From: an uncultured virus (IMG/VR IMGVR_UViG_2049941000_000050)
Lineage: Duplodnaviria > Heunggongvirae > Uroviricota > Caudoviricetes
Reading direction: 5' to 3' (one strand)
Length of the DNA stretch: 64,000 bases
IMG/VR virus record: IMGVR_UViG_2049941000_000050
Part shown: positions 1 to 64,000 of the stretch, one piece after another
Numbering within the stretch: the first letter of the stretch is position 1
Layout: each line of letters begins with the position of its first letter
The notes under the pieces: generated by a model
What the model was told of the DNA's origin: nothing
Databases searched by the model: none
Seen by the model: only the letters and a program-made list of their open reading frames with translations
Made by a program: the position numbers and the translations under genes

Positions 1-3
1 GCT

Positions 4-675
4 GTTGCAACTCGCACGTACGCGGAAGATGAAACTCAATGGAGACAATGTTTTCGGCGTTGTTAAAAAGTTGCAACTCGCACGTACGCGGAAGATGAAA
101 CTTTGCCCCAGATTTTCCAGCACTACGGGAATTTCGTTGCAACTCGCACGTACGCGGAAGATGAAACCAATGATGCCAGGNNNNNNNNNNATATGAACCA
201 TTGGGCGGGGCGTATCCACAATGGGGACGAGAATTTCCTGANNNNNNNNNNGGTGCTTTTGACAGAGGTTTTGAACTCCATAAGCGTAACTTCCCGATAT
301 TCNNNNNNNNNNCCCGATGGTATCGTTAACGGCGGAAATCGGTAGTTGCAACTCGCACGTACGCGGAAGATGAAACAGTTATTCTTTCGACTTNNNNNNN
401 NNNATTCTTGCGATTACGGTTTTGTCGCTGATTGTTGCAACTCGCACGTACGCGGAAGATGAAACCGTAGTGTTTCGGCGGGGAACAAATCCCCGCTGTG
501 TTGCAACTCGCACGTACGCGGAAGATGAAACCAATGATGCCAGGTCTGGNNNNNNNNNNCTTCCGCCGTGATTTCGTTGCAACTCGCACGTACGCGGAAG
601 ATGAAACCAATGATGCCAGGTCTGGAAAAGGTTTTGACCGAAAGTTGCAACTCGCACGTACGCGGAAGATGAAAC
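4..675 (+). CRISPR. CRISPR array 1, 8 copies of 32-bp repeat GTTGCAACTCGCACGTACGCGGAAGATGAAAC, spacers ~34-36 nt; leader probably off-window to the left
   Basis: Identical repeats start at 4, 70, 136, 345, 434, 500, 576 and 644. The GCT before repeat 1 matches the leader junction of array 2. Internal N gaps and a repeated spacer start (CAATGATGCCAGG x3) indicate imperfect assembly. Confidence 0.95.
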
Positions 676-692
676 GCGACCTTGGTTTGCGG

Positions 693-2258
693 TGAATTCT
701 ATGCGAGGCTAAAGACCTCGCATCTTCTTACTTCAGCGTTCTAACTTGACATCGGCACTACCAGTGCTTTTGACAGAGGTTTTGAACTCCATAAGCGTAA
801 CTTCCCGATATTCCGTCGGTACTGAAATCTTGTTATTGAATACCAAATTCTTGATGCTCAACATGTTCTTGGCACTGTGGATGTCCCTATCCTCGTGATA
901 TCCACATTCGCAGACATATGTTCGTTCATCAAGTCCGATTGAATGCTTCTTGCCACATTTTGGACACCACTTTGTTGTTGGGATATACTTGTCCAGCAAT
1001 ATGGTTTGCGGCAACGCCTTCAATTTTTGTTTGATGCGACCCATGCAGGAGTGCTGAACCTGTTTTCCAAACACACCTTTTTGCCAACTTGATATTTGTT
1101 CATCTTGCATGACAATACAATCATATTGCTTCAGCATATGAACTATCTTGTTCGCCTTGTCTGATTTTTTGTTGCCAATCTTCTGGTATTCTCTTTGTAT
1201 TTTCTTTACTGTCTTGTATCTATTGCTAGAACCTTTTTCTCTGCGAAACATCTCTCTTTGAAGTTTCTTGAGTCGTTCACTTTCTTCAATAGATACATCT
1301 ATCTTTTGTCCTTCGCTTGTTGTTATGTTGGTCTTGATGCCAAAGTCCAGACCAATTTCCCTCCCATTTGTCTTTTGTGTTTTCCAATTTTCCTTGTTGA
1401 TGAAACATACCACTTTCAGATAATATCCATCTGGCTTTTTCACCAAGTTTGCATTTGCCAATTCGTCAGCAATTTGAAGTTGTCCACCAGTCTTCACCAG
1501 AACATCGCCATGTATGCCTTGAATTTTCACCTTGTTGCACGACTTGAACTTATATGTTGTTCCATATTGCTTCAGGGGGATGCAAGCCAATTCTGACTTG
1601 AATTGCAAGTTGCCATGTTTTTGATGCCCCCTTTTGACTAATGAACAAATAGCCTTTTCATTTTGCGCCATTCTTGTGAGGATTGCTTGCTTTTGCTGAC
1701 CACTCAATACCTTCAATTCAGACTCGATTGAATTCTTGTCTTTGTCATAATGAACTACGGTTTTGATGCTGGTCGTATTGATTGCATTCAATTTCTGCCC
1801 ATTGTTGCGCAAGTTCAAAACGTGATTGTAGAACCATTTTCCCTCCACGAACAATTGCTCAAGTTCTTCTCGTTGTCTTTTGTTCAATCGTTTTTCCACT
1901 ATCTTGCATTCATAGCAACGAAGCACTTGATTTTGTCTGCGAAGTTGAGTAGCCAATAGAGCGTTCTTGATGGCAAGTTTCTTACCATCATCACATTTTC
2001 CTCTATTTTCTACTTTATTGTTCATCATATCTATTTACAATTATACAAAGATTCTCATTCTTCTTGTATAATATTTTTTACACAAATTTGCCGAAAATCC
2101 ATGTTGTTATCGTATATTATTTTGAATATTTTTCGCGTCAATTCACATGCGACACTAAAGATGTCGCATCTATCTTGACGCAATTCTTGTATAATATATA
2201 TTTGGAAAGGAATGGCGAATTCATCGCAACCACTGAAGATGGTTGCGTTTCCTTCGCC
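693..2258 (-). mobile_element. TnpB-only IS200/IS605-like element 1
   Basis: Right-end hairpin ATGCGAGG-TCTTTAG-CCTCGCAT followed by ..TTCA at 693-724. A distal hairpin motif at 2214-2258 is nearly identical to 33819-33863. Composition differs from the phage backbone. Left boundary approximate. Confidence 0.7.
733..2028 (-). CDS. tnpB: TnpB family RNA-guided nuclease (431 aa)
   Basis: RuvC-I GLDFGIK, RuvC-II-region MQDEQ, Zn ribbon CPKC..CEC, RuvC-III DRDIHSAKN. Confidence 0.92.
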   Translation of the reverse strand: MMNNKVENRGKCDDGKKLAIKNALLATQLRRQNQVLRCYECKIVEKRLNKRQREELEQLFVEGKWFYNHVLNLRNNGQKLNAINTTSIKTVVHYDKDKNSIESELKVLSGQQKQAILTRMAQNEKAICSLVKRGHQKHGNLQFKSELACIPLKQYGTTYKFKSCNKVKIQGIHGDVLVKTGGQLQIADELANANLVKKPDGYYLKVVCFINKENWKTQKTNGREIGLDFGIKTNITTSEGQKIDVSIEESERLKKLQREMFRREKGSSNRYKTVKKIQREYQKIGNKKSDKANKIVHMLKQYDCIVMQDEQISSWQKGVFGKQVQHSCMGRIKQKLKALPQTILLDKYIPTTKWCPKCGKKHSIGLDERTYVCECGYHEDRDIHSAKNMLSIKNLVFNNKISVPTEYREVTLMEFKTSVKSTGSADVKLER

Positions 2259-2267
2259 GAGTAAAGT

Positions 2268-2702
2268 ATGATGAAAAAGAACGATTTTCCGTGGAAAAGC
2301 ACGGGCAGGCTGTCCACGGCGGACAAAAAACGACTTCTCGAGAAAAGGGCGAAAGACGAGAAAGAGCTCCTCGAAAAATTGAAAATCCCGGAAAGGGACG
2401 AGGAAAGGTACCCGCTTCCGGACGAAAAGGACGCGGTCCAGGCATTTTCCTTCGTTTACATGCTGAACCTCGTGGCGTCCAACTACGACGGCAACCTGAA
2501 CTCCCTCCTTCTGAATTTCTACAAAGACTTCCGCGCCTGCCTCGACAAAAACTCCGGGCAGGAAGAGCTCGCCTCGCTGATTTCCTCCCTCTCGGGACTG
2601 AAAAGGTACCTCGCGGATTCGAAAAACCCGCTTTTCTCCCGGGAAGAAACCCCCGGGGAGGAAACCCCTCCCCCGGAGAAGAAAACCTTCCCGGAAAACT
2701 GA
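2268..2702 (+). CDS. hypothetical protein
   Basis: 144-aa ORF with phage-typical codon usage, followed by a GC hairpin and T-run. Confidence 0.6.
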   Translation: MMKKNDFPWKSTGRLSTADKKRLLEKRAKDEKELLEKLKIPERDEERYPLPDEKDAVQAFSFVYMLNLVASNYDGNLNSLLLNFYKDFRACLDKNSGQEELASLISSLSGLKRYLADSKNPLFSREETPGEETPPPEKKTFPEN

Positions 2703-2843
2703 GGGCCTCGTATTTCCCCCCCCCGAAAAGGGAGGGGGCTTTTCTTTCTCCTCCCGAAAGAGTGAACTACCACGACCCCAAAGATGTCGCATCTTTCTTG
2801 CCATATGTTATTGTAAATAACGGCAACAGGGGGCAGAAAGAAG

Positions 2844-3332
2844 ATGGCAATCAAGGAAAAGATAAGGGTCCAGAGGGACCTGGACCTGAAAAGGATAAAC
2901 GAGTCCGACGACCTTACCCACGACGAGAAAGTCTACCTGACCGGTCTCGTGACCGACGCGGCTGAATGCACGAACGGGTACGAAGAGCACCAAAAGGTCC
3001 AGAACCTTTCCGAAACGACCTTCGGGATAGTCACGCTCATAATAAAGCTCACCGAACAGCTCAACCAGAACAACAGGCTCACCGTAAAACTCGCCGAATC
3101 GATGACGTCGCTCGACGAGAAAATAACCTCGCTCAACGAAAAATACGAGAAAACCGAGGAATACATACACAAAAACCCGAAGCAGAAATGGGGGGTGGAA
3201 AACCTCGACTGGAAAGACACCGCCAAACTCATCCTCGTCAAACCCTGGGTATGGGTGTGCCTCGCCGCCCTAAGCTTCTCCCCGAAATGCATAGAGATGA
3301 TAACCATCCTTCTCAACCATTTCGGGCACTGA
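2844..3332 (+). CDS. coiled-coil protein with C-terminal hydrophobic segment (holin-like architecture, unproven)
   Basis: Heptad-rich middle and hydrophobic C-terminus LILVKPWVWVCLAALSF; GTAAATA motif at 2813. Confidence 0.55.
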   Translation: MAIKEKIRVQRDLDLKRINESDDLTHDEKVYLTGLVTDAAECTNGYEEHQKVQNLSETTFGIVTLIIKLTEQLNQNNRLTVKLAESMTSLDEKITSLNEKYEKTEEYIHKNPKQKWGVENLDWKDTAKLILVKPWVWVCLAALSFSPKCIEMITILLNHFGH

Positions 3333-3361
3333 AAAAAAAAATCCCGTATAATATTCCCGTT

Positions 3362-3784
3362 ATGGGAAACATTGCAACCTGGGCCGCCGTTTTCCCGGCG
3401 GCCTTAATTTTACTCTTCCTCCTGTACAAGAAAATAAGGTCCGACTACAGGAAATTCTGCATCGAGGAGGACGAGAGAGAGGAAACCGAGAAAATCGTCT
3501 CGAAAATAAACGCCCTCAGGGAAACGGTGCTCCGCTCCGGCGACGACGCGCTCAAGGCAAACCTCCTCGCGAAAATAGACCTCTGCGGGAAAATAATAGG
3601 CGACAGAAACGTCTCCGAGAGGAAACGCCTCTTCGGGAAACTCCTCGGGGTTCTCTCGCAGTCCCTGGAAAACCTAAGGAAAACATACGACGTCGCGGAA
3701 GCCCTCTCCCCGATAAACCTGTTCACGAGAAACCTTGTCCTCGAACACATAGACTATCTCAAAAAACTCGACTCGGAAAATTAA
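3362..3784 (+). CDS. N-terminally membrane-anchored hypothetical protein
   Basis: ATG at 3362, MGNIATWAAVFPAALILLFLLYKK, with TATAAT just upstream. Confidence 0.6.
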   Translation: MGNIATWAAVFPAALILLFLLYKKIRSDYRKFCIEEDEREETEKIVSKINALRETVLRSGDDALKANLLAKIDLCGKIIGDRNVSERKRLFGKLLGVLSQSLENLRKTYDVAEALSPINLFTRNLVLEHIDYLKKLDSEN

Positions 3785-4253
3785 AAAAAAANNNNNNNNN
3801 NNNNNNNNNNNNNNNNNNNNNNNNNNNNNNNNNNNNNNNNNNNNNNNNNNNNNNNNNNNNNNNNNNNNNNNNNNNNNNNNNNNNNNNNNNNNNNNNNNNN
3901 NNNNNNNNNNNNNNNNNNNNNNNNNNNNNNNNNNNNNNNNNNNNNNNNNNNNNNNNNNNNNNNNNNNNNNNNNNNNNNNNNNNNNNNNNNNNNNNNNNNN
4001 NNNNNNNNNNNNNNNNNNNNNNNNNNNNNNNNCGTAATTCCTTTCCTCCCAAAACCCTTTCCCCCTCTCCACTCTATTCCTCTCTCTTTGTTTCCTCTCT
4101 CTCTATTCCCTCTCTATTCCCTCTTTATTCCTCTCTCTTTGTTTCCGCTGTCTTTTTCCCCGTAGAAGAAATTCCCGGAATTCTTCTTGACAAACCTTCC
4201 CGGGTCCGGTATTATGTTCGGAGTTCTTTTTCTGAGGGAATGAGGATTCATAT

Positions 4254-5170
4254 ATGAACGACGAGAAAAAACCGGACGGGTACTGGAACGACAGGGAAAA
4301 TTGTTACAATGCGGCTAAAGAATTTAAGACGGTTTCCGAATTCAGGAAAAAATACCCCACGGCGTACAAACACTCTCTGAAAAACGGCTGGGTAAAAGAA
4401 TACGATTGGTTTTTCGAACGACGTAAACCGAGGGGGTACTGGACGGTCGAGAAAAGCCTGGAAGAGGCGAAGAAATACAAAACGAGAAACGAACTCAAGA
4501 AAAACTGTCACAGGGCTTGGGACACGCTGAGAAAATCCGGGCTTCTGGGTTCGTGCGGTTTCGAGGAAATACGAAAACCGAAAAATTACTGGGACGACCG
4601 CGAAAACTGCTTTAGTGCGGCGAAAAAATGCAAAACTGTTAGGGATTTTTCAAAAAAACACCGTGGGGCGTATTATTCCGCCAAAAAGAACGGGTGGATG
4701 GGGGACTACTGTTGGTTTCCGGAAACCCGGCACAAATGGACGTACGGGGAAGCCGAGGGGGTGGCCTTGAAATACAAAACCGTTAAAGAATTCAGAAAAG
4801 ATGACGGGACGCTCTATAATATCTGTCTGAGGCGCGGCTGGCTGGATACGTTTGACTGGCTGGGCCGGGACATAAACCCCCATGAGGGAAAAAGGGACAG
4901 CGTCTACGCGTACTTCTTCCCGGAGCGGAACGCGGTGTACGTCGGAAGGTCCGTGGACGTTTCGGCGAGGGACAAACAGCACCGGGACCCGGCAGGAAAA
5001 TCCCCGGTCTGGAAATTCGCGGGGAAAAACGGTCTGGAAATCCCAAAACCGGTCGTTCTGGAAAACTCGCTCTCGTTGCGCGAGGGTCTGGCAAAAGAGG
5101 ACCTTTACGTCCGAAAGTACAAAAGTGAGGGGTGGCGCGTCCTGAACAGGGCGAAAACTGGGGAGAGAAG
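4254..5170 (+). CDS. repeat-containing GIY-YIG-type endonuclease, apparently truncated or chimeric at ~5170
   Basis: Four ~50-aa repeats (KPxxYW...AKK.KT..EF.K....AY) then VYAYFF..AVYVGRS..R..QH..E. After ~5170 the plausible coding frame shifts to another gene's C-terminus. Confidence 0.7.
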
Positions 5171-5532
5171 CGGACGTGGGCGCGGCGGTCGCCGAAATCG
5201 ACGACGCGCTTCGCGGAATCGTCGACACGCCGTTCGTCAAAAACGGGAGATGAGAATCATGGGTGAGGAACTTACAAAACTTGCATCGGCGAGAAAAGAA
5301 TCCGACGCGACGCTCAAGGCTTGGAGAGAAAAGACGGCCCAGGAGTATTTCAGAACGGTAATGATGGCGTTGGGTGGGGGCGGTTGGGACACACTGTCCG
5401 ACCGTTCCTCAGCCCCGGTGATTCCGGGAACGGAAAGCGGCGGCGGGTGGAAATTCTCCCCACCCCTAAAATCCAACTGGTCGGACACACTGAAGCTGAC
5501 TTACGGCCTATTTCTGTTAAAAGGAAAGGACC

Positions 5533-6237
5533 ATGAGGTATTTCAGCGAGATTGAAAAGTTTCTGGGGGAAAACCCCACGGAGCTCGAAAAGCTTTACCC
5601 GAACGGGGTTTCCGAGCTGAGAAGGTTCGTCTCCGCCGGGAAAGAGTTTCTGGAGACGAAGCGCGTGTTCGAGGAGGTTCTGGGCATCGGCCTCGTGGTC
5701 CAGTTCACGGGCAGGCACACCAACCTGTTTGTAAATCTGACCCCGGTGGTGAGCTTCTCGTCCGGTTTCAGTGTGAACGCGAACGCGGATTCCGAGAAAT
5801 CCGGCGTCCTGGCGTTCTCGGAGCGGACCGAAACCATACTGAAAAAGTTTTTCAAGTACACCGGGAGCGACTATTTCCCGATGTCGTTCAACACCGTCAG
5901 TTATTGCCACGACAGGCAGTTCGCGGTCACCGTCCCGAGGTTTTCGTCCCTTCCCGAACTGAAAATGCTCCTGTCCGTGAACGGGATAGATTGCGATAGT
6001 GAATTTTTCAGGCTCTGTGGGGGTGGGGATGACGGATTTGTTCTGGTGCCGAGGGAGGAGTTCCTGAAGTACCCGAACGTCTTCACCCGCGTTCCGGAGC
6101 GGGATTCGTCGGAAGGTGGGGTCAAGGAAAAGCTCATGCAGTTTATGGAGTTTTTCGAACGCCACGGCGGGGAAGGGAGCGTTCCGCGAGAGGTGCTGTT
6201 TTCCATGAACAAACTCTTCGAGACGGCGTTATCTTAA
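5533..6237 (+). CDS. hypothetical protein, paralog family A
   Basis: Motif VPRFSSLPELKMLLSVNGID. Confidence 0.7.
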   Translation: MRYFSEIEKFLGENPTELEKLYPNGVSELRRFVSAGKEFLETKRVFEEVLGIGLVVQFTGRHTNLFVNLTPVVSFSSGFSVNANADSEKSGVLAFSERTETILKKFFKYTGSDYFPMSFNTVSYCHDRQFAVTVPRFSSLPELKMLLSVNGIDCDSEFFRLCGGGDDGFVLVPREEFLKYPNVFTRVPERDSSEGGVKEKLMQFMEFFERHGGEGSVPREVLFSMNKLFETALS

Positions 6238-6317
6238 AAAAAAGAAAATTCCCCTTGACAAAACGACCGGCGGCGTGCTAACATACGCGGCGTTGAAACA
6301 AAGAAAGGGACAGAGGA

Positions 6318-6524
6318 ATGGACAAGAGACGGAGACAACAGAGACTGACGGCAAGCCAGCTGGTGGAAATACTGCGGAAAAAAATAAGGGAGCACGGGGA
6401 CCTCGAAATCAGCGTCAACACCCAGGACGGGGGCTCATACTCCCTTTACGGGGAAGACTCCGTGAACGTGGTCACACGGGACTACAGCGACGGCTCGCAG
6501 GTTCAGACCATTGAAATCGGGTGA
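6318..6524 (+). CDS. small hypothetical protein
   Basis: TTGACA promoter at ~6255 and GAGG RBS. Confidence 0.6.
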   Translation: MDKRRRQQRLTASQLVEILRKKIREHGDLEISVNTQDGGSYSLYGEDSVNVVTRDYSDGSQVQTIEIG

Positions 6525-6615
6525 GGAGAGGGGAGGGGGGACCCGGAAAACATCTTGACGTTCCGGGTTCCTTCTCTTAAAATATGCGGCGTTTCATCAA
6601 AGAAGGGGGTTCTTC

Positions 6616-6936
6616 ATGGAAAAGTTAGAAATTAACCAGGTGAGGTCGTTTCTCGGCGAGTACAACAAACTGCTCGAAAGGGTCATCCGCGTCACGGATT
6701 TACTTAGAAAGAAAGCCAACCGCGGGGCGGACCTTCCCCTGGACAGGGGCGACTTATTTATTCTGAGGCACGGGGTCGTGTACCCGGACGAGGGGTTTGA
6801 GATTGTCGAGATAAACGGCGCGGCGTACGTTTCGTGCCGCGCCTGGGGCGGGTACGACGGGGAACCCGCCAACGAAACGTTCTATTTCCCGTTTGAGTGG
6901 CTTAACCTGACCGACGAAGAGTTGGAGGGGCTGTGA
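6616..6936 (+). CDS. hypothetical protein
   Basis: TTGACG-17-TAAAAT promoter and GGGGG RBS upstream. Confidence 0.6.
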   Translation: MEKLEINQVRSFLGEYNKLLERVIRVTDLLRKKANRGADLPLDRGDLFILRHGVVYPDEGFEIVEINGAAYVSCRAWGGYDGEPANETFYFPFEWLNLTDEELEGL

Positions 6937-7904
6937 GTTGAAGGGTTTGATTAAAAGGAGAGTGTAAAATGAAAAATCTGTTGAAGTGGTTCATAGGTTT
7001 GTTTTCCCGAAACCACATTTCACATGATACACGCAAGATGAACAAGTATCTGGTCGTGTGGCGGACGAAAGACACCGGCTGGGAGGCAAATGAGACCCGC
7101 GTATGAGCGGCTTGTGAAGAGGACATTCCCGATATTTTGAGGAAATTCTTTAAGTTGAGGAAGAACGAAAAATTCACCGAGCTTCGGGTTCTTCAGAAAA
7201 TTCGTCCACTTTGGATTGAGAAAGGAGAAGAGAAATGACAGACACGCAGTTGATTCTAATTGGCATCGCAACCACCGGCATATTCGTATCCATCTCGCTC
7301 ATCGCGATTATGAACAGTCTCGAAAACTTAGTGAAGGAAATTAGGTGTCTGAGAAGCGACCTCGTGGGCTTCAAGAGCTGGGAAGTGAACATTATCACGG
7401 ACGAGCTGATGAAAGTGGTTGAGCGCGAGTGCATGAAAGCCAGAAACGAAGGCTACCACGACTGCGAACTCGACCGTTCAGGCACGATTGGATGCTCAAT
7501 GGACTGAAGCAAAGGAGAAGTGAAAATGTTCTGAACGACAAGGGCAACATGGTTTCGTCAAACTGGTCCACCAACGAAGTCCTGAAGAAGATGGGCGAAT
7601 AAAGAGAGGAAAAAGACGAATGAAAGACGGCGAAATGTTTATCCCGGATACTGTTGGGGAGATGATTGAATTGCTCAAGAAGTTCCCGGCGGACTATGAC
7701 ATAAACTTCTACATCAGGAACGTTTATGACAACGGGTCTGTGTATGACGAATCTGCCTACAGGATGAAGGTGGAGTCTTCTGAATATAGGGGCGGAGTGG
7801 ATATTACGGTAATCTGAGCGAAAAAAGTTGAAAAAAGTTCGTTCGGAATGGTACGCCGCGATTGAGGGGGCGACGCGAAGGCTGAGGGGAACGGGGTTCC
7901 GCGG

Positions 7905-8309
7905 ATGAAATTCGATAAAATAGAGAGGGAGGAAGAAATTTCTCAACGAGAAATGGGAAACGATGGAAACAGCAGATGGGGGAAAACCTGGTCAGACTGG
8001 ATTTTCAAGATTTTGCTCGTGAACGAACACAAGTACAACTCTCCAAAGGTGCTAATCGGGGAAGACGGGATTATGATGGATTGCTTTGACAAAACCGAAT
8101 GGTGGGAATTGTTATGCGGGTATTCAATCCAGACTCTCCCTCCGGAAGGAACGCTGTTTTTTCCATACGGCACCGACAATAAAAGATGTTCCATTGTCAA
8201 CGGAAAAAGCGGCATTGTTGCCCCGACGTATATGGTTTCCGACGAGCGGAGGAAACTTTACCTTCAGGGAATGTGGAAATTTGAAGAAAAAATTGACGAA
8301 TCCCCTTGA
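7905..8309 (+). CDS. hypothetical protein, paralog family B
   Basis: PPEGTLF and C-terminal GMWKF motifs. Confidence 0.65.
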   Translation: MKFDKIEREEEISQREMGNDGNSRWGKTWSDWIFKILLVNEHKYNSPKVLIGEDGIMMDCFDKTEWWELLCGYSIQTLPPEGTLFFPYGTDNKRCSIVNGKSGIVAPTYMVSDERRKLYLQGMWKFEEKIDESP

Positions 8310-8381
8310 CAAACACCCCCGATTATGTTATTATGACCGACACCAACACCAATAAGGAATCTATCAATGAAATTCGAAAGA

Positions 8382-8416
<35 letters not shown>

Positions 8417-8806
8417 NNNNNNNNNNTGGGAAACGCTGAAAAAGCTTTGGAAATACTGCGACTCATACGAAGAGTTTTCTTTAAAAGCCGACGTTTCGGG
8501 AATCGACGAATGGAATTTGAGGTTTTGGTTTTGGTATTTCGAGCTGACCGTGAACCACCCGGTTCTCTTTAACAGGACAGACCCGCCACTTTTGGTCGTT
8601 TTATTTTTATTCAATTTTTTATTTTCTATTTTCGCAGTAGCCATTTATGAGGCGTCGCAATCGAAATTTCCTTTGATATTTTTGTATTGCTCAATTTTCC
8701 TGTTTCTCATCTCGTTACTAATCAGCCTACCGCAGATTTCCCAGAAATACGGAGAATTGGATTCCGATTTCGAAGAGACATAATACCAACAAAAGAAGAG
8801 GATACT

Positions 8807-9121
8807 ATGAAAACAAATGGGTCCAATTTAGATTGGACAACGGCGAATACCACGGAAAACGCGGGAAACGAGGCAAAAACCGAAAAAACCGCAATTTGGC
8901 TGAACGGGGACGATTATGAGTACGAATTCGCGTACTGTTCAAACTGTTTCAGAATGGAGCATGCGGGATGGTACACCCATTCGGAGGCGCAGGAAAAAAT
9001 TCCGAGTTTCCACGAGGAATACCGGTACTGTCCGGGATGCGGGGCGAAAATGACTGGGGGAAGCTACATCCCCAAGAAAACAAACAGAGGGAGAACGAAA
9101 AATGGACGCAAACTTGGATAA
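8807..9121 (+). CDS. phage zinc-ribbon protein
   Basis: W..CSNC...YCPGCGAKM; GAGGA RBS. Confidence 0.7.
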   Translation: MKTNGSNLDWTTANTTENAGNEAKTEKTAIWLNGDDYEYEFAYCSNCFRMEHAGWYTHSEAQEKIPSFHEEYRYCPGCGAKMTGGSYIPKKTNRGRTKNGRKLG

Positions 9122-9377
9122 GAACGTTGAGAACACGGTCGAGAAGCCCGAAAAGGTTTCCGCCGAGATTGGGGAACTAAGGGACAGACTTTCCAAAATA
9201 GAAAAGCTTCTTGGGATTATAGCCAGATGCGAACTCGCTTCCGTGGCGTTAAACACCAAGAACGAACAGCTTTATTCGGACGACGTCGAAAGAGCGGTGT
9301 CTTCCCTTCTAAAAGATGCGAATGAAATTTAAGGTTTTAACCGCGATAGTTCTGGTTCTGGCCGTCTTCTTTTTTGG

Positions 9378-11249
9378 ATGCGGAAAGAAAAACAGCGACG
9401 GTGGGGACTCCGGTTCCCCGGAAATCCGCCCGTCGGAGTTTCGTTAATTGGAAACGGCAACCGCTTGAAGAATGAGCCTCTGTGNNNNNNNNNNTCCGAT
9501 TTGGTACTGGTGCAAGCCGGGAGATTCAAAGACCCGACATTTATAATAGGGTCCGAGGACGGCGTCGTTTACGACTCGTTCCCGAAGTCGGGAAACAGTT
9601 GGTGGAAAAACATCAAAACGTTCCAATACCCGGAGGGCGCAATGTTCTTTTACGCGAAAAACCCGACAGAAAGCGGACGCTGGTACGCCTGTGTCGGCGA
9701 AGAGAGCCCGCTTTGCTCGAGGGACGTTTCGGATTGTGAAAGAAAGACGATGATAAAAGGGATGTGGAAATTTGAAAACGTCTGACAAAAACAGATTTTC
9801 GGCTACGGGGATTCCCTCTACCCACATATTATCTATGACCGATTCACCTTTTGTCAAAATACTTATCACACACAGAAACAACGAATTGTTGACTATCGAA
9901 CGATACGGCATCGCTGGCAGTTTCAGACGCGACGGCAGTGCCGGACACGACCCTTTTCCGGGAATTGAGTTGAATGTGGTCATCCACGAAGACTTTGAGA
10001 CGTCGCTGAGTAGGTTTGATTACGATTATCTGGTCGTTCCCAACGACAGCCCGTTGCTAAAATTGTCCAAAGGAAGAACCGCGGGAGAGTTCAATAAACG
10101 CTGGAAATTAGACATCAGCGGAAGAAACTGGGTGGAAGAATCTGAAGAGGAAATTGATGAAAACTGATTCCGAAACGGTGGAAATTCTAACCTTTGAGGA
10201 AAAACCCATGAATACCGACACTGATAAGATACTTTACAAATTTTTGATTTCGGGAAATCGGGCGTGGCTGAATTATTTCGGGACGATTTCCCCGGGAATG
10301 GTCGTGGTGTTCAACGAAGAATACTTTAAAAGGGTGAGAATACACCTGTTTTTGGGAAAAAAATCCCCGCTGAAAAACCTCCCGAATCACGTATTAAAAC
10401 ACAACGCGGTGGAAAAAATGTGGAAATTCGACTTCAGAGGGGAAAACCGTGTTTAATGTGAACGACCCCTTCACAATTGACAGTAACCCGGACGAAAAGG
10501 ACGTGCGTTTCATGCTTTTCGACGTCGAAAGCGGAGAAACGTGGGGAAGTTTCTATTCAAACGAGGACGCGATGGAATATTCGGGAATGAGACATATTGT
10601 CCTTCCGCCCGGAACGATTTTCTACAGTTACGGAAGATACTGGGTGGTTGTCCCGCTAGTAAATGCTTCCGAAATCTCTTTCGCGAGGAGGAAAAAGCTG
10701 ATTGAGGAGTATTTTCAGAAAAGAATGTGGAAATTCATGTGGAAATTCAAATGCGAATGACATATTGGTGGTTATTGGACCTCGACAGAGAGGAGTTTTG
10801 CGGGGATTACCTCTCGGTGAAACACGCCGCGAGAGTCGCCGGTCTGAGACATTCGGTTCCGGAAAATACGGTTTTTGAGAGTTTCAACACAAAGTGGTTA
10901 ATCTTTCCCGGTCACAAAAAACCAAAATCGTGCTCTCTTGTTACCGTAAAATTGTCGGAAATGTGGAAATTCAGATATGATAATTAAAAATGAGGCGGAT
11001 AAAACCGTGTACTACCTTTATGTAATCAGAGACCCGTACCTCAAAATTAAAAGAGAGGAAGAACGAAAAGAGGATTTGATAATGCATTTTTCCACGCTCC
11101 ATGATGTCGGGAATTATACCGGATTCCAGTTTTGCCCGATACCGGAGACCGTTTTTGAGAGTTGCGGCTCAACGTGGCTGGTCAGTCGTAACATACGGAA
11201 AGACATCCAGTCTCGCGAAAGATGGAAAATCCTCCCCGAATCCGTATAA
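9378..11249 (+). other. tandem cluster of six small family-B paralogs (9378-9785, 9772-10167, 10154-10456, 10449-10760, 10757-10987, 10977-11249)
   Basis: Overlapping stop/start junctions; shared P(P/E)xT(V/I/L)F motif and C-terminal (M/R)WK(F/L/I). Confidence 0.7.
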
Positions 11250-11550
11250 TATACCCAATCATGAGCACGAAAAAGAAACTTAGACCGTTTTCGGTCAGAT
11301 ACACGCTGTATTATTTCTCGGGAGAGGTTCCCGGGTTCGTTTCCGAGAAAATGCGGACTGAGTTCGACGCCACGCCGCACACCTCCGGGCAGATGGAGGT
11401 CTGGGCGGAAAGCCCCGAAAACGCAAGATTCGTCGCCGGAAAGTTCCTCGGGTCGGAGTTCCTCTCGAAAATCGGCGACCACATCATCCTCGACATAACC
11501 TCGGTCGAAGAGGAGTCGGACGGGAACATAACCATCCGGACGGAGGACAA

Positions 11551-12027
11551 GTGATGGTCCACAAATTCAAGGACGACAACAAAATCGGGAAACGGGGGGA
11601 GAAAATTTTCTCGGAGTACCTCAAAGCCAGGGGAATACGGTGCGAGGACGTTTCCGACAACAAGGAGTACCAGTCCCAGGACATCGACTTCCTGGTCGAG
11701 TCGAAAACCGAGCCGGGAAAGATGGTCTCCTTCGAGATAAAGAACGACACGAGAATAGCCGAAACCGGGAACATTTTTTTCGAGACCATGAGCAACGTCG
11801 ACTATTCCACGGACGGGTGCTTCAGCAAGACGAAAGCCAACGTTATGGCAATCGTCTCGGAAAGCGAGCGGTCGATATACCTCGTCAGCTCGGATTTCCT
11901 CAAGAAGTTTGTCGACGGGAACAAAGAAAAGCTGAGGTTCATCCCGAGGGTTCCCGGCTCGAACTCGTGCGGGTACCTTATCCCGGTAAAGATGCTGGGG
12001 GAAAACGTCCGCGTCAAAAAATACTGA
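11551..12027 (+). CDS. PD-(D/E)xK nuclease-like protein
   Basis: GKRGE...DIDF...FEIKND...TGNIFFE pattern. Confidence 0.7.
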   Translation: MMVHKFKDDNKIGKRGEKIFSEYLKARGIRCEDVSDNKEYQSQDIDFLVESKTEPGKMVSFEIKNDTRIAETGNIFFETMSNVDYSTDGCFSKTKANVMAIVSESERSIYLVSSDFLKKFVDGNKEKLRFIPRVPGSNSCGYLIPVKMLGENVRVKKY

Positions 12028-12311
12028 GGGAGAGAGGTTTCCCACAAAGAGAAAAAGACGGATTTTCGGTAAAGAACCCGGTCCGTCTTTTCTTTTCGGG
12101 GGATTCGTGGGTTTAATATAAGGAAATAATTTAAAATTAGTTGTAAACAGGTTATCTACAGTAGTCGGGGACGGTTTCCGGACCGAACCTTTTCCCGAAG
12201 AACCTTTTCGGAACGGGGTTTTTGAAGGGGATTCCCGCGTGTAGAAACTTTCCCGAACTTTTTTTCGGAAAGAACTTGACAAAACCGGGGGGTTTTGGTA
12301 CTCTTCGGAAC

Positions 12312-14209
12312 ATGGACAGAAAAAAGTTTTTAAACGCGCAGGAACTGGTGTGGAACACGGTCGGCGCGAAACTCACCGTGGGGGAAAAATTCGTGGGGTT
12401 GGCCTGCCTGATGAAGGCATCCCCCGAAAAGAAGTGCTTCGAACCGTGGGAAATGTACTACCCGTTGGTGGGTTCCGCACGGGGCGGCGAGAAAATACTC
12501 CTCGGGCTTCTGAACCCGGCGGAAATTTCCGCCGCGAACCCGTTCACGTTCAACATGTCGAACCTGTACAACTTTTACGGGGAGCGTTTGGAAATCCCCT
12601 TCGACTTCTGGAGGTGCGACAGTCTGGGGGAGTGTAGGTTGAGAATGGAGGTGTCCGGGATAGACCCGAACAAAAACCGCTTCGAGGGGAAAACGACCGT
12701 TCCCGGGGCGTTGGAGTGGTTCGAAGCGTACAGATGGAGAGACTGAGATACGGGGGCGACGATGTCTTTTTTTAATGACGAAGAAAGCTTTATGGAACTG
12801 AAGGCGTTCGTAGACAAATACCGCTACAAGATGGGCGAGGGGAAGAGAATCGGGAATATGGACTGGGAAACGTTCAGGAAACTGGACGAGTACCTCCCGA
12901 CCCTCTCGGAAATGTACAGCTACGCGAGGATTTTCAAAAACGTTTTCGGGCTGGAGTTCTCATACGACGAAAACCGCAGTCAGACCTGCCTGAGGGGAAT
13001 CGACCGCGTTCTGTGGGGCATAGGGTTCGGGACGTGCGCGATGGAATCCCTAAAAAAATCCCTTGGCGAGTTCCTGAAGAAAACCTCGACCGAGACGGAC
13101 CTGGTCTTCAACAACGAGTACGGGTACACCGTCCGGGTCCCGAACTTCGGCTCCCTCGCGGAGCTGACGGTTTTCCTCGACGTGAACGGTCTCGACCCCG
13201 GGACAAACCTCTTCGAGGAAGCCTCTAGACAGCCCTCACGCGAAAAATTTCTCGGGAAGTTCGGGTGTTTCGTGGTCGGGAAGACCGATTCCGAGGTCAA
13301 CGAGATGTCATACGAGGAGAGGAAGTTGATGAAGATGCTAGACGACACTTTCCTTAATGCGTTCCAGCCGCTGTTTCCACACGGCGAGGACAAATGAGAC
13401 TTTGTGGAACCACACCCTGGGGGAAATGGGTCGTGGGGGAGTTTGGGAAATGGACGAAAAAACCGCCCGGCTAAAAGCAGAAGAGCTGTTTGAAGCAGAG
13501 GAATTCCTCAAAATAATGAGGAACGTGTACAGTTTCAACGCGGAGTGGGACGATTCGGACAACTATCTTTCGGTCGCCGGGTTGTACATCATCCTTCTTC
13601 CGAACGTAGAAACCCTTTCCGAACTGAAACTGAAGCTCGAGCTGTCGGGAATCGACTGGGAACGCCCGATTCGGTGGGAAAACGCCGAGGAAAGGCAGAA
13701 ATACCCGACAGTTTTCAGCGAGGGAGAGTAGAATGGGTCGTGAATCGATTGACCACTACGGGCGGCAGTGCGTGGGGGAGATGCTCGAGCTGAAGAAAAT
13801 TTACGAGAACGCGTTCGGGTGCGAATTCTATTACAATCCGGTCTACGGATACATAACCATAAAGGGAAAAAACCGATGCATAATCTCTTCGGTGTACTCG
13901 GTGAAAAAGGGCGACTGGCTTTCCAAAATACGTCTTCCCTTGAAGCCGTTTGGGAGAGAGTTCAACTACTTAATCAGGGAGTGTGTCTCGGTTATGAACC
14001 ATTGGGCGGGGCGTATCCACAATGGGGACGAGAATTTCCTGAACAAATATAATTTCGATACGGTTTTTCTCGAGCACGAATCCGTCCAGGAACTGAAACT
14101 GAAGCTTGAGCTTATGGGAGTCGACATCGAGAAACCGATTTTCGGGGGAAATCTCACGGAAAGAGAGATTCTTGAGCTGTACCCGAGCCTTTTCAAAGAA
14201 AAAATCTAG
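12312..14209 (+). other. four tandem family-A paralogs (12312-12746, 12762-13397, 13450-13731, 13733-14209)
   Basis: Motifs SLGECRLRMEVSGID, PNFGSLAELTVFLDVNGLD, PNVETLSELKLKLELSGID, SVQELKLKLELMGVD. Confidence 0.7.
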
Positions 14210-14286
14210 AAAAATCCCGGTTTTCTCTTGACAGAGAGACCCACGGGGTGTTAAAATGCGCGACATTTTGACAAAGAAGGAGAAAA

Positions 14287-16803
14287 ATGAGCCGAACCGA
14301 TTTTGCCGAGAGTCTTAAAAACTGCTCCGTCGAGCGTCAGGTCGAGGACTGTTACAACGCCGCGCTGGAGAAAACCCTCGGCGTGAAGAAAATTTCCTAC
14401 CCGCACGGGTGCGACGGGTGTTGCGAGTTTTCCGTTAACGGNNNNNNNNNNCCGATGCACTTGTGCATTCACTGCTAGAAAACTTATCGCTGGCAACTGG
14501 ATAAACGATAANNNNNNNNNNGATTTCCTACCCGCACGGGTGCGACGGGTGTTGCGAGTTTTCCGTTAACGGGAAGAAACACACCCTCCTAATCGAGTAC
14601 AAGCTGGACGAGGACCTGTCGTCCCAGGTCCAGAAAGCGAAGGTTCTCGCCCAGGTCGTGTTCTACCTGAAGCGTTTCGAGTCCGCCGGGGAAACCCTTC
14701 CGGGAACCGTTCTGGTCGCCGACAAGAACGAGTGCTTCGTAATCCACTCCAACCCGCTGATGAAGTACCTCGGGTGGGAAATAGACTGGGAAAAGGCTCC
14801 CTCGATGGCGGGAACGGTCGGGGAACTGGTCCTCGCGATTTCTGAGGACGCGGACATAAACCCGTTCGTCTACGACGTGGGTCGCGGCTTCGACTTCGGG
14901 ATTGTCGCCGAAAAGATAAAGTCCGTCGCGGAGGGGACGACCTCCCTAATCCGAATCACCGAGCACAACGTAGACCGCGTGTTCGGGATATTCTCGAAAA
15001 AGGTCGTTTCCGAGAAGGAAATTGGACCGAATGAGATGGTCGCGCTGTTCATTTCCGCCGTTACCGGCGACGAGGAGACCTTTCTCCACCCGTCTAAGAA
15101 GAACCGACTGGTTTACAAGGGTAAGAACGTCCGCGTCGATTCGAAGAAGTACGAAGCTTTCTGCGGGCACTTCTCGACGAAATGCTCGCCGAAGGAGAAA
15201 ATGCGCCTCGTGGAGATTTCCGACCGCCTAATCGAGGATATGAACCGCAGGAAGAAAGGCGAATTTTACACGCCGACGGTGTGGACGGATTATGCCCACA
15301 GAAGGATGGAAAAGGTTCTCGGGGAGAACTGGAGGGACGAGTACGTCGTGTACGACTGCTGTTGCGGTTGCAAAAATCTAACCCGGGACTATAATTTCAA
15401 GGAATTGTACTGTTCGACATTGGAACAGGCGGAATTGGATTTGTGCGAGAAGTATAACCCCCCGAGGGACAGAAGCTTTCAGTTTGACTTCCTGAACGAC
15501 GAATTAAAGAGAATTTCCGAGGGCGGAAAAGTTCCGGACGGGTTAATGGACGCGTTGGAAAACAAGAAGAAAATCGTATTTTTTATTAATCCGCCGTATG
15601 GAAAGCCAAGTGGTCGCAGTTACTCTGGAAAGAAAATGCTCAGCTCTGTTCAGTCAAAAATGGTGGAAGATGGAATGGGCCTCGCTGGTTCATGCCTTTA
15701 CGGCGAATTCCTCTATCGTATAATGTCCATCAAGAAGCAGTATGGAGTGGATGTGTCGATTGGCTTGTTTTGCAATCCCACATTTATGACGATGAGTGGA
15801 TTCAAGGAATTCAGAAAGAAGTTTTTATTTGAGTTTAAGTACGAAGATGGTTTTTTGTTTAATGCTGGGCATTTTGCTGATACTGCGTCATCTTGGGGAA
15901 TAAATTTTACCATTTGGACATCTGGTGAGACTACTGACAAGAACAACTTCAAACATGACCTTGCAGATACTGACGAGAATGGAGAAATTGTCAAGGTTGG
16001 GGAGAAGACCCTTTACAATGTGGATGGTATGCACAGAATGAGCGACTGGTGTAATGTTAAGGTTAAAACCAACAGGAAGGTTCCGCTTTTTTCCAATGCA
16101 ATCAAGATGACCAACAAAGAAGTGCTTTTGTCCCCTGATAGTATTGGATACTATTTGAGTCACTCAAATAGTATCATGCAAAATGCACAATGTGTTGGGA
16201 TGGGTTCTACTGTGGTCGTGAAAAGAGTTGGTACAGAGATATTTCCCTCCACCAACTTCCTNNNNNNNNNNGGACGAATATCTTGCCCCGAACGAGGCAC
16301 ATCCTGACTTCCACAGGTTCGAGATGGATTCCGTTGTCTACTCGCTTTTCCACTCGTCCTCCCAGCAGTCCTCCCTTCGCAACGTCAGCTACAAGGGAAA
16401 ACTTTGGGACATTAAAAACGAGTTTTTCTTCATGTCGAAAAACGAAATCGAGGAACTCGCGGACCAATTCGGTCTCGAGGAAACCTTTAACCAGGCGAGG
16501 GTCGCGAAAGAGTCTTTCGTTCACAATTTCCTGACCGGGCACGGGTCCGAACTTTCCCCCCTCGCGACGGAGGTTCTCGAAGCCGGGAAAGAGCTTGTCC
16601 GGAAATCCTTCAAGTACAGGAAACTGTTCGACGAGGAGCATCCGGAATACCAAATACTCAACGCCGATGCCGGTTGGTATCAGGTCAAGGCGTTGTTGAA
16701 GCAGTTTATGCCCGACGAGCTGAAAAAATTCAGGGAATTGTATAAAAAATTCTCGGGAGAACTTCTCCCCCTCATCTACGAACTCAATTTTTTGAAAAAA
16801 TAA
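14287..16803 (+). CDS. large amino-methyltransferase / type IIG-like R-M fusion, broken by assembly gaps
   Basis: N-terminal ..DG..LIEYK nuclease-like motif, GEFYTP, motif I YDCCCG, motif IV INPPY. Pieces at 14287-14440, 14523-16261 and 16272-16803. Confidence 0.75.
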
Positions 16804-16853
16804 CCGAAAAGAAGTTGACATTCTTCAACAAATCGGGTGAACTAATGGCGACC

Positions 16854-18189
16854 TTAAAAGGTCGCATCTTCATGTTTCACAGTCCCATAGCTTATTCCGA
16901 ATTTCTTCTGAAAAGAGGCTAAGAACTCCGCACGCTTAACTTCCCTCTGTTCCGGAGGTACGTTTATCATATCCACTATTTCAAGCATATTCTTTGCCGC
17001 ACGAACGTCTCTGTCTTCAGATATACCGCATTTACAGGAAAATACCCGGTCGGACAGTTTTAGTTCATGTGCTTTTCCACATTTCATACATACCTTGCTG
17101 GTCGGAATAAACCTGTCTAAAACCACTACGTTCGGCAGTGTTTTAAGTTTGGATTTGATTCTTCCAAGACAGCTATGCTGAATCTGTTTTCCGAACAGAC
17201 CTTTGTGCCAGTTTTTCAACTGCTCGTCCTGAATGACGACGCGAGAGTACCTTTTCAATTTCGATACAATCCGATTCGCCATGTCGGTTCGTCTGTTGTT
17301 TATTTTCTGATAACACTTCCGAAGTTTTTTTCTGTTTCTCATCCGGTTGTTAGAACCCTTAACGCAATGGTTCATCCGTTTGCTTGCTTTTTTAAGGGAT
17401 TCAGTTTCTTCAACCGAACAATCCATGGTTTCACCTTCCGAGGTTGTCAGACTGTGCTTGATTCCAAAGTCGATACCTATCGACTTTTTGACTTTTTCTT
17501 TTTCTTTGAAATTGGTTTTTGGCGTGTATGTGGTCACGGCAACGAAAAACCCGTCCGGTTGGTTTAGTATTTTTACGTTAGCGTACTCGATTTCCCGCTC
17601 GTTTATGAACTGTTCCAACCCGTTTACGTGGACTTTCCTACTCACGCCCTACAATTTCATTCCGGATTTTCCCCTGAATGAGTAGGTACTTTTAAACTGC
17701 TTTAACCCCACGGACCTAACTTCTGAAACGAAACCCAATTCGCCGCGTTTTATGTTTTTTCTCTTTATGTTGCTAACAATCGATTTTAAGTTTGACTTCA
17801 CCTCGTCGACCACCTCTTGAATTTGGGACGCCGAAATGAACCTCAACAGCCTGTTTTCAAATTCCCCGGATTTTGTTTTAACCGGGATTTCGGTTTTCGA
17901 ATGGATTACCGGTAGTGTGTCCCAGTCTGCCTTTTTCGACTTTATGAGGCTGATGATATAATTTCTTACCCATTTTGCCTCAACAAAAATCATCTTTAGC
18001 TCTTCTTTCTGTTTTTTCGAGAGGCGGTTATTCTGTATTTTAACTTTGAATACGCGACAGACCTGAAATNNNNNNNNNNNNNNNNNNNNNNNNNNNNNNN
18101 NNNNNNNNNNNNNNNNNNNNNNNNNNNNNNNNNNNNNNNNNNNNNNNNNNNNNNNNNNNNNNNGTTGTATTCCACTTGGTTGTTGTCAT
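16854..18189 (-). CDS. tnpB: TnpB family nuclease with an in-frame TAG at 17649-17651
   Basis: ORFs 17649-17993 and 16854-17645 are in one frame (GMKL*GVSRK) and collinear with TnpB 733-2028 (KVKIQGIHG). GIDFGIK, IQDEQ, CMKC, DRDVRAAKN. N gap near the N-terminus. Confidence 0.85.
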
Positions 18190-18280
18190 GTCTTTTTGTT
18201 TATTTACCGTTTAGGTATTTTTTTGTTTGATTTTATTTACCGATTTTTGATAAATATACCAAAAGTGTATAATATTTTAT

Positions 18281-18727
18281 ATGGTCAACAGAAACGAAGA
18301 GGTTTATTCCAGAAGAAACCACGCGAAACACCGTGTTTTTTACCATATTATATTTTCAACAAAATACAGAAGAAGATGTTTGGACGGAATAATGCCGGAA
18401 TTGAAAACCAGTTTCAAACGCGCCGAAAAAATGTCCAACGGTCTTTGGAAGATTGAGATGGTTGAAACGGATAAGGAAAAAATCGACCATGTTCATTTTT
18501 TGATTAGGGCCGTCCCACAAATTTCGCCCGGGGAAATAATCCACAAATTAAAACAATTTAGCACGTTTGACGTTTGGCATAATGAAAAATGTAGGGAAAT
18601 CTTATCCAAATTTTATTGGAAAAATAAAAAACATGGTCATATTCTTTGGACCCACGGATATTTTTGTTCTTCCGTGGGGGAAGCAAGTTCGGAAACCATA
18701 AGGAGATACATTTCATCACAAGGTTAA
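18281..18727 (+). CDS. tnpA: IS200/IS605 Y1 transposase
   Basis: YHIIFSTKYRR, HUH motif DHVHFL, W..GYFCSSVG....IRRYI..Q. Confidence 0.95.
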   Translation: MVNRNEEVYSRRNHAKHRVFYHIIFSTKYRRRCLDGIMPELKTSFKRAEKMSNGLWKIEMVETDKEKIDHVHFLIRAVPQISPGEIIHKLKQFSTFDVWHNEKCREILSKFYWKNKKHGHILWTHGYFCSSVGEASSETIRRYISSQG

Positions 18728-18792
18728 TCCCGCTTCACATGACAACCCTAAAGGGTTGCATCTATCGCGGGAATTTCTTGTATAATTGAACC

Positions 18793-19602
18793 ATGCACAT
18801 GAACAGAAGACGGTTTATTGGAACGCTCATTGGGGGTCTCGCGGCTAATTGCGTCCCAACGTTCGCGTCGGAGGCAAGCGAGTTCGAGAAGTGCAGGAAC
18901 GACATCCTGTATTTCGTCGACAACCATCTCGTGGTGATAGACAGTCTATACGGGAACTTGAAGATGTCCCCACAACAAAGGGAATATCTTAAGCGAATGT
19001 CTGAGGTGAAAGACCATCTTTTCTGCGCGAAGGGACGCCAGATTGGAGCAAGCACCGCAAACCTGGTGTTCGCCCATTGGAAAACCAGGTTCTTTGAGAA
19101 TCAGAGAGTGTTCATAGTTGAACCTAGCCACGGGATGGCGAGATGCATGAAAAAGATGGACGGTTGCATTTTCCATAGACCAGCCTGTGTACAAAAGGGG
19201 AGTCTGATTCAGATTGCGACTCCCACGATGATTGAATGCGGAATTGACTGGTCCGACCCGAACAACACTTTTATACTGGACGAATACGCCTGGTGGAACA
19301 GAGGTTGCATGAACGAGAGTAGGTTCACTGACCTGAACAGCACCCTCATGGGTTCGCAACCCGCGGGTTCCTCCACGGGCCATTTCATTGTCGTGTCAAC
19401 CCCTGTTGACCACAAGGACTTGTTTTGCACGTTTGTCACTGGTGTGGACGATTCGAGGAGACTGGTTCTTCCAAACAAAGCCATAAACGAGCGGTCTGAG
19501 TGTAGTGCAACAACCAGCCTGGACGGAAAATACATTCTCCCGAAGTTCTCTTCTCCGGAAGAATTAAGACTAAAATTGATGCTTATGGGAGTCGAATCGT
19601 GA
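18793..19602 (+). CDS. terminase-ATPase-like paralog with Tat-like N-terminus and family-A C-terminal motif
   Basis: MNRRRFIGTLIGG..; EFEKCRNDILYF; KGRQIGAST; FILDEYAW; VVSTP; PKFSSPEELRLKLMLMG. Confidence 0.65.
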   Translation: MHMNRRRFIGTLIGGLAANCVPTFASEASEFEKCRNDILYFVDNHLVVIDSLYGNLKMSPQQREYLKRMSEVKDHLFCAKGRQIGASTANLVFAHWKTRFFENQRVFIVEPSHGMARCMKKMDGCIFHRPACVQKGSLIQIATPTMIECGIDWSDPNNTFILDEYAWWNRGCMNESRFTDLNSTLMGSQPAGSSTGHFIVVSTPVDHKDLFCTFVTGVDDSRRLVLPNKAINERSECSATTSLDGKYILPKFSSPEELRLKLMLMGVES

Positions 19603-19717
19603 CAGAAACTGGTGGGATTGTCAATGACCGACGCTGAGAAAATTTTAAGGTTGAAGCAAGAAAATCTCTGGCGACATCAGCCAGAATCTCAACGGTCTTT
19701 AGCCGTTGAGTAGTTCA
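19603..19717 (+). mobile_element. orphan TnpB right end / omega-RNA-like remnant
   Basis: ATCTCAACGGTCTTTAGCCGTTGAGTAGTTCA is nearly identical to the right end at 35141-35173. Left boundary uncertain. Confidence 0.65.
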
Positions 19718-19806
19718 ATCCCGCCAAAAAAGAAAAAAGAAGTTAAATTCCCGGATTTCGAATCCCTCGATGAAATGGAAATCAAGCTGTTAATAGCGGA
19801 GGAGTT

Positions 19807-20211
19807 ATGACGGGGGAAAACGAAGAGTATAAAAAAATATTCGAGAACGTTTTCGGTCTCGGGTTTCAGTCAAAGAAAAACTACGTGAGACTTTCCGGGT
19901 GGAGAAACGGGACTATTTTTGTAGCCGACTCAATGGAAAAACTTATCGAGGACCTTAACTCGTTTAAATCCAAGCTCTTAGTCATGAACCGCTACGGGTG
20001 CGCGGTTTTTCTTCCGAAGTTTTTCACACTAGCGGAACTGAAGCTGAAGATTTTACTGACCGGGATAAACCCAGACGAGCCAAACTTCGGAAACGAAGGC
20101 AGACCCGACGAGGAGAACCCGTTCTTCGAGTACAGAATCCGAAAAGTCGACCCCAAAGAACTTGACATCCGGAGTACAATTGTTGGCGTATCTATTAAAG
20201 GAAACAATTAA
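19807..20211 (+). CDS. family-A paralog
   Basis: IFENVFG and LPKFFTLAELKLKILLTGIN. Confidence 0.7.
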   Translation: MTGENEEYKKIFENVFGLGFQSKKNYVRLSGWRNGTIFVADSMEKLIEDLNSFKSKLLVMNRYGCAVFLPKFFTLAELKLKILLTGINPDEPNFGNEGRPDEENPFFEYRIRKVDPKELDIRSTIVGVSIKGNN

Positions 20212-20212
20212 A

Positions 20213-20494
20213 ATGAAAAAACTGGTTATGTTTTTGGCTTTGGTTGCGTTCATCGGTGGGTGCGGCTTTCCCTCAACCGAGGAAATCGAGAAACGCAGGA
20301 ACCTCAGGAAAGAGGAATCCAGCAAATTAGCCCAGTTTAAACTGGACCATGCTCTGTCTTGCCCGTCAATAAACGTCCCGGCGTTTCAAACAATGGGGGT
20401 CAGCAATCAGGTTCTTTCAGTCGAGAAAAAAATCGACAGTCTGAACGAAAAGCTCGACCGCGTTCTGAAGATTCTGGAGGAAGGAAAACAATGA
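20213..20494 (+). CDS. predicted lipoprotein
   Basis: MKKLVMFLALVAFIGG-C lipobox; AGGA RBS. Confidence 0.7.
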   Translation: MKKLVMFLALVAFIGGCGFPSTEEIEKRRNLRKEESSKLAQFKLDHALSCPSINVPAFQTMGVSNQVLSVEKKIDSLNEKLDRVLKILEEGKQ

Positions 20495-21105
20495 GAAAAT
20501 TTATTGCGGTATTGTGGATGTGTACGGTCTCGGCGGTTTGGGGGACGGACACGATTCTTCTGTGGCAGGTGGACGACGCGGCATTGGTCGACGGGATAAA
20601 CATCGTCACGTTTCTTGACGACTATCCGGACACCTGGGACAGCTGGCCAGCGGCGAGGGTTCTGGTCAGCGGTGCGAGCTTTGCCGACCCAGTTGTTCTT
20701 GACGTTTACGTTCCCCCGCACGACGGCTATCCCGGGGGTTGGGAATCCGGCGAAAACGGGGTGTGGCTCGGCGACGTCGGCGGCGGGTACTGGGGGACCG
20801 GCTCTTATACCCAGTCCCTTGTTCCCGAGGGGGCGACAGTCGAGGGCGCGATTTTCGCGGTCGAGCTCGGCTATAACTACGACGGGGTTTGGCAGACCAT
20901 CGCGGTTTCCGACCCGAGAACCTTTTCCGAACTGAACCGCCACATTTACGAAACTTTCGACCTGAACCCATTGACCTCGGATTCCTGGACCCCGACAATT
21001 TTCCACACCGTTCCCGAGCCGGAAATATTCCTTCTGGTTCTCTTTGGTCTTTCCCCGGTCCTTTTTAATCGCAAAAAACTTGACAGAAAGCTCGGAACGC
21101 GTTAA
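20491..21105 (+). CDS. PEP-CTERM sorting-domain surface protein
   Basis: Signal peptide MRKFIAVLWMCTVSAVWG; C-terminal VPEP, hydrophobic helix, then RKK. Confidence 0.8.
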   Translation: MRKFIAVLWMCTVSAVWGTDTILLWQVDDAALVDGINIVTFLDDYPDTWDSWPAARVLVSGASFADPVVLDVYVPPHDGYPGGWESGENGVWLGDVGGGYWGTGSYTQSLVPEGATVEGAIFAVELGYNYDGVWQTIAVSDPRTFSELNRHIYETFDLNPLTSDSWTPTIFHTVPEPEIFLLVLFGLSPVLFNRKKLDRKLGTR

Positions 21106-21256
21106 AATGCGCGGTGTTTTCTTAAAAAGAAAGGAAACGTTTTCAAAATGGACTTAAACGATTTCTACGCGATACTGGTTTATTCCCTACTGGGGATGTT
21201 CTTAGCCGAGGCGGTCTGGTTCTCGGTGATGCTTTTCAAAACGAGGAAACCTAAAG

Positions 21257-21960
21257 ATGGACAAAAAGTACAGGATTAGGTTGAAGAGACTCCTCTGGGA
21301 TTATTACGCGGTCGACGTTCGGTTCAGAAGCTTTGTCATGAACAAAAGATATTACACGGTCGCGAAAATCAACAACGACGGGGTGGTCAACAACCTCAAA
21401 GGATTCATGCGGAATTCTTACGAGGACGCGTTTACCAGTCTCCGTGAAGAGTACAACCGCATCAAACACTTTATGAGAGGGGACGAGATAATTTTCTACA
21501 CGGACCAAAACGGAATGGTTAACACAACTTTCATCCCCGATTTCGACACACTAGACGAACTCGAGCTGAAAATAAGTGTCGGGGGGCGGGAGAAAATCAA
21601 CGCGGCGAAAAAGAAATGAGAAAAACCGCATTCGAGAGAATCTTCGAACGGCTGGGTTTTGAAATTCACACCTATGAGTTTTCGAGCGGGATTTTCACAT
21701 CACATCTTTTTCTGGACAACAACGTTGTCGGGGTCTTCGTTCCGACGAACGAAATTTTATTCACCATTCTCAGTGGTTCCGGAGGAAGCGAAAGAGAGTC
21801 CGTGTATTGGCTGGGACGGGCTTTTCTCGAATGTAACGATTCGAAACACATGGTGGGAACCTCCGTCAACGGGAAAAACGTCCCGATTTCCTTCAACATT
21901 CCGTCCGCGTCCTCGATGAAAGAGTTAGAATTCAAGCTGAAACTTCAATGTATAATATGA
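21257..21960 (+). other. two family-A paralogs (21257-21619, 21616-21960)
   Basis: IPDFDTLDELELKISVGG and IPSASSMKELEFKLKLQ. Confidence 0.65.
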
Positions 21961-23746
21961 AAGGGAAAAAACTATGAAAGACAAGGAATACGAAAATCTC
22001 CGAAGAGACGAGGAACTCCAGAAGTCGAGAATCCTCAACGCGAAAAAAACCATATCGAGTAGTCTGTGTTCGCTCGAGCGAAGCGTCGACGAGATAAAGT
22101 GGGCTTGCCAAGCCTCGAATTGGAACGACGATGTGATTTACCTCATCGAGGATGCCAACCTTAAACTGGGATATGCCCTCGCGACCCTCGAAATGTGGTT
22201 CGAGTTCGAAGACGAGGAGCCGAAAGAAAAAGAAAATGATTAGCTTGTCTGAAACGGTCTCGATGGAATGCCCGGGCGAGGAGTGGTCCCCCGAAAAAAA
22301 GCAGTCGGTTGCCAATCTGGCGAGAACCTTCTCGGTGAAGGTGCGGTACAACTATTGCGCCGGGAGAAAAACGAGAATCGTTTTGACCGGAAGGGGAATC
22401 GACATCGGTCGTTTTCTCGAAACGGAGCGGAGACTGAAAGGAGAATACGAAGATGGAAATCTCGAGTAATGCAAATAAGGTTATGAATGCCAGAATCGAA
22501 AAAATAGGTCTTTTCTACGCCAGGCACAGCCGTGAACTCCGGTTGAAAATGGAACTCGACCTTTCGAATGGATGGTCGGCGCAGGTTTTCCTTCCGATGA
22601 AAGATGTCGAGGAGTTTGCCCTGATGATGGCGAAATACTTTTCGGAGAATATTGAGGACGGGGCTTATCTCGAAGATTTGACCGGGAAAATCATCAGCGT
22701 AAAATTTTCCGGGGACGGCACGACGTTCGAGGCAATCGGCGGTCCGCTTTCCCAAGAGAAGGATTTCATAAAACTTTCAGACCGATGACGCCGAAAGTTT
22801 TCAAGTCGAGATACGAGTCCGTCAGAAGAGACGCGGCAAAACTGAGAAAAGAGATTTCCCCGTTTCTCAGGAAAATGGACAGAATCGGGGAGAAGGCGGA
22901 CAGTCTTCTTTCCGACCTGAGGAGAGACGGTCTTAAACCGGAGAAATGGGACGAGAAAGTCCTTCTGGCTCTGGAGGGGTTGTGTCTCGGTGAAGAAATA
23001 ACCGACATCTCGGACGCGCTGGAATACGCTGAAAAAACCGGGTTTGAAATCAACGAAGAGAAAAAAAATGCCAATAAAAAACATACTGTACATAACCACG
23101 TTTAATGACGGTACGCCGCGTCTTCACGTAACCGAATCGCTGGAAAAGGTCAGGGAATGTTGTAAGGTGTGGCTAAGAGAAAATAAAAATGCCTTTATGC
23201 CTCTGTCGCGGATTGCGTCCATTCAGGGTAAACGGGGGGTGTGGCTAAGAGACGATAAAAATGTCGGGTTTGTGGGAAAATTTGAAATCACACTTCCGTC
23301 CACGACGGTGTTCGCAAAGACGGACGAAAGCGGAATGTATACCAAACTGAAAACATTAACTATCGGGTTTTCGGAACCGAAATTGGAAAACGCCGAAGAT
23401 TTGGAACAGCAGTTTCAATCGACTCCCACAGGAATTGGGTCGCTTAGGACTTTTTTGAGGCTTTCGTGCGAAGACATTTTTCTGGGTAAAATATTTTTCG
23501 ATTTTCCGATAACGTTTGTTCCGGATACGGAGAAACCGTTTCTTTGTGACTANNNNNNNNNNNNNNNNNNNNNNNNNNNNNNNNNTACGGGTACGTTTAC
23601 AATAAATCTTTCAAGTCAATTGTGTATAAAGACCAGAACGGAACTCTCAGTTTTGAGAACTCGCTGATGAATAGTTTTGTTGGGGATTCAAAAGAAGAGA
23701 TAACGAGACTGGTTTTTAAGAGATACGGTGAAGAGGGGATACTCTG

Positions 23747-24151
23747 ATGAGACTTTGGCCTCTTTCGATTTTGAAACAGCTTCCCAGACAACAACTCCTC
23801 GGACAGCATAGGGAGTGTTGCGCGTTGAGGGGGCTCGGATGGGGAAAGAAGCACAGCGTGGTCGACTACGTTTTCCGGCACCCGCGTTTCTTTCTATACG
23901 AGTACCACAGTAAGATAATCTCGGAAATGGAGAGAAGGGGTTATAAAGCCGACCCGGTCTGGAAAGATTCATCCTACCGTGGGAAAAGAATCGGGAAAGA
24001 TTTTTCACTCGACACGTCTCTGAAATCGCCGTTCCCGGAGATATATCCCGAACACGACTTCTCGTATCTGAACGAGTGCGTCGAGAACCTAGAAAGAAAA
24101 GGGGTAAAAATTAACCGGGATTTTCTTGACAAAAATGGGGTTTCCGAATAA
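23747..24151 (+). CDS. pyrimidine-dimer DNA glycosylase-like protein (TIGR02328-type)
   Basis: MRLW...LPRQQLLGQHRECCALRG.GWGKKH..VDYVF. Confidence 0.85.
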   Translation: MRLWPLSILKQLPRQQLLGQHRECCALRGLGWGKKHSVVDYVFRHPRFFLYEYHSKIISEMERRGYKADPVWKDSSYRGKRIGKDFSLDTSLKSPFPEIYPEHDFSYLNECVENLERKGVKINRDFLDKNGVSE

Positions 24152-24161
24152 AATACCCGCC

Positions 24162-25310
24162 ATGAAAAACGAACTGTCAGTTTTAAGATTCATCAGTGAA
24201 CACCCGTCCAACTGGGAAAAGCTCCTATCCGAAAGCCCGTATTTTCTAAAAATAACCAGGGATTCCATTTTCGGGAAAAACCTAGTCATGTTGAAATACG
24301 ACCAACAGGAGTCCGATTTTTCGGAACCAATTGTGAGGGAGTGCCGCGGGCTGATTTTAGACGCGGACACGCTCGAGGTGGTAAGCTTCCCCTTCACGAA
24401 ATTCTTCAACTACGGGGAACAGCACGCGGTTGAAATCGACTGGAATACCGCCCACTGCGAGGAAAAAATAGACGGTTCGTTAATCAAGGTTGTCAATCTC
24501 GGGGAGAACCGTTTCCTAATCTCGACCAACGGGACAATAGACGCTTCCAAGTGCGAAATCACAAACATAGTAATGTCCCCGTTCAAAACCTACGGGGAAA
24601 TGGTTAAGGAAGGGTTCAAACACTACGGTCTGACCGAAAAGGATTTCCCGAGGCTGTTCAGACCCGGTTTCACCTACATGTTCGAGATAACATCCCCGTA
24701 CAACCACATCGTGGTGAAATACGATGAGACGAAGCTGTCTTTTTTGGGGATGAGAAACAACTCCACATTTGAGGAGACTTTTTTCCGGGATTCGGAACTT
24801 TCCGAAATTTTTAACACCCCGGAAATTTACCCCCTCAAGAATATCGACCAGTGCGTTTCCGCCGCCGAAAAACTCGGCGAGGACAAAGAAGGATTCGTTG
24901 TCTGCGACAGGAATTTTAACCGGATAAAGGTAAAGTCGCCGATGTACGTCGCCCTTTCTCACCTGAGGTGCAACGGTTCGCTCTCGCACGAGCGGGCTTT
25001 GGAAATCGTCAGGAAAAACGAAATCGGCGAAGTCGTCAATTATTTCCCGGAATTTGAGAAACCGCTTCAGACGGTCAAATCCGACTACGAAAGCCTTGTC
25101 TCGGACCTGGAAGCCAGGTGGGGGGATTTTCTCCGAAAAGGAAAGGGGCTTTCCGAGAGAAAAGACCGTGCGAAACTGGTCGGGGAAATTTTCAGGGAAC
25201 TTTTTTACGTCGGGTTTCTCCTTTTGGACGGGAAAACCGAATCGGTCAGAAACTGGGCGGAAACGGTTTCTTTGAAAAAACTGTGTAGAATCTTAGGGTA
25301 CAAGGAATAA
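24162..25310 (+). CDS. T4 Rnl1-like RNA ligase
   Basis: ECRGLI, KFFN, motif I EKIDGS, YMFE, EGFVV, RIKVK. Confidence 0.88.
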   Translation: MKNELSVLRFISEHPSNWEKLLSESPYFLKITRDSIFGKNLVMLKYDQQESDFSEPIVRECRGLILDADTLEVVSFPFTKFFNYGEQHAVEIDWNTAHCEEKIDGSLIKVVNLGENRFLISTNGTIDASKCEITNIVMSPFKTYGEMVKEGFKHYGLTEKDFPRLFRPGFTYMFEITSPYNHIVVKYDETKLSFLGMRNNSTFEETFFRDSELSEIFNTPEIYPLKNIDQCVSAAEKLGEDKEGFVVCDRNFNRIKVKSPMYVALSHLRCNGSLSHERALEIVRKNEIGEVVNYFPEFEKPLQTVKSDYESLVSDLEARWGDFLRKGKGLSERKDRAKLVGEIFRELFYVGFLLLDGKTESVRNWAETVSLKKLCRILGYKE

Positions 25311-25613
25311 AAAATTATGAAAAATTACATCACCGTTTCGGAATTGATAGCGAAACTGGAAAAAATGGGCGACGATTTTTGGAAGAAAAACTCCGTCGTC
25401 AGGATTATGGACAAGAATGACAATGGAGTTATAGACCACGTCGAGGATTTTGACATACGTTATAACGCGGGGTCGCTCGATATTTTTGTTGATATTCCAA
25501 AAGATGGTTTCGATTGGGATGATTCCGACGACGATTTTGACGACGATTCTAACGACGGCTAATTAGACGCGTCGGTCTTAACAAAAAAAAGTTCTGTTTA
25601 GAACCTCGCCATT

Positions 25614-25644
25614 AAAAAAGCGACCTTTTAAAGGTCGCTTTTTT
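25614..25644. terminator. bidirectional intrinsic terminator
   Basis: AAAAAAGCGACCTTT-T-AAAGGTCGCTTTTTT between convergent genes. Confidence 0.8.
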
Positions 25645-25656
25645 AATTCACAAATA

Positions 25657-26519
25657 TATTAAGAAATAACATAAAGATTTCCGAACGATTCCGAGGAACG
25701 CAACTCTTCCATGGCTTTGTCGAATTCCTCTTTTCCCTCGTCGCCTATGCTGGTGTCGATTGTTCCGCCGCCAATTAGCTGGACGGAACCGAACTTCTTC
25801 CTGACTGTTCCCAGCTAGATTTTCAGCAAAGCGAGAAACAGTCTCTTCACGTATTCGTTTCCGTAAAGCTCTTCCGGCGGCGGCTCGATTTCGCACGTAA
25901 CCAGAATGACATTGTCCCGGTCGGGAAAAAGTCTCGGTTCCGGAATTATCTTCAGTATTTTCGTACTCCTGAAATACCGGTATTGGGGAACGGAACCGGT
26001 AAGGCGGTTAATCATTTCCAAATGCTCGTGAAGATTGTGCAGACCGACCCAGGAACCGTTCGGTGTTCCGACGCTGTTAAAGAACGGGAATATGCCGTTT
26101 CCGGCGTAAGACTGCATCAACGCCCCGGTTCCGAAAAAGAGGTCGTTCCCGTATCCGTAAAGAAGGGCGTCCCTTCTGAACGAAATGTCGTGGATATCGG
26201 CTATGTTATACTCAGAGAGGTCGATTCCCTTTCCGGGAACGTAACCGTTCAGGTTGACGAGTATGTCCTGGACCTCAAACGACGCATATTTGGTGTACTT
26301 CTCGATGGCGTCCGCCGCGCATACCTCAATCATTTTCTTCGACAGCTCGACATTTACCAAACCGCCGTCGTCATCGTCCGCCTCTCCCCCGAGTTTGGTC
26401 AATCCCCAGGCGACCAAATCGTCGAAGCTTTTGATGTACGGGTGGAGGTAAGAGGACCGCTGGATTTCTTTTTCTTTCCGCTCTTTCTGAATTTCGTTTG
26501 GCTCGTTTTGCATACTCAC
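25657..26519 (-). CDS. T4 gp13-like neck protein, read through TAG at 25815-25817
   Basis: LG..VNVEL near the N-terminus. After LALLKI* the frame continues LGTVRKKFGSVQLIGGGTID...LYVIS-TAA, matching the gp13 K.QWG..KF..VQLPGG pattern. The terminal TAA lies near 25659, so the left coordinate is approximate. Confidence 0.8.
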
Positions 26520-26618
26520 AGCCTTTCCGTTAAGAAATATTTACCCTNNNNNNNNNNNNNNNNNNNNNNNNNNNNNNNNNNNNNNNNNNNNNNNNNNNNN
26601 NNNNNNNNNNNNNNNNNN

Positions 26619-26919
26619 TCAGATATTTTATGAACCCGCTGTTTTGTCTAGGAATAACTTTAAATAAAAACCGATACGCGGTTTTACAGTCCATTCTCTC
26701 CAGGGAAAGCTGGTTTTCGAGAACCGCTTTCCTAACAGAGGGGTCCCTGGACATCGACAGATACCTCAACAGCACAACTTTTTTGAAATCCGTCTCAAAA
26801 CCGTCCTCCGAAAGGTGTTTGAGCATAAGCTCGCGGTTTTTCGTCGCGAGAATGTTGTCAAGGTACGCGAAAATGTTCCGGTTCTTGAACGTTTTCTGTT
26901 TCGGCTTGTTCTCTTCCAT
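26619..26919 (-). CDS. clamp-loader small subunit-like (T4 gp62-like); C-terminus in gap
   Basis: IFAYLDNI..K, LRYLSM, Y.FL..IP..FIKY; adjacent to the clamp-loader large subunit. Confidence 0.6.
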
Positions 26920-26935
26920 ATCGGGTTTCTGCGGT

Positions 26936-27259
26936 TCATTTTACGGGAATCACCCCGATGTCGTCGATTTCCGAAGACCGGTCAAACATTTCGTCCGGCT
27001 CGTGTTTCACGAAACGCTCCCCATTCGGTTGGTACTCTCGCAGGCGTTCTATTTCAAAATCGATATACTGCTTCGCCTTTTCCAGGTCTTCAATCGGGTT
27101 CCATTTTTTCTCATACCTGGACAGATACTTAATCGCGGAGCCGATGTTGAAGTTACACCCCCAAGCCTCGATTACGCGGTAGGGTTCGTAGGTTTTGTCT
27201 CCCGTGTCGTAGTGGGAAGGGTGATGGACCATTTCATTTCCGTTCTTATTCTTTTTCAT
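26936..27259 (-). CDS. DUF3310 / T7 gp1.7-like nucleotide kinase-type protein
   Basis: VHHPSHY...F..G.AIKY..R..KK...EDLEKA..Y. Confidence 0.85.
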   Translation of the reverse strand: MKKNKNGNEMVHHPSHYDTGDKTYEPYRVIEAWGCNFNIGSAIKYLSRYEKKWNPIEDLEKAKQYIDFEIERLREYQPNGERFVKHEPDEMFDRSSEIDDIGVIPVK

Positions 27260-28211
27260 AATCTTTAATTTCCTCGTTTAAAATCGTCAGCAACGCGAAA
27301 AACTGTATTTCCGGGTCGATTACCTCGTTCATCTGGTAAATCGTGTCGCTCATTTTTAGAACCGTTTCCGGTTTTTTTACCATGCCGCCGTCGAGCGCGG
27401 CGTTGAATACCGCGCCGCCGAAAACTTTGTAGTCGTCGATTTTCGACCTGTTTTTCAGGTAGAACTCCCGCATCGAAAGAAGGTCTTTCGACGTTTTGAC
27501 GCGCTCGAGAAGTTCAGAGAGAAAATCGCGGTCGAAATTTTTGCACTGGGTTTCCGAGACAACCAATTCCCCGGAGGAACACGACGCCTGAAGAACGGAA
27601 ATTATTCTGCGGATGTCGGGATAGTTCGTCTTTATGACGTTTTCGACAAACTTCATCAGCGACTCTTTCCCGTATTTTATCCCCTTGGCATCGAGAATGT
27701 GCTTTATCCTTCTCAGGAGGTTTTTCCCGGTGAAACCGAGGCTGACCACCCCGAGCCTGGAGCGGACCGGCTCGATTACCTTCTCGACGTAGTTGCACGT
27801 TCCCACGAACATCGTGTCCGGGGATTCGCTGATTATGTTCCTGAGGGTTTTCTGGAAAGAGTTGTCCTGGGTTCCGGAAGCCGAATCCAGCTCGTCGAGG
27901 ATAACCATCTTCGGTCTCCCGTCGAACGCGGAAGAATCGCAGAAATCCTTCAGTTTCCCCTGCGCGGTGGAAACCGTGCCCTCGATGGCGCACGGGACAA
28001 AAAGGACGCTGGCGTTCAGTTCTCTCGCTAGAAGCTTGGCGATGGTGGTTTTTCCGATTCCCGCCGACCCGGCGAGAAGAACGTTGAAACGGCTTTTTGA
28101 CTCGACCAGGTTCTTGAAATAATCCGCCAGCTGGTCGGAAAGAACCATGTCCGAAATTTTTTTCGGCGCGAACTCCTCGGTCCAAAAATCGTTAAGCTCT
28201 GTCGTTTCCAT
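27246..28211 (-). CDS. clamp-loader AAA+ subunit (T4 gp44/RFC-like)
   Basis: WTEEFAP, GSAGIGKTT, ILDELD, SR, YPDIRR. Confidence 0.92.
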   Translation of the reverse strand: METTELNDFWTEEFAPKKISDMVLSDQLADYFKNLVESKSRFNVLLAGSAGIGKTTIAKLLARELNASVLFVPCAIEGTVSTAQGKLKDFCDSSAFDGRPKMVILDELDSASGTQDNSFQKTLRNIISESPDTMFVGTCNYVEKVIEPVRSRLGVVSLGFTGKNLLRRIKHILDAKGIKYGKESLMKFVENVIKTNYPDIRRIISVLQASCSSGELVVSETQCKNFDRDFLSELLERVKTSKDLLSMREFYLKNRSKIDDYKVFGGAVFNAALDGGMVKKPETVLKMSDTIYQMNEVIDPEIQFFALLTILNEEIKDYEKE

Positions 28212-31200
28212 CGGTTTCGTTCTTCTTCTCAATCTCGATTAGTTTCCGCATTTTCTCCGGGTCGAACTCCCCGACGTTAATTCCGGCTTCGAGAAGCGCG
28301 GAATATTTCATGTATTCGTCGGAAACGCGCCACTCGGCATCCGGAAGGACAAGATATTTTTCACAGTCGGAAATCGCCGCCATGGTGTCCGGGTCTTTTA
28401 TTTTCTTTCCCCCCTCGGAAACTACCGGATACCATTTCGAGTCTTCCTCGGAAAAAATGTCTGTTTCAATAAGCTTGATGTTTGGAAAATCATCTTCCGG
28501 GTACTCTTTCTCCATCGTGTCCAGTCCCGCGAAAAAAACCTCGTCGTAAGTCAGAGAGGTTTCATCTTTTCCCCCGTCAAGCGAAATCTCAAATTCCTCC
28601 GTAAAGATTTTCTTGTGCGAAGGAGCGAGTTTGAACTTTATTCTAAATTTGATGTTTTTCATGGTTTACCATATCATATTATATGAGCGAGGTATCTATG
28701 ATGCTTGACATTAGCAACTTTTTTGACGAAGACCGTCTCATTTCCGTACGACAGACCGTTCCATAGTTGGAAATCATTTTCGGAACCAGATATACGTATT
28801 CCGATTCGTCCTGTTCCTTTTTCCGCTTCTTCTCCCCCTTCTCAACCTCTTTCATATCCAGCCCGTTTTCCCCGACGAATCTGTTCAGGAACGAGCGGAC
28901 CTCCGACGCGTGTCTGGACTTGAATACCGTTTTTAAAACGGGATGTAGGTTGTGACGGGAATTCCCGGACAGAGTTTCGACTTTGAACCCAAAATCGAAA
29001 ATGGCTTCCTCCACATTCTGGAGGAAAGGAACATCATTCCTGTCACAAACCGTGGGAACCGACAATATAATAAACTCCCTCCGTTTTGTGGTAAAAAAGA
29101 ATTTCGTTAATTTTGGGGCGTCCATTACATTGTCCACGTCGTTGAATGCCGGGGACGTTTTCTCACGGCTCCTGTAATACGCCTCGATTCTTGCGATTCT
29201 GTCAAAATCCGCGAAGACAAAAAACAAGTTTCTGAACCTTTCGTCGTTGTCGTCAAAGAAGACCTTTCTGACCGCCGATACGGTTTTTTCAACAATGTCC
29301 GACCTCAGTCCCTCCCAGTTGTGATATCTCATAAAATCCGCCAATTCGAAAATCGTCAAACCGAACAGTTTTTCGGTGTTCATAGCCTCGGCTATTTTTT
29401 CCCGTGCGTCGGTTAGGACCCGCTGTCTTTCCCAGAGGGTGGATTCGATGCTTGCGTTGATTTCCCAAAGCTTTTTCTCCAAGTCGAATATCACGCTCTT
29501 TTTGGTATCAGTCATTGCAAAAAATCTCCCACTTAAATTCCCTGTTAGACAGTCTGACCGAAAATTTGACGGTTCCGCCGCACAGACCCTCGGTTTCGAT
29601 AACCGCGTCGTACGGTTTATGACTGGGGTATTCCGGTATACCATCCGCCAACAGGTCAAACATGTCATCTTCAATTTCACGTGTGATATCCGGGAGCGAA
29701 GAGAGGTCGCCGTGGTCGTTTAGGGCTTTGAATATCGTCTCGTGGCTGACAGAACAAACTCCCACTTTCCCACGGACGGTTTCCAATTCAACGACTTCGT
29801 TTCTGAAGTCGAGCGCGTATATCGTCAGTTTACAATCGACTAGCATATCCTCTCCACAAACTCGTATGTTGAACAATTGACAGCGTGGTCGTAATCCGCG
29901 ACCAATGCGCGTACTGCCTTTCTCAAGACCCCCATGTCGGTCGTCGAGCAGAACTCGTGGTAGTAGTCATTTTTGTGGACGTAAACCCTGTATCGGAAAA
30001 ACGGGTCGTACTCGAACGCCTCCGTTTTACTGGGCTTAAGCTTGAACGAGATAGATACCGTGAACTGTTTGTTTTCGGGGGTCAGGAACAGGTATTCGGT
30101 TTCCGAGACGTTCAGAGTTTCGGACGAGGTTATGTTGGTGTTGAAGTAAAACCCGACCAGCATCAGATTTTTGGAAAGATTTCTGTCCTTCTTTGAAAAC
30201 ATTATCGGCAGAATTTCCCCGAGCCGTTCGGAAACTTTTTCCCGGGATGATTTCACCGTAAGGTTTATTGTTTTATAAGTCTCCCTCGCCGTGTCGAAAA
30301 GCGTCAATTTCGGGACGAATTTTTCAGACATACTTCCACTCCCCCCTTTCACTATTAACCTTTACCCATTTCATACACCCGAAAATCGGCTCCGTCTCCA
30401 AAACTAAGGAAAACATGGTATCGAGACTGAATAAGCTCAAACCGAACACCTTTTTCAGCATCGAATACCTCGAGTTGAAAAACGTCATGTCAAACTGCGG
30501 CATCTCGGATAAATCCCCGCTTATGTTCGCGTTAAAGGCGGATTTTACAAACTCCTCCCGTTTTTTGGAGCGCGAAATGTCCGCTACCCCGCTGATGACT
30601 CGGACCGACGGGGTTCCGTCCGCGTTGAACCCGCTTATGGTCAAAGTCATCGCTATTTTATTACAACTCTTATTCTTCATCAAAGTGTTCTCCGTTTTCT
30701 CTCAAGACCTTATTCTTTCTTAGTTTGTTTCTCGTCTCAAAAAACAGGTTGGTCGACTCAGAGTCGATAATCCCAAACCCCCAACAGAGGGACAAAAATT
30801 TGTCGTACCATTTCTCACCGCCGAAGTTTCTCAGTATAAACCCGGCAAGCGAGGAAGCGAAATCCCGGCTGTGGTCCGTCAAATTCTCGTAATACGCGTA
30901 ATAAACCGCTTCGCCGAACTCCGTCTTCTTTCCCGGAATGTCCCACAGTTCGCGGTGGTCGTTAAGAAAAGAAAACAGCTTCCGCGTGAAATCGCCGTTG
31001 TCGATGCTCGCCGCGAAACCGAGAAGCTGAACGAGATACCCAATCCCCCAGGATTCGAAATTCTCCTTCAGCGGGAAATTCTCGGGGACGCCGCACACCG
31101 AGAGTTTCAGCTTTATTTCCGGGAACCTCATCTTCTTGTTGTAATCGAGAATTTTCAGTATTTCCGACAACGGTCCGTCCGGGTCGGCGTACTCGAGCGA

Positions 31201-31274
31201 CTTCTCCACGCAAAACTCGTAAAACTTCTGTTTCGTCATAACACGGGACATTCTATTAAATCCGGTTGCGGTTG

Positions 31275-32117
31275 TCAAGTTGTTTTCTGGCAGGATTCCA
31301 TCTTTTCTAGAATCTCCGACATTCTAATCGGCTTGTAGCCGATTCTCTCAACACAGGCGCAGAAGGTGTTCCTTGTGAAATCGCGGTACATCTCCATGTT
31401 GTGGACATGCCCGTAGATGTTCGCGTAAACGTCCCCGGTCCGAATCCATTGTAGCGGGGCGTGGCTCATTATGAAGAAATTCGAGACTATCATCGGCTTG
31501 TCGTAAACGCGGTGGAAACCGATGTTGTAATAATCTCTCATTTTAAGTCGGTCGTGGTTTCCCATGACAAGGTCGATTTTGCCGTTCAATCTCGAGAACA
31601 CCGTTTCCAGGCGTTTTCTGTTCCCGAACGAAAAGTCCCCGAGGTGAATAACCCTGTCGTTGGCCCCGACCACGGAGTTCCAGTTCTCAATCAGCCTCTC
31701 GTTCATTTCTTCAACGTCCCTGAACGGGCGGTCGCAGTACTTTATGATGTTGCCGTGGGAAAAGTGCGTGTCCGAAATGACGAAAAGATTCCCGACGTTC
31801 CTCGGGTCGCGGTTAAAATTGGTCAGGACAAAAACCACCGACTTGGCGACTTGGGAAACGTCGTCGACCGGTCGGACAAGGTTGTTCGGGAACATTTTCA
31901 TAAACCCACTGTCGTCCGAAATCACGGCGAACGAGCCGATATCCGAGTTGTCGTTCAGAAACTCCCTCACCTCGCCGACCCCAAATTTGTCAATCGACAT
32001 GCTGGTTTTCTTCCCGAGCGGAAGCACAAAATAAAAATCTTCTAACCCCTCTTTCTCGAGAAGCGGAATCAAAGACTCGATTAATCTGTCATTGTCGCTG
32101 AAAATAACGTTTCTCAT
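31275..32117 (-). CDS. calcineurin-like metallophosphoesterase
   Basis: SDTHFSH, HLGD, GNHD, SH.P, GHVH. Confidence 0.9.
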   Translation of the reverse strand: MRNVIFSDNDRLIESLIPLLEKEGLEDFYFVLPLGKKTSMSIDKFGVGEVREFLNDNSDIGSFAVISDDSGFMKMFPNNLVRPVDDVSQVAKSVVFVLTNFNRDPRNVGNLFVISDTHFSHGNIIKYCDRPFRDVEEMNERLIENWNSVVGANDRVIHLGDFSFGNRKRLETVFSRLNGKIDLVMGNHDRLKMRDYYNIGFHRVYDKPMIVSNFFIMSHAPLQWIRTGDVYANIYGHVHNMEMYRDFTRNTFCACVERIGYKPIRMSEILEKMESCQKTT

Positions 32118-33818
32118 TCGTACTCCTCTAGAATCTTTTCAATCTTCGGAAAAACCGTCTCGAGGATTCCGTCCGCCGCGTTCGCGAGCCTGTTCAGAAA
32201 CGGGCGGATTTTACAGATTTGCGAAAACACGGAATTTAGAAAAATCTCTCTTTTTCCGGGATTTTCCGCGAATATGTCCGGGGTAATCTTTCCGGAAATT
32301 TTGTTCAGGAAAAGCTGTTCCTCGCCGTCCCACCCGGAAAGTTCCGTGAACAGGACGTAGTTGCTGATGTGGTAGTAGTTTCTCCAAAACGGTAAAGGCT
32401 CCTCCCGGCAGTAAAGCTCTATCTTGTTTCCGAACGGGAACGCGCAGGTCAAGTCGTGCATAATTTTGTAAAACCGACTCGATAAAAAAATAGAATACGG
32501 TTCGATTACGCTCACGATTCTCGAGAATATCCCGAAGTTTTCCGTAAAATCGATGACAAAATTGTAGGAGTTGTAATTGCCGTATCTGTTCGGGGGCATT
32601 ATTAAGAGAAAGAGATAATTCGTCCCGTCGGGAAACGTTCCGTAGTTTTCAAGCTTCTCGTTTATGTCGAATTTTCTGGTCGGAACGTTGGAAATGGTTC
32701 TATTCTTACTGACACATTCCTCGTATCCTTCTGCGTAGTATCTGTGGTTGATTTTAACGTTGCGGCTCATTTTCCCTTTCCTCCTTAAAAAAAGTCCCAA
32801 TTCTCTCAAAGAACTGGGACGCATTTTAAACTACGGGATTCAAAATGTCAAGCAGTTTCGTCAAAAAAAAATCAACTATCCATCCACGTTAATAGAATCG
32901 GGCTGTCCCTATCGATGTAGTTCTCGATTTTATTCAGCGCGTAATCCACGTCGGTTATGAATTTTTTAAGCTCAACGAGAAAATGGTCGACGTCTTCCCT
33001 GGCGAATTTCGAGGAAAATGCGTTTTTGAAATTCTCCCCCGGAAATAGGGAGAGGAAAAGTTTTTTATCCTTAATAGCCTCGGAATACTCTTCCACACTA
33101 TCATTGAAATCATCCCATCTGCACCACATTTTCGTATGGATGTCAATGGAATCCAGCAGTTTGGCAAACGGGTTTTCGGACAGAAAAACCGGCCACCCCG
33201 GGTTAAGACAGGTCAACGGGGGAAAATCAGAACGGGCGAAATTCCCGAAAAGACCGAGACCGGTGTCTAATGGCTCCGGGATTCTGTACCCGTACGAATG
33301 GAAATCCTCGAAGAACGCGGTCAGTGGAACCAATTTCCCCTCGGTTCTCAGATGCACGAAAATTTTAGAATGGAGCGAGCACGACATCCGTTATTCCTCT
33401 CTCAATTTCCACTTAATGTGTATTTTCGGGTTTCCCTCTCCGGTGAACATTATGTTGTTTTCGGTATCTGGGGTTTGGCGAATTACTTCCACCAACTCCC
33501 TGATTTTATCAATGAACCTGAGCGATTCGTTGTTCTTCTTCGCCAGATTCCCAAATTCCTCTGGGGAAACGTTCCCAAGTTTAGAAGCTTCTTCCGGGGA
33601 AAGGTCTCCGGGTTCAAAAACCTCCCTTGGTGCAAGCGGGCACATTTTTTCATAAAGTGTTTCGAACATTCCGTCTTCTCCAAAAAAATCAGTGGTCTCG
33701 GTTTCGGAGCGGAGAGTTCTTGTCAGCGTTCCACAGTCTATGACTCTATTTTTCATTTTTTATTGGTGTTGCGAGTTGGCTCTTTTGGGGTATGGGTAAG
33801 TTTTGTTCATATTATTTT

Positions 33819-35173
33819 GGCGAAGGAAACGCAACCTTCTTCAGAGGTTGCGATGAATTCGCCATCTCCTTTCAATATATTATACCACTTGAAAATATTT
33901 TGTAACGTTGCTCATTCATAATGAAGTTTCTCAGTAAAATTGTGTAAATAATATTGTAATGAGAACATACAAGGTCAAATTGGAATTCGAGAACCAGAAT
34001 GTCAAGGACTTCTGGAAGAAACGCATTTGCCTTGTACAAGATTGCTACAACTACGCTTCCAACATCACCTTCAACGAGAAGGTTCAACTTGGTCTGAAGT
34101 CAGTTCATAGTAGACTATATTATGAACTCAGAGGCAGGTTCAAGGAACTTCCTTCTCAGATATGCATTCAAGTTGAACGGGCATTGATTGCGAACTACAA
34201 GTCGGTTCGTTCCAATGGACACCACTTGGACAAGCCAATTCAGATGAAGCATCCTGCAATCCAGCTCGACAAAAGGTTGTTCAGCAATCTTACAAGAGAG
34301 TCCTTCAAGTTGAGCAATGGAGATGGCAATCACAGGTCAGAAGTCAGATTCGTGACATATCCCAAGTTCGACCAATTGGCTGAGATGTACAAAATGTGCG
34401 ACCCAAAGCTGACCTACGATGTTGAAACTGACGTATTCCATGCTTGCGTTCCATTCCTCGACATCCCACCAACTCCACACGAAGACAGTTATATTGGAGT
34501 TGACCTTGGCGTGAAGAGATTGGCTACGCTTTCTGATGGCACATCTTACTGCGACAAGGAATACCTTGCGAATAGGAGAAGGATTCGACACAACAAGAGG
34601 ATGCTTCAATCCAAGAAGAAACACTCTCATTCTGCAAGGACGAAGTTGAAGAAGCTTCGTCGAAAGGAAGCCAATGTCTCCAAGAACACGTGCCACCATC
34701 TCGCCAATGCAATTCTGAAGCATCGTGGTTCTGTGGTGGTGATGGAGGACTTGACGAAAATCAAGCAAAGTACATCAAAGACGAAAGAAGGGTTCAAGAG
34801 AAAGCGTCACAACAACATGCTCTCTCAAGTTCAGTTCTATTTGATAAGACAGATTTTGACCTACAAGGCACTACTCAGGGGAAAGCGAGTAGAAACAGTT
34901 TCGCCCGAATACACATCCAGACAAGATTGCAGATATGGGTCTGGAGTTGGATGTAAACGTCAAGGGTGTAGGTTCTATACCAAAGATGGAATGGTGTTCG
35001 ATGCAGATTGGAATGCATCTATAAACATCATGAATCGGTATAAACACTCCACTTCGTTTGAGTTGCCTATTGATGGCAAGTTGAACTTGGTGAACAGGTT
35101 GCTTCAACCAACCAATAGTTCCGTGAGCAATCACAGAGCAATCTCAACGGTCTTCAGCCGTTGAGTAAGTTGA
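33819..35173 (+). mobile_element. TnpB-only IS200/IS605-like element 2
   Basis: Left hairpin motif 33819-33863 shared with element 1; right-end hairpin CTCAACGG-TCTTCAG-CCGTTGAG then ..TTGA. Confidence 0.72.
33959..35164 (+). CDS. tnpB: TnpB family RNA-guided nuclease (401 aa)
   Basis: GVDLG, VMEDL, YTSR.DC, DADWNASIN. Confidence 0.92.
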   Translation: MRTYKVKLEFENQNVKDFWKKRICLVQDCYNYASNITFNEKVQLGLKSVHSRLYYELRGRFKELPSQICIQVERALIANYKSVRSNGHHLDKPIQMKHPAIQLDKRLFSNLTRESFKLSNGDGNHRSEVRFVTYPKFDQLAEMYKMCDPKLTYDVETDVFHACVPFLDIPPTPHEDSYIGVDLGVKRLATLSDGTSYCDKEYLANRRRIRHNKRMLQSKKKHSHSARTKLKKLRRKEANVSKNTCHHLANAILKHRGSVVVMEDLTKIKQSTSKTKEGFKRKRHNNMLSQVQFYLIRQILTYKALLRGKRVETVSPEYTSRQDCRYGSGVGCKRQGCRFYTKDGMVFDADWNASINIMNRYKHSTSFELPIDGKLNLVNRLLQPTNSSVSNHRAISTVFSR

Positions 35174-35178
35174 ATTCT

Positions 35179-35854
35179 GTTTCATCTTCCGCGTACGTGA
35201 GAGTTGCAACGCGGAGCTAATACTCCCATCCTCAGACTATTAGGGTTTCATCTTCCGCGTACGTGAGAGTTGCAACTTTCGAGATTAAAAGATACAGCTT
35301 GACAGCCGTTGTTTCATCTTCCGCGTACGTGAGAGTTGCAACGCAAAAACCACAAGCACACCTTCCACGATGGGGTTTCATCTTCCGCGTACGTGAGAGT
35401 TGCAACCAATAAGCTTGAAACTGTGACCAAGGAATTATCGGTTTCATCTTCCGCGTACGTGAGAGTTGCAACTGCGGAAAACCGGGGTNNNNNNNNNNCT
35501 CATTGATGACCCGCAAACGGCGGAATCAGCCCAGTTTCATCTTCCGCGTACGTGAGAGTTGCAACGCCCAGTTCTTTCTGGACATTCTTTAAACGGCGGT
35601 TTCATCTTCCGCGTACGTGAGAGTTGCAACTGCGGAAAACCGGGGTNNNNNNNNNNTCAGGGCTTTCGGAAGAATTTCGATTCGTTCCGGTTTCATCTTC
35701 CGCGTACGTGCGAGTTGCAACAAACCAAATCGAAAAGAAGGCTGTTGTCGGAAGATGTTTCATCTTCCGCGTACGTGCGAGTTGCAACGGAAGTAATATC
35801 AGCCAAAAACAAGCACACGGGAGTTTCATCTTCCGCGTACGTGCGAGTTGCAAC
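35179..35854 (-). CRISPR. CRISPR array 2, 10 repeats GTTGCAACTC(T/G)CACGTACGCGGAAGATGAAAC
   Basis: Repeats start at 35179, 35245, 35311, 35375, 35441, 35534, 35599, 35690, 35757 and 35823. Seven are the T variant, three the G variant. Two N gaps. Confidence 0.95.
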
Positions 35855-36144
35855 AGCGGAAAACCGGGGTTTTCACCCCGCTCTGACCCATTTCTGAATC
35901 AGTTCTGTTCTCGTCTCCGAGGACATGGCGTGGAAATCCGCCTCTATCTAATTCATTTTTGGCAAAAACCGTTAAAATTTCTGTCAAAAACTTTCTTAGA
36001 GTACTTTTTTCTTCCGCGAACCTCCCAGGAAAAACCTGTGAACTTGGGGTTCGCGGAAGACTGGCGTTAAAAAAAAACAGTTTTTAAAAAACATTTTTTC
36101 TTTCAACGCCGAGGATTGTATCACAGTGACCAACCCTTTGTCAA
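35855..36144 (-). promoter_or_regulatory. CRISPR leader with inverted repeat and sigma70 promoter
   Basis: TTGACA (36144-36139), 18 nt, TACAAT (36120-36115). 13-bp inverted repeat TCTTCCGCGAACC/GGTTCGCGGAAGA at 36010-36060. Homologous copy at 40047-40199. Confidence 0.8.
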
Positions 36145-36197
36145 GTGGATTCTGAAACTTTTTTTCTAAAAGAGTTCCAATCCAACCGACGCCAATA

Positions 36198-37634
36198 TTA
36201 TACGGCTTTCTCCCCCACTTTTTCAGATTCTAACTCTTCCATCGCCGTTTTGTAGCACTTTTTCATAGCCACGGCGCAACATTTCTTCGTGAAACCGTAT
36301 CCCTGCGCGTTGTCGACGACTGAGCCGTCTTTCTTGTTGACGATTACCCACCGCTCGTTTTCGTTCCCGTCCTTGTCTTTCAAAGCCCTTTTCTCAACGT
36401 CCAAATCCTCCGGGGTTATTCCCTCGGGAAGAGTCTTGGCAAATTTCTCGTCATTCTTTTTGTAACGCTTCGCCTCTTCGCCGCCCCTCCAGATGTTTCT
36501 GTTGCGACCACATTTCTCGATACTGATGTTATCCCGTTTAGTCAGTTCTCCCGATTCCTCTCGCTTTTTAAGCCGTTCGTTGCGCCAATGGTGGGGATAT
36601 GAACCCTGTCTCGGCTTATACTCCAGCTTCTTCGGGAACGATATGTCGTTTCGGTCCTTGAGGTGCTCCAAATCCTCGTCCGACCACACACCGGCTTTGC
36701 GACCGATTCCGATTGCTCCGTTCACGTCGGCGTTTATGAGCTTCCTCTTTCCGGTCCTCGGGTCGATTACCGACGATTCAAACAGTCCGCGCTCGACCCG
36801 CCTTCCGAGAAACTTGTGGTCCTTCCTCGCGTCCCTGCCTTTCTTCCACATCAAAAGCTCCTCTTTTGCCGCGTGGTCGGTCTTCGAGGTATAAGATTCT
36901 TCAATCTCTTCGAGAAGAATCCCGGCATCCTCGCATTTGTACTTGAGTTTTTCAATCAGTTTTTTGTGGGGCATCTGCGCAAATTTCTGGTTGTTCTTTT
37001 TGCCCATGTTCGATTCATTTTTCCAGTCCTTGTTGTACCCGACAACAATTTTTCCGATGTCGTTGTCTAAAGCCCACTTGACGATTCTTATCGAGACGTA
37101 ATCTAACTCGGTGTTAATCTTGTTGCCGCATTTCCGGTAGAGGTTCCGGATTCTCTCGGACGTTTTCCGCTCGCCTTTGTACTGGTGGTCGAGAACGCTC
37201 TTGAACTCGGCTATCAGCCTGTTCCGGTTCTGGAGAATCGACAGAACGGTCCCCCCGTCGATAAACATCGATTGGTCGATTTTTGTCCCGTTCGTGACGA
37301 GTGTGCAGAGCCTTTTCACACCCAAGTCAATCGAAAGAACGTTGTTTGGGTTGCATGGGTTGGTTTTGGGAATTTCTTTTTCGTAAGAGTATACGATTGC
37401 GACTTTATCCCCGCAATGGATAAGCTTAACGCTGGACTTTCTTCTTACGAACCAATTAAAATTCATAATATCCGGGACCCGCAAAACCAACGAGCCGCCG
37501 ACCGTAATCGTCCTTTTTTCGTAATTTATCCCGCTGTAATGACCGCTACCCTGGAAAAACTGAATGGTTGCGTAACTGTTAAAGATATTGTTCTCTCTGT
37601 CGTGTTTGTACTGCGGCGGGCGGGGCAACCCGTT
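36198..37634 (-). CDS. TnpB/Cas12-like RuvC protein with ~140-aa C-terminal extension; N-terminus lost in gap
   Basis: SIDLGVKRL, IVVGYNKDWK (rearranged RuvC-II type), EESYTSK, INADVNGA, then an extension including DNAQGYGF. No IS-end hairpin at the 3' end. Confidence 0.8.
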   Translation of the reverse strand, partial: NGLPRPPQYKHDRENNIFNSYATIQFFQGSGHYSGINYEKRTITVGGSLVLRVPDIMNFNWFVRRKSSVKLIHCGDKVAIVYSYEKEIPKTNPCNPNNVLSIDLGVKRLCTLVTNGTKIDQSMFIDGGTVLSILQNRNRLIAEFKSVLDHQYKGERKTSERIRNLYRKCGNKINTELDYVSIRIVKWALDNDIGKIVVGYNKDWKNESNMGKKNNQKFAQMPHKKLIEKLKYKCEDAGILLEEIEESYTSKTDHAAKEELLMWKKGRDARKDHKFLGRRVERGLFESSVIDPRTGKRKLINADVNGAIGIGRKAGVWSDEDLEHLKDRNDISFPKKLEYKPRQGSYPHHWRNERLKKREESGELTKRDNISIEKCGRNRNIWRGGEEAKRYKKNDEKFAKTLPEGITPEDLDVEKRALKDKDGNENERWVIVNKKDGSVVDNAQGYGFTKKCCAVAMKKCYKTAMEELESEKVGEKAV

Positions 37635-37879
37635 NNNNNNNNNNCAAAAATAGGAACTTCCTTTGCCTTTTAAACCGTTCACGAGATATATTATATGGAA
37701 AAAACTTCCGGAAAGAAAAAATTTTTCAGAAAAAAATTTCACGTTTTTTAAAGAAAAAGCTTGACTTTTCCGGACGTTTTTGATATAATTCGCGAAATTT
37801 TCGCCCTTCCTCTTTCAAGAAGGGTCTGAATTATACCAAAAACCCGTCAAAAAGTCAAGCTTTTTTTGGAGGAAAAACG

Positions 37880-38173
37880 TTAGTTTTTTTGAAACTTCCC
37901 GTTTCCCAGTTTAATATTATACACGTTTCTTTTGAGAAATTCTTCGGTGACGATGTTTTCCAGCTGTTTGTCCACCTCGGCTTTTGTCTGGAAGTTGTAT
38001 TTGATTGTCTTTTCGAAATTTTCCAAACCCAGTTTTCTGATGTCCCTGAGAAGAATTGGATTGTGCCCGAGATAACCGTCGTTTGGATTGTCCGTGGAGT
38101 GTTTCCCGACGTAGATTTTCCCGGTCTTTTTGTTTTTGACTTCGAAAATAATGTTGTTCTTCAGTTCCGGCAT
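37880..38173 (-). CDS. short Seg-like GIY-YIG domain protein
   Basis: IIFEV.N...GKIYVGKH..DGYLG...YNIKLG. Confidence 0.75.
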   Translation of the reverse strand: MPELKNNIIFEVKNKKTGKIYVGKHSTDNPNDGYLGHNPILLRDIRKLGLENFEKTIKYNFQTKAEVDKQLENIVTEEFLKRNVYNIKLGNGKFQKN

Positions 38174-38309
38174 ATTTTTTCTTCCTTCCTGAAATAGTTA
38201 CCCGAATAAAAAAAATCCCCCGGTATTTTTATTGGGGGATTTTAATTTTAAAATATAATTTTTAATATTATACGGATTGTTTTTAAAAAATTCCTCGGTG
38301 AGAAGCTCT

Positions 38310-39133
38310 TTAAACTTTTTTTCCATTCTCTCTTTCGTTAATATATTTTATCCAATAAATTCTGCCCAATTTCCATCCCCATCTTTCGTAATCAGACAAA
38401 TCTGTTTTGAGAATAAATTTCGATTCTTTTCCATTGTTCACCCAACAGCGAATGTGAGCTGGGTTAGACTCGTCAATTTTTTTAGGTTCAACGGCTCCCA
38501 TTCTCCACCCATTATTGAGATATTCATCAAGAAGATGTTTTTTAATCTATTTTTTTAATTTTAATTCGTTATTATGAATCCATACTGTATTATAATTTCC
38601 ATTTTTTCGCCTTTTAAGGATATTTTATTCTTTTCCCGTATTTTTTGTTTGGTTTCTTCCGTGTGATGTTTTCCTTTGAAATGATATGGATTTAAATGAA
38701 GTTTACAATTATAGAATCTATCTGGGTCGGTAGCCCATATCCGTTTTAACGCTTCGCTTATTTTCTTTCCCTTTTCTTTTCTATAATTTTCATTCGACCA
38801 GTTTAATTCTGCGGCCCTTTTAGTTCCCATATTTCGTATATCTGTGAAATTATTCTATTGACCGCCGACCCTTACATTATATGTATCTTCTCTAGAGACA
38901 AATTCTTCGTTTACTATTTCTCTTTCCTTTTGGTTCATTTCTTCAAATGAGTCGAAATCAAATAGTGTTTCCCGTTTGAAGTTTTTTCTTCCTATGATTT
39001 CAATGTCTTTAAGGAGGTCTTTTCCACTTCCGAGATATTCATCGTTTGGATTATATGTTTGATGTTGGCCGATATAGATTTTTCCATTTATTAGATTTGT
39101 AGTCTGATAAATGATGTAATGCTTTTTTTCCAT
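38310..39133 (-). CDS. Seg-like GIY-YIG homing endonuclease with NUMOD3; in-frame TAG and likely C-terminal frameshifts
   Basis: IIYQTTN..KIYIGQH. TAG at 38855-38857 joins it in frame to 38561-38830 (FKGKHHTEETKQKI). W..N..GW..G motifs follow in shifted frames. Confidence 0.72.
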
Positions 39134-39263
39134 AGTGATTTTACCTTTTTGTTAGAGAAGTCTTAGCGGAGACTTCAAAAATATTTACTGTAAAAAAAAA
39201 TCGACCACGGCTATGGAACCGTGGTCGATAATATCTTATTAGGCCGCTACCTAACAAGATTGA

Positions 39264-39612
39264 TGGTGGAGGTGAAGACGCTCTGCCCGTCTTGTCCGAT
39301 AAGCATTGGATTCGCACCCTCGTTCACGAGCTTAGCCGATAGTGGTTTTCCGCCGTTTACCACCGGCATCTTTTCGGCGGAATTTGTTTCCGTGTGTCTT
39401 GACCGGTACCGGAAACGTCTTCCGGTCAGAACTTGCCGTATGAAGGAAATCCGAAGGCTGTCAAGTTTCGCCGACGGTTCCTCGGCGGTTAAGCCGCCAT
39501 TGCCAACGAATAGTCGTCGTTTAGTTTTTTTGGCTTGTTTTTAGGAAGAACAAAGCCGTCTTCCGCTCGCGGATACGTCCAATATCCCACCGTCGAATTC
39601 TAATACACCCCC
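39264..39612 (-). ncRNA. ssrA: tmRNA; tag (A)DDYSLAMAA*
   Basis: 5' GGGGGTG..TTCGAC, 3' CACCTCC-ACCA with G3:U70; tag ORF at 39518-39489. Confidence 0.92.
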
Positions 39613-39684
39613 AGTAAAAGGGCGTTGGGTAGTCGGACTACCCAACTGTCGGTTTTTTAACGAGAAGGCCGACGTTCTCACTGG

Positions 39685-39765
39685 TTGTTGGAGTTTCATC
39701 TTCCGCGTATATGCGAGTTACAACAAAATCGCGTTTTTTCTCGCAGTTTCGCGAAGTTCCAACAA
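39685..39765 (-). repeat. solitary degenerate CRISPR repeat (39693-39724) within a long repeat/anti-repeat hairpin
   Basis: 29/32 match to the repeat. Arms TTGTTGGA/TCCAACAA, CTTCGCG/CGCGGAAG, TGCGAG/CTCGCA. Confidence 0.8.
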
Positions 39766-39769
39766 AAAA

Positions 39770-39823
39770 GGGCGGGAAGTATTTTTATTAATGCAAACAA
39801 AAAATAGGAACTTCCTTCGCCCC
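39770..39823 (-). ncRNA. short Y-RNA-like stem
   Basis: GGGCGAAGGAAGT..ACTTCCCGCCC; shares GTTCCTATTTT with 39846-39965 and 37645-37667. Confidence 0.5.
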
Positions 39824-39845
39824 GGAAATTAATTACCGAGAAATC

Positions 39846-39965
39846 GGCGGAGCGTATTTTTTCGGGTCGCTCTATCCAGTTGAGCTACGGAGCGGAAACC
39901 GTTCCGGGCGGATTCGAACCGCCAACTTACCCGTTTACCTTATTAAAATAGGAACGCTCTATGCC
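39846..39965 (-). ncRNA. YrlA-like Y RNA (circularly permuted tRNA mimic)
   Basis: Closing stem GGC-ATA-GAGCGT/ACGCTC-C-GCC; T arm GGCGG-TTCGAAT-CCGCC; closed acceptor-like stem; D arm GCTC-AACTGGATA-GAGC; TATAAT just upstream. Confidence 0.75.
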
Positions 39966-40014
39966 TTTTTCCCGGTTAATATTATACCGAAAATTTTCGC
40001 GGACATCGGGATTT

Positions 40015-40199
40015 GTTTCATTTTCCACGTACGTGTGAGTTGCAACTGCGGAAAACCGGGGTTTTCACCCCGCTCTGACCCATTTCTGAGCCGGTTCTGT
40101 CCCCGTTTCCGGGAACATGGCGTGGAAATCCGCCTCTATCTGGTCGGTTTTGGTGAAATTTGTTAAAAATCCCGTCAAAAAAACCTTCCAGAGTACTTT
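40015..40199 (-). CRISPR. single degenerate repeat (40015-40046) with a second copy of the leader
   Basis: GTTGCAACTCACACGTACGTGGAAAATGAAAC; 40047-40199 aligns with 35855-36007. Confidence 0.8.
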
Positions 40200-40245
40200 G
40201 AAGGGGCGGCGAGTTGAACCAGTTCCTCCATATCCGCATTCAAAA

Positions 40246-40335
40246 TGGTTGCAGACGGACGAGTCGCACGTCTGGACACTCTCGCGTCCTCCTGGTTATG
40301 GGCCAGGCAAGGGCACTCTCCCTTTCACGTCTGCG
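40246..40335 (-). tRNA. atypical tRNA, anticodon CAT, 8/4 fold, long variable arm, C1:A mismatch
   Basis: CGCAGACG/CGTCTGCA-ACCA; CCTGG-CCCATAA-CCAGG; V arm GGACGC-GAGA-GTGTCC; T arm GACG-TGCGACT-CGTC. Confidence 0.75.
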
Positions 40336-40343
40336 TTCTAAAC

Positions 40344-40419
40344 TGGTCTCCCAGAGAGGATTCCAACCTCCGACCCACGGCTTAGAAGGCCGTTGCTCTA
40401 TGCGCTGAGCCACTGGGAG
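40344..40419 (-). tRNA. tRNA-Arg(TCT)
   Basis: CTCCCAG/CTGGGAG-ACCA; ACGGC-CTTCTAA-GCCGT; T loop TTGGAAT. Confidence 0.9.
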
Positions 40420-40426
40420 CCGAAAA

Positions 40427-40503
40427 TGGTGCGCCCGGGGGGATTTGAACCCTCAGCCTTGCGGATAGGAGCCGCATTCTCTGTCCAGTTGAGATACGGG
40501 CGC
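40427..40503 (-). tRNA. tRNA-Arg(CCT)
   Basis: GCGCCCG/CGGGCGC-ACCA; TGCGG-CTCCTAT-CCGCA; T loop TTCAAAT. Confidence 0.92.
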
Positions 40504-40704
40504 GGAATGGTCCGGGGGATTTTTGCCGAGAGGAGAAAGGAGAAACCCTCTCTTCCCCCGGACCGGGTTGGTATGGTATGGTATGGTATGTTGGCAAAGA
40601 GCTTTTCGGGAGATTCGGAACCCCTTCTGTCCCCCAAAACGCCGACCATTCTATGGCAGACCTTTGTTTTTGTCAAGAATGAAATCGGCTTTTTTCGAAA
40701 TTTT

Positions 40705-43700
40705 TCAGTCTACCGGGTTTTTCTTCAGCTTTTTCGCGCTCCGGCGGGAAATTTCCCGCTTCGCGGCGTACCCGTACGAGTATGTGTTCGCGTAGGAAGC
40801 CAGTTCCTCGTTCGAGAGTCGGCGGACGGTTCTCGAAACGTTCGTGTCGTAGCTCTTGGCGAACTTTACCGGGCGGATTACCTTCGTTTTCGCTTTCTTC
40901 ATGGCATGCTACCTTTCTTGGTTCGTTTTCCTGTTTTTCCCTTAAAACGCCGACAATCTTATCAAAACCCGCCGGGTTTGTCAACAAAAAACGGCGTCTT
41001 TTTCGGTTTTTTTTTCAGAAAACGACCCTTTTCGTCCTGTTCTTTTTGCTTCTCGTTATTTCCTGCAAATGCCATTTCCCGCTCTCAAGGGAGAGCAGTC
41101 CCCCCTTTTTTCTCCCGAAAAGCTCTTCGGGAAACGGGTGGGCGGCGGTTTTTTCCCTCTCGAGGAACTCCCGGGGGGTGACAGTCCCCCCGGAAAGCTT
41201 TCCCGAAAGCCACCTTTTCGCGTCGCAGACCGTGAAAAGGCGTTCCTTGAACATCGGGAGGTCGGTTTCCGCGCCGAGCATTCCCGTGCCGAAAATTTCG
41301 GCTGGCTGGAACTCCGACAGTCCCCCGATTATTTTTTCCCACTCTTCCGGGGTTTCCGTTCTCGCCAGTATCCCACGGAACAGCGTTTTTTTGTTGGCGG
41401 TCGTCCTCAGGTAGAGAATCAGGCAGACCCTCTTTCCGTCGGAAACCATAGCCGACTTTACGAGCGAGGTCTCACCGCTTGGGCGGACGGGTCTTCCCCT
41501 TCCCATCAGACCCTCCGTTTTTTACGAGACCCCCTTTTGGGGAAAGTTCCGAGAAACGGCGGTTCAGCTCCTCGATTTCCTTCCGGAGGGTGTCGATGGT
41601 GTCGAGGAGTTTTTCGCGGTCGGAGTTCCGCTTCTCTGCGCGTTTTTTGGCGATTTCCCGCTCGGCGACAACCGTACCGTCGACAACGTCCTGGACCCTC
41701 GCCTTCCGGACGGCGGACCTGATGAAATTGATGAAGCCCTTCGGCTTCACCGTCCCCATGCCGTCCAGCTTGCAGACGAGCCTTTTCGCGATTGCGTACA
41801 CCAGCCCGATTTCCTTCGCGGACTCGGACGCGGTCAGCATTTTCCTCTTCGAGCCGTCCGAGAGGACGACCTCCTTCTCGACGAGCGAGATTTCGTCGCC
41901 CATGTCCGGGTCGTTTTTAACGACGGAGGTGGTCCCGTCGACGAAAGTCACCACCGTGTGCAACACGCCCTTCCCGTTTTCCTTCACGGAGGTGTGGTAT
42001 CTAACGGAAGAGATTTTCGGCGCGAAGGTGTTCGTCGCGACCAGAGAGTCGATTACGCTCTGGCGGGCTTCCTCTTTGCACATCAGCTTTCCGTGGCAGT
42101 CCCTGCTAAACAGATTTTCCATAGTTTTTTATTCCTTCCTTATTACAGTCCCTCAATTGAGAACAGACAATTGAGAACAGACCCTCAAGTTTCCGGCAGA
42201 CCCTCGAATTTTTACTAGACCCCCCGGAAAACTTTCCTTTCCGGTCACTCGTCCCCCAAATCGTCCTCTTCGTAAAGTTCTTCGTCGTCCCCGAAGCCGT
42301 CCCCATACGTGTCGAACGCCTCGTCCAGCATCTCAATCGCGTCGTTGATTTTCTCGGTTATTCTCTCCCGCTCGTCTTCCGGAATCTGTTCGAGACCGGA
42401 AATCTCGTTCGCGGCGGCGGACAGCGTTTCGTTCAGTTCTTCAATCGTCATTCCCATTGTGTTGTTCCTTTCTTTCGTTTTTTGAAATCCGAGCCATATT
42501 ATACGGGTCAATCCCGGTTCGCGGCGATTTTTTCCAAAAAAAGCAGTGCCGACGAAATTCCGGCGGCGAGATAGCAAATCAGCATAAACCAAATCGGCCA
42601 AGCGCACGGAAGGGTCATAAGAACCCAAGAGAACTTGCTCCAATGGCACATCGGTTCGGCGTTCGGTTGGAACGCACGGCAAGCAACGATGACCGCCGAA
42701 AGAATGAACCCGCCCGCTTGTCTCGGCAACTGTAATTTCATGGCATTTTCTCCAAATTAAACAAAACCCGCTAATCGTTTTAAGCAACCGTTTAACTCAC
42801 AACGGCGGGAAATGTACCACATAGCGGAAGGTGTTGTCAAGATGGAAATTGCGAAAATTTTGATTTTTTTAATTTGTCAAGAATATTTTTAAACTGAATC
42901 GACTTTATATATAAGGAATGCTAATGAAAAAATTTCAAGAAAATCGCTTTTTAAAATTGACAAAATCCGTTCTTTTTGATATAATTCGCGGTCAATCTTT
43001 GGGACGGGTCCGCGAATTATAACAAATCCGTTTCAAATTGTCAATATGTTTTTTAANNNNNNNNNNATTCGGAACAGGTCCGCGAATTATAACAAATCCG
43101 TTTCAAATTGTCAATATGTTTTTTAAAAAATTTCGCGTTTTTTTTTGTATTTGATAATATTATACGGGATTCTTCCGGATTTTCTCCGAAAAAGTTCGAG
43201 GTAAATAATCCAGTAAAGAAGGATTTCACCAATGGTAATCAAATTAGAAGGTCGAAAAGGTTTCATTTTCCAAACACTTCTCCAAGGACTGAAGGAAGCC
43301 CACAAAGCCGGAACCGGCGGATACAAGGTGGAAGTTCAGAAGAAGGACGAGGTTGACTCGAAATTCCTCAACGCGGTCAAGAAAGAGTATTCCGCGAAAT
43401 TCATCGATGACGCGGACTATCTCATAAAGGTCGCAATCCCGAAGGAAGAACCCGCTCCGGAAGAACCTACTCCGGAAGAACCCGTTACCGAATCGAAAAA
43501 CAGTGAGAACGGGGAAGAGGGAAGTCGCGGAGACTCCCCGAACGGGGAAACCGAAGAGACTTCCAAACTGAAGGAAACCATCATCGAGACGGTTCAGCGC
43601 AGGCTGTTCATCCCCGAAACCGACAAGGTCGAGTTCTTCGACCTGAACGATTTCAAGAAGGAAGGTTACGCGGTCGGTTTCTTCAAGGTGTCTTTGGGCA

Positions 43701-46700
43701 AATAATTCTCTCTCGAAAACAAACCCAGAATTAAATTAATATATAAAAAAATTAGCCGACGGAAATCAACCCGTCGGNNNNNNNNNNAGTTCGAGTAAAT
43801 AATCCAGTAAAGAAGGATTTCACCAATGATAATCAAATTAGAAGGTCGAAAAGGTTTCATTTTCCAAACCCTTCTCCAAGGACTGAAGGAAGCCCACAAA
43901 GCCGGAACCGGCGGATACAANNNNNNNNNNACACGATGTGCAGTCTGCTCCTTCTCAACCCGTATTCGACGGTTTCCTCGTATCCGNNNNNNNNNNTCTT
44001 TTAATTTTTTAAATATAATTTCAGATTATTTCATTTTGTTATTTCGACCGGACTCTTCGAACTTGTTTGAATCCGTGGATGTAGGATAATATTCCCGATA
44101 ATCCGGGACAGCCTGACACGGGAAAAGAATTTTCCCGAACCGTTCCTTTTGGGAGTCAGACCCCTCTTTGTTGCCTTTTTCCCAGTTTGTTCCGTTCTTT
44201 CCCATATCACAGTCCCCGTCTATTCGTCTTCCGGTTTGTGGTTTCCGATTTGGTCAATAGCCACCCTCTCGACAAGATGGCCTTTCGCGGTATGGTTATA
44301 ATGACAAAGCGGGTTTAGACAAACCTCAAGTAGGTTGCGCGAACAGCCGAGAAAATTCTGGACATTTTTCAATCTCTTGAAATAGAGGGATTTCCCGCTT
44401 TTGACATTGATAATTTTGTAACAGAGATTTTGCTGGTTCTTTTGCATTCCAGACCCCTTTCCTTATTCCGCGAACGCGGAATTGTAATCCTTAACCGTGA
44501 GTTCAAGCTCTTCCAGTGGAATCTCGAGGTAGGATTCCCCGTCATAGACAACCGCGGTCTTCGACTTGTTTTTCGACAGACCGAGGTAGACCACCCTCTT
44601 TTTCGTGGCTTTCACAACCATCGTCATCATCATTCCAGACCCTCCAGTAACCTGTCTATCGACATTGCGAATGGCGTACCGGGAGTGCTGGCGAACACAT
44701 ACCCCCGCCCTTTGGCGGAAAGGAGTGCTTCCTTTTCCGTATCGAACTCCTCGTTCCAAAGACTCCTCCAATAGGAATCTTCCCATGTCCACTTTCCCGT
44801 CCGCAACGATTCGTGCAGAATTGCCGTTCTTCCCCCGTTCATTCCAAACCCCCGTTTCCGTTTCCGGCTATGTCGCCCTTTGCCATTTTTACTAGACCCC
44901 CATCGGGTCGGGGTTTTCTTGGTTTCCCCGACCCGTTCTTGTTAACAACCGCTACCGCCTGTCATATTCCACACAGTACCCGTGGCGGCTGACGTGGCCG
45001 TCCACGAACACCACGTACCGCCAAGACCCGTTTTCCTTCGCCCAACGGATACCTTCGGAAATACTGTCGAATTCCGTGGGTTCGGACTCGAAACCGAACC
45101 TTGTGTACAACTGCACCTCGCATTTCTTCTGTTTTGGCATTTAGTCACCTACTTTCATCAGATACACGCGGTGGCAAAACTGCGTGGACTTACCGGACGG
45201 CTGAAGGTAGTACAAGAGGCCGCGGCGGCAACCGCCGCCCGCGTACACGCGGATATCCTCGTCGTTTTGCGGCTTTCTTGTGACATAACCCCTTTGCCAA
45301 GAGGTGAACGCATACTTCCAACCCTGTTCCTTCGCTTCTTTAAGTGTCATTTCCATTTCCATACCTCTCTCCTTTCGTTTCTGACGGGCGGACAAAAGCC
45401 CGCCCGTTTTGCGTTTTCCGCTACTCCTTGAAATCGTCAGCCTTGAGATAGCCCCCGACATTCGGATACACTTTAATACTGACGAACTCCCTTTCGTATC
45501 CCCACTCGATTACCTCCCCGTTATCCTTAACGAAGGTGTTTTGCGGGTTGATTACGCCAAGAATAGTATCATAGACTCCGGCAACGAGCTCTTCGGGAAA
45601 TCTCCCATCGTCATACGTTCCGTAGCTCACGCGCTCGACACATTCCTTCGGCTTGTAGAAATAGATGTGAACGTCTATTCCGACTTCCGGCGCGGTCTCG
45701 CCCCGCTCGAACTCAAACTGGACGGTATTCCCGATGTACTGGCCGTATTTCTGAACGAGAAGGCTCTTCGCCTTTTCGTAAAGTTCAGAACGGAGGTTGT
45801 CTTCCTCGGTTCTGTTATGCAGTAAGACGGCGTTTTCCTCTTTGCCCGACCCCAAATCCCAATCGTCCTTGGGCGTGTAGGCTTGGACTTCCGCCAAAAC
45901 CGCACCGCAGACTTTGAACATAGTCTCGACCCACATCTTGGCGAACCCGTTCTCGCACTCGACAACATACCCGTTGTCGGCCTTGCGCTTACTCACGGTC
46001 TCACCCCTCTCTTCCCAAGCCTTTTGGATGCCGTCAAGGCGTTGCATGATTTGCTTGGTCGCGGTGGCTTCGTCCTCGTAATACCACATATCGGTGTCTA
46101 TGGTCGATGCGCGACCGTAGCGGCTCAACGATTTAATCGTGTATATCATTTCCCTATCCCCCCTCAGTCGATTCCCAAACTCTCTTTCAGTTCGTTCAGT
46201 TTCCGCTCGGCGAATCTGTCGATGAAATCGTAGTAATCGCAGTATTCGTTGGCATCCGGATTTCCGGCAACGGTTTCCTGATATTCCTTCTCGGCCTCGA
46301 CGGCCCACGGGATGATATCGTTAACAACGATTTCGTGTTGCCCGTATGGAAGGCCCGCCCTGTTGTAAAGCTCTTGGAGCTTTTCAAAAATCCCGATGCC
46401 GATGAAAACCGCGTTCTCAACTTCCGTCTCTTGGTAGCTCATTTGCCGTCCCCTTTCTTGTTCGTCTCGCTGACCTTCAGCTCCCTCGCCTTTTCCCAAA
46501 GCTTGAGGGATTTCCGCGTTACGCGGATATCGGCTTTTAGCGACTCGACCTTCTGACTGTCTGCCGCAATCTGCCGCTTCCGCTGTGTGATGACCTTGTC
46601 AATCTCCTTGAGTGACATTCCCTCGCCCAAACAACGGGCTTGGGAGTTTTCGCTCTTCTTCTTGTCCGACATAACCGTACCCTTCCGTTTTTACGAGACC

Positions 46701-49700
46701 CCCCCATCGGGGGGAAACACTATCCCTCCCGAAAACGATGCAAACTTTAACACAACCCGTAGAACTTTGTCAAGCCGATTCGTAGAATTTTTTTAACTGA
46801 TTCCGCAAATCAGCCAAGTCCCGTCCAACCCTTTCCCGAAAACCGCGACACTCGTGTTCAGCTCCATCGCGATTTCCCCCATCTCCAACCGATGGGCTTC
46901 GCGCTCGTAGCGCAGTATGACAAACCGCTTGTCATCGTGGATGTCCACGCCGACAAGCTTCGACTCGATGTTGTGTGTCCGCCGATACTGCTCGCCGAAA
47001 CCGTATGCGGTCATGACCACCGAAACATTGTTAGCCGTCTCGATAACTAATCTCATTCCGTCACTCCTCTCTCGTTGGCAAGGTGACCCCCGATAAAGCG
47101 GAAGAGAAACCCCATCTCTTCCAAAAACACCGCGTATTCTACATCACCCGTAGAATTTTGTCAACAAGAAATCCGTTATTTTTTAAAATTATTTTTGTCG
47201 AAGCCGTATAATATTGCGCGGGCTTTTGGTCTGCAAAAATGTTGATAACCTGTAGATAACTTTTTTTCTCTTTTTTATTGACAAACCGGTGTTCGGTTTG
47301 GTATAATTCGCCGGATTTCTTTTCCACGAGGAGGCGGATTTTCGCGAATTATATCATTTCTTTTTCTTTTTGTCAAGAAAAAAATAAAAAATTGTTTGAA
47401 GAAAAAACCCGTGACGGGAAATTTGATTAGCCCCGTCCACGGGTTTTCGTTATCATGACAACTAGCGAACAAAAGAAACAATTTTAAATTATTTCATTCC
47501 GCTTTTGCGCGGCTCTTTTTCGGAGAAAAAGCCTTCCCGACCTTTTTCTTCCACACAGAATCGTTCCGGAGTGTTCCGGTCTTCCCCCATTCCTTAAACC
47601 CGCCCTCGATTATTACCTTTTCGTCTTCGTCCAACACATAGAAGCCCTCATCGTCCAATTTAATTTCAATGTCTTTCCGCTCTTTCAGAACCACAGACCC
47701 GTCATTATCGACAAGGTAATGCTCCTCGAAAAAGTTCTGTTCGGCTTCCCGACCCCAAATCTCCGCCTTGAGGTTAAGGTCTCGGCAAAGGGACTGCACG
47801 GAAACCAGTCCCTCGTCTTTGAATTCCTTTTCCATCTCCGTGTCGAGAATCATGCCGCAACCCCAATCGACATTGAGAAAGACGGAGTATGTCCCGTCAA
47901 CGATGCCGCCTTGGTTCAGAAACTCCGCACGGCACAGATGGTGCTTGTAATCTGTCCCCTTCGCTATGCTTCTGAATTTCTTCAGAGACTCGTCTTCGCC
48001 CCTGACGCACAACTTAACGAAACAGCAGTTTGCCATAATTTCCGACCCCTTTCGAATTATCAGACCCCTTTGGCTTCCTTGAGAAGGGATTCGACCTCTT
48101 CCCGTTTAGCCACGATTTTGGACATAAGCTCCCCGTGGGGGCTTTCCGTTCCCGCGTTCCATTCGACACGGGCGTTCTCGTCAAGGAAGAACCATTCCTC
48201 GTCACGGAGTCTTTCGTACTCCGTGACCGAGGAAACCAACTTGGCGAGAATTTCTCTCGCCCTATTGACCATCTTTAAACTCGCCTTTCGTCTCCACCTC
48301 GAAATCGCCCGTCCACGAACAGTATGACGGTTTGATTTCCCCGTTGGCTACCATGTTCTCGACTATTTCCCTAGCCTGCTCCGGAGAGGAAGCTTTGACC
48401 TTGCGCGTTGTCCCCATGTCGAAATGAATATCGACAACGAAGGTTTTTCGCGTGTCGGTCTCCGTGACCTCTTCTATCTTGAAGGACTTGGCCTTGCCCT
48501 TACTAAACCCGTTCGCGTTGTCGGGTTGGCGGTGGATAACCATGCCGCTGTTGTCAGTGATGAACACTGTCGAATCGTCCGTCCGGTTGTCGTAGTAATA
48601 TAACATAATTTCCTGCACCATCCTATCGTGGACGAAAAGGAACTGGTCTTCATCGACCAAGGTATAGTTTCTTTCGCCCCCGTCCGGAGTCATTTCCGTG
48701 CATTTCAAACTGTACTTCTGAACCTTGACACCCATTCTCTTGTCCCCTTTCTTTCGTTAGCAGTGCATCTCTGTCTCTACCTCTTTGCTTGACCAATCTG
48801 AAGTACCCACGAACTCCTTTGAGTAATCTTCAGATTCGTAAGCCATTTCCATAGCCTTGTCTTCCGACTCCGCTTCGACTATCACCTCGCAATCGTAGCT
48901 TTCCGTCCAACGGACGATGTAAGCCCGCTTGTTCTTGTTCCCGACCTTTTCGTTTTTCACCATAGCTCATTTCCCTTTCTTTCGTTAGCAGTCCGTGTCT
49001 GTGAAGAAGATTCCACATTCTAGGTTGGTCAGAGCATTGACCGCTCTGTTCCGTTCCGCCCCGTCCGTTCTAGAAATCCACTTCATCAAGTAGTTCTTGA
49101 AGGCGGTTTTCGTGGAAAACCATTGGGTTGTACCGTATGCCTTGATTCCAAACTCGCCTGGCTTTTCTTCCCCTTGGTTCGCCTTGGCATCGTTTTCCAT
49201 GTCAGACCCGTTAGCACCTTCGACCGTGTCGAGGGTGACAATCTCGGAGTCTATATACTCCAAATCACCTAGTTCCGAATCTTGAAGGCGGGATTCCGCC
49301 ATCTCTTCCGCTTCCTCTTCCGAGTTTGCGCGAACAATGTAAGTCAGCCGACCCTCAACCTTGTAAACAACCTCAAACAACATAACCTTACCCCTTTCGT
49401 TGCGGGCGGGGGAGACCAGTTCCCCCCACGCCCAAATTCGTTCACTTCCGATTTTCAGAAACCAATCTCAAAAATCGGGTTTACTTTCTCATACCCCGAG
49501 AATTTCTCCTTGTTTCCCGTGATTTCGAGTTCATCCCAAGCCCACGCTCCGGCGAGGTCTTCGTTAACCCCGCGATAGTCTCCACCACCTCTGCCGTTGC
49601 CGACCGCAGTCAAAATGGCGAACGGGCAAACAATCCACGGGGACTGCTCATTCAGCGCATCAAAGTAATCGTCAAACGAGATGTACTGCCCTTTCGTGTG

Positions 49701-52700
49701 GTTCAGGAGATACTTCCCCGCATAGAACCCACTTTCCGTTTTGGGCGGTGGGAATGTGTGGTCATGCTCCGTATCCCAAACGGATTCGTAGCCGAACTCC
49801 CCGTTGGAGATTCTTTTCAGCTCGTCTTCCTCGGCGTAATCCCCGACCCACGCGAGATGTGCGGGGTTGTCCAACATTTCCCTCGCCACCGCTACACACA
49901 GATGCGTGTAAACATACCCATGCTCCAACAGTTTGGCTAAGATGTATTCCACGCCTTTCACCTTACGGTCATTGACCGTGACCTTCGTGTCGCAGTTGTG
50001 TCTGAAAGCGACTTTGTAATACTGACCCATAACCTTACCCCTTTCGTTTTTACGAGACCCCCTTTGGAGAAGGAAACCACATCCCACCCAAAGAACACAG
50101 ACATAATACCACATCCCCGACACTTTGTCAAGGTGTCGGGGAAGATTTTTTCAAAAAAAGTCAGACCGACCGGACGGAGACATACTCGCCGACACTGTCA
50201 TTCTTCTTGAAGAACTGTTCCCCTTGGTTCGCCTTGGCGTGGAACGATTTCGCCAACTGCCGGACTGTGTCCCCAAAAGAGGAAAGAAGAAGCTTACTCT
50301 TCTCTCGCGTGAGGTTGGCGCGGTTGTACCACACATTCCACGAAGCGGAATTGTAATTCCCTTCTATCGCGATGGGGAAATTCTTGCACCTGTCCAAGGT
50401 GTCCCCCGAACAGATGCGGTATTCCCGCAATTCGGTCTTACTGGTGTGTATGTCCACGCCGTTGACAATGACCCCGCCGGAAGCGCATTCAATCTCATAA
50501 TATCCGTCATTATAGCGGACGCAGTGGCAACGACCCGGGACTAGCGAGAATCTAATGTCGAAGAATTCGCCAAAGTGCTCAACTTCCAAACTGCCCGCAC
50601 GAATCGTCCCGTTACCACCGACGATGCCACTGAAATGCCAAATTTTAAGGCAGTCTAAATTGAAAAACAGTTCGATGTTCTCGACAACTTGTTCCACGAT
50701 GTAATCGTGGATTTCGCAGTACTCCTCATAGGCTTTCTTACAGTACTCCGCGATTTTCGCATCGTGGTATTCGCGGTTCATGTCTTCCGAAACCTTCTTC
50801 ATAGAAGATGCTTCCTTAAGAAGGTTCTCGATGTTCGTTTTGTCAGCGGTTGTCATCATAACCTTACCTTTCTGGGCGTTGGAAGAGAAACCCTATCCCT
50901 CCCGAAAACGAGACATAATTTAACACAACCCGTAGAACTTTGTCAACGAGAAATCCGTTTATTTTTTCTCGGCGGTTTCTCAACCACCGGAAGCGAGAAG
51001 CCGACTTTGCCCGAAAGCAACCCGTCTTTGTACCTAAAGTCCAATTTGCCGACTATCCAATCTTCGTGCTTGTTAAGCACATTGTCGATACAGTCTTGGA
51101 TTTCGACGCAGTCTTGGCATTCGATACTCATCTCGGCGTTTCCGCCGTCAATCCGAACATGAAAACCGCTGATTTTCTCCGTTCTCATAGCGCATACTCC
51201 CTCTGTTAGAACCAATCGACATAAGCGGTGTCTCCGGTGTTCGCTTCGAGACACTGCTTGATAAGTTCTTTCACGGATTCCCGAATCTCTTCCGGAAGGG
51301 ATTCGTAAGAGTCTTCCGTGATGTTCTCTTCCAAGAGTCCTTTGTCGATTTCCCACCTTTCCTCGTTCGTTTCACCGGAAGTGTAATCGAGAAAATCGAC
51401 TCCCTGTTCAATCAGCCAATCCTCAATGATTAGGCTTTGGCAGTTCAGAGTTTTGTTTTTATTGTTGTTATGCTCAACAATGTGTTTCGACTGCACATAA
51501 GGTCTGTAATCCATAACCATACTCCCAACTGTTCTTTCCACGGGAAGAAACCCTATCCCCCGCAAGAACAAGACATAATTTATCACAACGGGTTCGTTTT
51601 GTCAACGAGATTCTTGAATATTTTTTAAAATTANNNNNNNNNNTGTTTATCGTCGTGTCGGAGTGGAGCAAATCGCCCATTTTCTGAACGAACCGCTTCG
51701 CCCCATCAACCCGCCTGATTTTGTCGAAATCGTCGACCGGGTCCAGCGAGGCGGTTTTCCCGTTCGAAAGCTCAAGACTTATCTTTTTCCCGGACATCTT
51801 GTTCTTTTTCAGCTTATCCACGTATCCGGAATAACTCTTCAGCATGTCGAGAATGTTGGCGAGGTTCCTGATGAAAATATTCTTCAATTCTCCGTCGCCC
51901 GTACCNNNNNNNNNNNNNNNNNNNNNNNNNNNNNNNNNNNNNNNNNNNNNNNNNNNNNNNNNNNNNNNNNNNNNNNNNNNNNNNNNNNNNNNNNNNNNNN
52001 NNNNNNNNNNNNNNNNNNNNNNNNNNNNNNNNNNNNNNNNNNNNNNNNNNNNNNNNNNNNNNNNNNNNNNNNNNNNNNNNNNNNNNNNNNNNNNNNNNNN
52101 NNNNNNNNNNNNNNNNNNNNNNNNNNNNNNNNNNNNNNNNNNNNNNNNNNNNNNNNNNNNNNNNNNNNNNNNNNNNTTACCTTAAGCAAGCCGTTGAATC
52201 TCGCCCCCAACTGACTCCGTTCAAACTCAATCCCCACATAATCCCCCCTACGGCGGAGGGAACTCACGGCGTTAACCCACTCCGTGAACTTTGTCGGGTC
52301 GATTAACGCCACCGCAAAGCGGACATCGTCAATCGTGCCGACCTTCGGCTCGGTCATGTTGGCGTTGATGAAGTTGTCCCCCAAGTTGTAGTTGAAGGAA
52401 TATTCCATCGTGTACCGCTTCACCCTCGGTCTTCTCGTTACCATAGGTCACTCTCCCTTTCCGCAACAATCGGTAATTTTCCCCTTAAGGGGCATTCCCG
52501 TCTTAATGCAAACCCTACTCGACACACCCACCAAATGGTGGGTGCAGTTCCAACACTCGCCGTACAGTTTTTGCCGCACAGACTTGTCTTTTCGATAGGC
52601 TTTCTCTTCTTCTTCCGGAACTGGGACAAACTTGCTCATAACTCACTCCCCCCATCTACTAGCACTGCAACAGTGTGTTATCCTTCTTGACGAAGCGGAC

Positions 52701-55700
52701 GCATTCACGAAGAAGACAGAATTTTTCGTCCTCTTCCATCATGAGGTTTTGGTATTCCTCGCTATGCTCATAGTCCAAGCTACTGTCGTCGGAATAACCG
52801 TGGTCTAACTTCCACATTAAGGTCTTGCTTTGGCTTTCCTCGTAAGCCAAGTACCGGTCGGCGAACTCTTCCAAGAGTTCCTTGTCGGTCAAATTTTCCA
52901 AATCGTAGCGCATAACAACCCCTTTCATCGACAGACGGGGAAACCCTATCCCCGTCAAGAACAAGACATAATTTAACACAGTCCGCACGGATTGTCAACC
53001 AAACCCGTGCGGAAATTTTACGAGACCCCGCCGGAAGCCAAGCTACGCCGAATAATCATCGGCGTAGGAAGCCACCTTTTCGTACCACTTGAAGCGGTCG
53101 ATTTCTTTTCCGGTGGCTAAATCCACAACCTTGGTTATCTCTCGGTATCCGTCAACTTCGTTCCCAAGTTTCCGGCACTTCGACACAATGGGTTGCGACC
53201 TTGCCGCAACCCTTCACGAAACAGTTGGTATCGTTGTGCGGACACGGCCCAACCGCCCGTCCGTAATTGTCTTTCACGAATTTCATGTGCTCTTCGCACA
53301 CGAGTGCGTGAGCCTCTTCGTCCACAAGAATCTCCAATCCGTGCAAATAATCGGTTTCCATAACCATACCCCCAAACTGTTCTTTCCACGGAGAGAAACC
53401 CTATCTCCCCCAAAGAACAAGACATAATTTATCATAACGGGTTCGTTTTGTCAACGAGTTTTTTAATATTTTTTAAAATTATTTTCCAACTTCGTGGGAA
53501 AATAATTTTAACTTATTTCTTTAGAATAAATACCAAGGTATAATATTTTTTGTCAAGAAAAAACTGTAAGAAATTATTTTTTAAAATTAATATTGACAAA
53601 CCGGATTTGTGGGTGGTATAATTTTCCACCCAAAACCAGTCCCCCATAGATGGAAATAAACGCAATTATATCAAAAATCGGACGGATTGTCAAGATTTTA
53701 ATTTGAAAATATATAAAAAAATGGGCGGTCAAAAGACCGCCCAATCGGTTGTGAATTATCCCTTGTGGGGCATTTGCCCCCATGTGATGGCACACTTCTC
53801 GCTCATCAGTACAGGACAGTTCGTGCAACCATGCCATGGCACTTGGTGGTCGGAACAAAACTTCTTGAACCTCTCCGCCTGCTCTTCCGCCGTCCCCACG
53901 TCGCAGTTCCTTGCTGGGGCGGAGAGAGCTTTTTGGATTGCCGTTTTTGCCTCGCACAAATCACGATGTCCGCACAGTATGTCACCACAGTTCGCATTTA
54001 TCGTGCTGTTCTCCCAAGCGAGACTGTCGCAAGTATGATTTGCTCGGGCATGGTTGCATATTGCCTTCTTCGCTATTTCCAGCGCATCGCGCATCTTCAT
54101 CTGATTACCTTCCATCACCATCTCCTTTCCGTTCCTTCGCCTGGGCGAGGAGCCAGTCAAGCATACGCACTATGTCTTGTGCAGAATCAAGTCCGCCATC
54201 CCAATGCGTGACAACATCCCACGAAGTCTTATACACATCACAGTTGCGGGGCGGCGTGGCGAGTGCGTCACGGGCTTTTTTGAGCACCGCCAATATGCGC
54301 TCAGTATGTATAAAACAATTGGGTAATTCGCTCGCTATGGCGAGGGTGTCCTCATCGACACCTAGGTCATACAATACCCCGATGAGTTCCTCTACCGCTT
54401 CACGCAACGCCACCACATTGCCTGTAGTCTTTCCCATCTTCAATCCCCTTTCTACGAGACCCACTAATCAATCCAAGCGAACACACCTCGCTTGCCCCAT
54501 TCTGAATCTTTATACCAGTCTTTCCCCTTTGGGGAAAACCCTCCCAATTCTAGGGTAGCGTCCAAGACTTCGCTTGCCGAAACCTGCCCTTGCCCGAATA
54601 ATTTCAGCACTCCGGCACGAAGTGCCGTGTCGAAGTCCTCTTCCTCAAAGGACATTTCCTCGCCCGTGTTGAATTCCATGTGTAGTGTAACCATGATGAC
54701 TACCCCTTTTTACGAGACCCCTTAACAAAAAGCTTTGGCGGACTGGGTCAGTATCCGCCAAAGCCCCGAAAGTCAATTTCCGTTCTATTCGTACTCACAA
54801 GCAACACACTTAATCATTTTGAGTGTTTCATCAATTTGCGTGATATTGTTGTTGAGAAGGGTAACAAGTTCTAATTCGGAGTCCACGACATATCCCTCAC
54901 GGGTCACCATAGAGATAAGTCTTTTTATTCTTGTTATCGAATCATTCATTAAATCTTTGGCTGAACAAACCGTGTTATAGACAATATCAAGCCTATCAAG
55001 TGCCTTATCATCGATTGCCAGTTCCTTTTTGCATCTTTCTAAATCCATACTAATACTCCTAACAAACAAATTCGCCTTGAAAACTTATCAAGACGGAATT
55101 CGGAAACCCAATCGTTCCCGAAAACAAGACATAATTTAGCACAACGGGTTCGTTTTGTCAACGAGATTCTTGAATATTTTTTAAAATTANNNNNNNNNNN
55201 NNNNNNNNNNNNNNNNNNNNNNNNNNNNNNNNNNNNNNNNNNNNNNNNNNNNNNNNNNNNNNNNNNNNNNNNNNNNNNNNNNNNNNNNNNNNNNNNNNNN
55301 NNNNNNNNNNNNNNNNNNNNNNNNNNNNNNNNNNNNNNNNNNNNNNNNNNNNNNNNNNNNNNNNNNNNNNNNNNNNNNNNNNNNNNNNNNNNNNNNNNNN
55401 NNNNNNNNNNNNNNNNNNNNNNNNNNNNNNNNNNNNNNNNNNNNNNNNNNNNNNNNNNNNNNNNNNNNNNNNNNNNNNNNNNNNNNNNNNNNNNNNNNNN
55501 NNNNNNNNNNNNNNNNNNNNNNNNNNNNNNNNNNNNNNNNNNNNNNNNNNNNNNNNNNNNNNNNNNNNNNNNNNNNNNNNNNNNNNNNNNNNNNNNNNNN
55601 NNNNNNNNNNNNNNNNNNNNNNNNNNNNNNNNNNNNNNNNNNNNNNNNNNNNNNNNNNNNNNNNNNNNNNNNNNNNNNNNNNNNNNCGAATTTCCCAACC

Positions 55701-57127
55701 CTTATTCAGACAGATGAACCCAAACTTGGGTTCAAGACTATCACCAGAGATTACCACCATATCCCCGACTCCGACTTTCTCGGAGTATAAGAAGAAATCC
55801 GCCACCCTGTATTCCCCATCGAGGAACACTTCGCCGTCTTTGACGGCGACATACGCACACGCCTCGTCAACCATATCGGGAACATACTCCCGACACGATT
55901 GCTTCCACTCCGTTGGAGTGGACTGTCTCTCACCCAACATATAGGCGATTTTCGCCTTTTTGTCAGATGGGGTATAAATGGTTCTCCAAGCCATAATGAC
56001 CGTCCATTTCTACGAGACCCTTCCAAAAAAGCTTTGGCGGAATGGGTCAGTATCCGCCAAAGCCGAACCCGAACTACCTAATCAAATAGGCGTTGCCACC
56101 GAAGATGGCGGAAGGTGATTTGCCGACTCCCATCAGCACGAACTTCGGCACTCTGTGCCGACACAGGTGTCAGCACCGTTATGCCTACCCCACCGTGACC
56201 CAAATGGGTCAGTTCCGTTAATAACGGCACTATCGCTACAGGCGGGAAAACCCCAGTAACGACATCATATTTATATGTCAACATAAATTTTTTCCATAAT
56301 GTGGCATTCGCTTCCCAATCGGCGTCTTCATCGGAAGACGCCTNNNNNNNNNNNNNNNNNNNNNNNNNNNNNNNNNNNNNNNNNNNNNNNNNNNNNNNGT
56401 GGTAATGTCCACTTCGCACTTGAGAAACTCTTTCAAGTCCTTCAATTGCTCTTCCGTCATCTGATGCCGACTTGCCCACAAAACTTTCTTTACTGCCATG
56501 ACTATTCCCCAACCCAAACAATTCGCCCCAAAACCCTATTGGGACGGAATTCGGAAACCCAATCGTTCCCGAAAACACCGCATATAATAACCGATGGCGG
56601 AAGCTTTGTCAACGAGTAATTTGATATTTTTTTTTAAAATTATTTTCACCGCCTTAATAATTCCTTCGTTTTCGTGCGAATACCGCATATAATATTCTTT
56701 GTCAACATTAAACCGTAAGAAAGTTATCGACAGCCAAACTGTTGATAACCTGTTAATAAATAGTTTCGCTTATAATATTGACAAACGGGAACCGGAGGCG
56801 GTATACTTTACCGGTCTCGGGAAGGGGAACCGGCGGGCTATAATTATCTCATAAATTGTTATTTTTGTAAAGAATAAAAATCGAAAATTTGAAAAAAAAT
56901 CGGCGGTAGATAGGAGAAACTACCGCCGATTTTACGATTGGGAGTTATTTTCTCCTCTCCCAATCATCGCACAACTGCTCACGGAGAGTTATTTCTCCGT
57001 AACGCTCACATTTCCCAAACGCCGACACAGTCGGCATATTGTACTCGTTGACAGTGTATTCCTCTTGCCAACGGGCGCACACCGCACAACAATGCGGTGT
57101 GAAAATCCCACTCTTACACTTCTCCAT
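40705..57127 (-). other. early-gene region: dozens of small hypothetical ORFs in promoter-headed modules
   Basis: Co-oriented short ORFs with strong RBS (e.g. 41472-42122, 45421-46149, 47494-48036, 48262-48735, 49455-50030, 50161-50859) and repeated TTGACA promoters. Confidence 0.75.
43232..43705 (+). CDS. hypothetical protein with Pro/Glu-rich linker
   Basis: GTAAATA at 43201, AAGGA RBS, PEEPTPEEP repeats; opposite strand to its neighbours. Confidence 0.65.
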   Translation: MVIKLEGRKGFIFQTLLQGLKEAHKAGTGGYKVEVQKKDEVDSKFLNAVKKEYSAKFIDDADYLIKVAIPKEEPAPEEPTPEEPVTESKNSENGEEGSRGDSPNGETEETSKLKETIIETVQRRLFIPETDKVEFFDLNDFKKEGYAVGFFKVSLGK

Positions 57128-57203
57128 AAATCCCCCAAAAACAGTTTCCGTCTAAAGCCACATTGGCTTTAACCGAACGGAAACCGACATTCCCAAGGGA
57201 AAC

Positions 57204-57275
57204 ATATCCGTGCGTGACTCGAACACGCATTCCGCAACTGGTGCGGAGTCTTTTCCGTTTAAAACGAACGGACAC
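57204..57275 (-). ncRNA. tRNA-like element, atypical anticodon arm, no CCA
   Basis: TGTCCGT/ACGGATA; D-like GTTTT-AAACGGA-AAGAC; TCCGC-ACCAGTT-GCGGA; T arm GCGTG-TTCGAGT-CACGC. Confidence 0.6.
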
Positions 57276-57863
57276 AATCTCCCTCGAAAACACCGCATAT
57301 AATAATCGCGGAAGCTTTGTCTAGCAAAAAAAGCTGAAAATTTAAAATTATTTTCTGTGTATTATTTTCCGCGCACGGATATCACGGACAGAAAGCTTTG
57401 TCAAGAAAAAAGCTTTAAGAAATAATTTTAAATTATTTCTTAAAATAATCTTGACAAACGAGATAATTTTATGGTATAATTCCGCGATAAAAATCTTATG
57501 CGGGAAGAACCGGAAAGGAGCGAATTATATCAAATTATTAGAGTTTTGTCAAGAAAATAATTTAAAATTATTTTTTACGGACAGGTGGTATTTTTTTACA
57601 TAATTTTAAATTATTTTATTGACAAAACGATAGTGAAATGTTATAATTCGAAATTATTTTCAACCGGAAGAAATTTTCCTGCGCGGTTAATTATAACAAA
57701 AAGATATTATTTTGTCTAGCATAAACTTCAAATTATTTTAAATTATTTTCACCAAATTAAAACCAAGGAAAAACGGTTACGGGAGAAAACCGGTTCCGGA
57801 AAAATTCATCTCCGCCGGAAAAACCCGGAAAGCGGAAAATTGTCAAGAAGAAAAACCGAAAAG

Positions 57864-57931
57864 TTATCAACAGGTTATCAACAGGTTGGGAAACGGTTTT
57901 CGGCGGAAAAGTTATCAACAGGTTATCGACA
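57864..57931 (+). repeat. four DnaA-box-like 9-mers (TTATC(A/G)ACA) as two 11-bp-spaced pairs
   Basis: At 57864, 57875, 57912 and 57923, in a ~1.3-kb non-coding region with AT-rich flanks. Confidence 0.65.
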
Positions 57932-58471
57932 GAAGAGAAAAAATTCGGGAAAACACCGGTCCGAAAGGAAACACCCCCCCGGGGGTAAAATACCGGTGAA
58001 AAGAGGGGTAAAAAGGGGGTGGAAAACCCCCATTTAAGGGGGTGAAAATCCCGGGACACGCGGGCGCGTGGAAGACCCACGGTACAAATATAATAAAAAA
58101 TTTCACGTAATTTGTTTAATAAAAAATTTTACGTGTTTTTTTTTTTTATGAAACCGCATATATTTTTTCTTAATAACAAATTTCACTTGAACTATCTTTA
58201 ATAATAACAAATTTCACGAGAACCGTTTTTCCGCCGACTCTGTTTTATAGCCCCGGTGATTTCCGGTTTGCTACCCATTTTATATTATATTGTGTTGTTG
58301 TATATTGTGCGGTTTGTAAAGGAGGGAGGGAAAAACACCGCGTATAGAAAACGATTAGTTGGGTCGACATTTTAAACGGTGAACGGTTTCGCAACCGAAA
58401 ACCTTAATGCCGCGAAAGAAACAACGTAAATAAATAAGCTAAACGTTTAACAGCGAGGGATTTTTTCAAAG

Positions 58472-58909
58472 ATGGACATCGACAGAAACATCATTAAGTA
58501 TTGGGCGAACCTTTTCGAGAGCGGTGAAGCGAGTGACGACCTCCCGACCCCGAACCTCCCGAAGGAGAGCGTCGGTTCCGCGGGCTACACCGGAGATAAA
58601 ATCTACGGCGACCTCGAGGATATTTATAGGCTGGTGGACTCCGCCGGTGACAAAATGTACGAAGCGTTTGAAATGTTTAAAAGCTTGGTGACCAGAATTA
58701 AGAAAGAAGCACCCGAATTCGAGAACGATGAGAGCATAGAGGAAATATACGACGGGTTCGCCAACATTATCGCCTAGCGTAACTTTAAGGACGCGTTCAA
58801 AAGACTTTGCGATTCCCTGGAGCGTTACGGTGATTCTGTCGAAGCTAAGGCGGACGCGGGCGTCGAAAAAGACGAGGTCGTTAAGTCCGACACGCCGGAC
58901 GGACAGTGA
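58472..58909 (+). CDS. hypothetical late protein read through TAG at 58775-58777
   Basis: GTAAATA at 58426. After FANIIA* the frame continues 43 codons (RNFKDAFKRLCDSLERYG..) to TGA. Confidence 0.6.
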
Positions 58910-58931
58910 CCGATTCGGACAGAAAATTCCC

Positions 58932-59682
58932 NNNNNNNNNNTTTTTGCGGGTTTTTAAAATATTTGTTCAGACTTTTTTCAAAATTGGACCAGTCGTTGC
59001 AGACCACCTTCTCAACAACAACGCTAACTAGTGTATTGGGGACAATCAACTCCGGGTTTTTTCTGTTTTTCTTTTTGTCTGTCTCTTCGTGGGAGGAGGG
59101 GGCGACAAGTTCCGGATGGTATTCGGCCAATTTCTCAAACACGTAGCTGTTCAAATCCAGACCGGTTCCTTCGATGTTCTTCTTATCGATTTTTACCCGT
59201 TCGAAATCCACCTTCGGCTTTTTTTCTTTTTTCTTTTCGCTTTCGGACAGTTTATCCCAGTTCTTAATCTTTTCCTGCTCCTCTTCCGGCAGGTTGTGAA
59301 AAGCTTCCAGATAACGCTTTCTGTTCTCGAAGAACACCTGTCTGAACGGGTACAATCCCTGGTCGTAAGCCAGGGTCGCGACCTCAAACCAAAGCTGTAG
59401 CGTTTCGGTCATTTCTATGGCGTCCTTTTTGCAACGTGTGTTCCCGTTAAAATCCTGGAGCCACTCGTTTTTCTTTTCCTCGTCGCCGTCGGAAAAAAAT
59501 CCGGACCACTCTTTCCCGCATCCCTTGGCTTTGCAGATTGCGCGGTAATTCCCCCCACCGTCGCATTCTATCGACAGTTTTCCTTTTCCACACTCCGGGC
59601 ACCGTGGATTGAATCCAAGTTGTTTCTTGGTGAGCTTTTTCATTTCGGTTCCGGTCGTCTCGGTCGTCTCGGTCATTTCCAA
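58932..59682 (-). CDS. zinc-ribbon hypothetical protein; C-terminus in gap
   Basis: CPEC...C..C near the N-terminus. Confidence 0.6.
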
Positions 59683-59799
59683 ATCCTTTCTTTAAAAACT
59701 TTTTCTCGTCAACGCCGTGTAATGTATCACAACGGTTTCAACTTTGTCAAGGAGATTCAAAAAAAAACGTAAATATCTTAAAAACCCGTTCAATATTTT

Positions 59800-60501
59800 A
59801 TGGAAGACAGTAATTTCGGAAAACTTTTCGACATCTACGACATAGGGGGTCTCTTGAGAAAAAGGCTCGGGAAAAACGGTGACGGCGGGTATGTCGTTCC
59901 GGAAGGGCTCCTTGGAAAAATAGAAAACTGCGTGACGTTCGGCGTCGGTCCCGACGTCTCGTTTGAAATTTCCCTCGACGGGATTTTTCCAGATAAAATC
60001 CATTTCGACTTTTACGACCACTCCGTCCACGGTCTTCCCGGTGTTCCGGAAAACAAAAAGAATATGGTTTTCCACCGCGAGATGGTCACACCGGAAAACG
60101 CCGAGGGGACGCTTTCCGGGAAAGATAACGTCCTTCTCAAGTTCGACATTGAGGGCGCGGAATATGGGCTGACCGACAAAATAAAGGACGAAACCCTCGA
60201 CCGCGTCGTTTTCTTGGTGTGCGAAATCCACTGGGTTGGAGAAAACCGCGAAAAAGCGCAGAAAATTCTTTCTTGGCTCGGGAAGAAATTTGTCCTCTTC
60301 CACCTCCACGGGAACAACAACACGAACAACTATTCCGACATAGACGGGAGAAAAATCCCGAACGTCGTCGAGCTGACGCTCGTCAACAGGAAATTCGCGA
60401 CCGAAGCCGAAATCTCGAAGGAAAGCTTCCCGATTCCCGGAATCGATTTTCCCAACGCCAACTGGATACCGGAAATGGAAATTTCCTGGGCGGGAAAATA
60501 A
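59800..60501 (+). CDS. FkbM-like SAM methyltransferase-fold protein
   Basis: RLG..GDGGY, FGVG.D.SFE, LKFDIEGAEY, CEIH, HLHGNN. Confidence 0.8.
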   Translation: MEDSNFGKLFDIYDIGGLLRKRLGKNGDGGYVVPEGLLGKIENCVTFGVGPDVSFEISLDGIFPDKIHFDFYDHSVHGLPGVPENKKNMVFHREMVTPENAEGTLSGKDNVLLKFDIEGAEYGLTDKIKDETLDRVVFLVCEIHWVGENREKAQKILSWLGKKFVLFHLHGNNNTNNYSDIDGRKIPNVVELTLVNRKFATEAEISKESFPIPGIDFPNANWIPEMEISWAGK

Positions 60502-60624
60502 TTAGGGCATAAGGGTAGGAATCAAAGCCACCCCGAGAACGGTCAGCAGAAACAGAATAATAACCGTGAGACAAGATTTCATATTTTTTGTGTCCTTTTC
60601 CCTTATTTAAGGAAAAAACAATTT

Positions 60625-62625
60625 ATGGCAATCGATAACAAAGAACTCGCGACGGTGAAAAAGCCGAACCAGGTCGAGTATATCACGAAGGAACTGCTCA
60701 TAGAGCGGTTGAGAGAGATAAAAAAATGTAGAGAGAATATATAGTACTTTGCGGAAAGTTATTATAGAATATAGTCGCTTGACCAAGGTCTCCACATCAT
60801 AAAACTCTATGATGTTCAGAAAGACCTTTTATCCTTTATGAAAGATAATAACCGGTGTGTCGTTTTGGCGGCGCGGCAAAGTTCCAAATCCACAACGTAT
60901 TGCATTTATCTTCTCTGGCTAACATGTTTCCATTCTGATAAAAAGGTGCTGATGTTGGCGCAAAACGAAAATACAGCGTTGGACCTTTTGGGAAGGATTC
61001 GACTGGGATACGAATATCTTCCATCATGGTTGAAACCCGGATGTGTGGAATTTAACAAGTCGTCAATTCTTCTAGCCAACCGTTCTAGTATAAAAGCGAT
61101 GGCTTCTGGAAGTGATTCAACACGGGGAACCTCCGCGAATTTACTCGTACTCGATGAGTTTGCATTTTTAAATTCTTCCGTTTCTGAAAAATTATTCACT
61201 TCCGTTTACCCAGTTGTCTCGTCGTCGAAAAACGGAAAGGTCATAATCGTTTCCACCCCGAACGGAAAAAATAACCTCTACTATGATATCTGGAGAATGG
61301 CGAACAACAAAAACGACCCGGACAATATCGACGGGTGGAAACCGTTCCGGATGGACTGGTGGCAGGTTCCGGGAAGGGACGAGAAGTGGAAGCAGGCGCA
61401 AATAGCCGCCATCGGGAAAACCAGGTTCGCCCAGGAATTCGGGAACGAGTTCCTCGACGACGTCCAGACGACGAAACTCATTTCCGACGAGGTCATAGAC
61501 CGCCACAGAATCCAGCTGACCGAGTTCAAGCGGAAGGGGATAAACGGAGGGAAAAACCTTTTCGTCGACTCGAAGGACAAAAAGAAGCAGTACACATTCA
61601 CGATGTACTACCAATTCGACCCGGACAGAACGTACCTCGCTTCCGCCGACGTGGCGGAAGGCGTCGGGAAGGACTCGTCTGTCCTTTACGTTTGGGACGT
61701 GACCGACACCTCCGACATAAAGATGTGTTTGAAATTCTCAGACAACCAGGTCTCCATCCTCGAGTTCGCCTACGTGACGACAAAGCTCCTCGAGCTTTAC
61801 TGCAACCCGTACCTTGCGTGCGAGTCGAACGGAATCGGTCTCGGGTACATAGAACAGCTGAGGGTCACCTACGGGTACGACAACCTGGTCAGGATGAACA
61901 AGAACGGCGGGTGCGGAATCGACAGCCACGTCACGCTAAAGTCGAAAGCTTGTCTCTGGTTCAGGGACATGATGACGACCGTCGGGTTCGGGTTCGAGCT
62001 GTATGACCCCGAGCTTCTGGACGAGTTCCCATCGTTCGTGAAGAAGGACACCGTCCAGCACAACATATACGCGGCGGTGAAGGGGAGCAACGACGACCAC
62101 ATCATGGCGATGATTTGGATGTGCTGGATTCTTAACCCGGCGAATGTCGAGAACTACTACAAGGTCACGGGGACCTTCACCGCCGGGACCAACCAGCTGT
62201 TCGCGAAAGGTCTGAAACCGCTTTTCCCGTACACCCCGTCGGAAATAGAAAACGCGCTGTCGAACAGCGTCGTGAATGATTTCCAGATATATAGGGAGAG
62301 GAACGAGTCTCTGTGCGACGGGAAAAAGCCGGTGGGAAGCGGCGGAAAGAGCCAGACCGGGAAAAGGTTCCAGGAAAAAGTCGTCCTCTCCGAGAGAGAG
62401 CTAATCGATATGATGCGGAGGAAAACAGCCGACGGAGACGACGGCGGGTATTCGCTCCAGGGGGGAGGAGGTTCCGGGGGGTTCTATTTCGCCTCGACCG
62501 GAAACGACATCGACTACAGAAACGGTTTCGACCCGGACAAACTAAACGTCATCTGGGAGGACGAGTTCTTCACCGGGGAAGAACCCGAGAGCGACAATAT
62601 TTTCGGAATCTTCGATTACGAGTGA
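60625..62625 (+). CDS. terL: terminase large subunit (T4 gp17-like); true start 60625 with TAGs at 60742 and 60772
   Basis: AAGGA RBS, EIKKC.ENI*YFAESYYRI*SLD.G, ARQSSKST, LDEFAF, VSTPNG, ADVAEGVG.D, CESNG, DDHIMA. Confidence 0.93.
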
Positions 62626-62661
62626 AACACGCGAGCTTTCCCACTCGTTTCTATAAAAACC

Positions 62662-62696
62662 AAAACCGCGTCGGTTTCCCGACGCGGTTTTTTTTT
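62662..62696. terminator. bidirectional intrinsic terminator
   Basis: AAAACCGCGTCGG-TTTC-CCGACGCGGTTTTTTTTT between convergent genes. Confidence 0.85.
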
Positions 62697-62716
62697 GGAA
62701 ATGATTTTGACCGAAA

Positions 62717-63256
62717 TCAAACCTGGTACGCGAGGTCCAGAATGACCTCAAACTCCTCATTGGTGTACATTTTCATAAAGCGGTCGTAAGCCTTCTTGCA
62801 CGCTTTGTACGCGGTGTTAGCCCTCTTGTCGTCGGTGTACCCGAATTCCGCCTTGAAATCCCCCGGTGACATGTCCGGGTAGTTGAAGAATATCCCGGCG
62901 TCCATAATTCCCATCGCGAAAGCTACTTCCTTGTCGGTCGGCGTTCCGTCTTGTGTGTTTTTGACCGAATCCCAGAAAACGAAATTCGTCTTCCCCTTCG
63001 GGTTGCTGACGAAAACCCTGTACTTGTTGTGATAGTCCCTCGTGTTGAAAATCGGGGAAATCTCGCACCCCATCTTTTTCATCGTCACCGTGGTGTTTGT
63101 CTTTTTCAGGAAATCGTCGATTGAGGAGGCTTCGAACGTCCCGTCGGAAACTTCTTCCTCTTCTTCTCCGGTCTGTCCGGACATTCCGGTCTCGTCATTC
63201 TCAAGCTCTTCCAAAACGAGCTCCCTTATGCTTTTCTTCGTTTTCTTAATTGTCAT
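62717..63256 (-). CDS. hypothetical protein
   Basis: 179-aa ORF overlapping the stop of the upstream tail gene. Confidence 0.65.
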   Translation of the reverse strand: MTIKKTKKSIRELVLEELENDETGMSGQTGEEEEEVSDGTFEASSIDDFLKKTNTTVTMKKMGCEISPIFNTRDYHNKYRVFVSNPKGKTNFVFWDSVKNTQDGTPTDKEVAFAMGIMDAGIFFNYPDMSPGDFKAEFGYTDDKRANTAYKACKKAYDRFMKMYTNEEFEVILDLAYQV

Positions 63257-63999
63257 TTTCCTTCTCCGTTGTCAATGTAGAAATTTGAATACGCGAGCAC
63301 CACCGAGTGGTGCACCTCCTCCGCGCTCGCGGACTCGAGACTCAGTTCCTGGAAGCTCTTTATCCAGCAGTTCTGAAACACAAAGTCTATTATGCGGTTT
63401 TTAAACGAGTCGATGAGCCAGACCCTACAATCGACGAAATCCTTTATCGCTATCGTCTCCACGTTCGAGGTGTCGGCTATCTGGTTAATCTGCCCCTCCG
63501 TCGCCGAACACCAGGTGTAAAGCGACCTGTAGTTCATCCACTTTTCGTCGACGATGTACTCTATGACTATCTCTTTCGTTTCCGCGTCCATGACGTGCGT
63601 CGGAAACTCGAACGAGTAACCTTTGAACGAGGTTGTCGTCGAACCCATAACTATCTGCGGAACCGAAAACCTGGTAAGGTTCAGCTCGAGGTTGTTGTAC
63701 CTTTTCCCAAGAACGTTCATCAGCGGGAAATATCCGACCCATTTGTTGACGTGGGAATAGTTGGTGTTCAGCCCCTACATCCTCGCCAGTTCGGACAAGT
63801 ATCCGGTTTCTCCGTCCCGCCTGTTTCCGCCGTTTCCGTTCGGATAATCCGACCCGCCGCCGTTCAGTCTCTCGATTGCCTGAAGAATCGGGTCGGTGGT
63901 GTTCGGAATTGTCGAATATCTGATTCTTCTGAATCCCGAACCGGCGGTTCTGTCTGGTTTTGTGTTGGGAATATACTCCCGACCGTTCAGATTCTGGAC
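63253..63999 (-). CDS. T4 gp3-like tail completion / tube-fold protein, in-frame TAG at 63775-63777, open to the window edge
   Basis: VPQI.MG.T, IEYIVDEKWMNY..LY.W, F.NCW. The frame is open upstream except for one TAG (ARM*GLNTNY). Confidence 0.7.
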
Positions 64000-64000
64000 G

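Follow-up and report, generated by a model that had tools for sequence, protein, structure and literature searches.

Two different TnpB elements abut the leader-distal ends of the two CRISPR arrays of a rumen phage

CRISPR arrays are rare in phages; the window (the whole stretch of 64,000 nt analyzed here, DNA of a rumen phage) contains two, and the leader-distal ends of both abut the right end (RE) of different TnpB elements. Array 1 (4–675, + strand) contains eight identical copies of a 32 nt repeat, GTTGCAACTCGCACGTACGCGGAAGATGAAAC, which occurs ten times in array 2 (35179–35854, − strand), with a G>T variant in the seven copies closest to the adjoining element (element 2). The spacers are 32–36 nt long, and two degenerate orphan copies of the repeat were found at 39693–39724 and 40015–40046; allowing up to three mismatches, the repeat had 20 matches in the window vs. 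none in 100 shuffled sequences. Array 2 is bordered, on the side opposite to tnpB2, by a leader-like block of 153 nt (35855–36007, − strand), with a conserved second copy at 40047–40199, and bases 1–3 of the window are identical to the last 3 nt of this block. This position of the leader-like block, away from tnpB2, agrees with the initial annotation in that the TnpB genes and the arrays are convergent. A co-orientation of the arrays with tnpB1 and tnpB2, as in a type V reading, was also considered and rejected, because the block is on the opposite side in the two readable loci and bases 1–3 agree with this.

Scaffolding of the arrays is poor, with five 10-N gaps in array 1, whose scaffolded interior contains duplicated pieces, and two 10-N gaps in array 2 (7 of the 26 N runs in the window); one spacer start is present three times, a 50 nt piece of tnpB1 lies inside array 1 (253–302) and leader ends are scaffolded within the arrays. 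The spacers did not match the window outside of the arrays or any of the fetched loci. Likewise, we found no matches to the repeat in viral, metagenome or genome contigs (searched with a degenerate pattern in the latter), nor in the two phage records containing relatives of element 2, and no matches to the leader in metagenome contigs. Among the 89 ORFs of the window that were scanned against Pfam, none matched Cas1, Cas2, or Cas4, and a search of Rfam at the gathering threshold retrieved only one tmRNA and two tRNAs.

Element 1 (692–2195, − strand, with its left boundary at about 2195) is of the IS200/IS605 type, lacks tnpA and contains tnpB1 (733–2028, − strand, 431 aa), with a hairpin near its left end (LE1, 2147–2169, − strand) and another near its right end (RE1, 701–723, − strand), the latter followed by AGAATTCAC. 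Alignments with copies of this element from three other studies (runs X5, X6, and X7) all begin at position 692, with unrelated flanks; therefore, RE1 ends in ...GAATTCAC and is separated from array 1 by 16 nt (676–691, + strand), with which the terminal spacer probably begins. The distance of 17 nt given initially fits the last repeat, which ends at 675, and the TGAATTC that starts at 693, but is one too many once RE1 is placed at 692. The repeat was present in none of the flanks of the three copies, as shown or aligned, and the flanks on the LE side of element 1 are mixed, with CAAT in three out of five. Adjoining element 1 there is a 72 nt solo LE stub of an element-2-type insertion sequence (2196–2267, − strand; hairpin at 2225–2247), whose flank is ATCAT (2268–2272, ATGAT on the + strand) and overlaps the start of a phage gene (2268–2702); this stub suggests a third insertion at the arrays, of an element-2-type element. 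A terminal repeat beyond site 1 was looked for and not found, and the site as it was before insertion cannot be rebuilt. A 47 nt block shared upstream of both tnpB genes was considered as the LE of element 1 and rejected, since the copies from other samples stop at 2175–2195. The apparent reconstruction of a half-repeat across the junction at site 1 also weakened, from 7 out of 5000 shuffles reaching it with the 17 nt flank to 264 out of 5000 with the read-supported flank of 16 nt.

Element 2 (33811–35174, + strand) is also of the IS200/IS605 type and lacks tnpA, and contains tnpB2 (33959–35164, + strand, 401 aa) and hairpins LE2 (33830–33852, + strand) and RE2 (35143–35165, + strand), the latter followed by TAAGTTGA(A). 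The last repeat of array 2 begins at 35179 and TTGA occupies 35170–35173, in agreement with the gap of 5 nt of the initial annotation. Element 2 sits inside the last spacer of array 2 and splits it into a LE-side part of 28 nt (33783–33810, − strand) and a RE-side part of 4–5 nt (35175–35178, + strand). Beyond the former lies a degenerate terminal repeat (33750–33782, − strand), which agrees with the repeat in 19 of its 32 positions (37 of 20000 shuffles did as well) and overlaps the beginning of a gene (33391–33756); with element 2 removed in silico, a single spacer length of 33 nt separates it from the last repeat that is intact. Thus, the claim that the far side of the elements is devoid of repeats does not apply to array 2. 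On the + strand, the LE-side part of the spacer ends in TTCAT (33806–33810), the putative target site and target-adjacent motif (TAM) of the element. All five LE flanks of element-2-type ends terminate in WTCAT, 20–21 nt from the foot of the hairpin, from which we infer a TAM of sequence (T/A)TCAT, as derived from these five flanks and a single type of end.

The two proteins belong to the guided TnpB family (NF040570; 106.6 and 143.4 bits for TnpB1 and TnpB2, respectively, with a cut-off of 100) and match both PF01385 and PF07282. They possess the RuvC D/E/D residues, in GLDFG, QDE (kept in 12 of 12 aligned relatives), and DRD for TnpB1, and in GVDLG, MEDL, and DADWN for TnpB2; as initially noted, they are quite divergent, and barely align with each other (BLASTP E = 0.027). 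Both elements have subterminal hairpins at their two ends and no terminal inverted repeats. Six 8 bp hairpins with the loop TCTT(C/T)AG were found in LE1, RE1, the solo LE, LE2, RE2, and at position 19688, and none in 50 shuffles. The last one is an element-2-type RE hairpin (19688–19710) located downstream of a gene for a Y1, IS200-like TnpA (18281–18727, + strand; PF01797, E = 1.3e-22). A fourth TnpB gene, tnpB4 (16854–18068, − strand), has one in-frame TAG and no adjoining array, its product is 49% identical to TnpB1, and its RE hairpin, together with TAGTTCAC, extends to about 16845. Relatives of element 2, with 86–87% amino acid identity, were found in two IMG/VR phage records (L001 and L002); both have the same ...AAGTTGA end, after which the sequences diverge, with no array nearby, and the TerL from one of these records is only 37% identical to that from the window. 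The element-2 LE motif had no matches in genome contigs, and in viral contigs it was found only in these two loci. Elements 1 and 2 are, consequently, genuine mobile TnpB units of the IS200/IS605 type, with their RE facing the array. With elements of the IS608 and ISDra2 type they have in common the subterminal LE and RE hairpins and a Y1 HUH TnpA, cleavage of RE about 9 nt past the hairpin, with a guide that would be taken from the RE flank, and a TnpB of about 400 aa that is predicted to be of the RuvC-active type; element-2-type ends would also share with them the insertion 3′ of a fixed short motif, which would serve at the same time as TAM. They differ in that neither contains tnpA, with one encoded at a distance of 15 kb in this phage, in that the same loop and end motifs accompany two tnpB cargos that can hardly be aligned with each other, and in residing in a phage, where each occupies the tail of an array. 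The Y1 TnpA from the window is the likely mobilizer, in trans, of these TnpA-less elements.

The array-element junctions are real, as the initial annotation had it. It is extremely unlikely that they arose as chimeras during the scaffolding of a region rich in repeats: the 26 N runs of the window, seven of them in the arrays, and the tnpB1 piece and leader ends scaffolded inside the arrays would be in keeping with such an origin, but no N run occurs at either junction. Moreover, in run X1, which is probably the source sample and hence provides an independent assembler rather than an independent sample, a Logan contig of 6961 nt spans 646–2400, including junction 1, with no differences, and in a second contig a repeat is joined to RE2 in reverse complement. 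None of the X1 contigs joins 691/692 to 2259/2268, as an empty-site allele would, which is uninformative on its absence because contigs drop rare variants.

Upstream of the leader of array 2, and co-oriented with both, lies tnpB3 (36198–37742, − strand), which is cut by a scaffold gap (37635–37644); therefore, the start of the ORF at 37742 does not correspond to the true N-terminus. A database protein of 632 aa (P0001) is 100% identical to TnpB3 over 383 aa and adds 246 N-terminal residues, from which full-length TnpB3 should have about 700 aa. The region 3′ of tnpB3 (36010–36144, − strand) is structured, with a promoter-like TTGACA-18-TACAAT (36144–36115) and a hairpin (36060–36010) whose arms match the repeat at 11 of 12 positions in both senses, as was the case for 11 of 2000 shuffles. 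TnpB3 is a better candidate than TnpB1 or TnpB2 for a type V-like effector of the arrays, as judged from these sequence features. There were no close relatives of tnpB3 in viral contigs; a profile search retrieved 80 ordinary TnpB loci, with 32–44% identity and alignments starting at residue 180 or later, which are uninformative on association with arrays, and the regions downstream of these TnpB loci contained no coherent repeat-like RE end.

The guide of a TnpB omega-RNA is the DNA located just outside of the RE. Following this rule, the predicted guides would be CGCAAACCAAGGTCGC(+GTTT...) for element 1, antisense to the 16 nt flank, and (A)TTCT+GTTTCATCTTCC... for element 2. A first guide consisting of a partial spacer, as originally proposed, is plausible; the second guide would indeed be mostly anti-repeat, since the 4–5 nt following RE2 are succeeded by a perfect antisense repeat. 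The further proposal of a TnpB aimed at repeats did not hold: the site elsewhere in the window that best fits guide 2 has two mismatches in the TAM-proximal part and lacks an adjoining TTCAT, and TnpB2 is therefore not directed against the repeats generally. The two omega-RNA regions were neither similar nor complementary to the repeat, with a similarity at chance level (573–1369 of 2000 shuffles reached it), and a tracr-like or regulatory role of the omega-RNA may be considered only on the presumption of read-through.

Taken together, this has the appearance of ordinary transposition into harmless DNA with many target sites and not of a new CRISPR function. On balance, it is probable that two different, selfish elements of the IS200/IS605 type, both TnpA-less, reached the leader-distal tails of the arrays by transposition, and that target density plus selection explain the pattern. 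The window contains 257 WTCAT sites, of which 55 are outside of ORFs and 22 of these 55 are in the arrays, according to a crude ORF set. Every repeat contains TTCAT on its antisense strand, and some spacers contain it as well, so that about 40% of the non-ORF candidate sites lie in the arrays for element-2-type ends, which would insert 3′ of (T/A)TCAT, with the TnpA from the window probably acting in trans on both elements. Selection would then act as a filter: insertion in the middle of an array would separate spacers from the leader, and insertion in a repeat would generate a guide matching every repeat beside a TAM, with the element cutting its own genome, such that only insertions at the tail end should survive. 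That the RE points toward the array would follow from the position of the target motif, and the guide would therefore consist of the remaining terminal spacer plus antisense repeat. Such a guide would be a by-product, probably used in its customary role in retention or homing of the element at the empty site, with no part in CRISPR function. We count in favor of this plain reading that the omega-RNA regions are unlike the repeat, which would speak for a lack of co-evolution with the arrays, and that tnpB4 lies away from the arrays. The two parallel occurrences had been initially taken to suggest targeting or selection. Array-specific targeting is contradicted by close relatives of elements 1 and 2 at non-array sites, in the two IMG/VR phages and the three other studies, which is what the initial annotation itself had named as evidence against it; its plainer form survives, in that the arrays contain 22 of the 55 non-ORF target sites and tolerance of insertions only at the tail is to be expected. 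Even under target density, however, the chance that two out of four elements insert specifically in a terminal spacer is low (about 0.01 by our own estimate). None of 104 TnpB loci from viral contigs had a CRISPR array within 3–4 kb (a tandem repeat in L001 was judged to be non-CRISPR), so the pattern is uncommon, bearing in mind that few phages have arrays.

Insertions of IS608 are drawn to replication forks stalled at repressor-bound operator arrays, where they occur in the lagging-strand template at the fork-proximal edge (PMC5027513). The arrays could be, by analogy, a mechanistic hot spot, with forks stalling at the edge of heavily transcribed arrays, head-on with pre-crRNA transcription, and attracting TnpA; integration in the lagging-strand template, at the edge closest to the fork, would then place the RE toward the array at both sites. 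This precedent involves a transposon family acting on single strands, with a fixed orientation at the edge of a tandem array, and the same idea would account for site 1 having apparently been hit twice and for all three array-adjacent tnpB genes pointing toward an array. Nevertheless, three like orientations are expected by chance 1 in 4 to 1 in 8 times, the roadblock in E. coli was a protein and was demonstrated experimentally, whereas both stalling by CRISPR arrays and the direction of the forks are conjectural here, and, if GC skew reflected replication, the forks at site 2 would run the wrong way, although skew in this window tracks gene direction; we thus regard a hot spot as rather unlikely. 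Still less probable is a common descent of the two sites from one original insertion, through inverted duplication of an array plus element module and later replacement of the tnpB body at site 1. The layout is indeed a mirror image (array1-RE1...LE / 31.5 kb / LE...RE2-array2), with near-identical repeats in both arrays, an element-2-type LE stub retained at site 1 and inverted, 89% complementary copies of 57 nt of element-2-type LE. Yet the LE flanks are unrelated, with the TAM at the start of a gene in site 1 and 54 nt from it in site 2, as are the RE flanks (16 nt vs. 4–5 nt), and the downstream genes are not homologous, which makes this explanation very unlikely.

A functional coupling is also improbable. 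Because the guide of element 2 would be mostly anti-repeat, a read-through omega-RNA could form duplexes with all the repeats of the pre-crRNA, working as a primitive tracrRNA or an antisense brake; like the tracrRNAs found in type II and in several type V systems, it would end 3′ in a perfect anti-repeat, although it would derive from the guide segment of a mobile element instead of a dedicated gene. This would constitute a live case of the route to type V systems by insertion of a transposon beside a pre-existing array, which is left open in PMC10691335, and there is little probability that its first step has been caught here twice, with TnpB3 perhaps representing a later stage in the same genome. 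As in TnpB-derived type V systems (V-U groups, Cas12f, TranC, and the TnpB-associated arrays of Methanoperedens), the array is on the 3′ side of a tnpB-like gene, and the breaks and alternative joins in the assembly of the arrays point tentatively to heterogeneity in the population; TnpB genes adjoining heterogeneous arrays have been described in Methanoperedens elements (10.1101/2023.08.02.551345). TnpB1 and TnpB2 differ from those systems in that the leader is on the far side, leaving TnpB and array convergent, in that neither omega-RNA scaffold contains an anti-repeat, and in that the junction is not conserved, with an array beside neither of the two relatives of element 2 nor any of the three copies of element 1 from other studies. 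Additionally, the first 16 nt of the element 1 flank are unique sequence and not anti-repeat, and the sole repeat-like or anti-repeat hairpin belongs to tnpB3, the only gene that would fit a TnpB-derived type V system (about 700 aa, co-oriented, repeat-like hairpin), as deduced from the window.

If transposition into target-rich array tails holds as the explanation, the locus provides a clean natural example of how CRISPR arrays attract IS200/IS605 elements through their content of target motifs, and of how selection should leave only the tail-end insertions. It also warns against reading an array-adjacent TnpB as an effector before checking the side of the leader and the context of its relatives. 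Incidentally, this single window gathers four TnpB lineages, one TnpA and two arrays, as well as a candidate effector derived from TnpB, and is therefore a test bed for cross-talk between transposon guides and arrays.

A 32-nt repeat (GTTGCAACTCGCACGTACGCGGAAGATGAAAC) occurs in eight copies at 4–675 (+; array 1) and in ten copies at 35179–35854 (−; array 2), with 20 matches in the window including two degenerate orphan copies (none in 100 shuffles), and the gap-free spacers are 32–36 nt long. Beside the first repeat of array 2 lies a 153-nt block (35855–36007) with a second copy beside an orphan repeat (40047–40199), and the window opens with the final three bases of this block. These positions place the leader side opposite genes tnpB1 and tnpB2, which are thus convergent with the arrays, as the initial annotation proposed. 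The array interiors are unreliable: one spacer start is present three times, a 50-nt copy of 764–813 (the 3′ end of tnpB1) is scaffolded inside array 1 at 253–302, and leader ends ('...CCGCA') are scaffolded ahead of inner repeats. These oddities (168–312, 532–559, 35473–35498, and 35631–35656) suggest population array variants or mis-joins.

The junctions between the arrays and the TnpB elements are real, with three corrections. The spacings were as described, of 17 nt at array 1 (repeat end at 675, TGAATTC from 693) and 5 nt at array 2 (TTGA at 35170–35173, repeat from 35179). Neither junction spans an N run, and contigs from X1 (the likely source sample, independently assembled) carry both joins, one of 6961 nt spanning 646–2400 with zero differences and another in which a repeat runs on into the right end (RE) of element 2, read on the opposite strand. 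Since element 1 copies from other studies all begin aligning at 692, RE1 is ...GAATTCAC, with its boundary at 692 and a flank of 16 nt up to the repeat. Excision of element 2 at the WTCAT boundary returns to array 2 a 33-nt spacer (28 nt + 5 nt), beyond which a 33-nt segment (33750–33782) shows 19/32 repeat identity, equalled by 37 of 20000 shuffles, with matches in register that include CAACTCGC and ATGAAA. The restored spacer and the degenerate repeat indicate that element 2 lies within the terminal spacer and not past the array; array 2 thus keeps a degenerate copy on the far side, where no repeats were thought to remain. At the insertion place of element 1 (site 1), removal of the element did not rebuild a comparable spacer and repeat.

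Both flanking genes encode TnpB-family members that keep the RuvC acidic residues and are quite divergent, as claimed, in that they barely align (E = 0.027). Six 8-bp hairpins with loop TCTT(C/T)AG occur in the window (none in 50 shuffles): in the left end (LE) and RE of element 1 (692–2195, −), in those of element 2 (33811–35174, +), in a solo LE (2225–2247) and in an RE-like sequence (19688–19710); every RE terminates 9 nt beyond its own hairpin. A Y1 transposase, TnpA, is encoded at 18281–18727 (+), in a region (18281–19716, +) that also holds a 269-aa ORF of no assigned family and an element-2-type RE hairpin, and that adjoins a fourth tnpB (16854–18068, −). The latter is 49% identical to TnpB1, lies away from any array and contains one in-frame TAG, marking either a pseudogene or TAG recoding; the terminase match in a related phage record (G002) likewise has one internal TAG. 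A 47-nt block is common to the element 1 region and the left side of element 2. Its assignment to element 1 was rejected, because copies from other studies stop at 2175–2195, not 2258, making the block a solo LE stub of element-2 type, independent of element 1 and squeezed in between that element and a phage gene (2268–2702). The hybrid left end at site 1 suggests two nearby insertions, which would have been joined by deletion at a common ATATTATAC motif. Outward TATAAT-like promoters in the left-end regions (33879–33906, −; 2186–2195, +) point at the adjacent phage genes (33391–33756 and 2268–2702), and could keep them expressed after insertion.

Elements 1 and 2 are ordinary mobile IS200/IS605-type units. 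Relatives of element 2, with 86–87% protein identity, occur in two IMG/VR phage records (loci L001 and L002), one with a terminase only 37% identical to that of the window; element 2 and both relatives have common sequence through ...AAGTTGA(A), after which the three no longer match. No array lies close to either relative, and both records lack the repeat, which argues against array-specific siting. Copies of element 1 (90–99% identity) occur with unrelated flanks in contigs from three other studies. A 151-nt contig from another sample, X7, is a miniature gene-less derivative of element 1, its RE (692–715) being joined to the LE hairpin region (2164) via 24 other bases.

The motif (T/A)TCAT ends all five element-2-type LE flanks (element 2, L001, L002, the site 1 stub and one X7 contig), 20–21 nt ahead of the hairpin foot, close to the corresponding spacing in IS608. 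The two strands of the window together contain 257 such sites. A crude ORF set leaves 55 of them uncovered, and 22 of those 55 fall within arrays, which are rich in the motif because the antisense strand of each repeat contains TTCAT. Provided that insertions persist chiefly where no gene is hit, two of four elements lying in arrays would be no surprise, and target content together with tolerance gives the best explanation of where the elements sit. Selection could then account for their position, in that a mid-array insertion would cut spacers off from the leader and one in a repeat would yield a guide matching every repeat beside the target-adjacent motif (TAM). Landing in a terminal spacer by chance alone is improbable (~0.01 by our own estimate), so we keep as a rival a genuine insertion hot spot at arrays. 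According to PMC5027513, stalled forks at operator arrays attract IS608; GC skew in the window was no help on fork direction. In viral contigs, 104 TnpB loci checked as background all lacked a CRISPR array within 3–4 kb.

Under the established rule that the guide is the DNA just outside the RE, guides CGCAAACCAAGGTCGC... (TnpB1) and (A)TTCTGTTTCATCTTCC... (TnpB2) would follow. Guide 1 has no second site at ≤2 mismatches in the window, and the nearest one for guide 2 has two TAM-proximal mismatches and no adjoining TTCAT. Similarity or complementarity of the omega-RNA regions of both elements to the repeat is at chance level only. These results show no sign of co-evolution with the array or of repeat targeting, and the proposal that the TnpBs are aimed at repeats is not upheld. 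A tracr-like or antisense role, interesting despite its low probability, would hinge wholly on read-through.

A third tnpB-like gene, tnpB3 (36198–37742, −), precedes the leader and array 2 and runs in their direction. A scaffold gap (37635–37644) interrupts the gene; a 632-aa database protein, 100% identical to TnpB3 over 383 aa, contributes 246 N-terminal residues bearing a CxxC...CxxC motif, for a predicted full length of ~700 aa. The 3′ region of tnpB3 (36010–36144, −) contains a strong promoter-like TTGACA-18-TACAAT, a long A/T-rich hairpin and a 12-bp hairpin, and folds very stably (z = -6.2). The arms of the 12-bp hairpin match the repeat at 11/12 positions both in the sense and in the antisense direction (11 of 2000 shuffles were as good), and this repeat-like hairpin stops where leader homology starts. 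It might represent an element that is tracr-like or derived from an omega-RNA, and layout and 3′ region fit a TnpB-derived type V-like system, with TnpB3 as the better candidate effector. We found no relatives of tnpB3 with visible context. According to PMC10691335, type V arrays sit downstream of cas12 and transposon insertion near a pre-existing array is left open as a type V origin; a preprint (10.1101/2023.08.02.551345) describes Methanoperedens elements with TnpB genes next to heterogeneous arrays. Among the literature titles and abstracts listed, none describes a TnpB element located in a terminal spacer, and no literature was found joining TnpB, 'CRISPR array' and 'trailer'.

The window is a rough scaffold (26 N runs) and looks like a section of a large phage genome from bovine gut metagenomes, with a T4-type large terminase (60838–62625), a T4-type RNA ligase, an AAA+ clamp-loader-like ATPase and a pyrimidine-dimer glycosylase. 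It also encodes a tmRNA (Rfam 75.6 bits; 39264–39612, −) and two tRNA-Arg (anticodons TCT and CCT; 40344–40503, −), with tRNA-like fragments near 39860–39940. The second leader block copy has one degenerate repeat (40015–40199, −) and another follows 322 nt on (39693–39724), immediately upstream of the tmRNA; together they resemble a mini-array that is orphaned or has decayed. Two small ORFs (37880–39151, −) located between tnpB3 and the tmRNA, with weak matches to TIGR01453, a group I intron endonuclease family (E ~0.001–0.002), are read as GIY-YIG-like; selfish and accessory genes thus cluster around array 2. Intergenic blocks at 46700–57750 fall into repeated families, such as GAAACCCTATCCC...AACAAGACATAATTTA...TTTGTCAAC and TTGACAAAC...GGTATAAT, and probably serve the phage as promoter or regulatory cassettes.

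Follow-up and report, generated by a model that had tools for sequence, protein, structure and literature searches.

An enlarged TnpB next to an apparent orphan CRISPR array in a distantly T4-like phage of the bovine gut

Introduction

When a TnpB-family gene lies directly upstream of a CRISPR leader and array, does its product use the crRNAs of that array, or do the two only share a neighbourhood? This question is raised by a locus in a 64,000-nucleotide stretch of DNA (the window) recorded as the uncultured virus IMGVR_UViG_2049941000_000050. Some 50 independent origins of type V effectors from TnpB have been inferred, through either duplication of an omega-RNA segment or the landing of a transposon by an existing array, as set out in one study (PMC10691335); concrete examples of the landing route are few. 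That study reports an enrichment in viruses of TnpB clades whose RuvC-II glutamate is rearranged and which lack a zinc finger between RuvC-II and RuvC-III. Together with a review (PMC13565253, citing Jin et al., Cell 2025), it also names Cas12f, V-U variants and TranC intermediates as compact type V systems of TnpB origin. The first-pass annotation of the window had described a domesticated, C-terminally extended TnpB upstream of a CRISPR leader and array, and had read it as a candidate type V-like locus that arose by an independent TnpB-to-Cas12 transition.

Results

The window is a mis-scaffolded piece of phage DNA. Its genes include a terminase, a clamp loader, an RNA ligase, DenV and a GIY-YIG protein, its DNA occurs in runs labelled bovine gut metagenome, and its source is a distantly T4-like phage from bovine gut (rumen) metagenomes, carrying at least two CRISPR arrays and one mini-array. 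On the minus strand the order first annotated is borne out: a TnpB-family gene, here called T3, is followed by a strong sigma-70-type promoter-like site, two hairpins, a 155-nt leader and 32-nt CRISPR repeats, an array downstream on the same strand being a feature of Cas12 loci. The 3’ part of T3, the promoter-like site, the leader and repeats all lie inside a single gap-free contig piece (35657-37634).

The 3’ part of the gene (36198..37634, minus strand) encodes residues 247-724 and the stop, and it runs up to a 10-N scaffold gap (37635..37644) that had been thought to hide the N-terminus. This is a mis-join rather than a short gap, with a partner gap at 58932-58941. In three of the four runs (X1-X3), contigs bridge it, continuing from 37634 via GTA into the letters after the gap at 58942. 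Because of this mis-join, the 5’ part of T3 (residues 1-245) sits 21 kb off in the scaffold, at 58942..59676 on the minus strand; it is identical to P0001, the sole other T3 allele known, and the three nucleotides GTA are absent at the join. Contigs of all four runs also join 36028-36057 to 37645, from which it follows that the hairpin/leader module also exists without T3 beside it. As these contigs extend 76 letters left of 37645, we infer up to 46 other letters between 36057 and 37645 at this T3-less junction, which may simply mark another array with its own copy of the leader module. Among the contigs listed, those going left from T3 end at 36028, and those across 35868-36057 match the hairpin and leader, exactly or as near variants. 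Misplaced small contig fragments are also present in the array at 1-675, where 253-302 is identical to 764-813.

T3 has 724 aa, versus 391-446 aa in 74 of its 79 viral relatives, the other five ORFs being fragments of 94-188 aa. The ORF at 36198-37634 scores above the cutoffs of both Pfam OrfB_IS605 (PF01385; 57.1 bits, cutoff 30.5) and Cas12f1-like_TNB (PF07282; 35.5 bits, cutoff 26.3), and with its catalytic D/E/D kept, T3 is a member of the TnpB (IS200/IS605 OrfB) superfamily. The aspartate of RuvC-I is found in SIDLG, the glutamate of RuvC-II in EESYTS and the aspartate of RuvC-III in NADVNG, all in invariant columns of the clade alignment. The rearrangement of RuvC-II noticed at first is likewise invariant across this alignment: the usual position of the glutamate reads VVGYN, and EESYTS supplies it instead. 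Like the other members of this viral RuvC-II-rearranged clade, in which a zinc finger between RuvC-II and RuvC-III is lacking, T3 carries the invariant D, EESYTSK and NADxNGA motifs and has a TnpB/Cas12f-like predicted fold, and it is 32-41% identical to the 11 other aligned proteins (308-499 aa, most of them 396-418 aa). Unlike these proteins of about 400 aa, it begins with a unique zinc-ribbon-like N-terminus (CPECG...CKAKGC) followed by an enlarged helical N-terminal half, and it ends in a C-terminal extension of about 154 aa (36198-36662), first put at about 140 residues, which runs past the end of most aligned clade members.

Apart from T3’s own allele, no relative was found for either the N-terminal 250 aa or the C-terminal 154 aa, and an ESM Atlas look-up of the former returned a score of 0.82, which is chance level. 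In P0001, as in run X4, the last 95 residues of T3 are replaced by EYE and a stop. The structure model of T3 (mean pLDDT 68.6) gave Foldseek E-values of 7e-14 to AsCas12f and 2e-9 to ISDra2 TnpB, a search that does not separate TnpB from Cas12f. Among the four TnpBs of the window, identity to T3 is only 21-24%.

The codon usage of T3 is phage-like, as first proposed, with a CAI z of +0.34 versus -1.84 and -1.53 for T1 and T2, two other TnpB genes of the window. Upstream of T3, a promoter-like site at 59721..59750 (minus strand; TTGACA-18-TACATT with TG) is one of 13 sites of a phage consensus promoter class in the window. The array has a promoter-like site of the same class between the T3 stop and the leader, at 36115..36144 (minus strand; TTGACA-18-TACAAT with TG, 11 of 12 matches); this is the sigma70 promoter already annotated before the leader, and it points into the hairpins, leader and array. 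The statement that T3 has no IS right-end hairpin stands for hairpins of the type seen in T1 and T2, but two strong hairpins (z -6.64) do lie between T3 and the leader. Hairpin 1 (36063..36110, minus strand), an A/U-rich stem closed by GGCGUU/AACGCC, belongs to the segment specific to the T3 side and ends 5 nt from the 36058/36057 breakpoint. Hairpin 2 (36010..36060, minus strand) has a perfect 12-bp core, CTTCCGCGAACC/GGTTCGCGGAAG, with one arm that is CRISPR-repeat-like, and its 36028-36057 part is common to the T3-less junction. Neither a T1/T2-like left or right end nor an adjoining TnpA was seen at T3, and no left end is visible upstream of it, where the sequence continues toward the terminase gene for 3.5 kb or more.

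In TnpB elements, an omega-RNA overlaps the gene’s 3’ end and stops at the right end of the transposon. The omega-RNA core of the clade, with 16 pairs of which 14 show compensatory changes, sits inside the ORF end in clade members. A covariance model of it (R1), run over the whole window with filters off, had no match in 36000-37634 at E up to 10; the model derives from A/T-rich relatives with 32-44% protein identity to T3, and could therefore miss a diverged omega-RNA there. The 3’ region of T3 had no sequence in common with the flanks of its relatives (best E 0.096).

The repeat occurs in 19 copies with up to three mismatches in the window, versus none in 100 shuffles, and its variants, already described, are CGC (11 copies), CTC (7) and CAC (1). 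Ten of these copies, the number first annotated, are at 35179..35854 (minus strand), but as three contig pieces split by two N-gaps rather than as one run. The pieces 35179-35488 and 35499-35646 hold seven CTC-type repeats (35179-35630), each piece ending in a leader fragment that begins with T, and the piece 35657-37634 holds three CGC-type repeats (35690-35854), a leader that begins with A, and T3. With two repeat variants and two leader variants, these are possibly two arrays. Seven spacers of 32-35 nt are complete at 35179-35854. The leader of about 155 nt (35855..36010, minus strand) has a second copy at 40047-40203, with 35823-36007 being 79% identical to 40015-40199. This copy heads a mini-array (39693..40203, minus strand), in which a repeat with three mismatches (40015-40046) is followed by about 290 nt and a degenerate repeat at approximately 39693-39724, and which a tmRNA gene adjoins. 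A second array with the same repeat (4..675, plus strand) has eight CGC-type copies and five N-gaps, and runs past the window start. The repeat is present at three places in the window, and the leader at two.

In agreement with the weak folding first noticed, the repeat is no more stably folded than its shuffled versions (sense strand, z +0.50 to +0.68) and has no stable stem. Its 3’ end, GATGAAAC, resembles what we take to be the ATTGAAAC-type 8-nt handle of Cas6-processed class 1 crRNAs. An Rfam search of 35150-36250, CRISPR repeat families included and at E up to 10, returned no match in the array stretch, only generic hairpins far below thresholds. In a search for an anti-repeat over 35855-36800, the best repeat-to-transcript duplex (-21.2 kcal/mol) was reached by 130 of 200 shuffled repeats. 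A candidate anti-repeat, the 5’ arm of hairpin 2 (11 of 12 positions paired with nucleotides 15-26 of the repeat), was rejected, as such pairing is at chance level across the window (0-12 hits per shuffled window, mean about 4.5) and the duplex test likewise; the likeness of an arm to the repeat itself was equalled in 1 of 500 shuffles. Protospacers were found neither within the window, at up to six mismatches, nor in 50,697 phage records (best E 2), nor in the two large viral records in which the T2 element recurs (best E 0.4).

In line with the first annotation, no other cas gene was found in the window, whether its ORFs are searched by Pfam (72 ORFs) or PADLOC (74). The proposed alternative of a host class 1 operon with the same repeat gained no support, the repeat, exact or degenerate, being absent from viral_contigs, genome_contigs (185,579 species) and metagenome_contigs; that a host carries a system with this repeat is thus an assumption and not an observation.

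Array co-occurrence in relatives had been set beforehand as a point on which the type V-like interpretation could fall. No CRISPR array lies beside T3 relatives at any of 82 viral loci, within flanks of 3 kb (8 kb at L001-L002), these relatives being only 32-44% identical to T3 and the DNA of the closest, P0002 (41% identity, 499 aa), not being among them. P0002 as query yielded only two loci, 39% identical, and no close relatives of T3 were found in viral_contigs. For relatives of T1 and T2 the count is 0 of 31 loci within the flanks fetched. Three periodic candidate arrays at relatives’ loci turned out to be plain tandem repeats.

T2 (33806..35176, plus strand; TnpB 33959-35164) is an IS200/IS605-type element whose ends are fixed by two copies, 86-87% identical, in other viral contigs with different flanks, a comparison that proves it to be a mobile IS. 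On its right, only 2-5 nt separate it from the terminal repeat. A degenerate repeat at 33750-33782, which would place T2 inside the array, was discarded, as 100 of 500 and 45 of 300 shuffles score as well. T1 (697..2275, minus strand, boundaries approximate; TnpB 733-2028) has left- and right-end hairpins similar to those of T2, and its right end is about 21 nt from the last repeat of the 4-675 array. With one mobile IS ending this close to a terminal repeat and another element near a second array, adjacency of TnpB and array arises here by insertion. In 64 kb, three of the four TnpB genes touch array modules, for which random placement would give a probability of roughly 1e-5.

Discussion

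The description of T3 as a domesticated, extended TnpB upstream of a leader and array has held up, given its 724 aa, unique termini, intact triad, ameliorated codons, phage-type promoter and lack of a match to the clade omega-RNA. The tests lean against the further claim, that of a working type V-like locus and an independent TnpB-to-Cas12 transition: 0 of 82 relatives’ loci with an array, no anti-repeat above chance, same-repeat arrays away from T3, and adjacency by insertion. Our own reading, for which we put the chances at about even, is that of a domesticated-looking TnpB next to an orphan phage array. The arrays, sharing a 32-nt unstructured repeat and a 155-nt leader, would be phage-borne orphan arrays, and Cas proteins outside the window, either those of the host or those encoded elsewhere in the phage, would produce and use their crRNAs. 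The presence of TnpB genes at array edges would reflect the insertion and persistence of IS200/IS605-type elements in dispensable DNA, and T3 may be an older resident of the same kind, enlarged, codon-adapted and equipped with a phage-type promoter, its catalytic residues intact. The activity most likely predicted for it is RNA-guided DNA cutting with its own guide RNA from the 3’ flank, which would serve its own retention or inter-phage competition. T3 would then neither process nor use the neighbouring crRNAs, and we regard its use of them as unlikely.

Several observations point to an orphan array: the repeat at three places and the leader at two, the phage gene context, the low identity (21-24%) of T3 to the TnpBs of the window, the shared end hairpins of T1 and T2 and the T2 copies with unrelated flanks, the 0 of 82 and 0 of 31 array-bearing loci, the anti-repeat at chance, the T3-less junction in all four runs, the allele-variable last 95 residues, and the match of T3 to its phage in codon usage and promoter class. 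Against it, no Cas protein able to serve the arrays was found in the window, and the repeat was found in no host or other collection searched. T3 is also far larger than its clade, the model of the clade omega-RNA core finds nothing at T3, and the contact of three of four TnpB genes with array modules is far from random. The order of T3 and array on one strand is, moreover, the one given for almost all conserved Cas12-array associations in a survey (PMC10691335).

The same order and strand of gene, promoter, leader and array, which match Cas12 loci described in that survey (PMC10691335), are what would be expected if T3 were a type V-like effector. A TnpB would have landed by a pre-existing array, or captured one, lost its omega-RNA, gained domains, and come to use the downstream crRNAs, with Cas1-Cas2 acting in trans. 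We doubt this reading, although the size of T3 (724 aa, where 74 of 79 viral relatives have 391-446), the 250 N-terminal and 154 C-terminal residues with no relative found but its own allele, the kept D/E/D, the unmatched omega-RNA model, the unstructured repeat, the lack of another cas gene in the window and of a host repeat in the collections searched, and the promoter-like sites of one phage class at both T3 and the array are all consistent with it. It is at odds with arrays at none of the 82 relatives’ loci, with an anti-repeat signal no better than chance, and with a repeat-like arm (1 of 500 shuffles) that is locked in a perfect hairpin and whose 36028-36057 part also occurs in the T3-less junction. 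Furthermore, the same repeat forms arrays beside unrelated TnpB insertions, its end GATGAAAC presumably resembles a Cas6-type class 1 handle, and the C-terminal 95 aa differ between alleles. A more specific version, in which T3 is a phage-made Cas12-like effector caught early, appears rather improbable: a RuvC-II-rearranged TnpB beside a class-1-style array with a true leader would have lost its omega-RNA, gained N- and C-terminal domains and read the crRNAs, with spacers added by a foreign Cas1-Cas2. If so, the two younger TnpB insertions at array edges would be the first step of the same route, recurring in one genome.

The outward-facing promoter and the hairpin that ends 5 nt from a breakpoint would also fit a homing-type TnpB, whose guide RNA would run from the 36115-36144 promoter through hairpin 1 to 36058/36057, with hairpin-2 sequence as guide; genomes with the T3-less junction would be cut by T3, which recombination in co-infected cells would then copy in. 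That junction (36057 to 37645) is in contigs of all four runs, and the right-end hairpins of T1 and T2 are likewise near their boundaries. Yet we hold homing to be quite improbable. At about 50 nt, the scaffold would fall far below the length of known omega-RNAs, and the clade omega-RNA core lies inside the ORF end and is undetectable in T3. Up to 46 letters may separate 36057 and 37645 at a junction that may be a second leader module by another array, and on the upstream side of T3 no left end is visible over 3.5 kb or more toward the terminase. Least probable of all, in our view, is that the adjacency is an assembly artefact and that the real genome has no array beside T3. In its favour are the mis-joins shown at 37635 and 58932, the multiple copies of leader and repeat, the breaks at 36028-36057 in every re-assembled contig listed, and the misplaced fragments of the 1-675 array (253-302 identical to 764-813). 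However, the gap-free 35657-37634 contains the T3 3’ part together with both hairpins, the leader, three repeats and two unique spacers, and the contigs listed across 35868-36057 match the hairpin and leader, exactly or as near variants.

Among huge phages and archaeal viruses there are carriers of orphan CRISPR arrays and mini-arrays, which depend on the Cas proteins of the host. The present locus resembles these in its leader-bearing arrays with no cas genes in 64 kb, its mini-array of one to two repeats and its several copies of one leader, and differs in that the defining match to a host repeat was sought in the collections searched and not found. With Cas12f, V-U variants and TranC, T3 has in common its TnpB descent, an array downstream on the same strand, the lack of adaptation genes nearby and an enlargement relative to TnpB. 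Unlike them, it has an association with an array that recurs at none of the 82 relatives’ loci, the search for a tracrRNA or anti-repeat was negative, and its array has a duplicated 155-nt leader and sister arrays away from T3. Its own TnpB clade, in turn, differs from T3 in that T3 has no omega-RNA model match, TnpA or visible ends, and has a phage codon usage and promoter. CasPhi/Cas12j and CasLambda are phage-encoded type V systems. Others, described in two preprints, are Cas12r of Thermus Lalka phages (bioRxiv 10.64898/2026.04.20.719267) and the ‘Cas12 hacker’ (bioRxiv 10.1101/2025.01.20.633832). Here too a phage combines a small candidate RuvC effector with arrays, plausibly for conflicts with other mobile elements; in those systems interference has been shown and the crRNA defined, whereas for the present arrays no protospacer was found in the window or the viral records searched.

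In this phage, array modules are in contact with three TnpB genes that differ in age, among them one proven recent insertion and one that is enlarged, phage-adapted and devoid of a clade omega-RNA match. If T3 does use the array, the locus would represent a natural intermediate of the landing route, and T3 a new compact nuclease whose clade has a rearranged active site. Otherwise the locus calls for caution, as gene order alone would be weak evidence for a CRISPR effector where TnpB elements pile up in dispensable DNA.

As for the arrays themselves, some bins of the re-assembled contigs show little or no depth over the spacers, to which we give no weight. Contigs also end inside arrays, with a repeat and the leader start or with a repeat and the start of the last spacer, which fits either strain-variable spacers or assembly collapse of the repeat.

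Results

The gene content of the window is that of a large tailed phage, distantly T4-like, with a large terminase of at most 35% identity to isolates, a clamp loader, an RNA ligase, a DenV-type glycosylase and fragments of GIY-YIG homing endonucleases. Four runs (X1-X4), all from a single sample with the label bovine gut metagenome, contain nearly all of its DNA. The scaffold has 26 runs of N, and the first-pass annotation held that one of these, of 10 N, hides the N-terminus of T3, the enlarged gene beside a CRISPR array. This proved incorrect: the ORF at 36198-37634 (-) belongs to the TnpB family, and residues 1-245 are encoded at 58942-59676 (-) of the same window. P0001, a second allele of the protein from another assembly (632 aa), matches the first 80% of the T3 fragment at 100% identity and carries 246 further residues upstream, and contigs re-assembled from X1-X3 run from 37634 via GTA into the letters after the gap at 58942, for 307, 951 and 3,510 nt. 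From the coding stretch, the allele and the contigs together, it follows that T3 is 724 aa long. The two halves lie 21 kb apart in the scaffold and are connected in these contigs through three missing bases. T3 stands back to back with an orf at 59800-60498 and the terminase gene, the scaffold having wrongly inserted 21 kb inside it. The contigs of X1-X3 place the mis-join at the gaps 37635-37644 and 58932-58941, so the order of 37645-58931 with respect to the remainder cannot be relied on.

In the clade alignment, T3 retains the invariant D, EESYTSK and NADxNGA motifs, and glutamate is missing from the usual RuvC-II position throughout. Relative to the clade, T3 is longer at its N-terminus by some 85 residues, which include a CxxC...CxxxxC motif, and its helical half is about 60-100 residues larger; it also has two small insertions and continues at the C-terminus for 154 residues past the end of most aligned members. 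Apart from P0001, no relatives of its N-terminal 250 or C-terminal 154 aa were found. The ORFs of 79 viral relatives measure 391-446 aa in 74 cases, the other five being fragments of 94-188 aa. An AlphaFold model of T3 (mean pLDDT 68.6) is about as similar to Cas12f as to TnpB structures. Codon usage is phage-like (CAI z +0.34, versus -1.84 and -1.53 for the TnpB genes T1 and T2).

The repeat, GTTGCAACTC[G/T]CACGTACGCGGAAGATGAAAC, is 32 nt long, and 19 copies with at most three mismatches occur in the window and none in shuffles. Eight lie in an array at 4-675 (+) that continues past the window start, ten at 35179-35854 (-), and a single diverged copy, part of a mini-array, at 40015-40046 (-); a degenerate copy beyond the mismatch limit is found at about 39693-39724 (-). 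The 11 complete spacers measure 32-36 nt. Repeat folding is no better than that of shuffles (z +0.50 to +0.68), and a comparison of the array stretch with Rfam, including its CRISPR repeat families, gave no match at E up to 10. About 155 nt adjoining the GTTGCAAC side of the repeats (35855-36010) recur at 40047-40203; we take this stretch to be the leader, and its position sets the same transcribed strand as originally proposed.

The ten repeats once described as one array are present as counted, but belong to three contig pieces split by N-gaps. Two pieces hold CTC-type repeats, seven in total, each ending in 16 leader nt that start with T. The third (35657-37634), which is gap-free, holds three CGC-type repeats, an A-starting leader, two hairpins, a promoter and the 3' part of T3. 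Since all eight repeats of the 4-675 array are likewise CGC-type, the repeats beside T3 may form the leader-proximal part of that array rather than of the one scaffolded by T2. A 50-nt contig fragment between N-gaps in the 4-675 array (253-302) has exactly the sequence of a stretch within the T1 gene (764-813); small fragments are misplaced in this array.

T3 has a promoter-like site of its own, of the phage class, upstream of the gene (59721-59750, -). Beyond the T3 stop at 36198 (-) lies another promoter-like site of this class (36115-36144, -; 11 of 12 matches plus TG); the pattern TTGACA-N14-17-TGnTAYAWT has 13 sites in the window and none in 100 shuffles. Many of these near-consensus extended -10 promoters form divergent pairs (42811-57647) within repeated intergenic modules (repeat families D5-D9, D16 and D18). 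The 131 nt after the site at 36115-36144 fold into two hairpins (z -6.64). Hairpin 2 has one repeat-like arm, and of 500 shuffled versions of the 211-nt region only one reached its score; as an anti-repeat, this arm was at chance level. In contigs of all four runs, 36028-36057 is joined to 37645, and because those contigs extend 76 letters left of 37645, we infer at most 46 other letters between the two. Hairpin 2 and the leader thus also exist with a non-T3 neighbour, either part of a second array module or of a T3-less allele.

P0001 ends in EYE-stop, 95 residues before the end of T3 in the window. This allele also occurs in run X4 (at 36485), its EYE-stop following immediately after NIWR, and the letters after the stop include TTCGCGGA, the core of hairpin 2. 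It may lack 427 nt that contain the promoter and hairpin 1 as well as the final 95 codons.

T1 (733-2028, -) and T2 (33959-35164, +) are 21-24% identical to T3, have left-end and right-end hairpins in common, and face with their 3' ends the far (trailer) ends of the two arrays. Two further large viral contigs carry T2 copies of 86-87% identity between unrelated flanks, which fixes the element ends and identifies T2 as a mobile IS. Its right end lies 2-5 nt short of the terminal repeat, so TnpB elements here reach arrays via insertion; none of 31 loci of T1 and T2 relatives has an array. TTCAT(A) is the left-end start of T1 (2271-2275), T2 (33806-33811) and both T2 copies (L084, L085), and each CRISPR repeat also contains the pentamer, on the strand facing T2. 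It could be a target or TAM motif of the T2-type element.

Discussion

We give an even chance to the combined reading in which the arrays would be phage-borne orphans that depend on Cas proteins encoded outside the window, and T3 would be a resident TnpB derivative, probably active, that does not use them. The Cas12-like role first proposed, with T3 using crRNAs of the adjoining array, we consider unlikely. Members of the T3 clade are frequent in viral contigs (of 563 candidate stretches, 540 were confirmed), and arrays were absent from the fetched flanks of all 82 loci, namely the best 80 of the 540 and two found with P0002, the closest other relative (499 aa). Neither did repeat duplexes scored against shuffled repeats reveal an anti-repeat beyond chance in 35855-36800, and array contact arises here via TnpB insertion, T2 being a mobile IS. 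What leaves room for crRNA use is that a covariance model of the clade's omega-RNA core has no match at T3, that no other cas gene was found in the 64-kb window, and that no host array with the same repeat was found in viral, genome and metagenome contig collections. In the relatives, the omega-RNA folds into a shared structure that spans the ORF end (16 pairs, compensatory changes in 14) and terminates about 50-90 nt past the stop.

By a rough estimate, random placement would bring three of the four TnpB genes into contact with array modules with a chance of about 1e-5. The contact therefore has a cause, but tolerated insertion in dispensable DNA, or homing, is as good an explanation as function. 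We give little credence to the reading of T3 as a homing TnpB that takes a short guide RNA from its 3' flank. We hold it very improbable that the adjacency of T3 to the array is an assembly artefact, for which the scaffold's mis-joins speak and against which the gap-free piece speaks.

For comparison, PMC10691335 describes some 50 separate origins of type V effectors, two routes to them from TnpB, arrays downstream of the effector gene, and viral branches with rearranged catalytic sites. A TranC review (PMC13565253) and two reports on phage-encoded Cas12 systems (bioRxiv 10.64898/2026.04.20.719267, 10.1101/2025.01.20.633832) were also used.

Two periodic candidates beside T3 relatives turned out to be plain tandem repeats. 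The ~400-aa clade (L001-L082, viral loci of T3 relatives) has a well-conserved omega-RNA core with GATAGnGG between two covarying stems, and its elements terminate in TTTTAATAACGTG or ...CATAACAT, ~50-90 nt past the stop. The RNA genes of the window are one tmRNA and two tRNA-Arg. The phage tmRNA (39264-39612, -; Rfam 75.6 bits) lies directly downstream of the mini-array and leader copy (39693-40203, -), which the tRNA-Arg genes (40344-40503, -) precede, all on the same strand; the ~290 nt between the mini-array repeat copies contain motifs that resemble the D-arm and T-arm of a tRNA, but in permuted order. Large-terminase profiles match two ORFs, 18793-19599 (+) and 60838-62622 (+). The shorter directly follows an IS200-type TnpA (18281-18727) and the truncated TnpB gene T4 (16854-17645), and could represent a piece of a terminase gene, a paralogue or an indication that the scaffold mixes two strains.

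Follow-up and report, generated by a model that had tools for sequence, protein, structure and literature searches.

SR1, a solitary copy of a phage CRISPR repeat that lies in an island of RNA genes, is best accounted for as the decayed remnant of a cassette or array, situated in a hypervariable hot spot, a reading which we place first and hold at somewhat under even confidence. It was ranked first because SR1 has none of three features of the module of a second, neighbouring orphan repeat (SR2), which are a scaffold, a promoter-like upstream region and conservation of the pairing, and because the segment that carries it varies between strains. That SR1 is a copy of the repeat is confirmed. 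At up to three mismatches, its sequence has 12 matches in the window (the whole 64,000-nucleotide stretch that was analysed) against 0 expected in 100 shuffles, which is far beyond chance, and the 29/32 repeat copy described in the initial annotation was therefore upheld. We infer that SR1 arose by insertion or recombination and that it is inert.

The window is a scaffolded metagenomic phage contig with 26 runs of N, 18 of which are 10 bases long. Genes for a T4-type large terminase, an Rnl1-type RNA ligase and a clamp-loader-like AAA protein were recognized in it, and the best relatives of the terminase in viral_contigs are at most 50% identical. The sequencing runs that contain the stretch are labelled mainly as bovine gut metagenomes, and the phage, from the rumen, has a miniature CRISPR nuclease of its own. 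When the RNA-gene island was compared with phages by blastn, only its tRNA genes were matched (382 records, with 0 covering 80%), and the 5' word of the tmRNA gave 0 matches in viral_contigs, metagenome_contigs and genome_contigs.

The orphan repeat and its predicted hairpin

The initial annotation had proposed that SR1 is caged by an upstream anti-repeat in a hairpin of about 80 nt. In the fold predicted for the minus strand, an outer stem of 8 bp joins 39758-39765 with 39685-39692; inside it, repeat positions 18-23 pair with 39750-39755 and positions 8-13 with 39740-39745, a short apical stem closes the structure, and repeat positions 24-32, ATGAAAC included, are unpaired. The minus-strand segment 39680-39775 folded at -24.8 kcal/mol (z -2.41), with 5 of 200 shuffles at least as stable, and the same hairpin was retained when a context of 378 nt was folded. 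On the plus strand, the SR1 fold reached -28.2 kcal/mol (z -2.60). The end-to-end alignment of the upstream arm to the reverse complement of SR1 scored 11, and 73 of 4704 random window sites scored 11 or more against their own upstream 60 nt. The proposed architecture, with its outer stem and free 3' tail, was thus reproduced as a prediction both alone and in context, but its pairing exceeds chance only modestly, as judged from the shuffles and the random sites.

By a hand count from the alignment, the anti-repeat, which is separated from SR1 by 8 nt, matches the reverse-complemented repeat at 21 of 32 positions with one gap. As we read the same alignment, one of the three SR1-specific substitutions improves the complementarity. 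The "anti-repeat" is therefore best regarded as the entire repeat in inverted and degenerate form. Because this partner aligns over the full 32 nt, an inverted duplication explains the hairpin without selection for pairing.

SR1 had also been located between Y-like RNAs and tmRNA. The tmRNA gene is solid (Table 1), but the Y-like side consists of one sub-threshold YrlA match, and the structure of 40200-40343 is not significant (z -1.08). The predicted long stem and tRNA-like fold of the YrlA-like RNA look right. SR1 is directly preceded on its 5' side by the terminator-like hairpin with a U-run and is followed on its 3' side by the GC-rich hairpin, which folds on the minus strand also and is there followed by CCCUUUU.

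Table 1. Positions, strands and properties of the features discussed in the text
Feature	Position	Strand	Remarks
SR1, orphan CRISPR repeat copy	39693..39724	-	29/32 to array consensus; differs at positions 5, 14 and 15
Upstream "anti-repeat"	39733..39763	-	arms predicted to pair with repeat positions 1-3, 8-13 and 18-23
Whole predicted hairpin, ~80 nt	39685..39765	-	fold; z -2.41
GC-rich hairpin between SR1 and tmRNA	39624..39646	.	terminator-like on + strand (scan); kept in relatives
tmRNA gene	39264..39612	-	RF00023, 75.6 bits versus cut-off 47
Terminator-like hairpin and U-run 3' of YrlA-like RNA	39766..39823	-	3' half inside strain-variable segment
YrlA-like tRNA-like module	39865..39931	-	36.2 bits versus cut-off 69 (sub-threshold)
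SR2, second orphan repeat	40015..40046	-	29/32; changes at 20 and 25 keep leader-end pairing
Array-B leader copy upstream of SR2	40047..40199	-	79% over 185 nt, repeat included; family D9
Two tRNA-Arg genes, head of ncRNA island	40344..40503	-	
CRISPR array A	4..675	+	8 consensus repeats; runs off window start; contains scaffold gaps
CRISPR array B	35179..35854	-	10 repeats (a one-base variant in 7 cases); broken by two scaffold gaps
Array-B leader	35855..36197	-	promoter-like site 36144-36115; scaffold 35855-36007
Effector gene, 3' part (478 codons)	36198..37634	-	5' part lost in scaffold gap 37635-37644; upstream of array B, same strand

The phage CRISPR arrays, effector and leader scaffold

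The phage repeat is 32 nt long and is common to the two arrays in the window. The gap pieces in array A (168-344) include 50-nt exact copies of 13993-14042 and 764-813. In array B, the leader-end pieces that follow the gaps (35473-35488 and 35631-35646) both agree at 16 of 16 positions with the leader end of SR2 and not with that of array B itself. These gap pieces appear, from their sequences, to be scaffolding artefacts, and since the leader-end pieces match the SR2 leader end, the SR2 locus may be the true place of some of "array B". No spacer matched the window outside the arrays, scaffolding artefacts excepted, and two spacers searched for protospacers in viral_contigs gave 0 matches. Arrays A and B had no match to phages by blastn, and the repeat pattern had 0 matches in viral_contigs, metagenome_contigs and genome_contigs, a degenerate pattern being used for the last.

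Two further TnpB-family genes, at 733-2028 (minus strand) and 33959-35164 (plus strand), are mutually very unlike (BLASTP E 0.027). Both of these small genes run towards an array and stop 57 or 14 nt short of its leader-distal end; they may have inserted there as IS elements, or may exploit the antisense transcript.

The effector gene next to array B is broken by a scaffold gap. The ORF 36198-37742 was considered as a complete 514-aa protein and rejected, with its start judged spurious, because the identical database protein P0002 (632 aa, from a contig of 4991 bases) continues for about 245 aa across the gap. This additional N-terminal part includes a Cys-rich ribbon, and from its length the real effector would be about 720 aa. 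The effector scores NF040570 at 4.8e-32, and Pfam assigned OrfB_IS605 and a Cas12f1-like TNB domain to it. The model of P0002 (mean pLDDT 71.4) was matched best by Cas12f complexes (8j12, E 3.6e-12), then by TnpB (8h1j) and LaTranC (9jfq, E 1.4e-5), and the C-terminal 68 residues of the effector have a weak sequence match to LaTranC (E 0.0012). Only two database proteins, P0002 and P0003, are closer to it than the ordinary TnpBs of ~400 aa. By tblastn against phages, ordinary TnpBs of at most 39% identity were obtained, the best being LR756500.1, which has no array nearby, and 15 pattern matches for the effector in viral_contigs left 0 confirmed. On the domain and model matches, we read the system as a phage-borne, TnpB-derived type V system, probably of the Cas12f/TranC kind.

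The array-B leader has two copies in the window, one at array B and the other at SR2, the latter repeat being absent from the initial annotation. The repeat search placed 40015-40199 in correspondence with 35823-36007. The leader structure had z-scores of -7.19 at array B and -3.84 at SR2, and RNAalifold on the two copies gave 36 predicted pairs, with 0 broken and 4 one-sided changes still paired; one pair changes in a compensatory manner, from U-A to C-G, between the array-B and SR2 copies. In both copies, the last 9 leader bases are predicted to pair with repeat positions 19-27, so that the first 18 repeat bases form the loop of a leader/first-repeat hairpin. A type V single guide has this same order of scaffold, anti-repeat, loop, 3' part of the repeat and spacer. 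From these predicted folds, we infer that the leader probably serves as the tracr-like scaffold of the phage system, and the leader together with the first repeat would be an unsplit, omega-RNA-like natural single guide.

A structured scaffold contiguous with the repeat is present at SR2 and array B and absent at SR1. This result bears on a further suggestion of the initial annotation, that the SR1 hairpin may be a natural repeat:anti-repeat fusion for the nearby TnpB-like protein. The protein is indeed TnpB-derived and Cas12f-like, and hairpins of repeat and anti-repeat in cis are predicted at array B and SR2, but SR1 lacks the leader scaffold. In this phage, the true natural fusion would be formed by the leader and the first repeat, as seen at array B and SR2 and not at SR1, and SR2 is the more telling of the two orphan repeats.

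A further leader hairpin, with the repeat core (CGCGGAAGA) and its complement as arms, was found at about 36012-36062 (minus strand), upstream of the stretch that recurs at SR2. Similar palindromes are located at 37792-37804 (GCGAAAATTTCGC), downstream of the effector promoter-like site, and at 39987-40002 (CCGCGAAAATTTTCGG), directly after SR2. The SR2 flank and the effector promoter region have in common a palindromic motif of 10 nt, which from its sequence is possibly a shared operator and not a target.

Variation of the island in related populations

Contigs of four bovine-gut runs from four other studies (X5, X6, X7 and X9) were aligned to 37650-40700 at 80% likeness, a level that can mislead in metagenomes and at which the replacing letters are not visible. 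The tmRNA region, the hairpin at 39627-39679 and the YrlA-like side (39800-40013) were kept in the relatives, and the flanks were more than 95% alike: X6 differs from the window at 8 of 350 positions on the tmRNA side and 9 of 214 on the YrlA-like side, and X7 at 4 of 214 on the YrlA-like side. The SR1 segment, from 39680/39693 to 39794/39800, was replaced in three runs (X5, X6 and X7). Across other, unalignable letters, 39679 is joined to 39800 in X6 and 39693 to 39794 in X7, and in X5 39680 is joined to 39797 by a weak joint (depth 3.5, with a 30-letter side). No contig of X9 spans SR1; one ends at 39588, and another starts at 39794 with 97 further letters that do not fit. For the conservation of the pairing, which the initial annotation had named as a check, the outcome is negative as far as these contigs show: at 80% likeness, the SR1 segment was not kept in the four runs, whereas its flanks were.

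Homology in X7 breaks off at 39693, where SR1 ends, and at 40013, two bases beyond the end of SR2 (40015). In the same run, the SR2 cassette (40014-40197) is replaced by 19 letters, with limits within 2 nt of those of the leader duplication (40015-40199). Each X7 boundary comes from one contig at 80% likeness. Since the homology stops at the 3' ends of both SR1 and SR2, cassettes may have their boundary where the repeat ends on its 3' side, and these stops suggest candidate repeat-terminated cassettes. A contig of X9 contains, in order, a repeat, a 32-letter spacer, an SR2-like repeat and the YrlA-like side, which implies that the SR2 locus is a small real array in relatives.

The homing-endonuclease block at 38267-39262 is skipped in X6 and X9. 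From this variation and the replaced SR2 cassette, the island is read as a landing pad, or hot spot, for inserted, selfish DNA. Fragments of GIY-YIG / NUMOD3 homing endonucleases were recognized in the window at 37880-38173, 38561-38830 and 38855-39133 (minus strand), between the effector promoter and the tmRNA. One contig of X9 links position 37650, by way of 147 other letters, to leader-like sequence; either the effector gene is missing in this relative from the interval that separates promoter region and array leader, or the contig could be a chimera. Two copies of the motif GGAAGTTCCTATTTTT(T)G were noted on the minus strand of the window, one at 37645-37661, immediately next to the effector-gene scaffold gap, and one at 39798-39815, on the upstream edge of the strain-variable SR1 segment.

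Origin and possible roles of SR1

As a decayed fragment, SR1 would be the non-autonomous, 3'-terminal repeat of a repeat-terminated cassette or array fragment from the phage's own CRISPR/guide-RNA system, which would have landed in the fast-changing spacer of the tRNA / YrlA-like / tmRNA island. Facing it there would be a second copy of the repeat, inverted and decayed still further, and the hairpin would be a by-product of this inverted repeat pair. Read-through from the island would copy SR1 on the minus strand into an RNA that folds on itself, and the self-fold would bury repeat positions 18-23, which overlap the positions 19-27 paired by the built-in anti-repeat of the leader. The orphan repeat would then be inert, and neither a guide nor a decoy. 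SR1 is not a member of an array of direct repeats with spacers of about 32-36 nt; the gap between SR2 and SR1 is 290 nt and has an RNA gene inside. Several points are contrary to a relic. The SR1 hairpin is more stable than most shuffles and survives folding in context, and its cis anti-repeat covers nearly the repeat segment used by the leader, a coincidence of predicted pairings that looks purposeful. SR1 also lies between two terminator-like hairpins in a dense cluster of ncRNAs that share its strand, a setting expected of a discrete small RNA. Furthermore, the hypervariability could reflect an arms race and not neutrality, and the segment that replaces SR1 in relatives may contain a different caged repeat.

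None of the specific roles put forward for SR1 in the initial annotation is supported. It is rather unlikely that the island transcript gives rise, on the minus strand, to a self-caged SR1 RNA with a regulatory, decoy or processing function. This estimate covers jointly an RNA that titrates the effector or the tracr-like RNA of the leader, one that works as a mini guide handle without a tracrRNA, and one that marks a cleavage site between the YrlA-like RNA and the tmRNA precursor. Such an RNA would agree with the hairpin predicted alone and in context, with the pairing of repeat positions 18-23 as in the leader/first-repeat hairpins while the 3' tail is free, and with the strand, which is that of all neighbouring RNA genes. 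However, a consensus scan for sigma-70-type promoters found no promoter-like site upstream of SR1 in 39766-39900 on the minus strand, and the window repeat search found no copy of the leader scaffold (roughly 95 nt) next to SR1, although the nearest structures of the effector model are Cas12f complexes with long sgRNAs. A caged repeat would be unable to pair with the tracr-like leader end, the segment was not kept in the four related populations, and the significance of the fold is modest. In Cas12f and TranC guides, the 3' part of the tracrRNA pairs with the crRNA repeat, and engineered sgRNAs join both. The order of anti-repeat, loop, repeat and 3' sequence at SR1 is that of such a type V single guide, but SR1 offers a short duplex only, with no scaffold hairpins. 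In trans, its anti-repeat would pair with the consensus repeat at -20.1 kcal/mol, no better than the duplex background of the window (mean -14.9, sd 5.2 and 5th percentile -22.2 kcal/mol), and SR1 does not form a transcription unit of its own with scaffold hairpins, as expected of a tracrRNA. No other anti-repeat above background was detected by duplex energy, either with the forward repeat over the window, with the reverse repeat at the two small TnpB genes, or with the forward repeat at the effector 3' end and leader. Regulatory crRNA-like RNAs (CreA/CreR/crlRNA) consist of a degenerate repeat and a partial spacer that represses a promoter. SR1 resembles them as a degenerate repeat outside an array and near a cas gene, but nothing in its flank partly matches the promoters of effector and leader or the rest of the window: the best ungapped run against the effector and leader promoter regions is 6-7 nt, with no partial complementarity, and neither the SR1 nor the SR2 3' flank matches the window beyond chance 11-mers. 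The preprint 10.64898/2026.03.27.714800 describes repeats of 32-36 bp in short arrays for TranC clades 3 and 11, a range within which the 32-nt phage repeat falls. Transcription of the plus strand into an antisense or tracr-like RNA, which would pair with the pre-crRNA through a 29/32 anti-repeat, is quite improbable. Its complementarity is given by construction and its fold is as stable, but a scan of the same type found no plus-strand promoter-like site upstream of SR1, the anti-repeat would likewise be caged, the conserved leader already gives a scaffold-fused anti-repeat, and the neighbouring RNA genes are all on the minus strand.

The omega, or right-end, RNA of TnpB in IS200/IS605 elements has the element boundary at the 3' end of the guide scaffold, and its guide is the flanking DNA; seeds of type V systems adjoin the PAM. 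On this model, SR1 and SR2 would be homing-like guide cassettes of a phage-borne, TnpB-derived (Cas12f/TranC-like) nuclease, with the 185-nt leader-scaffold module copied into the island, an explanation that we consider unlikely. Both repeats would be the 3' ends of repeat-terminated modules and, because each cassette ends exactly at the repeat, the guide would be the flanking phage DNA, as at a TnpB right end. The leader scaffold would act in trans; when relatives co-infect, the effector would cut those of their alleles that have no cassette, and repair would copy the cassette in, all these steps being equally unlikely as a joint proposal; the cis anti-repeat of SR1 would be a minimal stand-in for tracr pairing or a cage against it. 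The X7 homology ends at the 3' ends of both repeats, and the limits of the SR2 cassette from the X7 gap and from the paralogue alignment, which agree closely, argue for such cassettes. In addition, the first 13 nt of the SR1 flank, which would be the PAM-proximal seed, differ in X5 and X6, the effector belongs to the TnpB family, and homing endonuclease genes use the same island. On the other hand, no PAM is known, no protospacers were found, and SR1 is caged and has no scaffold. The boundaries come from single contigs at 80% likeness, and ordinary recombination at repeats gives the same ones. Unlike IS200/IS605 elements, these cassettes have no transposase and no recognizable left end, and their mobility is deduced from the contigs of one relative.

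An RNA anti-CRISPR (Racr), in which SR1 would mimic the repeat of a host or a rival phage and poison that system, is improbable. Solitary intergenic phage repeats are a known kind, and PMC10651486 describes such repeat look-alikes (SRUs) as having no further direct repeat in the flanking 100 bp (SRUFinder), as not associated with cas genes and as often lying immediately downstream of a promoter. SR1 resembles those described there as a single intergenic phage repeat: its nearest direct copy is SR2, 290 nt away, and the only copy close by is inverted and, at 21/32, below the 70% rule. Related phages in other runs also carry arrays with a similar repeat. SR1 differs from the SRUs of that description in that its phage has a matching type V effector and arrays about 2 kb away, so that a decoy would hit the phage's own system, and in that no promoter-like site is located directly upstream. 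Moreover, an inverted partial copy is predicted to sequester the repeat. With regard to mimicry of a host repeat, the degenerate repeat pattern had 0 matches among the genomes of genome_contigs, and no host is known to carry this repeat. It is very improbable that SR1 is an assembly artefact, that is, an array fragment mis-joined into the island. The arrays are clearly mis-scaffolded in a window with so many runs of N, but there is no gap near SR1, and SR1 and its partner are unique decayed variants and not exact array repeats. Four runs of the possible source sample contain 0.90-0.98 of the sampled words of 39200-40600, a figure that is not independent and applies to the whole region rather than to SR1 specifically.

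If SR1 is only a decayed fragment, it is an ordinary one, since orphan repeats of phages are known and most features of a Racr are absent. The locus matters more than SR1 itself: the array leader is predicted to be a conserved structured RNA ending in an anti-repeat that is joined to the first repeat, and a discrete copy of this guide module sits in an ncRNA island which also hosts homing endonuclease genes. The preprint 10.64898/2026.03.27.714800 presents the published idea that type V systems arose by splitting of a transposon right-end RNA. The leader as a scaffold, the 185-nt module copy and the boundary at the repeat 3' end keep alive the reading of a TnpB-like selfish spread; if it is true, the phage would harbour a living intermediate between the spread of a selfish transposon omega RNA and CRISPR immunity. 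How transposon guide RNAs split into tracrRNA and crRNA, and whether the modules still spread selfishly, thereby become testable questions, for which an RNA gene of about 185 nt and one nuclease of roughly 720 aa make a small test system.

Two observations concern other parts of the window. The YrlA-like RNA (39865-39931), the tmRNA, the two tRNA-Arg genes and the Rnl1-type RNA ligase (24126-25310) are found together on one phage, and this set of RNA genes and ligase suggests a theme of RNA repair or quality control. Between 46700 and 57500, the intergenic regions contain repeated cassettes of several families, whose cores are promoter-like (TTGACA...TATAAT; repeat-search families D5-D7, D10, D13, D17 and D19).

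Follow-up and report, generated by a model that had tools for sequence, protein, structure and literature searches.

The feature under study, tRNA(CAU), is a 90-nt tRNA gene on the minus strand of an uncultured rumen phage, located in a window (the whole stretch of DNA analysed) of 64 kb (Table 1). It is the third gene of a tRNA array, after two tRNA-Arg genes, and all three genes encode CCA. It is followed downstream, on the same strand, by an ORF of 73 codons, a permuted tRNA mimic of Y-RNA-like type, a tmRNA and a terminator-like hairpin. The adjacent tRNA-Arg(UCU) has an unusual elbow of its own, with a T loop UUGGAAU that places G at the C56 site and a D loop without GG. The leader that runs from the promoter to the first tRNA holds four copies of the unit CATAC, and contigs of runs X5, X8 and X9 are missing 10 bases at 40569, equal to two such units.

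Table 1. Features of the tRNA array and of the surrounding window (positions are those of the window).
Feature	Position	Strand	Basis or detail
90-nt tRNA-like gene, anticodon CAU, initiator-type marks, 8/4 with long variable arm	40246..40335	-	Fold, ARAGORN -ps90, covariance model R1
Acceptor 5' strand, RNA positions 1-8; C1 unpaired, facing A	40328..40335	-	Fold and pairing probabilities
Connector UGA, 5' of the D arm	40325-40327	-	Fold
D arm: 5 pairs (A:U, A:U, G:C, G:C, G:C), A·G, tetraloop GAGU	40309..40324	-	Fold
Anticodon arm CCUGG-CCCAUAA-CCAGG	40291..40307	-	Exact 17-mer in 35 IMG/VR loci
Anticodon CAU	40298-40300	-	Anticodon loop CCCAUAA
Variable arm: 6-bp stem (one G·U), loop GAGA	40274..40289	-	Fold; pairing probabilities 0.998-0.999
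Single unpaired A on either side of the variable arm	40290, 40273	-	Fold
T arm: 4-bp stem, loop UGCGACU, G at the usual U55 place	40258..40272	-	Fold and comparison with relatives
Acceptor 3' strand (40250-40257), discriminator A (40249), encoded CCA (40246-40248)	40246..40257	-	Sequence and fold
tRNA-Arg(UCU), directly upstream, 8-nt spacer, CCA encoded	40344..40419	-	ARAGORN; Rfam 60.7 bits
tRNA-Arg(CCU), first gene of the array, CCA encoded	40427..40503	-	ARAGORN; Rfam 60.1 bits
CATAC repeats of the leader	~40569-40595	-
Sigma-70-like promoter TTGACA-17-TAGAAT, 11/12, ~140 nt upstream of the first tRNA	40648..40676	-	Consensus match only
Permuted tRNA-like element	39865-39956	-	Rfam YrlA 36.2 bits
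tmRNA	39264-39612	-	Rfam 75.6 bits, full length
Terminator-like hairpin, 13 pairs, after the tmRNA	39200-39229
Three short ORFs of one homing-endonuclease family	37880-39133	-	phrog_314, SegE GIY-YIG, NUMOD3
TnpB-like / TnpA ORFs	733-2028 (-), 16854-17645 (-), 33959-35164 (+), 36198-37742 (-), 18281-18727 (+)		Pfam/PHROGs
Calcineurin-like phosphoesterase ORF	31275-32117	-
Clamp-loader-like AAA+ protein	27246-28232
T4-type RNA ligase 1; tRNA-repair enzyme family	24126-25310	+	PF09511, E 1.2e-21
Pyrimidine-dimer glycosylase, denV-like, directly before the RNA ligase	23747-24151	+	PF03013
T4-type large terminase	60838-62625		PF03237

A single cloverleaf is predicted for the RNA, the minimum-free-energy (MFE) structure being identical to the centroid structure. 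Its energy of -39.2 kcal/mol compares with a mean of -26.7 kcal/mol over 200 shuffles (z -4.02), none of which was as stable. The observation is confirmed, and its setting marks it as more than chance: a spacer of 8 nt separates the gene from tRNA-Arg(UCU), all members of the three-gene array encode CCA, and a promoter match (11 of 12 consensus positions) lies upstream of the array. The fold contains what an earlier, sequence-only reading had described: the 8-position acceptor with C1 opposite A, the 4-bp T stem with its loop UGCGACU, the 6-bp variable arm and the CCA end. In RNA numbering, positions 2-8 pair with 79-85, and C1 faces A86. The anticodon stem, flanked by a G and an A that are unable to pair, has five pairs and carries a 7-nt loop, CCCAUAA, with C at position 33. 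All 26 Watson-Crick or G·U pairs are intact, and mismatches are confined to 1:72 and the A·G at the base of the D loop. The D stem had been called extended; its exact form is five Watson-Crick pairs with the A·G closing the GAGU tetraloop.

The 8/4 allo-tRNA-like frame proposed in that reading also stands. The eighth acceptor pair, G8:C79, has a probability of 0.955 and contributes 1.9 kcal/mol, values that, like the 8/4 split itself, rest on one sequence. Reading the RNA as 7/5 requires an A:C pair and places a G at position 8; in the 8/4 form, the UG that follows the eighth pair corresponds to U8-R9 of relatives. The suggested ARAGORN check gave a divided answer: the default run did not call the gene, and at a 90% threshold the sole extra call was a tRNA-Met(cat) at exactly 40335-40246, drawn as 7/5 with an A:C mismatch. 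Searches with the Rfam tRNA and tRNA-Sec models (E<=10) returned no match to the gene. A long D stem with a tetraloop is a tRNA-Sec feature. Contigs from two other studies span the region at ~94-95% identity: one from run X6 covers 40198-40339 with 8 differences, and one from run X8 covers 40073-40399 with 17. The surrounding region is present in bovine gut metagenome runs of several studies; there was no RNA run among the sequencing runs listed as containing it, and the neighbouring ORFs 40018-40239 and 41472-42122, used as queries, recovered no loci.

Outside the anticodon arm, the marks of an initiator can be read directly from the sequence as C1·A72, G2:C71, C3:G70, A73 and A11:U24. The first two pairs of the D stem are both A:U, so purine11:pyrimidine24 holds under either numbering. 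Bacterial initiators carry three consecutive G:C pairs, 29:41, 30:40 and 31:39, next to the anticodon loop. In tRNA(CAU) the corresponding pairs are U29:A41, G30:C40 and G31:C39, two of the classical three, and initiator marks are present at every checkable site except this third G:C pair. The CAU anticodon is sufficient for MetRS, and the formyltransferase recognises the 1-72 mismatch and R11:Y24 (PMC9976931). The same text gives the requirements of the enzymes for long-armed tRNAs as A73 with the G18G19/U55 elbow for LeuRS, A73 with U35 for TyrRS, and G73 for serine (PMC9976931). Set against these, tRNA(CAU) has A73 but a D loop without GG and G at 55, which leaves the leucine set incomplete; it has the long arm but discriminator A, which leaves the serine set incomplete; and it has A73 but A, not U, at position 35, which does the same for tyrosine.

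The exact 17-nt anticodon arm is found in 35 IMG/VR loci, 26 of which carry an ARAGORN tRNA-Met call over the match. A scan of genomes for the arm gave at least 121 loci; among the matches listed, 25 are ARAGORN tRNA-Met genes, and most of the other 96 look like chance matches. The single-sequence covariance model R1 added three full-length matches (L013, L016 and L032) and aligns over the full length of initiator-type tRNA-Met genes, with scores of 43-28 bits. As the anticodon arm was the criterion for selecting these sets, identity in the arm is by construction. Fifty tRNAs sharing the arm, among the matches listed, were parsed, namely the tRNA(CAU) of the window and 49 others. Many of them start and finish like classical initiators, and 44 of the 50 have a non-Watson-Crick 1:72 pair, in keeping with the description of C1 facing A86 as an initiator-type first mismatch. 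All 49 others, among the matches listed, are 7/5. The search for phage homologs succeeded for the anticodon arm and yielded no second 8/4 CAU copy: the exact 45-nt pattern of the gene had no match in IMG/VR, and blastn of the gene and of its 1.4-kb region against cultured phages matched only tRNA-Arg or the anticodon arm. R1 run over four viral records gave no match, in a first look that also missed the known match in the L031 record, so that this blank is uninformative. Separately, R1 scored 31.1 bits on an 84-nt GC-rich stretch of a Pusillimonas MAG contig (L143 255-338, minus strand), which shares the anticodon arm and forms a 7-pair hairpin at the variable position; ARAGORN did not call it, and the match may be due to chance.

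Two of the oddities of tRNA(CAU), C33 and the T loop with G55, recur in cellular genomes. Patescibacteria/CPR labels stand on 16 of the 25 genomic tRNA-Met matches, among the matches listed; we take WWE3, Falkowbacteria, Paceibacterota and Saccharibacteria to be Patescibacteria. In each of the five Patescibacteria-type genomes searched, a C33 tRNA was the only tRNA with a GGCYCATAACC arm (two U33 matches to the arm pattern are not tRNAs), and in four of the five the T loop of this tRNA starts with UGCA, with G at 55. The T loop and the D loop vary together: counted by eye in the table of 50 parsed tRNAs, among the matches listed, each of the 14 rows with G55, that of the window among them, has a D loop without GG and with AGU in its place, and GG is present in 34 of the 36 rows with U55. 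Patescibacteria-labelled MAGs supply initiator-type tRNA-Met genes that combine C33, G55 and a D loop without GG (L063, L064, L069, L081, L086, L095, L109, L121 and L131).

Since Patescibacteria genomes have both C33 and the G55 T loop in their sole initiator-type tRNA, the two features look like traits of a lineage, neither phage inventions nor phage escape mutations. That sole initiator-type tRNA also has the same arm, so the three-G:C rule is relaxed in those lineages. The D-loop/T-loop pair of tRNA(CAU) looks like a coherent alternative elbow used by working initiators, and it may hint at the host. A literature search outside the subscription journals found no paper on C33/G55 initiators of Patescibacteria; such initiators bear on which features of tRNA are true universals.

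For the frame, R1 gave a 32.5-bit match to a phage tRNA-Ser(GCU) in L017, a score to which the anticodon arm contributed nothing. This tRNA-Ser has an 8-pair acceptor, a 6-pair D stem around the tetraloop AGGU and a 4-pair T stem; its variable stem has six pairs, with one nucleotide on each side (1 nt, 6 bp, 1 nt). tRNA(CAU) shares its layout, the 6+4 geometry of the D arm and the geometry of the variable arm, with a near-identical T stem and the same seventh and eighth acceptor pairs. The D arms differ in detail, with five pairs and A·G around GAGU in tRNA(CAU) and six pairs around AGGU in the tRNA-Ser. Two (8/4) tRNA-Ser genes, each with eight acceptor pairs and six D-stem pairs, lie at L017 23-110 (+) and L011 434-524 (-). 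The clusters that hold them each contain a tRNA-Met with the C33 arm as well, so the two building blocks are found side by side among phage tRNA genes.

The 8/4 architecture is on record for tRNAs of Ser, His, Cys and Sec-like identity. Mukai et al. 2017 (PMC5389517), whose subjects include (8/4) tRNA-Ser and tRNA-His of phages, describe the (8/4) tRNA-Ser layout for phages and rumen bacteria and the 8/4 frame as functional in E. coli translation for allo-tRNAs, and their supplementary table of 8/4 and 9/3 tRNAs has no CAU or AUG entry. With the (8/4) allo-tRNAs as that text presents them, tRNA(CAU) shares a 12-bp acceptor branch split 8/4, a long variable arm, and an origin in phage tRNA clusters and rumen samples, and its D arm of ~6 pairs with a tetraloop may correspond to theirs. 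It differs from them in its discriminator, which is A where allo-tRNAs have G or U (serine identity), and in its anticodon stem of five pairs, which is longer in allo-tRNAs (PMC5389517). It also has a 1:72 mismatch, and it carries initiator identity marks instead of serine ones. With tRNA-fMet, in turn, it shares CAU in a 7-nt loop ending in AUAA, C1·A72, G2:C71, C3:G70, A73, CCA, purine11:pyrimidine24, G30:C40 and G31:C39, the rules for these marks coming in part from PMC9976931. It departs from tRNA-fMet in U29:A41, in C33 for U33, in G55, in a D loop without GG, in a 6-bp variable arm (a 16-nt hairpin) for a 5-nt loop, in 8/4 for 7/5, and in a longer D stem with a tetraloop. By strict tests, tRNA(CAU) is a member of neither the tRNA-fMet class nor the (8/4) allo-tRNA class.

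Long variable arms on initiator-type tRNAs were found in other designs. A metagenome scan for the arm, a long gap and the T loop returned L041, with a 5-pair extra stem, U1·U72 and an encoded CCA, together with three copies of the L031 design (L042-44); blastn with the L041 tRNA as query was uninformative. An IMG/VR scan for a long 3' half bounded by classical initiator ends gave six loci, five of them long-armed initiator-type tRNAs (L167, L168, L169, L171 and L172), with L171 on the same contig as L031; the remaining locus, L170, is an ordinary tRNA with a chance downstream match. In the Bacteroides phage crAss001, gene t23 is 87 nt long and annotated only as tRNA-Met. Read from 5720 (5720-5807), it shows C1·A72 and A73, has two G:C pairs next to the loop and forms an extra hairpin of five pairs. 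The designs of crAss001 t23, L041, L031/L042-44, L167, L168, L169 and L172 all share with tRNA(CAU) the 1:72 mismatch, A73, the two G:C pairs and a hairpin in the variable region. Unlike tRNA(CAU), however, these seven are 7/5 and have ordinary D arms, and their extra hairpins are shorter, with 3-5 pairs, and unrelated in sequence, which leaves tRNA(CAU) as the only 8/4 form among the long-armed initiator-type designs found. Aligned by MAFFT/RNAalifold, eight long-armed initiator-type tRNAs yielded the four standard helices with compensatory changes; their heterogeneous variable arms could not be aligned. No paper on long-armed or 8/4 initiator-type tRNAs was found in the literature covered by the search, that is, outside the subscription journals.

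Taken together, the gene is real and probably functional, and its product is a tRNA(CAU) of the initiator type built on a frame like that of (8/4) allo-tRNA-Ser. To the further proposal that it is a phage-encoded replacement initiator, charged with methionine and formylatable, we give an even chance. Three roles had been put forward for it from the sequence: a nuclease-resistant alternative initiator, a mischarged AUG reader and a decoy. The alternative initiator fits best, on account of the marks outside the anticodon and the identity of the arm. The qualifier 'nuclease-resistant' loses part of its basis, however, because C33 and the odd T loop occur in Patescibacteria initiators. The gene would be transcribed with the two tRNA-Arg genes from the candidate sigma-70-like promoter, recognised by its consensus match, and the RNA would be excised like the neighbouring tRNAs. 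Host MetRS would load it with methionine, because CAU is the main determinant and A73 fits, and the formyltransferase would formylate the product because of C1·A72, G2:C71, C3:G70 and A11:U24. The two G:C pairs adjoining the anticodon loop would then serve its use in the ribosomal P site. Methionine with formylation is our best guess because the molecule carries what MetRS and the formyltransferase read and lacks part of what LeuRS, TyrRS and SerRS need. The body would have been rebuilt on the (8/4), long-variable-arm frame of a phage tRNA-Ser, keeping the acceptor/T stack at the 12 bp measured by the translation machinery and altering the shape of the elbow and of the core. No MetRS, formyltransferase or TilS was found among the 87 ORFs of the window with Pfam and PHROGs. 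Only 64 kb of the phage are visible, so an ordinary initiator or Met tRNA may lie elsewhere in it.

Other explanations have to be weighed against this replacement initiator. The RNA might be a stable, tRNA-shaped decoy or regulator that stays outside translation and binds or distracts a factor acting on initiator tRNA, such as a nuclease, a modification enzyme or a turnover enzyme. A non-standard shape missed by default ARAGORN and by Rfam would suit such a role, as would a place in the same strand-run as the tmRNA and a Y-RNA-like tRNA mimic, the latter scoring below the YrlA gathering threshold; Mukai et al. suggest that some allo-tRNAs act outside translation (PMC5389517). What speaks against a decoy, and makes us think it unlikely, is that tRNA(CAU) keeps the features of a translating tRNA: the 7-nt anticodon loop, the 12-bp acceptor/T stack, CCA, A73 and the formylation marks. 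A role-less origin carries similarly little weight for us. Recombination may have joined a Met or initiator anticodon arm to an (8/4) tRNA-Ser body in a tRNA cluster visited by homing endonucleases, leaving a decaying hybrid. The mosaic likeness, with an initiator-type arm on the frame, T stem and seventh and eighth acceptor pairs of the L017 tRNA-Ser, is what a graft would leave; broken GIY-YIG/NUMOD3 endonuclease ORFs lie nearby, and the design was found only once (no IMG/VR pattern match, and a singleton among the parsed tRNAs). Yet every helix is free of defects, and the region is retained in the contigs of two other studies. Moreover, C1·A, C3:G70, A73 and A11:U24 are foreign to the serine frame, and a single graft would not account for them.

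A mischarged AUG reader is slightly less attractive, and we regard it as improbable. Here SerRS, drawn by the long arm, would charge the tRNA, and serine would be inserted at AUG or at the start of proteins. The 1:72 mismatch disfavours use in elongation and counts against such a reader. The geometry of the variable arm is the same as in the (8/4) tRNA-Ser of L017, so that binding by SerRS is conceivable, and allo-tRNAs with non-serine anticodons are described as inserting serine in E. coli, but there only the G73 variant did so, and the discriminator here is A (PMC5389517). Moreover, SerRS recognises G73 together with the long arm (PMC7609411), and CAU makes a tRNA a MetRS substrate (PMC9976931); the 8/4 and 9/3 table mentioned above offers no CAU/AUG precedent. 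Judged by published identity rules (PMC9976931), mischarging by SerRS, LeuRS or TyrRS is disfavoured by A73, A35 and the missing G18G19/U55 elbow. Finally, C34 might be converted to lysidine by TilS and the tRNA charged by IleRS, giving an AUA-reading tRNA-Ile2 like many phage tRNAs annotated as Met. T4-like Enterobacter phages do carry a CAU tRNA, annotated Ile or Met, beside a tRNA-Arg. TilS determinants lie in the acceptor stem. The 1:72 mismatch, the loop-adjacent G:C pairs and the arm identical to that of initiators all indicate an initiator instead, and tRNA-Ile2 is in our judgement very improbable.

For the replacement initiator, the most likely benefit would be that the phage has an initiator of its own during infection, one poorly recognised by the tRNA-targeting enzymes of the host or of rivals. 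Phage tRNAs reportedly counter PARIS and retron defences (PMC11464382, PMC11555353). VapC-type toxins cleave initiator tRNA, and phage tRNAs have been proposed, from substitutions in their anticodon loops, to evade such enzymes (PMC10264068). tRNA(CAU) shares with the tRNAs described there the principle of an altered phage copy of a tRNA that hosts attack, but its loop change, C33, is common to cellular initiators, and its phage-specific changes are architectural. Escape from a tRNA-targeting defence is plausible, because toxins of this kind cleave initiator tRNA, because phage tRNAs are proposed evaders and because this phage has a tRNA-repair-type ligase. The RNA ligase 1, the denV-like glycosylase and the calcineurin-like phosphoesterase may form a tRNA-repair tool kit. 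A bolder version is tentative, and we would call it possible and not probable: the phage would have transferred all the initiator determinants to a scaffold of tRNA-Ser type that initiator-targeting nucleases, and perhaps host quality control, do not recognise. If true, this would be a naturally evolved orthogonal initiator, with which translation could continue to start under nuclease attack.

Initiator tRNA is among the most conserved of RNAs, and in textbooks long variable arms are reserved for Leu, Ser and Tyr. The (8/4) tRNA-Ser and the initiator-type tRNA-Met are both known kinds, and tRNA(CAU) is a new form related to the two. If it works, MetRS, the formyltransferase, IF2 and the P site would have to tolerate a rebuilt core, and the molecule could serve in synthetic biology as a naturally occurring model for an orthogonal initiator. 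The notion of phage tRNAs as an anti-defence measure would also widen, from point changes in the anticodon loop to remodelling of the whole body.

The source of the window is, by its gene content, identified as a divergent T4-like phage. Its large terminase is at best 50% identical to any in IMG/VR and at most 35% to those of cultured phages, so the lineage is poorly sampled. The genetic code was taken as standard; stop-codon recoding was considered and set aside, as greedy ORF tiling covered 81% under code 11 and 85-89% with any one stop freed, which is no clear signal. Around the RNA genes, the permuted tRNA-like element follows the order T arm, acceptor-like hairpin, D arm; its YrlA score lies below the gathering score of 69, its tRNA score is 17.9 bits and its fold has a z of -1.45, and no Ro60/TROVE protein was found among the 87 ORFs of the window with Pfam and PHROGs. 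The tmRNA was not called by ARAGORN and contains a tag-like frame, read by eye, that ends ...YSLAMAA-stop. Beyond the hairpin that follows it, the three short endonuclease ORFs are parts of one family and look like a broken homing endonuclease gene beside the RNA gene cluster. Mobile elements are also present, with four TnpB-like ORFs (OrfB_IS605 and a Cas12f1-like TNB domain) and one IS200-type TnpA within the 64 kb.

Follow-up and report, generated by a model that had tools for sequence, protein, structure and literature searches.

In-frame TAG codons, probably read as glutamine, in terminase, neck and tail-tube genes of an uncultured T4-like rumen phage

The large terminase gene of an uncultured T4-like phage lineage from the cattle rumen is interrupted by two in-frame TAG codons, at 60742-60744 (residue 40) and 60772-60774 (residue 50). 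This raises the question of whether UAG is translated in this phage and, if so, as which amino acid. The terminase was analysed as part of a 64-kb stretch of metagenome-derived DNA, referred to as the window. A preliminary description had proposed that TAG is a sense codon there, likely for glutamine. In-frame TAGs do interrupt otherwise intact genes, and six sense TAGs were verified in five genes of the window. A sixth open reading frame is a further candidate. The genes concerned are the following.

60625..62625, plus strand: large terminase subunit, 666 aa with TAG read through, recognised by homology across the TAGs
25659..26519, minus strand: neck or head-tail adaptor protein (T4 gp13-like, PHROG 'Ad2'), 286 aa, phrog_211 on residues 54-277
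63253..63999, minus strand: tail-tube-like protein (gp19/gp3 fold family), 5' end beyond the window, phrog_45
16854..18185, minus strand: TnpB/Cas12f1-like protein, phrog_506 on residues 5-338
38561..39133, minus strand: GIY-YIG/NUMOD3 homing endonuclease, 190 aa, phrog_314 on residues 1-177
58472..58909, plus strand: orphan open reading frame with a TAG at 58775-58777, possible read-through from its coding score

Under translation table 11, the first terminase start after the TAGs is the ATG at 60838. Initiation there would lose the conserved residues LYDVQKDLL, which lie shortly before the Walker A motif (VVLAARQSSKST). The profile phrog_5989 matches residues 18-273 across both TAGs (E 3.5e-50), the T4-type family Terminase_6N (Pfam PF03237) matches residues 81-279 with 44.7 bits (cut-off 22, E 1.6e-11), and 120 homologs align across both codons. 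The neck TAG (25815-25817, residue 235) is located inside the phrog_211 match. In the tail-tube gene the TAG (63775-63777) is residue 75 of the open frame and the phrog_45 match (residues 76-245) starts one residue after it; full-length homologs align on both sides, and the Pfam gp19 match is weak (E 0.002, below cut-off). The TnpB TAG (17649-17651) is residue 115 of a protein whose N-terminus enters a masked stretch (18070-18163) and whose homology reaches upstream of the ATG at 17993. For the homing endonuclease (TAG at 38855-38857, residue 93), 436 of the 879 phage records have a single tblastn place that extends across the TAG and takes in 80% or more of the query. Single-protein searches gave no relative of the neck protein in genome contigs or in viral contigs and no match of the GIY-YIG protein in viral contigs.

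The specificity of this pattern for TAG was assessed on 18 family-matched genes, in which TAA, TAG and TGA were all translated as X and 100 extra codons were added on each side. The interrupting stops spanned by homology were TAG in six cases out of six and never TAA or TGA. Five of the six are spanned by the family match itself, that of the tail tube beginning just past its TAG. None of the 13 other family-matched genes had a match gaining score across a TAA or TGA. The preliminary description had named two outcomes that would speak against recoding, homologs terminating at the TAGs and conserved genes interrupted equally often by TAA or TGA. The homologs run on past the TAGs, and neither of the other stops interrupts any of the 18 genes. 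The alignments argue that UAG is likely to be translated, most plausibly as glutamine, at least in the terminase, neck and tail-tube genes of the phage. Sense UAG is probably also present in one gene of TnpB/Cas12-like type and in one for a homing endonuclease. Among the Gln-type codons of the three virion genes, 4 of 39 are TAG.

Homology was relied on because the self-trained coding model fails to separate the two codes, its total score being 4032 with table 11 and 3886 when TAG is translated. This crude model, and not a validated gene caller, also supplied the gene sets used for counting stops; they cover 44,088 bases with table 11 and 44,224 with TAG as sense (+0.3%). Two details of the earlier proposal have to be amended. 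A second TAG had been suspected in the GIY-YIG gene at 38547, where there is no in-frame TAG: the gene ends with a TAA at 38561-38563, after which come AAT and another TAA. The orphan frame at 58472 had also been listed as interrupted. Its TAG is indeed in frame, but its read-through is suggested by the coding model, in which the 43 codons following the TAG score +18.1. A search of 1.84 billion representatives gave no homolog beyond the window's own 101-aa product, and read-through would carry the frame into the 3' end of the convergent open reading frame 58825-59682.

The likely agent of decoding would be an amber-suppressor tRNA with anticodon CUA, charged with glutamine and encoded outside the 64-kb window, as is the case in the relative designated G001. 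The RNA genes of translation recognised in the window form one cluster (39264..40503).

39264-39612, minus strand: tmRNA
40344-40419, minus strand: tRNA-Arg(TCT)
40427-40503, minus strand: tRNA-Arg(CCT)

No anticodon CUA occurs in this cluster, and a scan of the whole window at Rfam gathering thresholds gave the two Arg tRNAs as its only tRNAs. Searches with ARAGORN (default and relaxed) and Rfam detected no CUA tRNA in the 62,548 readable bases (1,452 are masked). Neither a release factor nor GlnRS was found in the same bases, nor by Pfam on the 21 larger open reading frames. These searches bear out the earlier statement that neither a CUA suppressor tRNA nor a release factor is visible in the window.

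G001 shares 12 open reading frames with the window (tblastn), with 55% identity in the neck protein and 58% in the terminase. Its internal stops are only two TAGs, both in the terminase, one of which is aligned to the Q of WKQ in the window. G001 encodes a tRNA with anticodon CTA at L044:1498-1571. This tRNA is 76.9% identical over 64 nt to the CTA tRNA of the crAss-like phage cr53_1 that is annotated as tRNA-Gln, with 55 of 75 columns identical. G001 also has the same tRNA set of Arg(TCT), Arg(CCT) and Met as the window. TAG ends two of its 103 crude open reading frames, one being a terminase-internal TAG. A tail-tube query gave no match in G001, which is 44% complete. Searches of G001 to G003, which are fragment records, returned neither the RF-1 family nor the tmRNA family above cut-off. 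L044 including the tRNA had no significant blastn match in the window (best E 0.58).

Read-through could alternatively occur in a phage devoid of its own suppressor, through a host amber suppressor, the tRNA of a co-infecting phage or a near-cognate host tRNA-Gln when RF1 is weak. Such a situation would agree with a window in which no CUA tRNA was found and with a low TAG density that would tolerate weak read-through; recoded phages lacking a suppressor tRNA are reported in PMC13037316, where host or competitor tRNAs are suggested instead. It is nevertheless unlikely, since G001 carries its own CUA tRNA and 64 kb are seen here whereas the terminase relatives retrieved in the protein search lie on contigs of 250-330 kb, so that the window may represent only a minor part of the genome. 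Furthermore, the need for many copies of the tail-tube protein speaks against read-through of only a few per cent. The preferred reading is that the phage would have its own CUA tRNA.

Chance nonsense mutations in a defective or degrading phage, or in mobile genes, would produce interrupted frames without any change of code. Homing endonucleases and TnpB genes often decay, the homolog of the endonuclease in Vibrio phage pv27 has an in-frame stop and is split, and a truncated GIY-YIG copy is present at 37883-38173. General decay is however very improbable as the source of the six stops, which are TAG without exception. The five genes can be read without a frameshift, and three of them are essential for the virion or for packaging, in a phage assembled at 77x. 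The catalytic motifs of TnpB and GIY-YIG look intact in the alignments, and G001 presents the same TAG-only pattern.

The identity of the inserted residue was deduced from the columns of aligned homologs. Among the ten nearest homologs, Q is found in ten at the neck site, all within the identical context LLKIQLG, in seven at the tail-tube site and in eight at the TnpB site. At terminase residue 50, Q is found in four of ten, these being the four nearest, and in none at residue 40, where the ten nearest have I, L or V. The commonest residue is Q at four of the six sites. Over larger sets, the neck column (100 matches) has Q 35, L 55, I 5, M 4 and one gap, and the TnpB column (11 homologs) Q 9 and S 2. 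The GIY-YIG column is G in four of four homologs, which are distant (36-44% identity). The assignment to glutamine is drawn from four of the six sites because the homologs have I/L/V at terminase residue 40 and Gly at the GIY-YIG site. Summed log-odds without the GIY-YIG site are +13.0 bits for Q, followed by I (-3.3) and V (-4.1); Q has +11.4 when that site is added. Gln is clearly the best single reading, as the preliminary description had proposed. CAG is the main Gln codon of the TAG-bearing genes, and the neck TAG aligns with a CAG in G001, one C-to-T step away.

A different residue, for instance an aliphatic one (Leu or Ile) or pyrrolysine, is highly unlikely. It could be invoked for terminase residue 40, where the 120 homologs have V 41, I 28 and L 28 against Q in two, and for the neck column, where the 55 L belong to the more distant homologs; in addition, ARAGORN labels the CTA tRNAs 'Pyl'. 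These columns are outweighed by the Q of the nearest homologs at four sites and by the log-odds, the CTA tRNA of G001 resembles a tRNA annotated as tRNA-Gln, and no Lys-like column was seen. A sequencing or assembly artefact or a mixture of strains can practically be dismissed, even for a metagenome-derived window and for Logan contigs that leave out rare variants, as contigs built independently from two runs have the same letters at 60742, 60772 and 63775. The contig of run X1 (77x) covers 59891-62670 with one difference, at 61398, and those of X3, which comes from the same sample as X1, match 58942-61152 and 62911-63964 with zero differences. CAG at the TAG sites had been named at the outset as an observation that would contradict recoding; at the sites they cover, the assembled contigs of both runs keep TAG. 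An exact search of metagenome contigs with the last 41 bases of the window returned no match.

In addition to its use as a sense codon, TAG closes about 11 small open reading frames, in blocks rich in sigma70-like promoters. The codon therefore has two uses. These frames are distributed as follows.

13357..14209, plus strand: two adjacent small frames, 13357-13731 and 13733-14209, each ended by TAG
14287..14478, plus strand: small frame with TAG at 14476, sigma70-like site 14228-14257 (11/12, TG) just upstream
21151..22243, plus strand: stretch with two TAG-ended frames, sigma70-like site 21080-21108 (11/12)
29840..30352, minus strand: TAG-ended frame inside the neck/clamp-loader gene block, next TAA/TGA 4 codons on
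44952..46308, minus strand: frames 44952-45140 and 45421-46308, each ended by TAG
48262..48735, minus strand: frame ending in TAG
52659..52988, minus strand: frame ending in tandem TAG TAG, sigma70-like site 52998-52970 (10/12, TG)
54464..55069, minus strand: frames 54464-54709 and 54785-55069, each ended by TAG, sigma70-like site 55161-55133 (10/12, TG)

The stops previously listed at 13731, 14209, 21279, 22243, 45421 and 54785 are all TAG in frame, and the earlier view that TAG still looks like a real stop in sigma70-driven genes is supported for these blocks. Read-through of the first pair would add 4 and 15 residues, respectively. In the third stretch, a 43-aa membrane-like frame ends with the TAG at 21277-21279, overlapping the next start at 21257, and the frame 21974-22243 ends in TAG. 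The coding score behind ten terminal TAGs is at most +1.7, versus +8.2 to +71.4 behind four internal TAGs; the two terminase TAGs, nine codons apart, are uninformative in this comparison and were left out. The next TAA or TGA follows at a median of 12 codons after a terminal TAG (n=10) versus 29 for other frames (n=63; one-sided Mann-Whitney p = 0.017). The base context of internal and terminal TAGs displays no clear difference.

Sigma70-like sites exceed those of shuffled sequences (44 vs 18.3 +/- 5.3, 29 vs 14.9 +/- 3.8 and 35 vs 16.9 +/- 3.9). No such site scoring at least 10/12 closely precedes the terminase gene or the neck gene. The T4 late-promoter motif TATAAATA has two matches where 0.67 are expected, neither of them upstream of a TAG-bearing gene. 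As regards the proposed bias of TAG towards late genes, TAG is present in three of three recognisable virion or packaging genes and in none of four replication or nucleotide genes, but the counts per codon (4 in 1200 vs 0 in 1109; Fisher p = 0.07) are not significant alone, and the TnpB-like and homing-endonuclease genes also carry TAG. We infer that the 11 or so TAG-ended frames would be expressed early, while host RF1 still wins at UAG, and that the virion genes would be completed only after the suppressor has built up, following the model of Borges et al. (10.1101/2021.08.26.457843).

TAG-to-Gln recoding is an already known kind of recoding, and the principle of phage stop-codon recoding is established. 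Code 15 is described in gut phages including crAss-like phages (e.g. cr53_1, Suoliviridae), Lak phages and other clades (Borges et al., 10.1101/2021.08.26.457843; Peters et al., PMC9523058; phAss-1, PMC10607447). As in these phages, in-frame TAGs of the window occur in the terminase and structural genes and align with Gln, TAA and TGA still serve as stops, no TAG is present in the four replication or nucleotide genes, the CUA tRNA of G001 resembles the crAss-like one, and the habitat is the animal gut, cattle included. Unlike them, the window has only six verified sense TAGs in 64 kb, an unusually low density for a recoded phage, TAG still closes about one in seven of its open reading frames, its GC content is not low (46%, against 50% in G001), no suppressor tRNA was seen in the 64 kb, and the lineage is T4-like, no deposited phage having a terminase more than 35% identical to its own. 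Surveys screen for a marked gain in coding density with TAG as sense, for example 10% in PMC13037316. With its gain of 0.3% the window falls short of this threshold, which is a rule of detection and not of mechanism. Recoding this sparse would escape such screens and leaves silently truncated public gene calls, such as the 232-aa neck fragment ending at the TAG (P0124) and the 101-aa product at 58472.

A young or partial recoding has also been described in the Agate phages, where TGA-recoded and standard-code genomes exceed 90% ANI and one standard-code member already has a suppressor tRNA (Borges et al., 10.1101/2021.08.26.457843). There the recoded stop is reported to accumulate first in structural rather than replication genes, a trend that the window may share. 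Close relatives differ at recoded sites in both cases, the nearest homologs having Gln where the window has TAG. The Agate phages are however another clade with TGA-to-Trp recoding, and the closest relatives of the window have 70-80% protein identity. Amber mutants of T4 and lambda grow on supE hosts, which provide a tRNA-Gln with anticodon CUA. In both situations essential late genes containing UAG would be completed only with a Gln-inserting CUA tRNA. In contrast with the induced single mutations and host suppressor of the laboratory mutants, the window has several natural TAGs, fixed in the wild, and a suppressor that is probably encoded by the phage.

Within one clade, the window and G001 would represent two stages of TAG use, which makes the order of TAG-stop loss, tRNA gain and first sense TAGs testable. 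It is possible, if rather doubtful, that this mid-GC T4-like rumen lineage is a natural intermediate of codon reassignment, in which UAG is both a stop (about one in seven frames, in early-type operons) and Gln (at a few virion sites), next to a sister, G001, almost without TAG stops. The phage tmRNA adjoining the tRNA genes might then rescue ribosomes running through TAG-ended messages once suppression starts. If this reading is correct, recoding could begin without a prior low-GC loss of TAG, unseen by density-based screens.

Finally, relaxed ARAGORN gave tRNA-like matches at 2462-2555, 9278-9371, 25533-25618 (Gln-ttg), 40246-40335 (Met) and 57203-57291 ('Stop', tta). Those outside the Arg tRNA cluster were discarded, being absent from the Rfam gathering-threshold scan; for the last one, Rfam gave nothing at 56400-58470 even with E up to 5. 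The candidate Met match at 40246-40335 adjoins the Arg tRNA cluster. Parts of the window are also covered by runs X5 and X6, which belong to other studies. The lineage carries CRISPR-like arrays together with its tmRNA.

The internal TAG codons named in the preliminary description were confirmed in frame in six genes:

60625..62625 (+), T4-type large terminase, TAGs at 60742 and 60772
25659..26519 (-), neck/adaptor protein, TAG at 25815
63253..63999 (-), tail-tube-like protein, TAG at 63775
16854..18185 (-), TnpB/Cas12f1-like protein, TAG at 17649
38561..39133 (-), GIY-YIG endonuclease, TAG at 38855
58472..58909 (+), orphan gene, TAG at 58775

PHROG matches span the TAGs of the terminase (residues 18-273), neck (54-277), endonuclease (1-177) and TnpB (5-338) genes. 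The tail-tube match begins one residue past its TAG, and homologs align on both flanks. Four terminase relatives from IMG/VR, 42-47% identical, align unbroken from residue 1 or 9, and both terminase TAGs are crossed in the alignments of the 120 best of 3,384 matches. Under table 11 the start of this gene is forced to ATG 60838, with loss of the conserved LYDVQKDLL stretch upstream of the Walker A motif. For the endonuclease, 879 phage records match, and in 436 of them one tblastn place takes in 80% or more of the query; the 12 matches listed are each a single piece crossing residue 93. A second TAG had been thought probable in this gene at 38547 but is absent, since the gene ends with TAA, AAT, TAA. 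The 58472 gene is without any homolog, and the coding score is therefore the one line of evidence for the read-through that had been claimed at 58775.

General decay would let TAA and TGA interrupt conserved genes equally often, which was not found. The 18 family-matched genes were re-read with TAG, TAA and TGA all rendered as X and 100 codons added on each side. Matches reached the TAGs of all five genes concerned and spanned five of the six; the tail-tube match again began just after the TAG, at a site that homologs do span. No match gained score across a TAA or TGA in the remaining 13 genes. The homology-supported internal stops are thus TAG in six of six cases. At the 26939-27259 gene the alignment starts extend into a stretch holding at least four stops in 23 codons, which was taken as alignment spill. 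A second GIY-YIG copy at 37883-38173 (-), directly upstream of a 514-aa TnpB-like gene, counts only 97 aa, closes with TAA, lacks the NUMOD3 part and may be truncated; it aligns 31 residues beyond the TAA with a drop in score from 67.4 to 66.8 bits. The Vibrio phage pv27 (L015, 63433-64089), which uses the standard code, illustrates how such genes ordinarily decay: its GIY-YIG homolog is interrupted by an in-frame stop and split into two CDS in the annotation. As to sequence accuracy, run X1, which may be the source of the window sequence, gave a 77x contig across 59891-62670 with one difference, at 61398, and run X3, a second run of the same sample, gave contigs over 58942-61152 and 62911-63964 with zero differences. 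Parts of the stretch also occur in runs of two other studies.

Glutamine had been proposed as the meaning of the sense TAG, and this reading is well supported. Residues were counted at each site in the 10 nearest homologs.

Residues at the TAG sites in the 10 nearest homologs
Neck, residue 235: Q 10/10
Tail tube, residue 75: Q 7/10; the rest H, E, Y
TnpB, residue 115: Q 8/10; S 2
Terminase, residue 50: Q in the 4 nearest (64-76% identity), then N, V, T, V, I, I
Terminase, residue 40: I/L/V 10/10

Among 100 listed homologs the neck column holds L 55, Q 35, I 5, M 4 and one gap; the tube column holds Q 11, N 11, F 7, Y 4 and others 7 among 40. In the best 120 of 3,384 terminase matches, residue 50 is I 85, V 21, L 6, Q 4, others 4, and residue 40 is V 41, I 28, L 28, Q 2, others 21. 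The endonuclease column is G in 4 of 4 homologs (36-44% identity), five of the 879 records having been taken and one dropped because of an in-frame stop. Summed log-odds reach +13.0 bits for Q (+11.4 with the endonuclease site included), versus -3.3 for I and -4.1 for V. CAG is the main Gln codon in the TAG-bearing virion genes (CAA, CAG and TAG: 5, 16 and 2 in the terminase; 2, 5 and 1 in the neck; 0, 7 and 1 in the tube), and it is also the codon aligned with the window's neck TAG in the related record G001.

TAG was also held to remain a genuine stop in genes near sigma70-like promoters, and the terminal TAGs bear this out. In a crude set of 77 window ORFs the closing stops are TGA 36, TAA 27 and TAG 14, four of the 14 being internal TAGs. 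The coding-model score is -8.3 to +1.7 behind the 10 terminal TAGs and +8.2 to +71.4 behind the internal TAGs at 17649, 25815, 58775 and 63775; the test is silent on the terminase TAGs because they lie only 9 codons apart. The next TAA or TGA follows at a median of 12 codons past a terminal TAG versus 29 past other ORFs (n = 10 versus 63, one-sided p = 0.017), a difference that is suggestive only because the ORF set is crude. One ORF closes with TAG TAG, and a 43-aa ORF closes with the TAG at 21279. Of the 12 listed TAG-terminated ORFs, 11 fall into two small-ORF blocks, one at 12-23 kb (+) and one at 44-55 kb (-). Sigma70-like sites, which are consensus matches and not proof of timing, occur in each of the three scanned stretches at about double the frequency found in shuffles (29 vs 14.9 +/- 3.8, 35 vs 16.9 +/- 3.9, 44 vs 18.3 +/- 5.3). 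Ten perfect 12-of-12 sites (TTGACA-17/18-TATAAT, all with TG before the -10 hexamer) occur at 42957-43114, 47278-47376, 53593-53693 and 57451-57647, frequently paired in divergent orientation where short gaps separate small ORFs. Several sigma70-like sites (14228, 21080, 52998, 55161) closely precede TAG-terminated ORFs; none with at least 10 of 12 matches was found in the corresponding position at the terminase or the neck gene. Sense TAGs number 4 in 1200 virion-gene codons; four replication/nucleotide genes with 1109 codons have none (p = 0.07), and mobile-element genes have 2 in 2160 codons (p = 0.13).

As previously described, no CUA tRNA was found in the window by ARAGORN or Rfam, and no release factor or GlnRS domain by PHROGs (77 ORFs) or Pfam (21 ORFs). 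ARAGORN reports only Arg(TCT) and Arg(CCT) tRNAs and Rfam adds no other; relaxed ARAGORN matches, including 'tta' at 57203-57291, were without Rfam support. A tRNA could be hidden in the masked sequence (26 runs, 1,452 N in total), namely in the stretches of 241, 271 and 497 bases or the 71-base one adjoining the neck gene. A weak 90-nt tRNA-Met(cat)-like match, seen only with relaxed ARAGORN, adjoins the two Arg tRNAs at 40246-40335 (-), where G001 has Met(cat). Missed by ARAGORN, a full-length tmRNA (39264-39612 (-), RF00023, 75.6 bits, model positions 1-374) adjoins the tRNA genes, with a strong terminator-like hairpin behind it at 39229-39200; from the alignment, its tag frame appears to read ...NDDYSLAMAA, then UAA.

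A suppressor tRNA may be inferred for the window phage from G001, an 81.6-kb record, 44% complete, whose locus L020 was found by an alignment-based IMG/VR scan. By tblastn it has 12 ORFs in common with the window (among others clamp loader 60% identity, neck 54%, terminase 50-56%, RNA ligase 48%). Only two internal stops occur in it, both TAG and both in the terminase, one aligned to the window's Q in WKQ and the other to K; one TGA and one TAA that were also reported lie at alignment ends. Like the window, it has Arg(TCT), Arg(CCT) and Met among its tRNA matches, nine in all, along with a tRNA of anticodon CTA (L044:1498-1571). Among deposited phages, the latter best matches a tRNA of crAss-like cr53_1 (76.9% over 64 nt, E 1e-3; 55 of 75 alignment columns identical) that is annotated as tRNA-Gln, with anticodon CTA by ARAGORN too. 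L044, with this tRNA, gave no significant blastn match to the window over any of its length. The G001 terminase (L056/L057, about 1650-2020 of the record) bears an intein-like in-frame insert within the ATPase domain, starting CVFGD and ending SHNC. Closing stops in a crude G001 ORF set are TGA 84, TAA 17 and TAG 2, one of the two being terminase-internal. A more distant IMG/VR record found via TnpB (G003; locus L014, GC 29%) has 12 in-frame TAGs in the TnpB gene, at least four of them at positions where every other sequence has Q; together with 16 tRNA matches in the record, this marks it as a phage with heavy TAG recoding. None of the seven G003 loci scanned with ARAGORN, which cover part of the Rfam matches, gave a CTA anticodon.

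The window data fit the model of the Borges et al. preprint, in which a phage-borne CUA tRNA is made from standard-code genes and later allows completion of UAG-containing virion genes. A time switch in the meaning of TAG would be plausible here. The same preprint covers cattle samples, TAG aligned with Gln in terminases, recoded stops building up in structural and not replication genes, and close relatives with differing codes, so this kind of recoding is already known. What is unusual is its degree: coding cover changes by only 0.3% with TAG as sense, whereas recoding surveys flag genomes by coding-density gain, a gain of 10% being required in the jumbo-phage survey PMC13037316. GC is 46-50% in the window and G001, whereas the published path to recoding begins at low GC. 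The window also still closes many ORFs with TAG, and G001 almost none.

The window (64 kb, GC 46%) also encodes, by PHROG and Pfam matches, a clamp loader, an RNA ligase, a phosphoesterase, four TnpB/Cas12f1-like proteins, one IS200-type TnpA and two GIY-YIG endonucleases, along with many small ORFs without family. Of 50,697 deposited phage records, none exceeds 34.8% identity to its terminase, the best matches being T4-like myoviruses. The sequencing runs containing the stretch are labeled bovine gut metagenome. Terminase relatives were found on contigs of 250-330 kb, so most of the phage genome may lie beyond the window. In translation, seven small ORFs (12762-13397, 13357-13731, 13733-14209, 18793-19599, 19807-20211, 21257-21619, 5533-6237) have a common C-terminal motif of the type (S/T)L.EL(K/R)LKL.L.G(I/V)(D/E), and four others (7905, 9378, 10154, 10449) end in ...MWKF...; neither group matched a known family. 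In the first group, the N-terminus (MNRRRFIGTLIGGLAA) of the 269-aa protein at 18793-19599 (+) is twin-arginine-like, and the protein's match to large terminases is confined to their N-terminal ATPase part (phrog_5989 positions 110-202 of 347). Two CRISPR-like arrays, at 3-675 (+) and 35178-35868 (reverse orientation), have one common 32-nt repeat (GTTGCAACTCGCACGTACGCGGAAGATGAAAC), with at least 8 copies in the first and at least 10 in the second, and a period mostly of 64-68 nt; some spacers are repeated, and 10-nt N masks fall within spacers. 'TnpB'/Cas12f1-like_TNB genes adjoin each array (733-2028; 33959-35161, with 36201-37742 on the far side), and together they may form a compact phage-borne type V CRISPR system, not plain IS605 elements.
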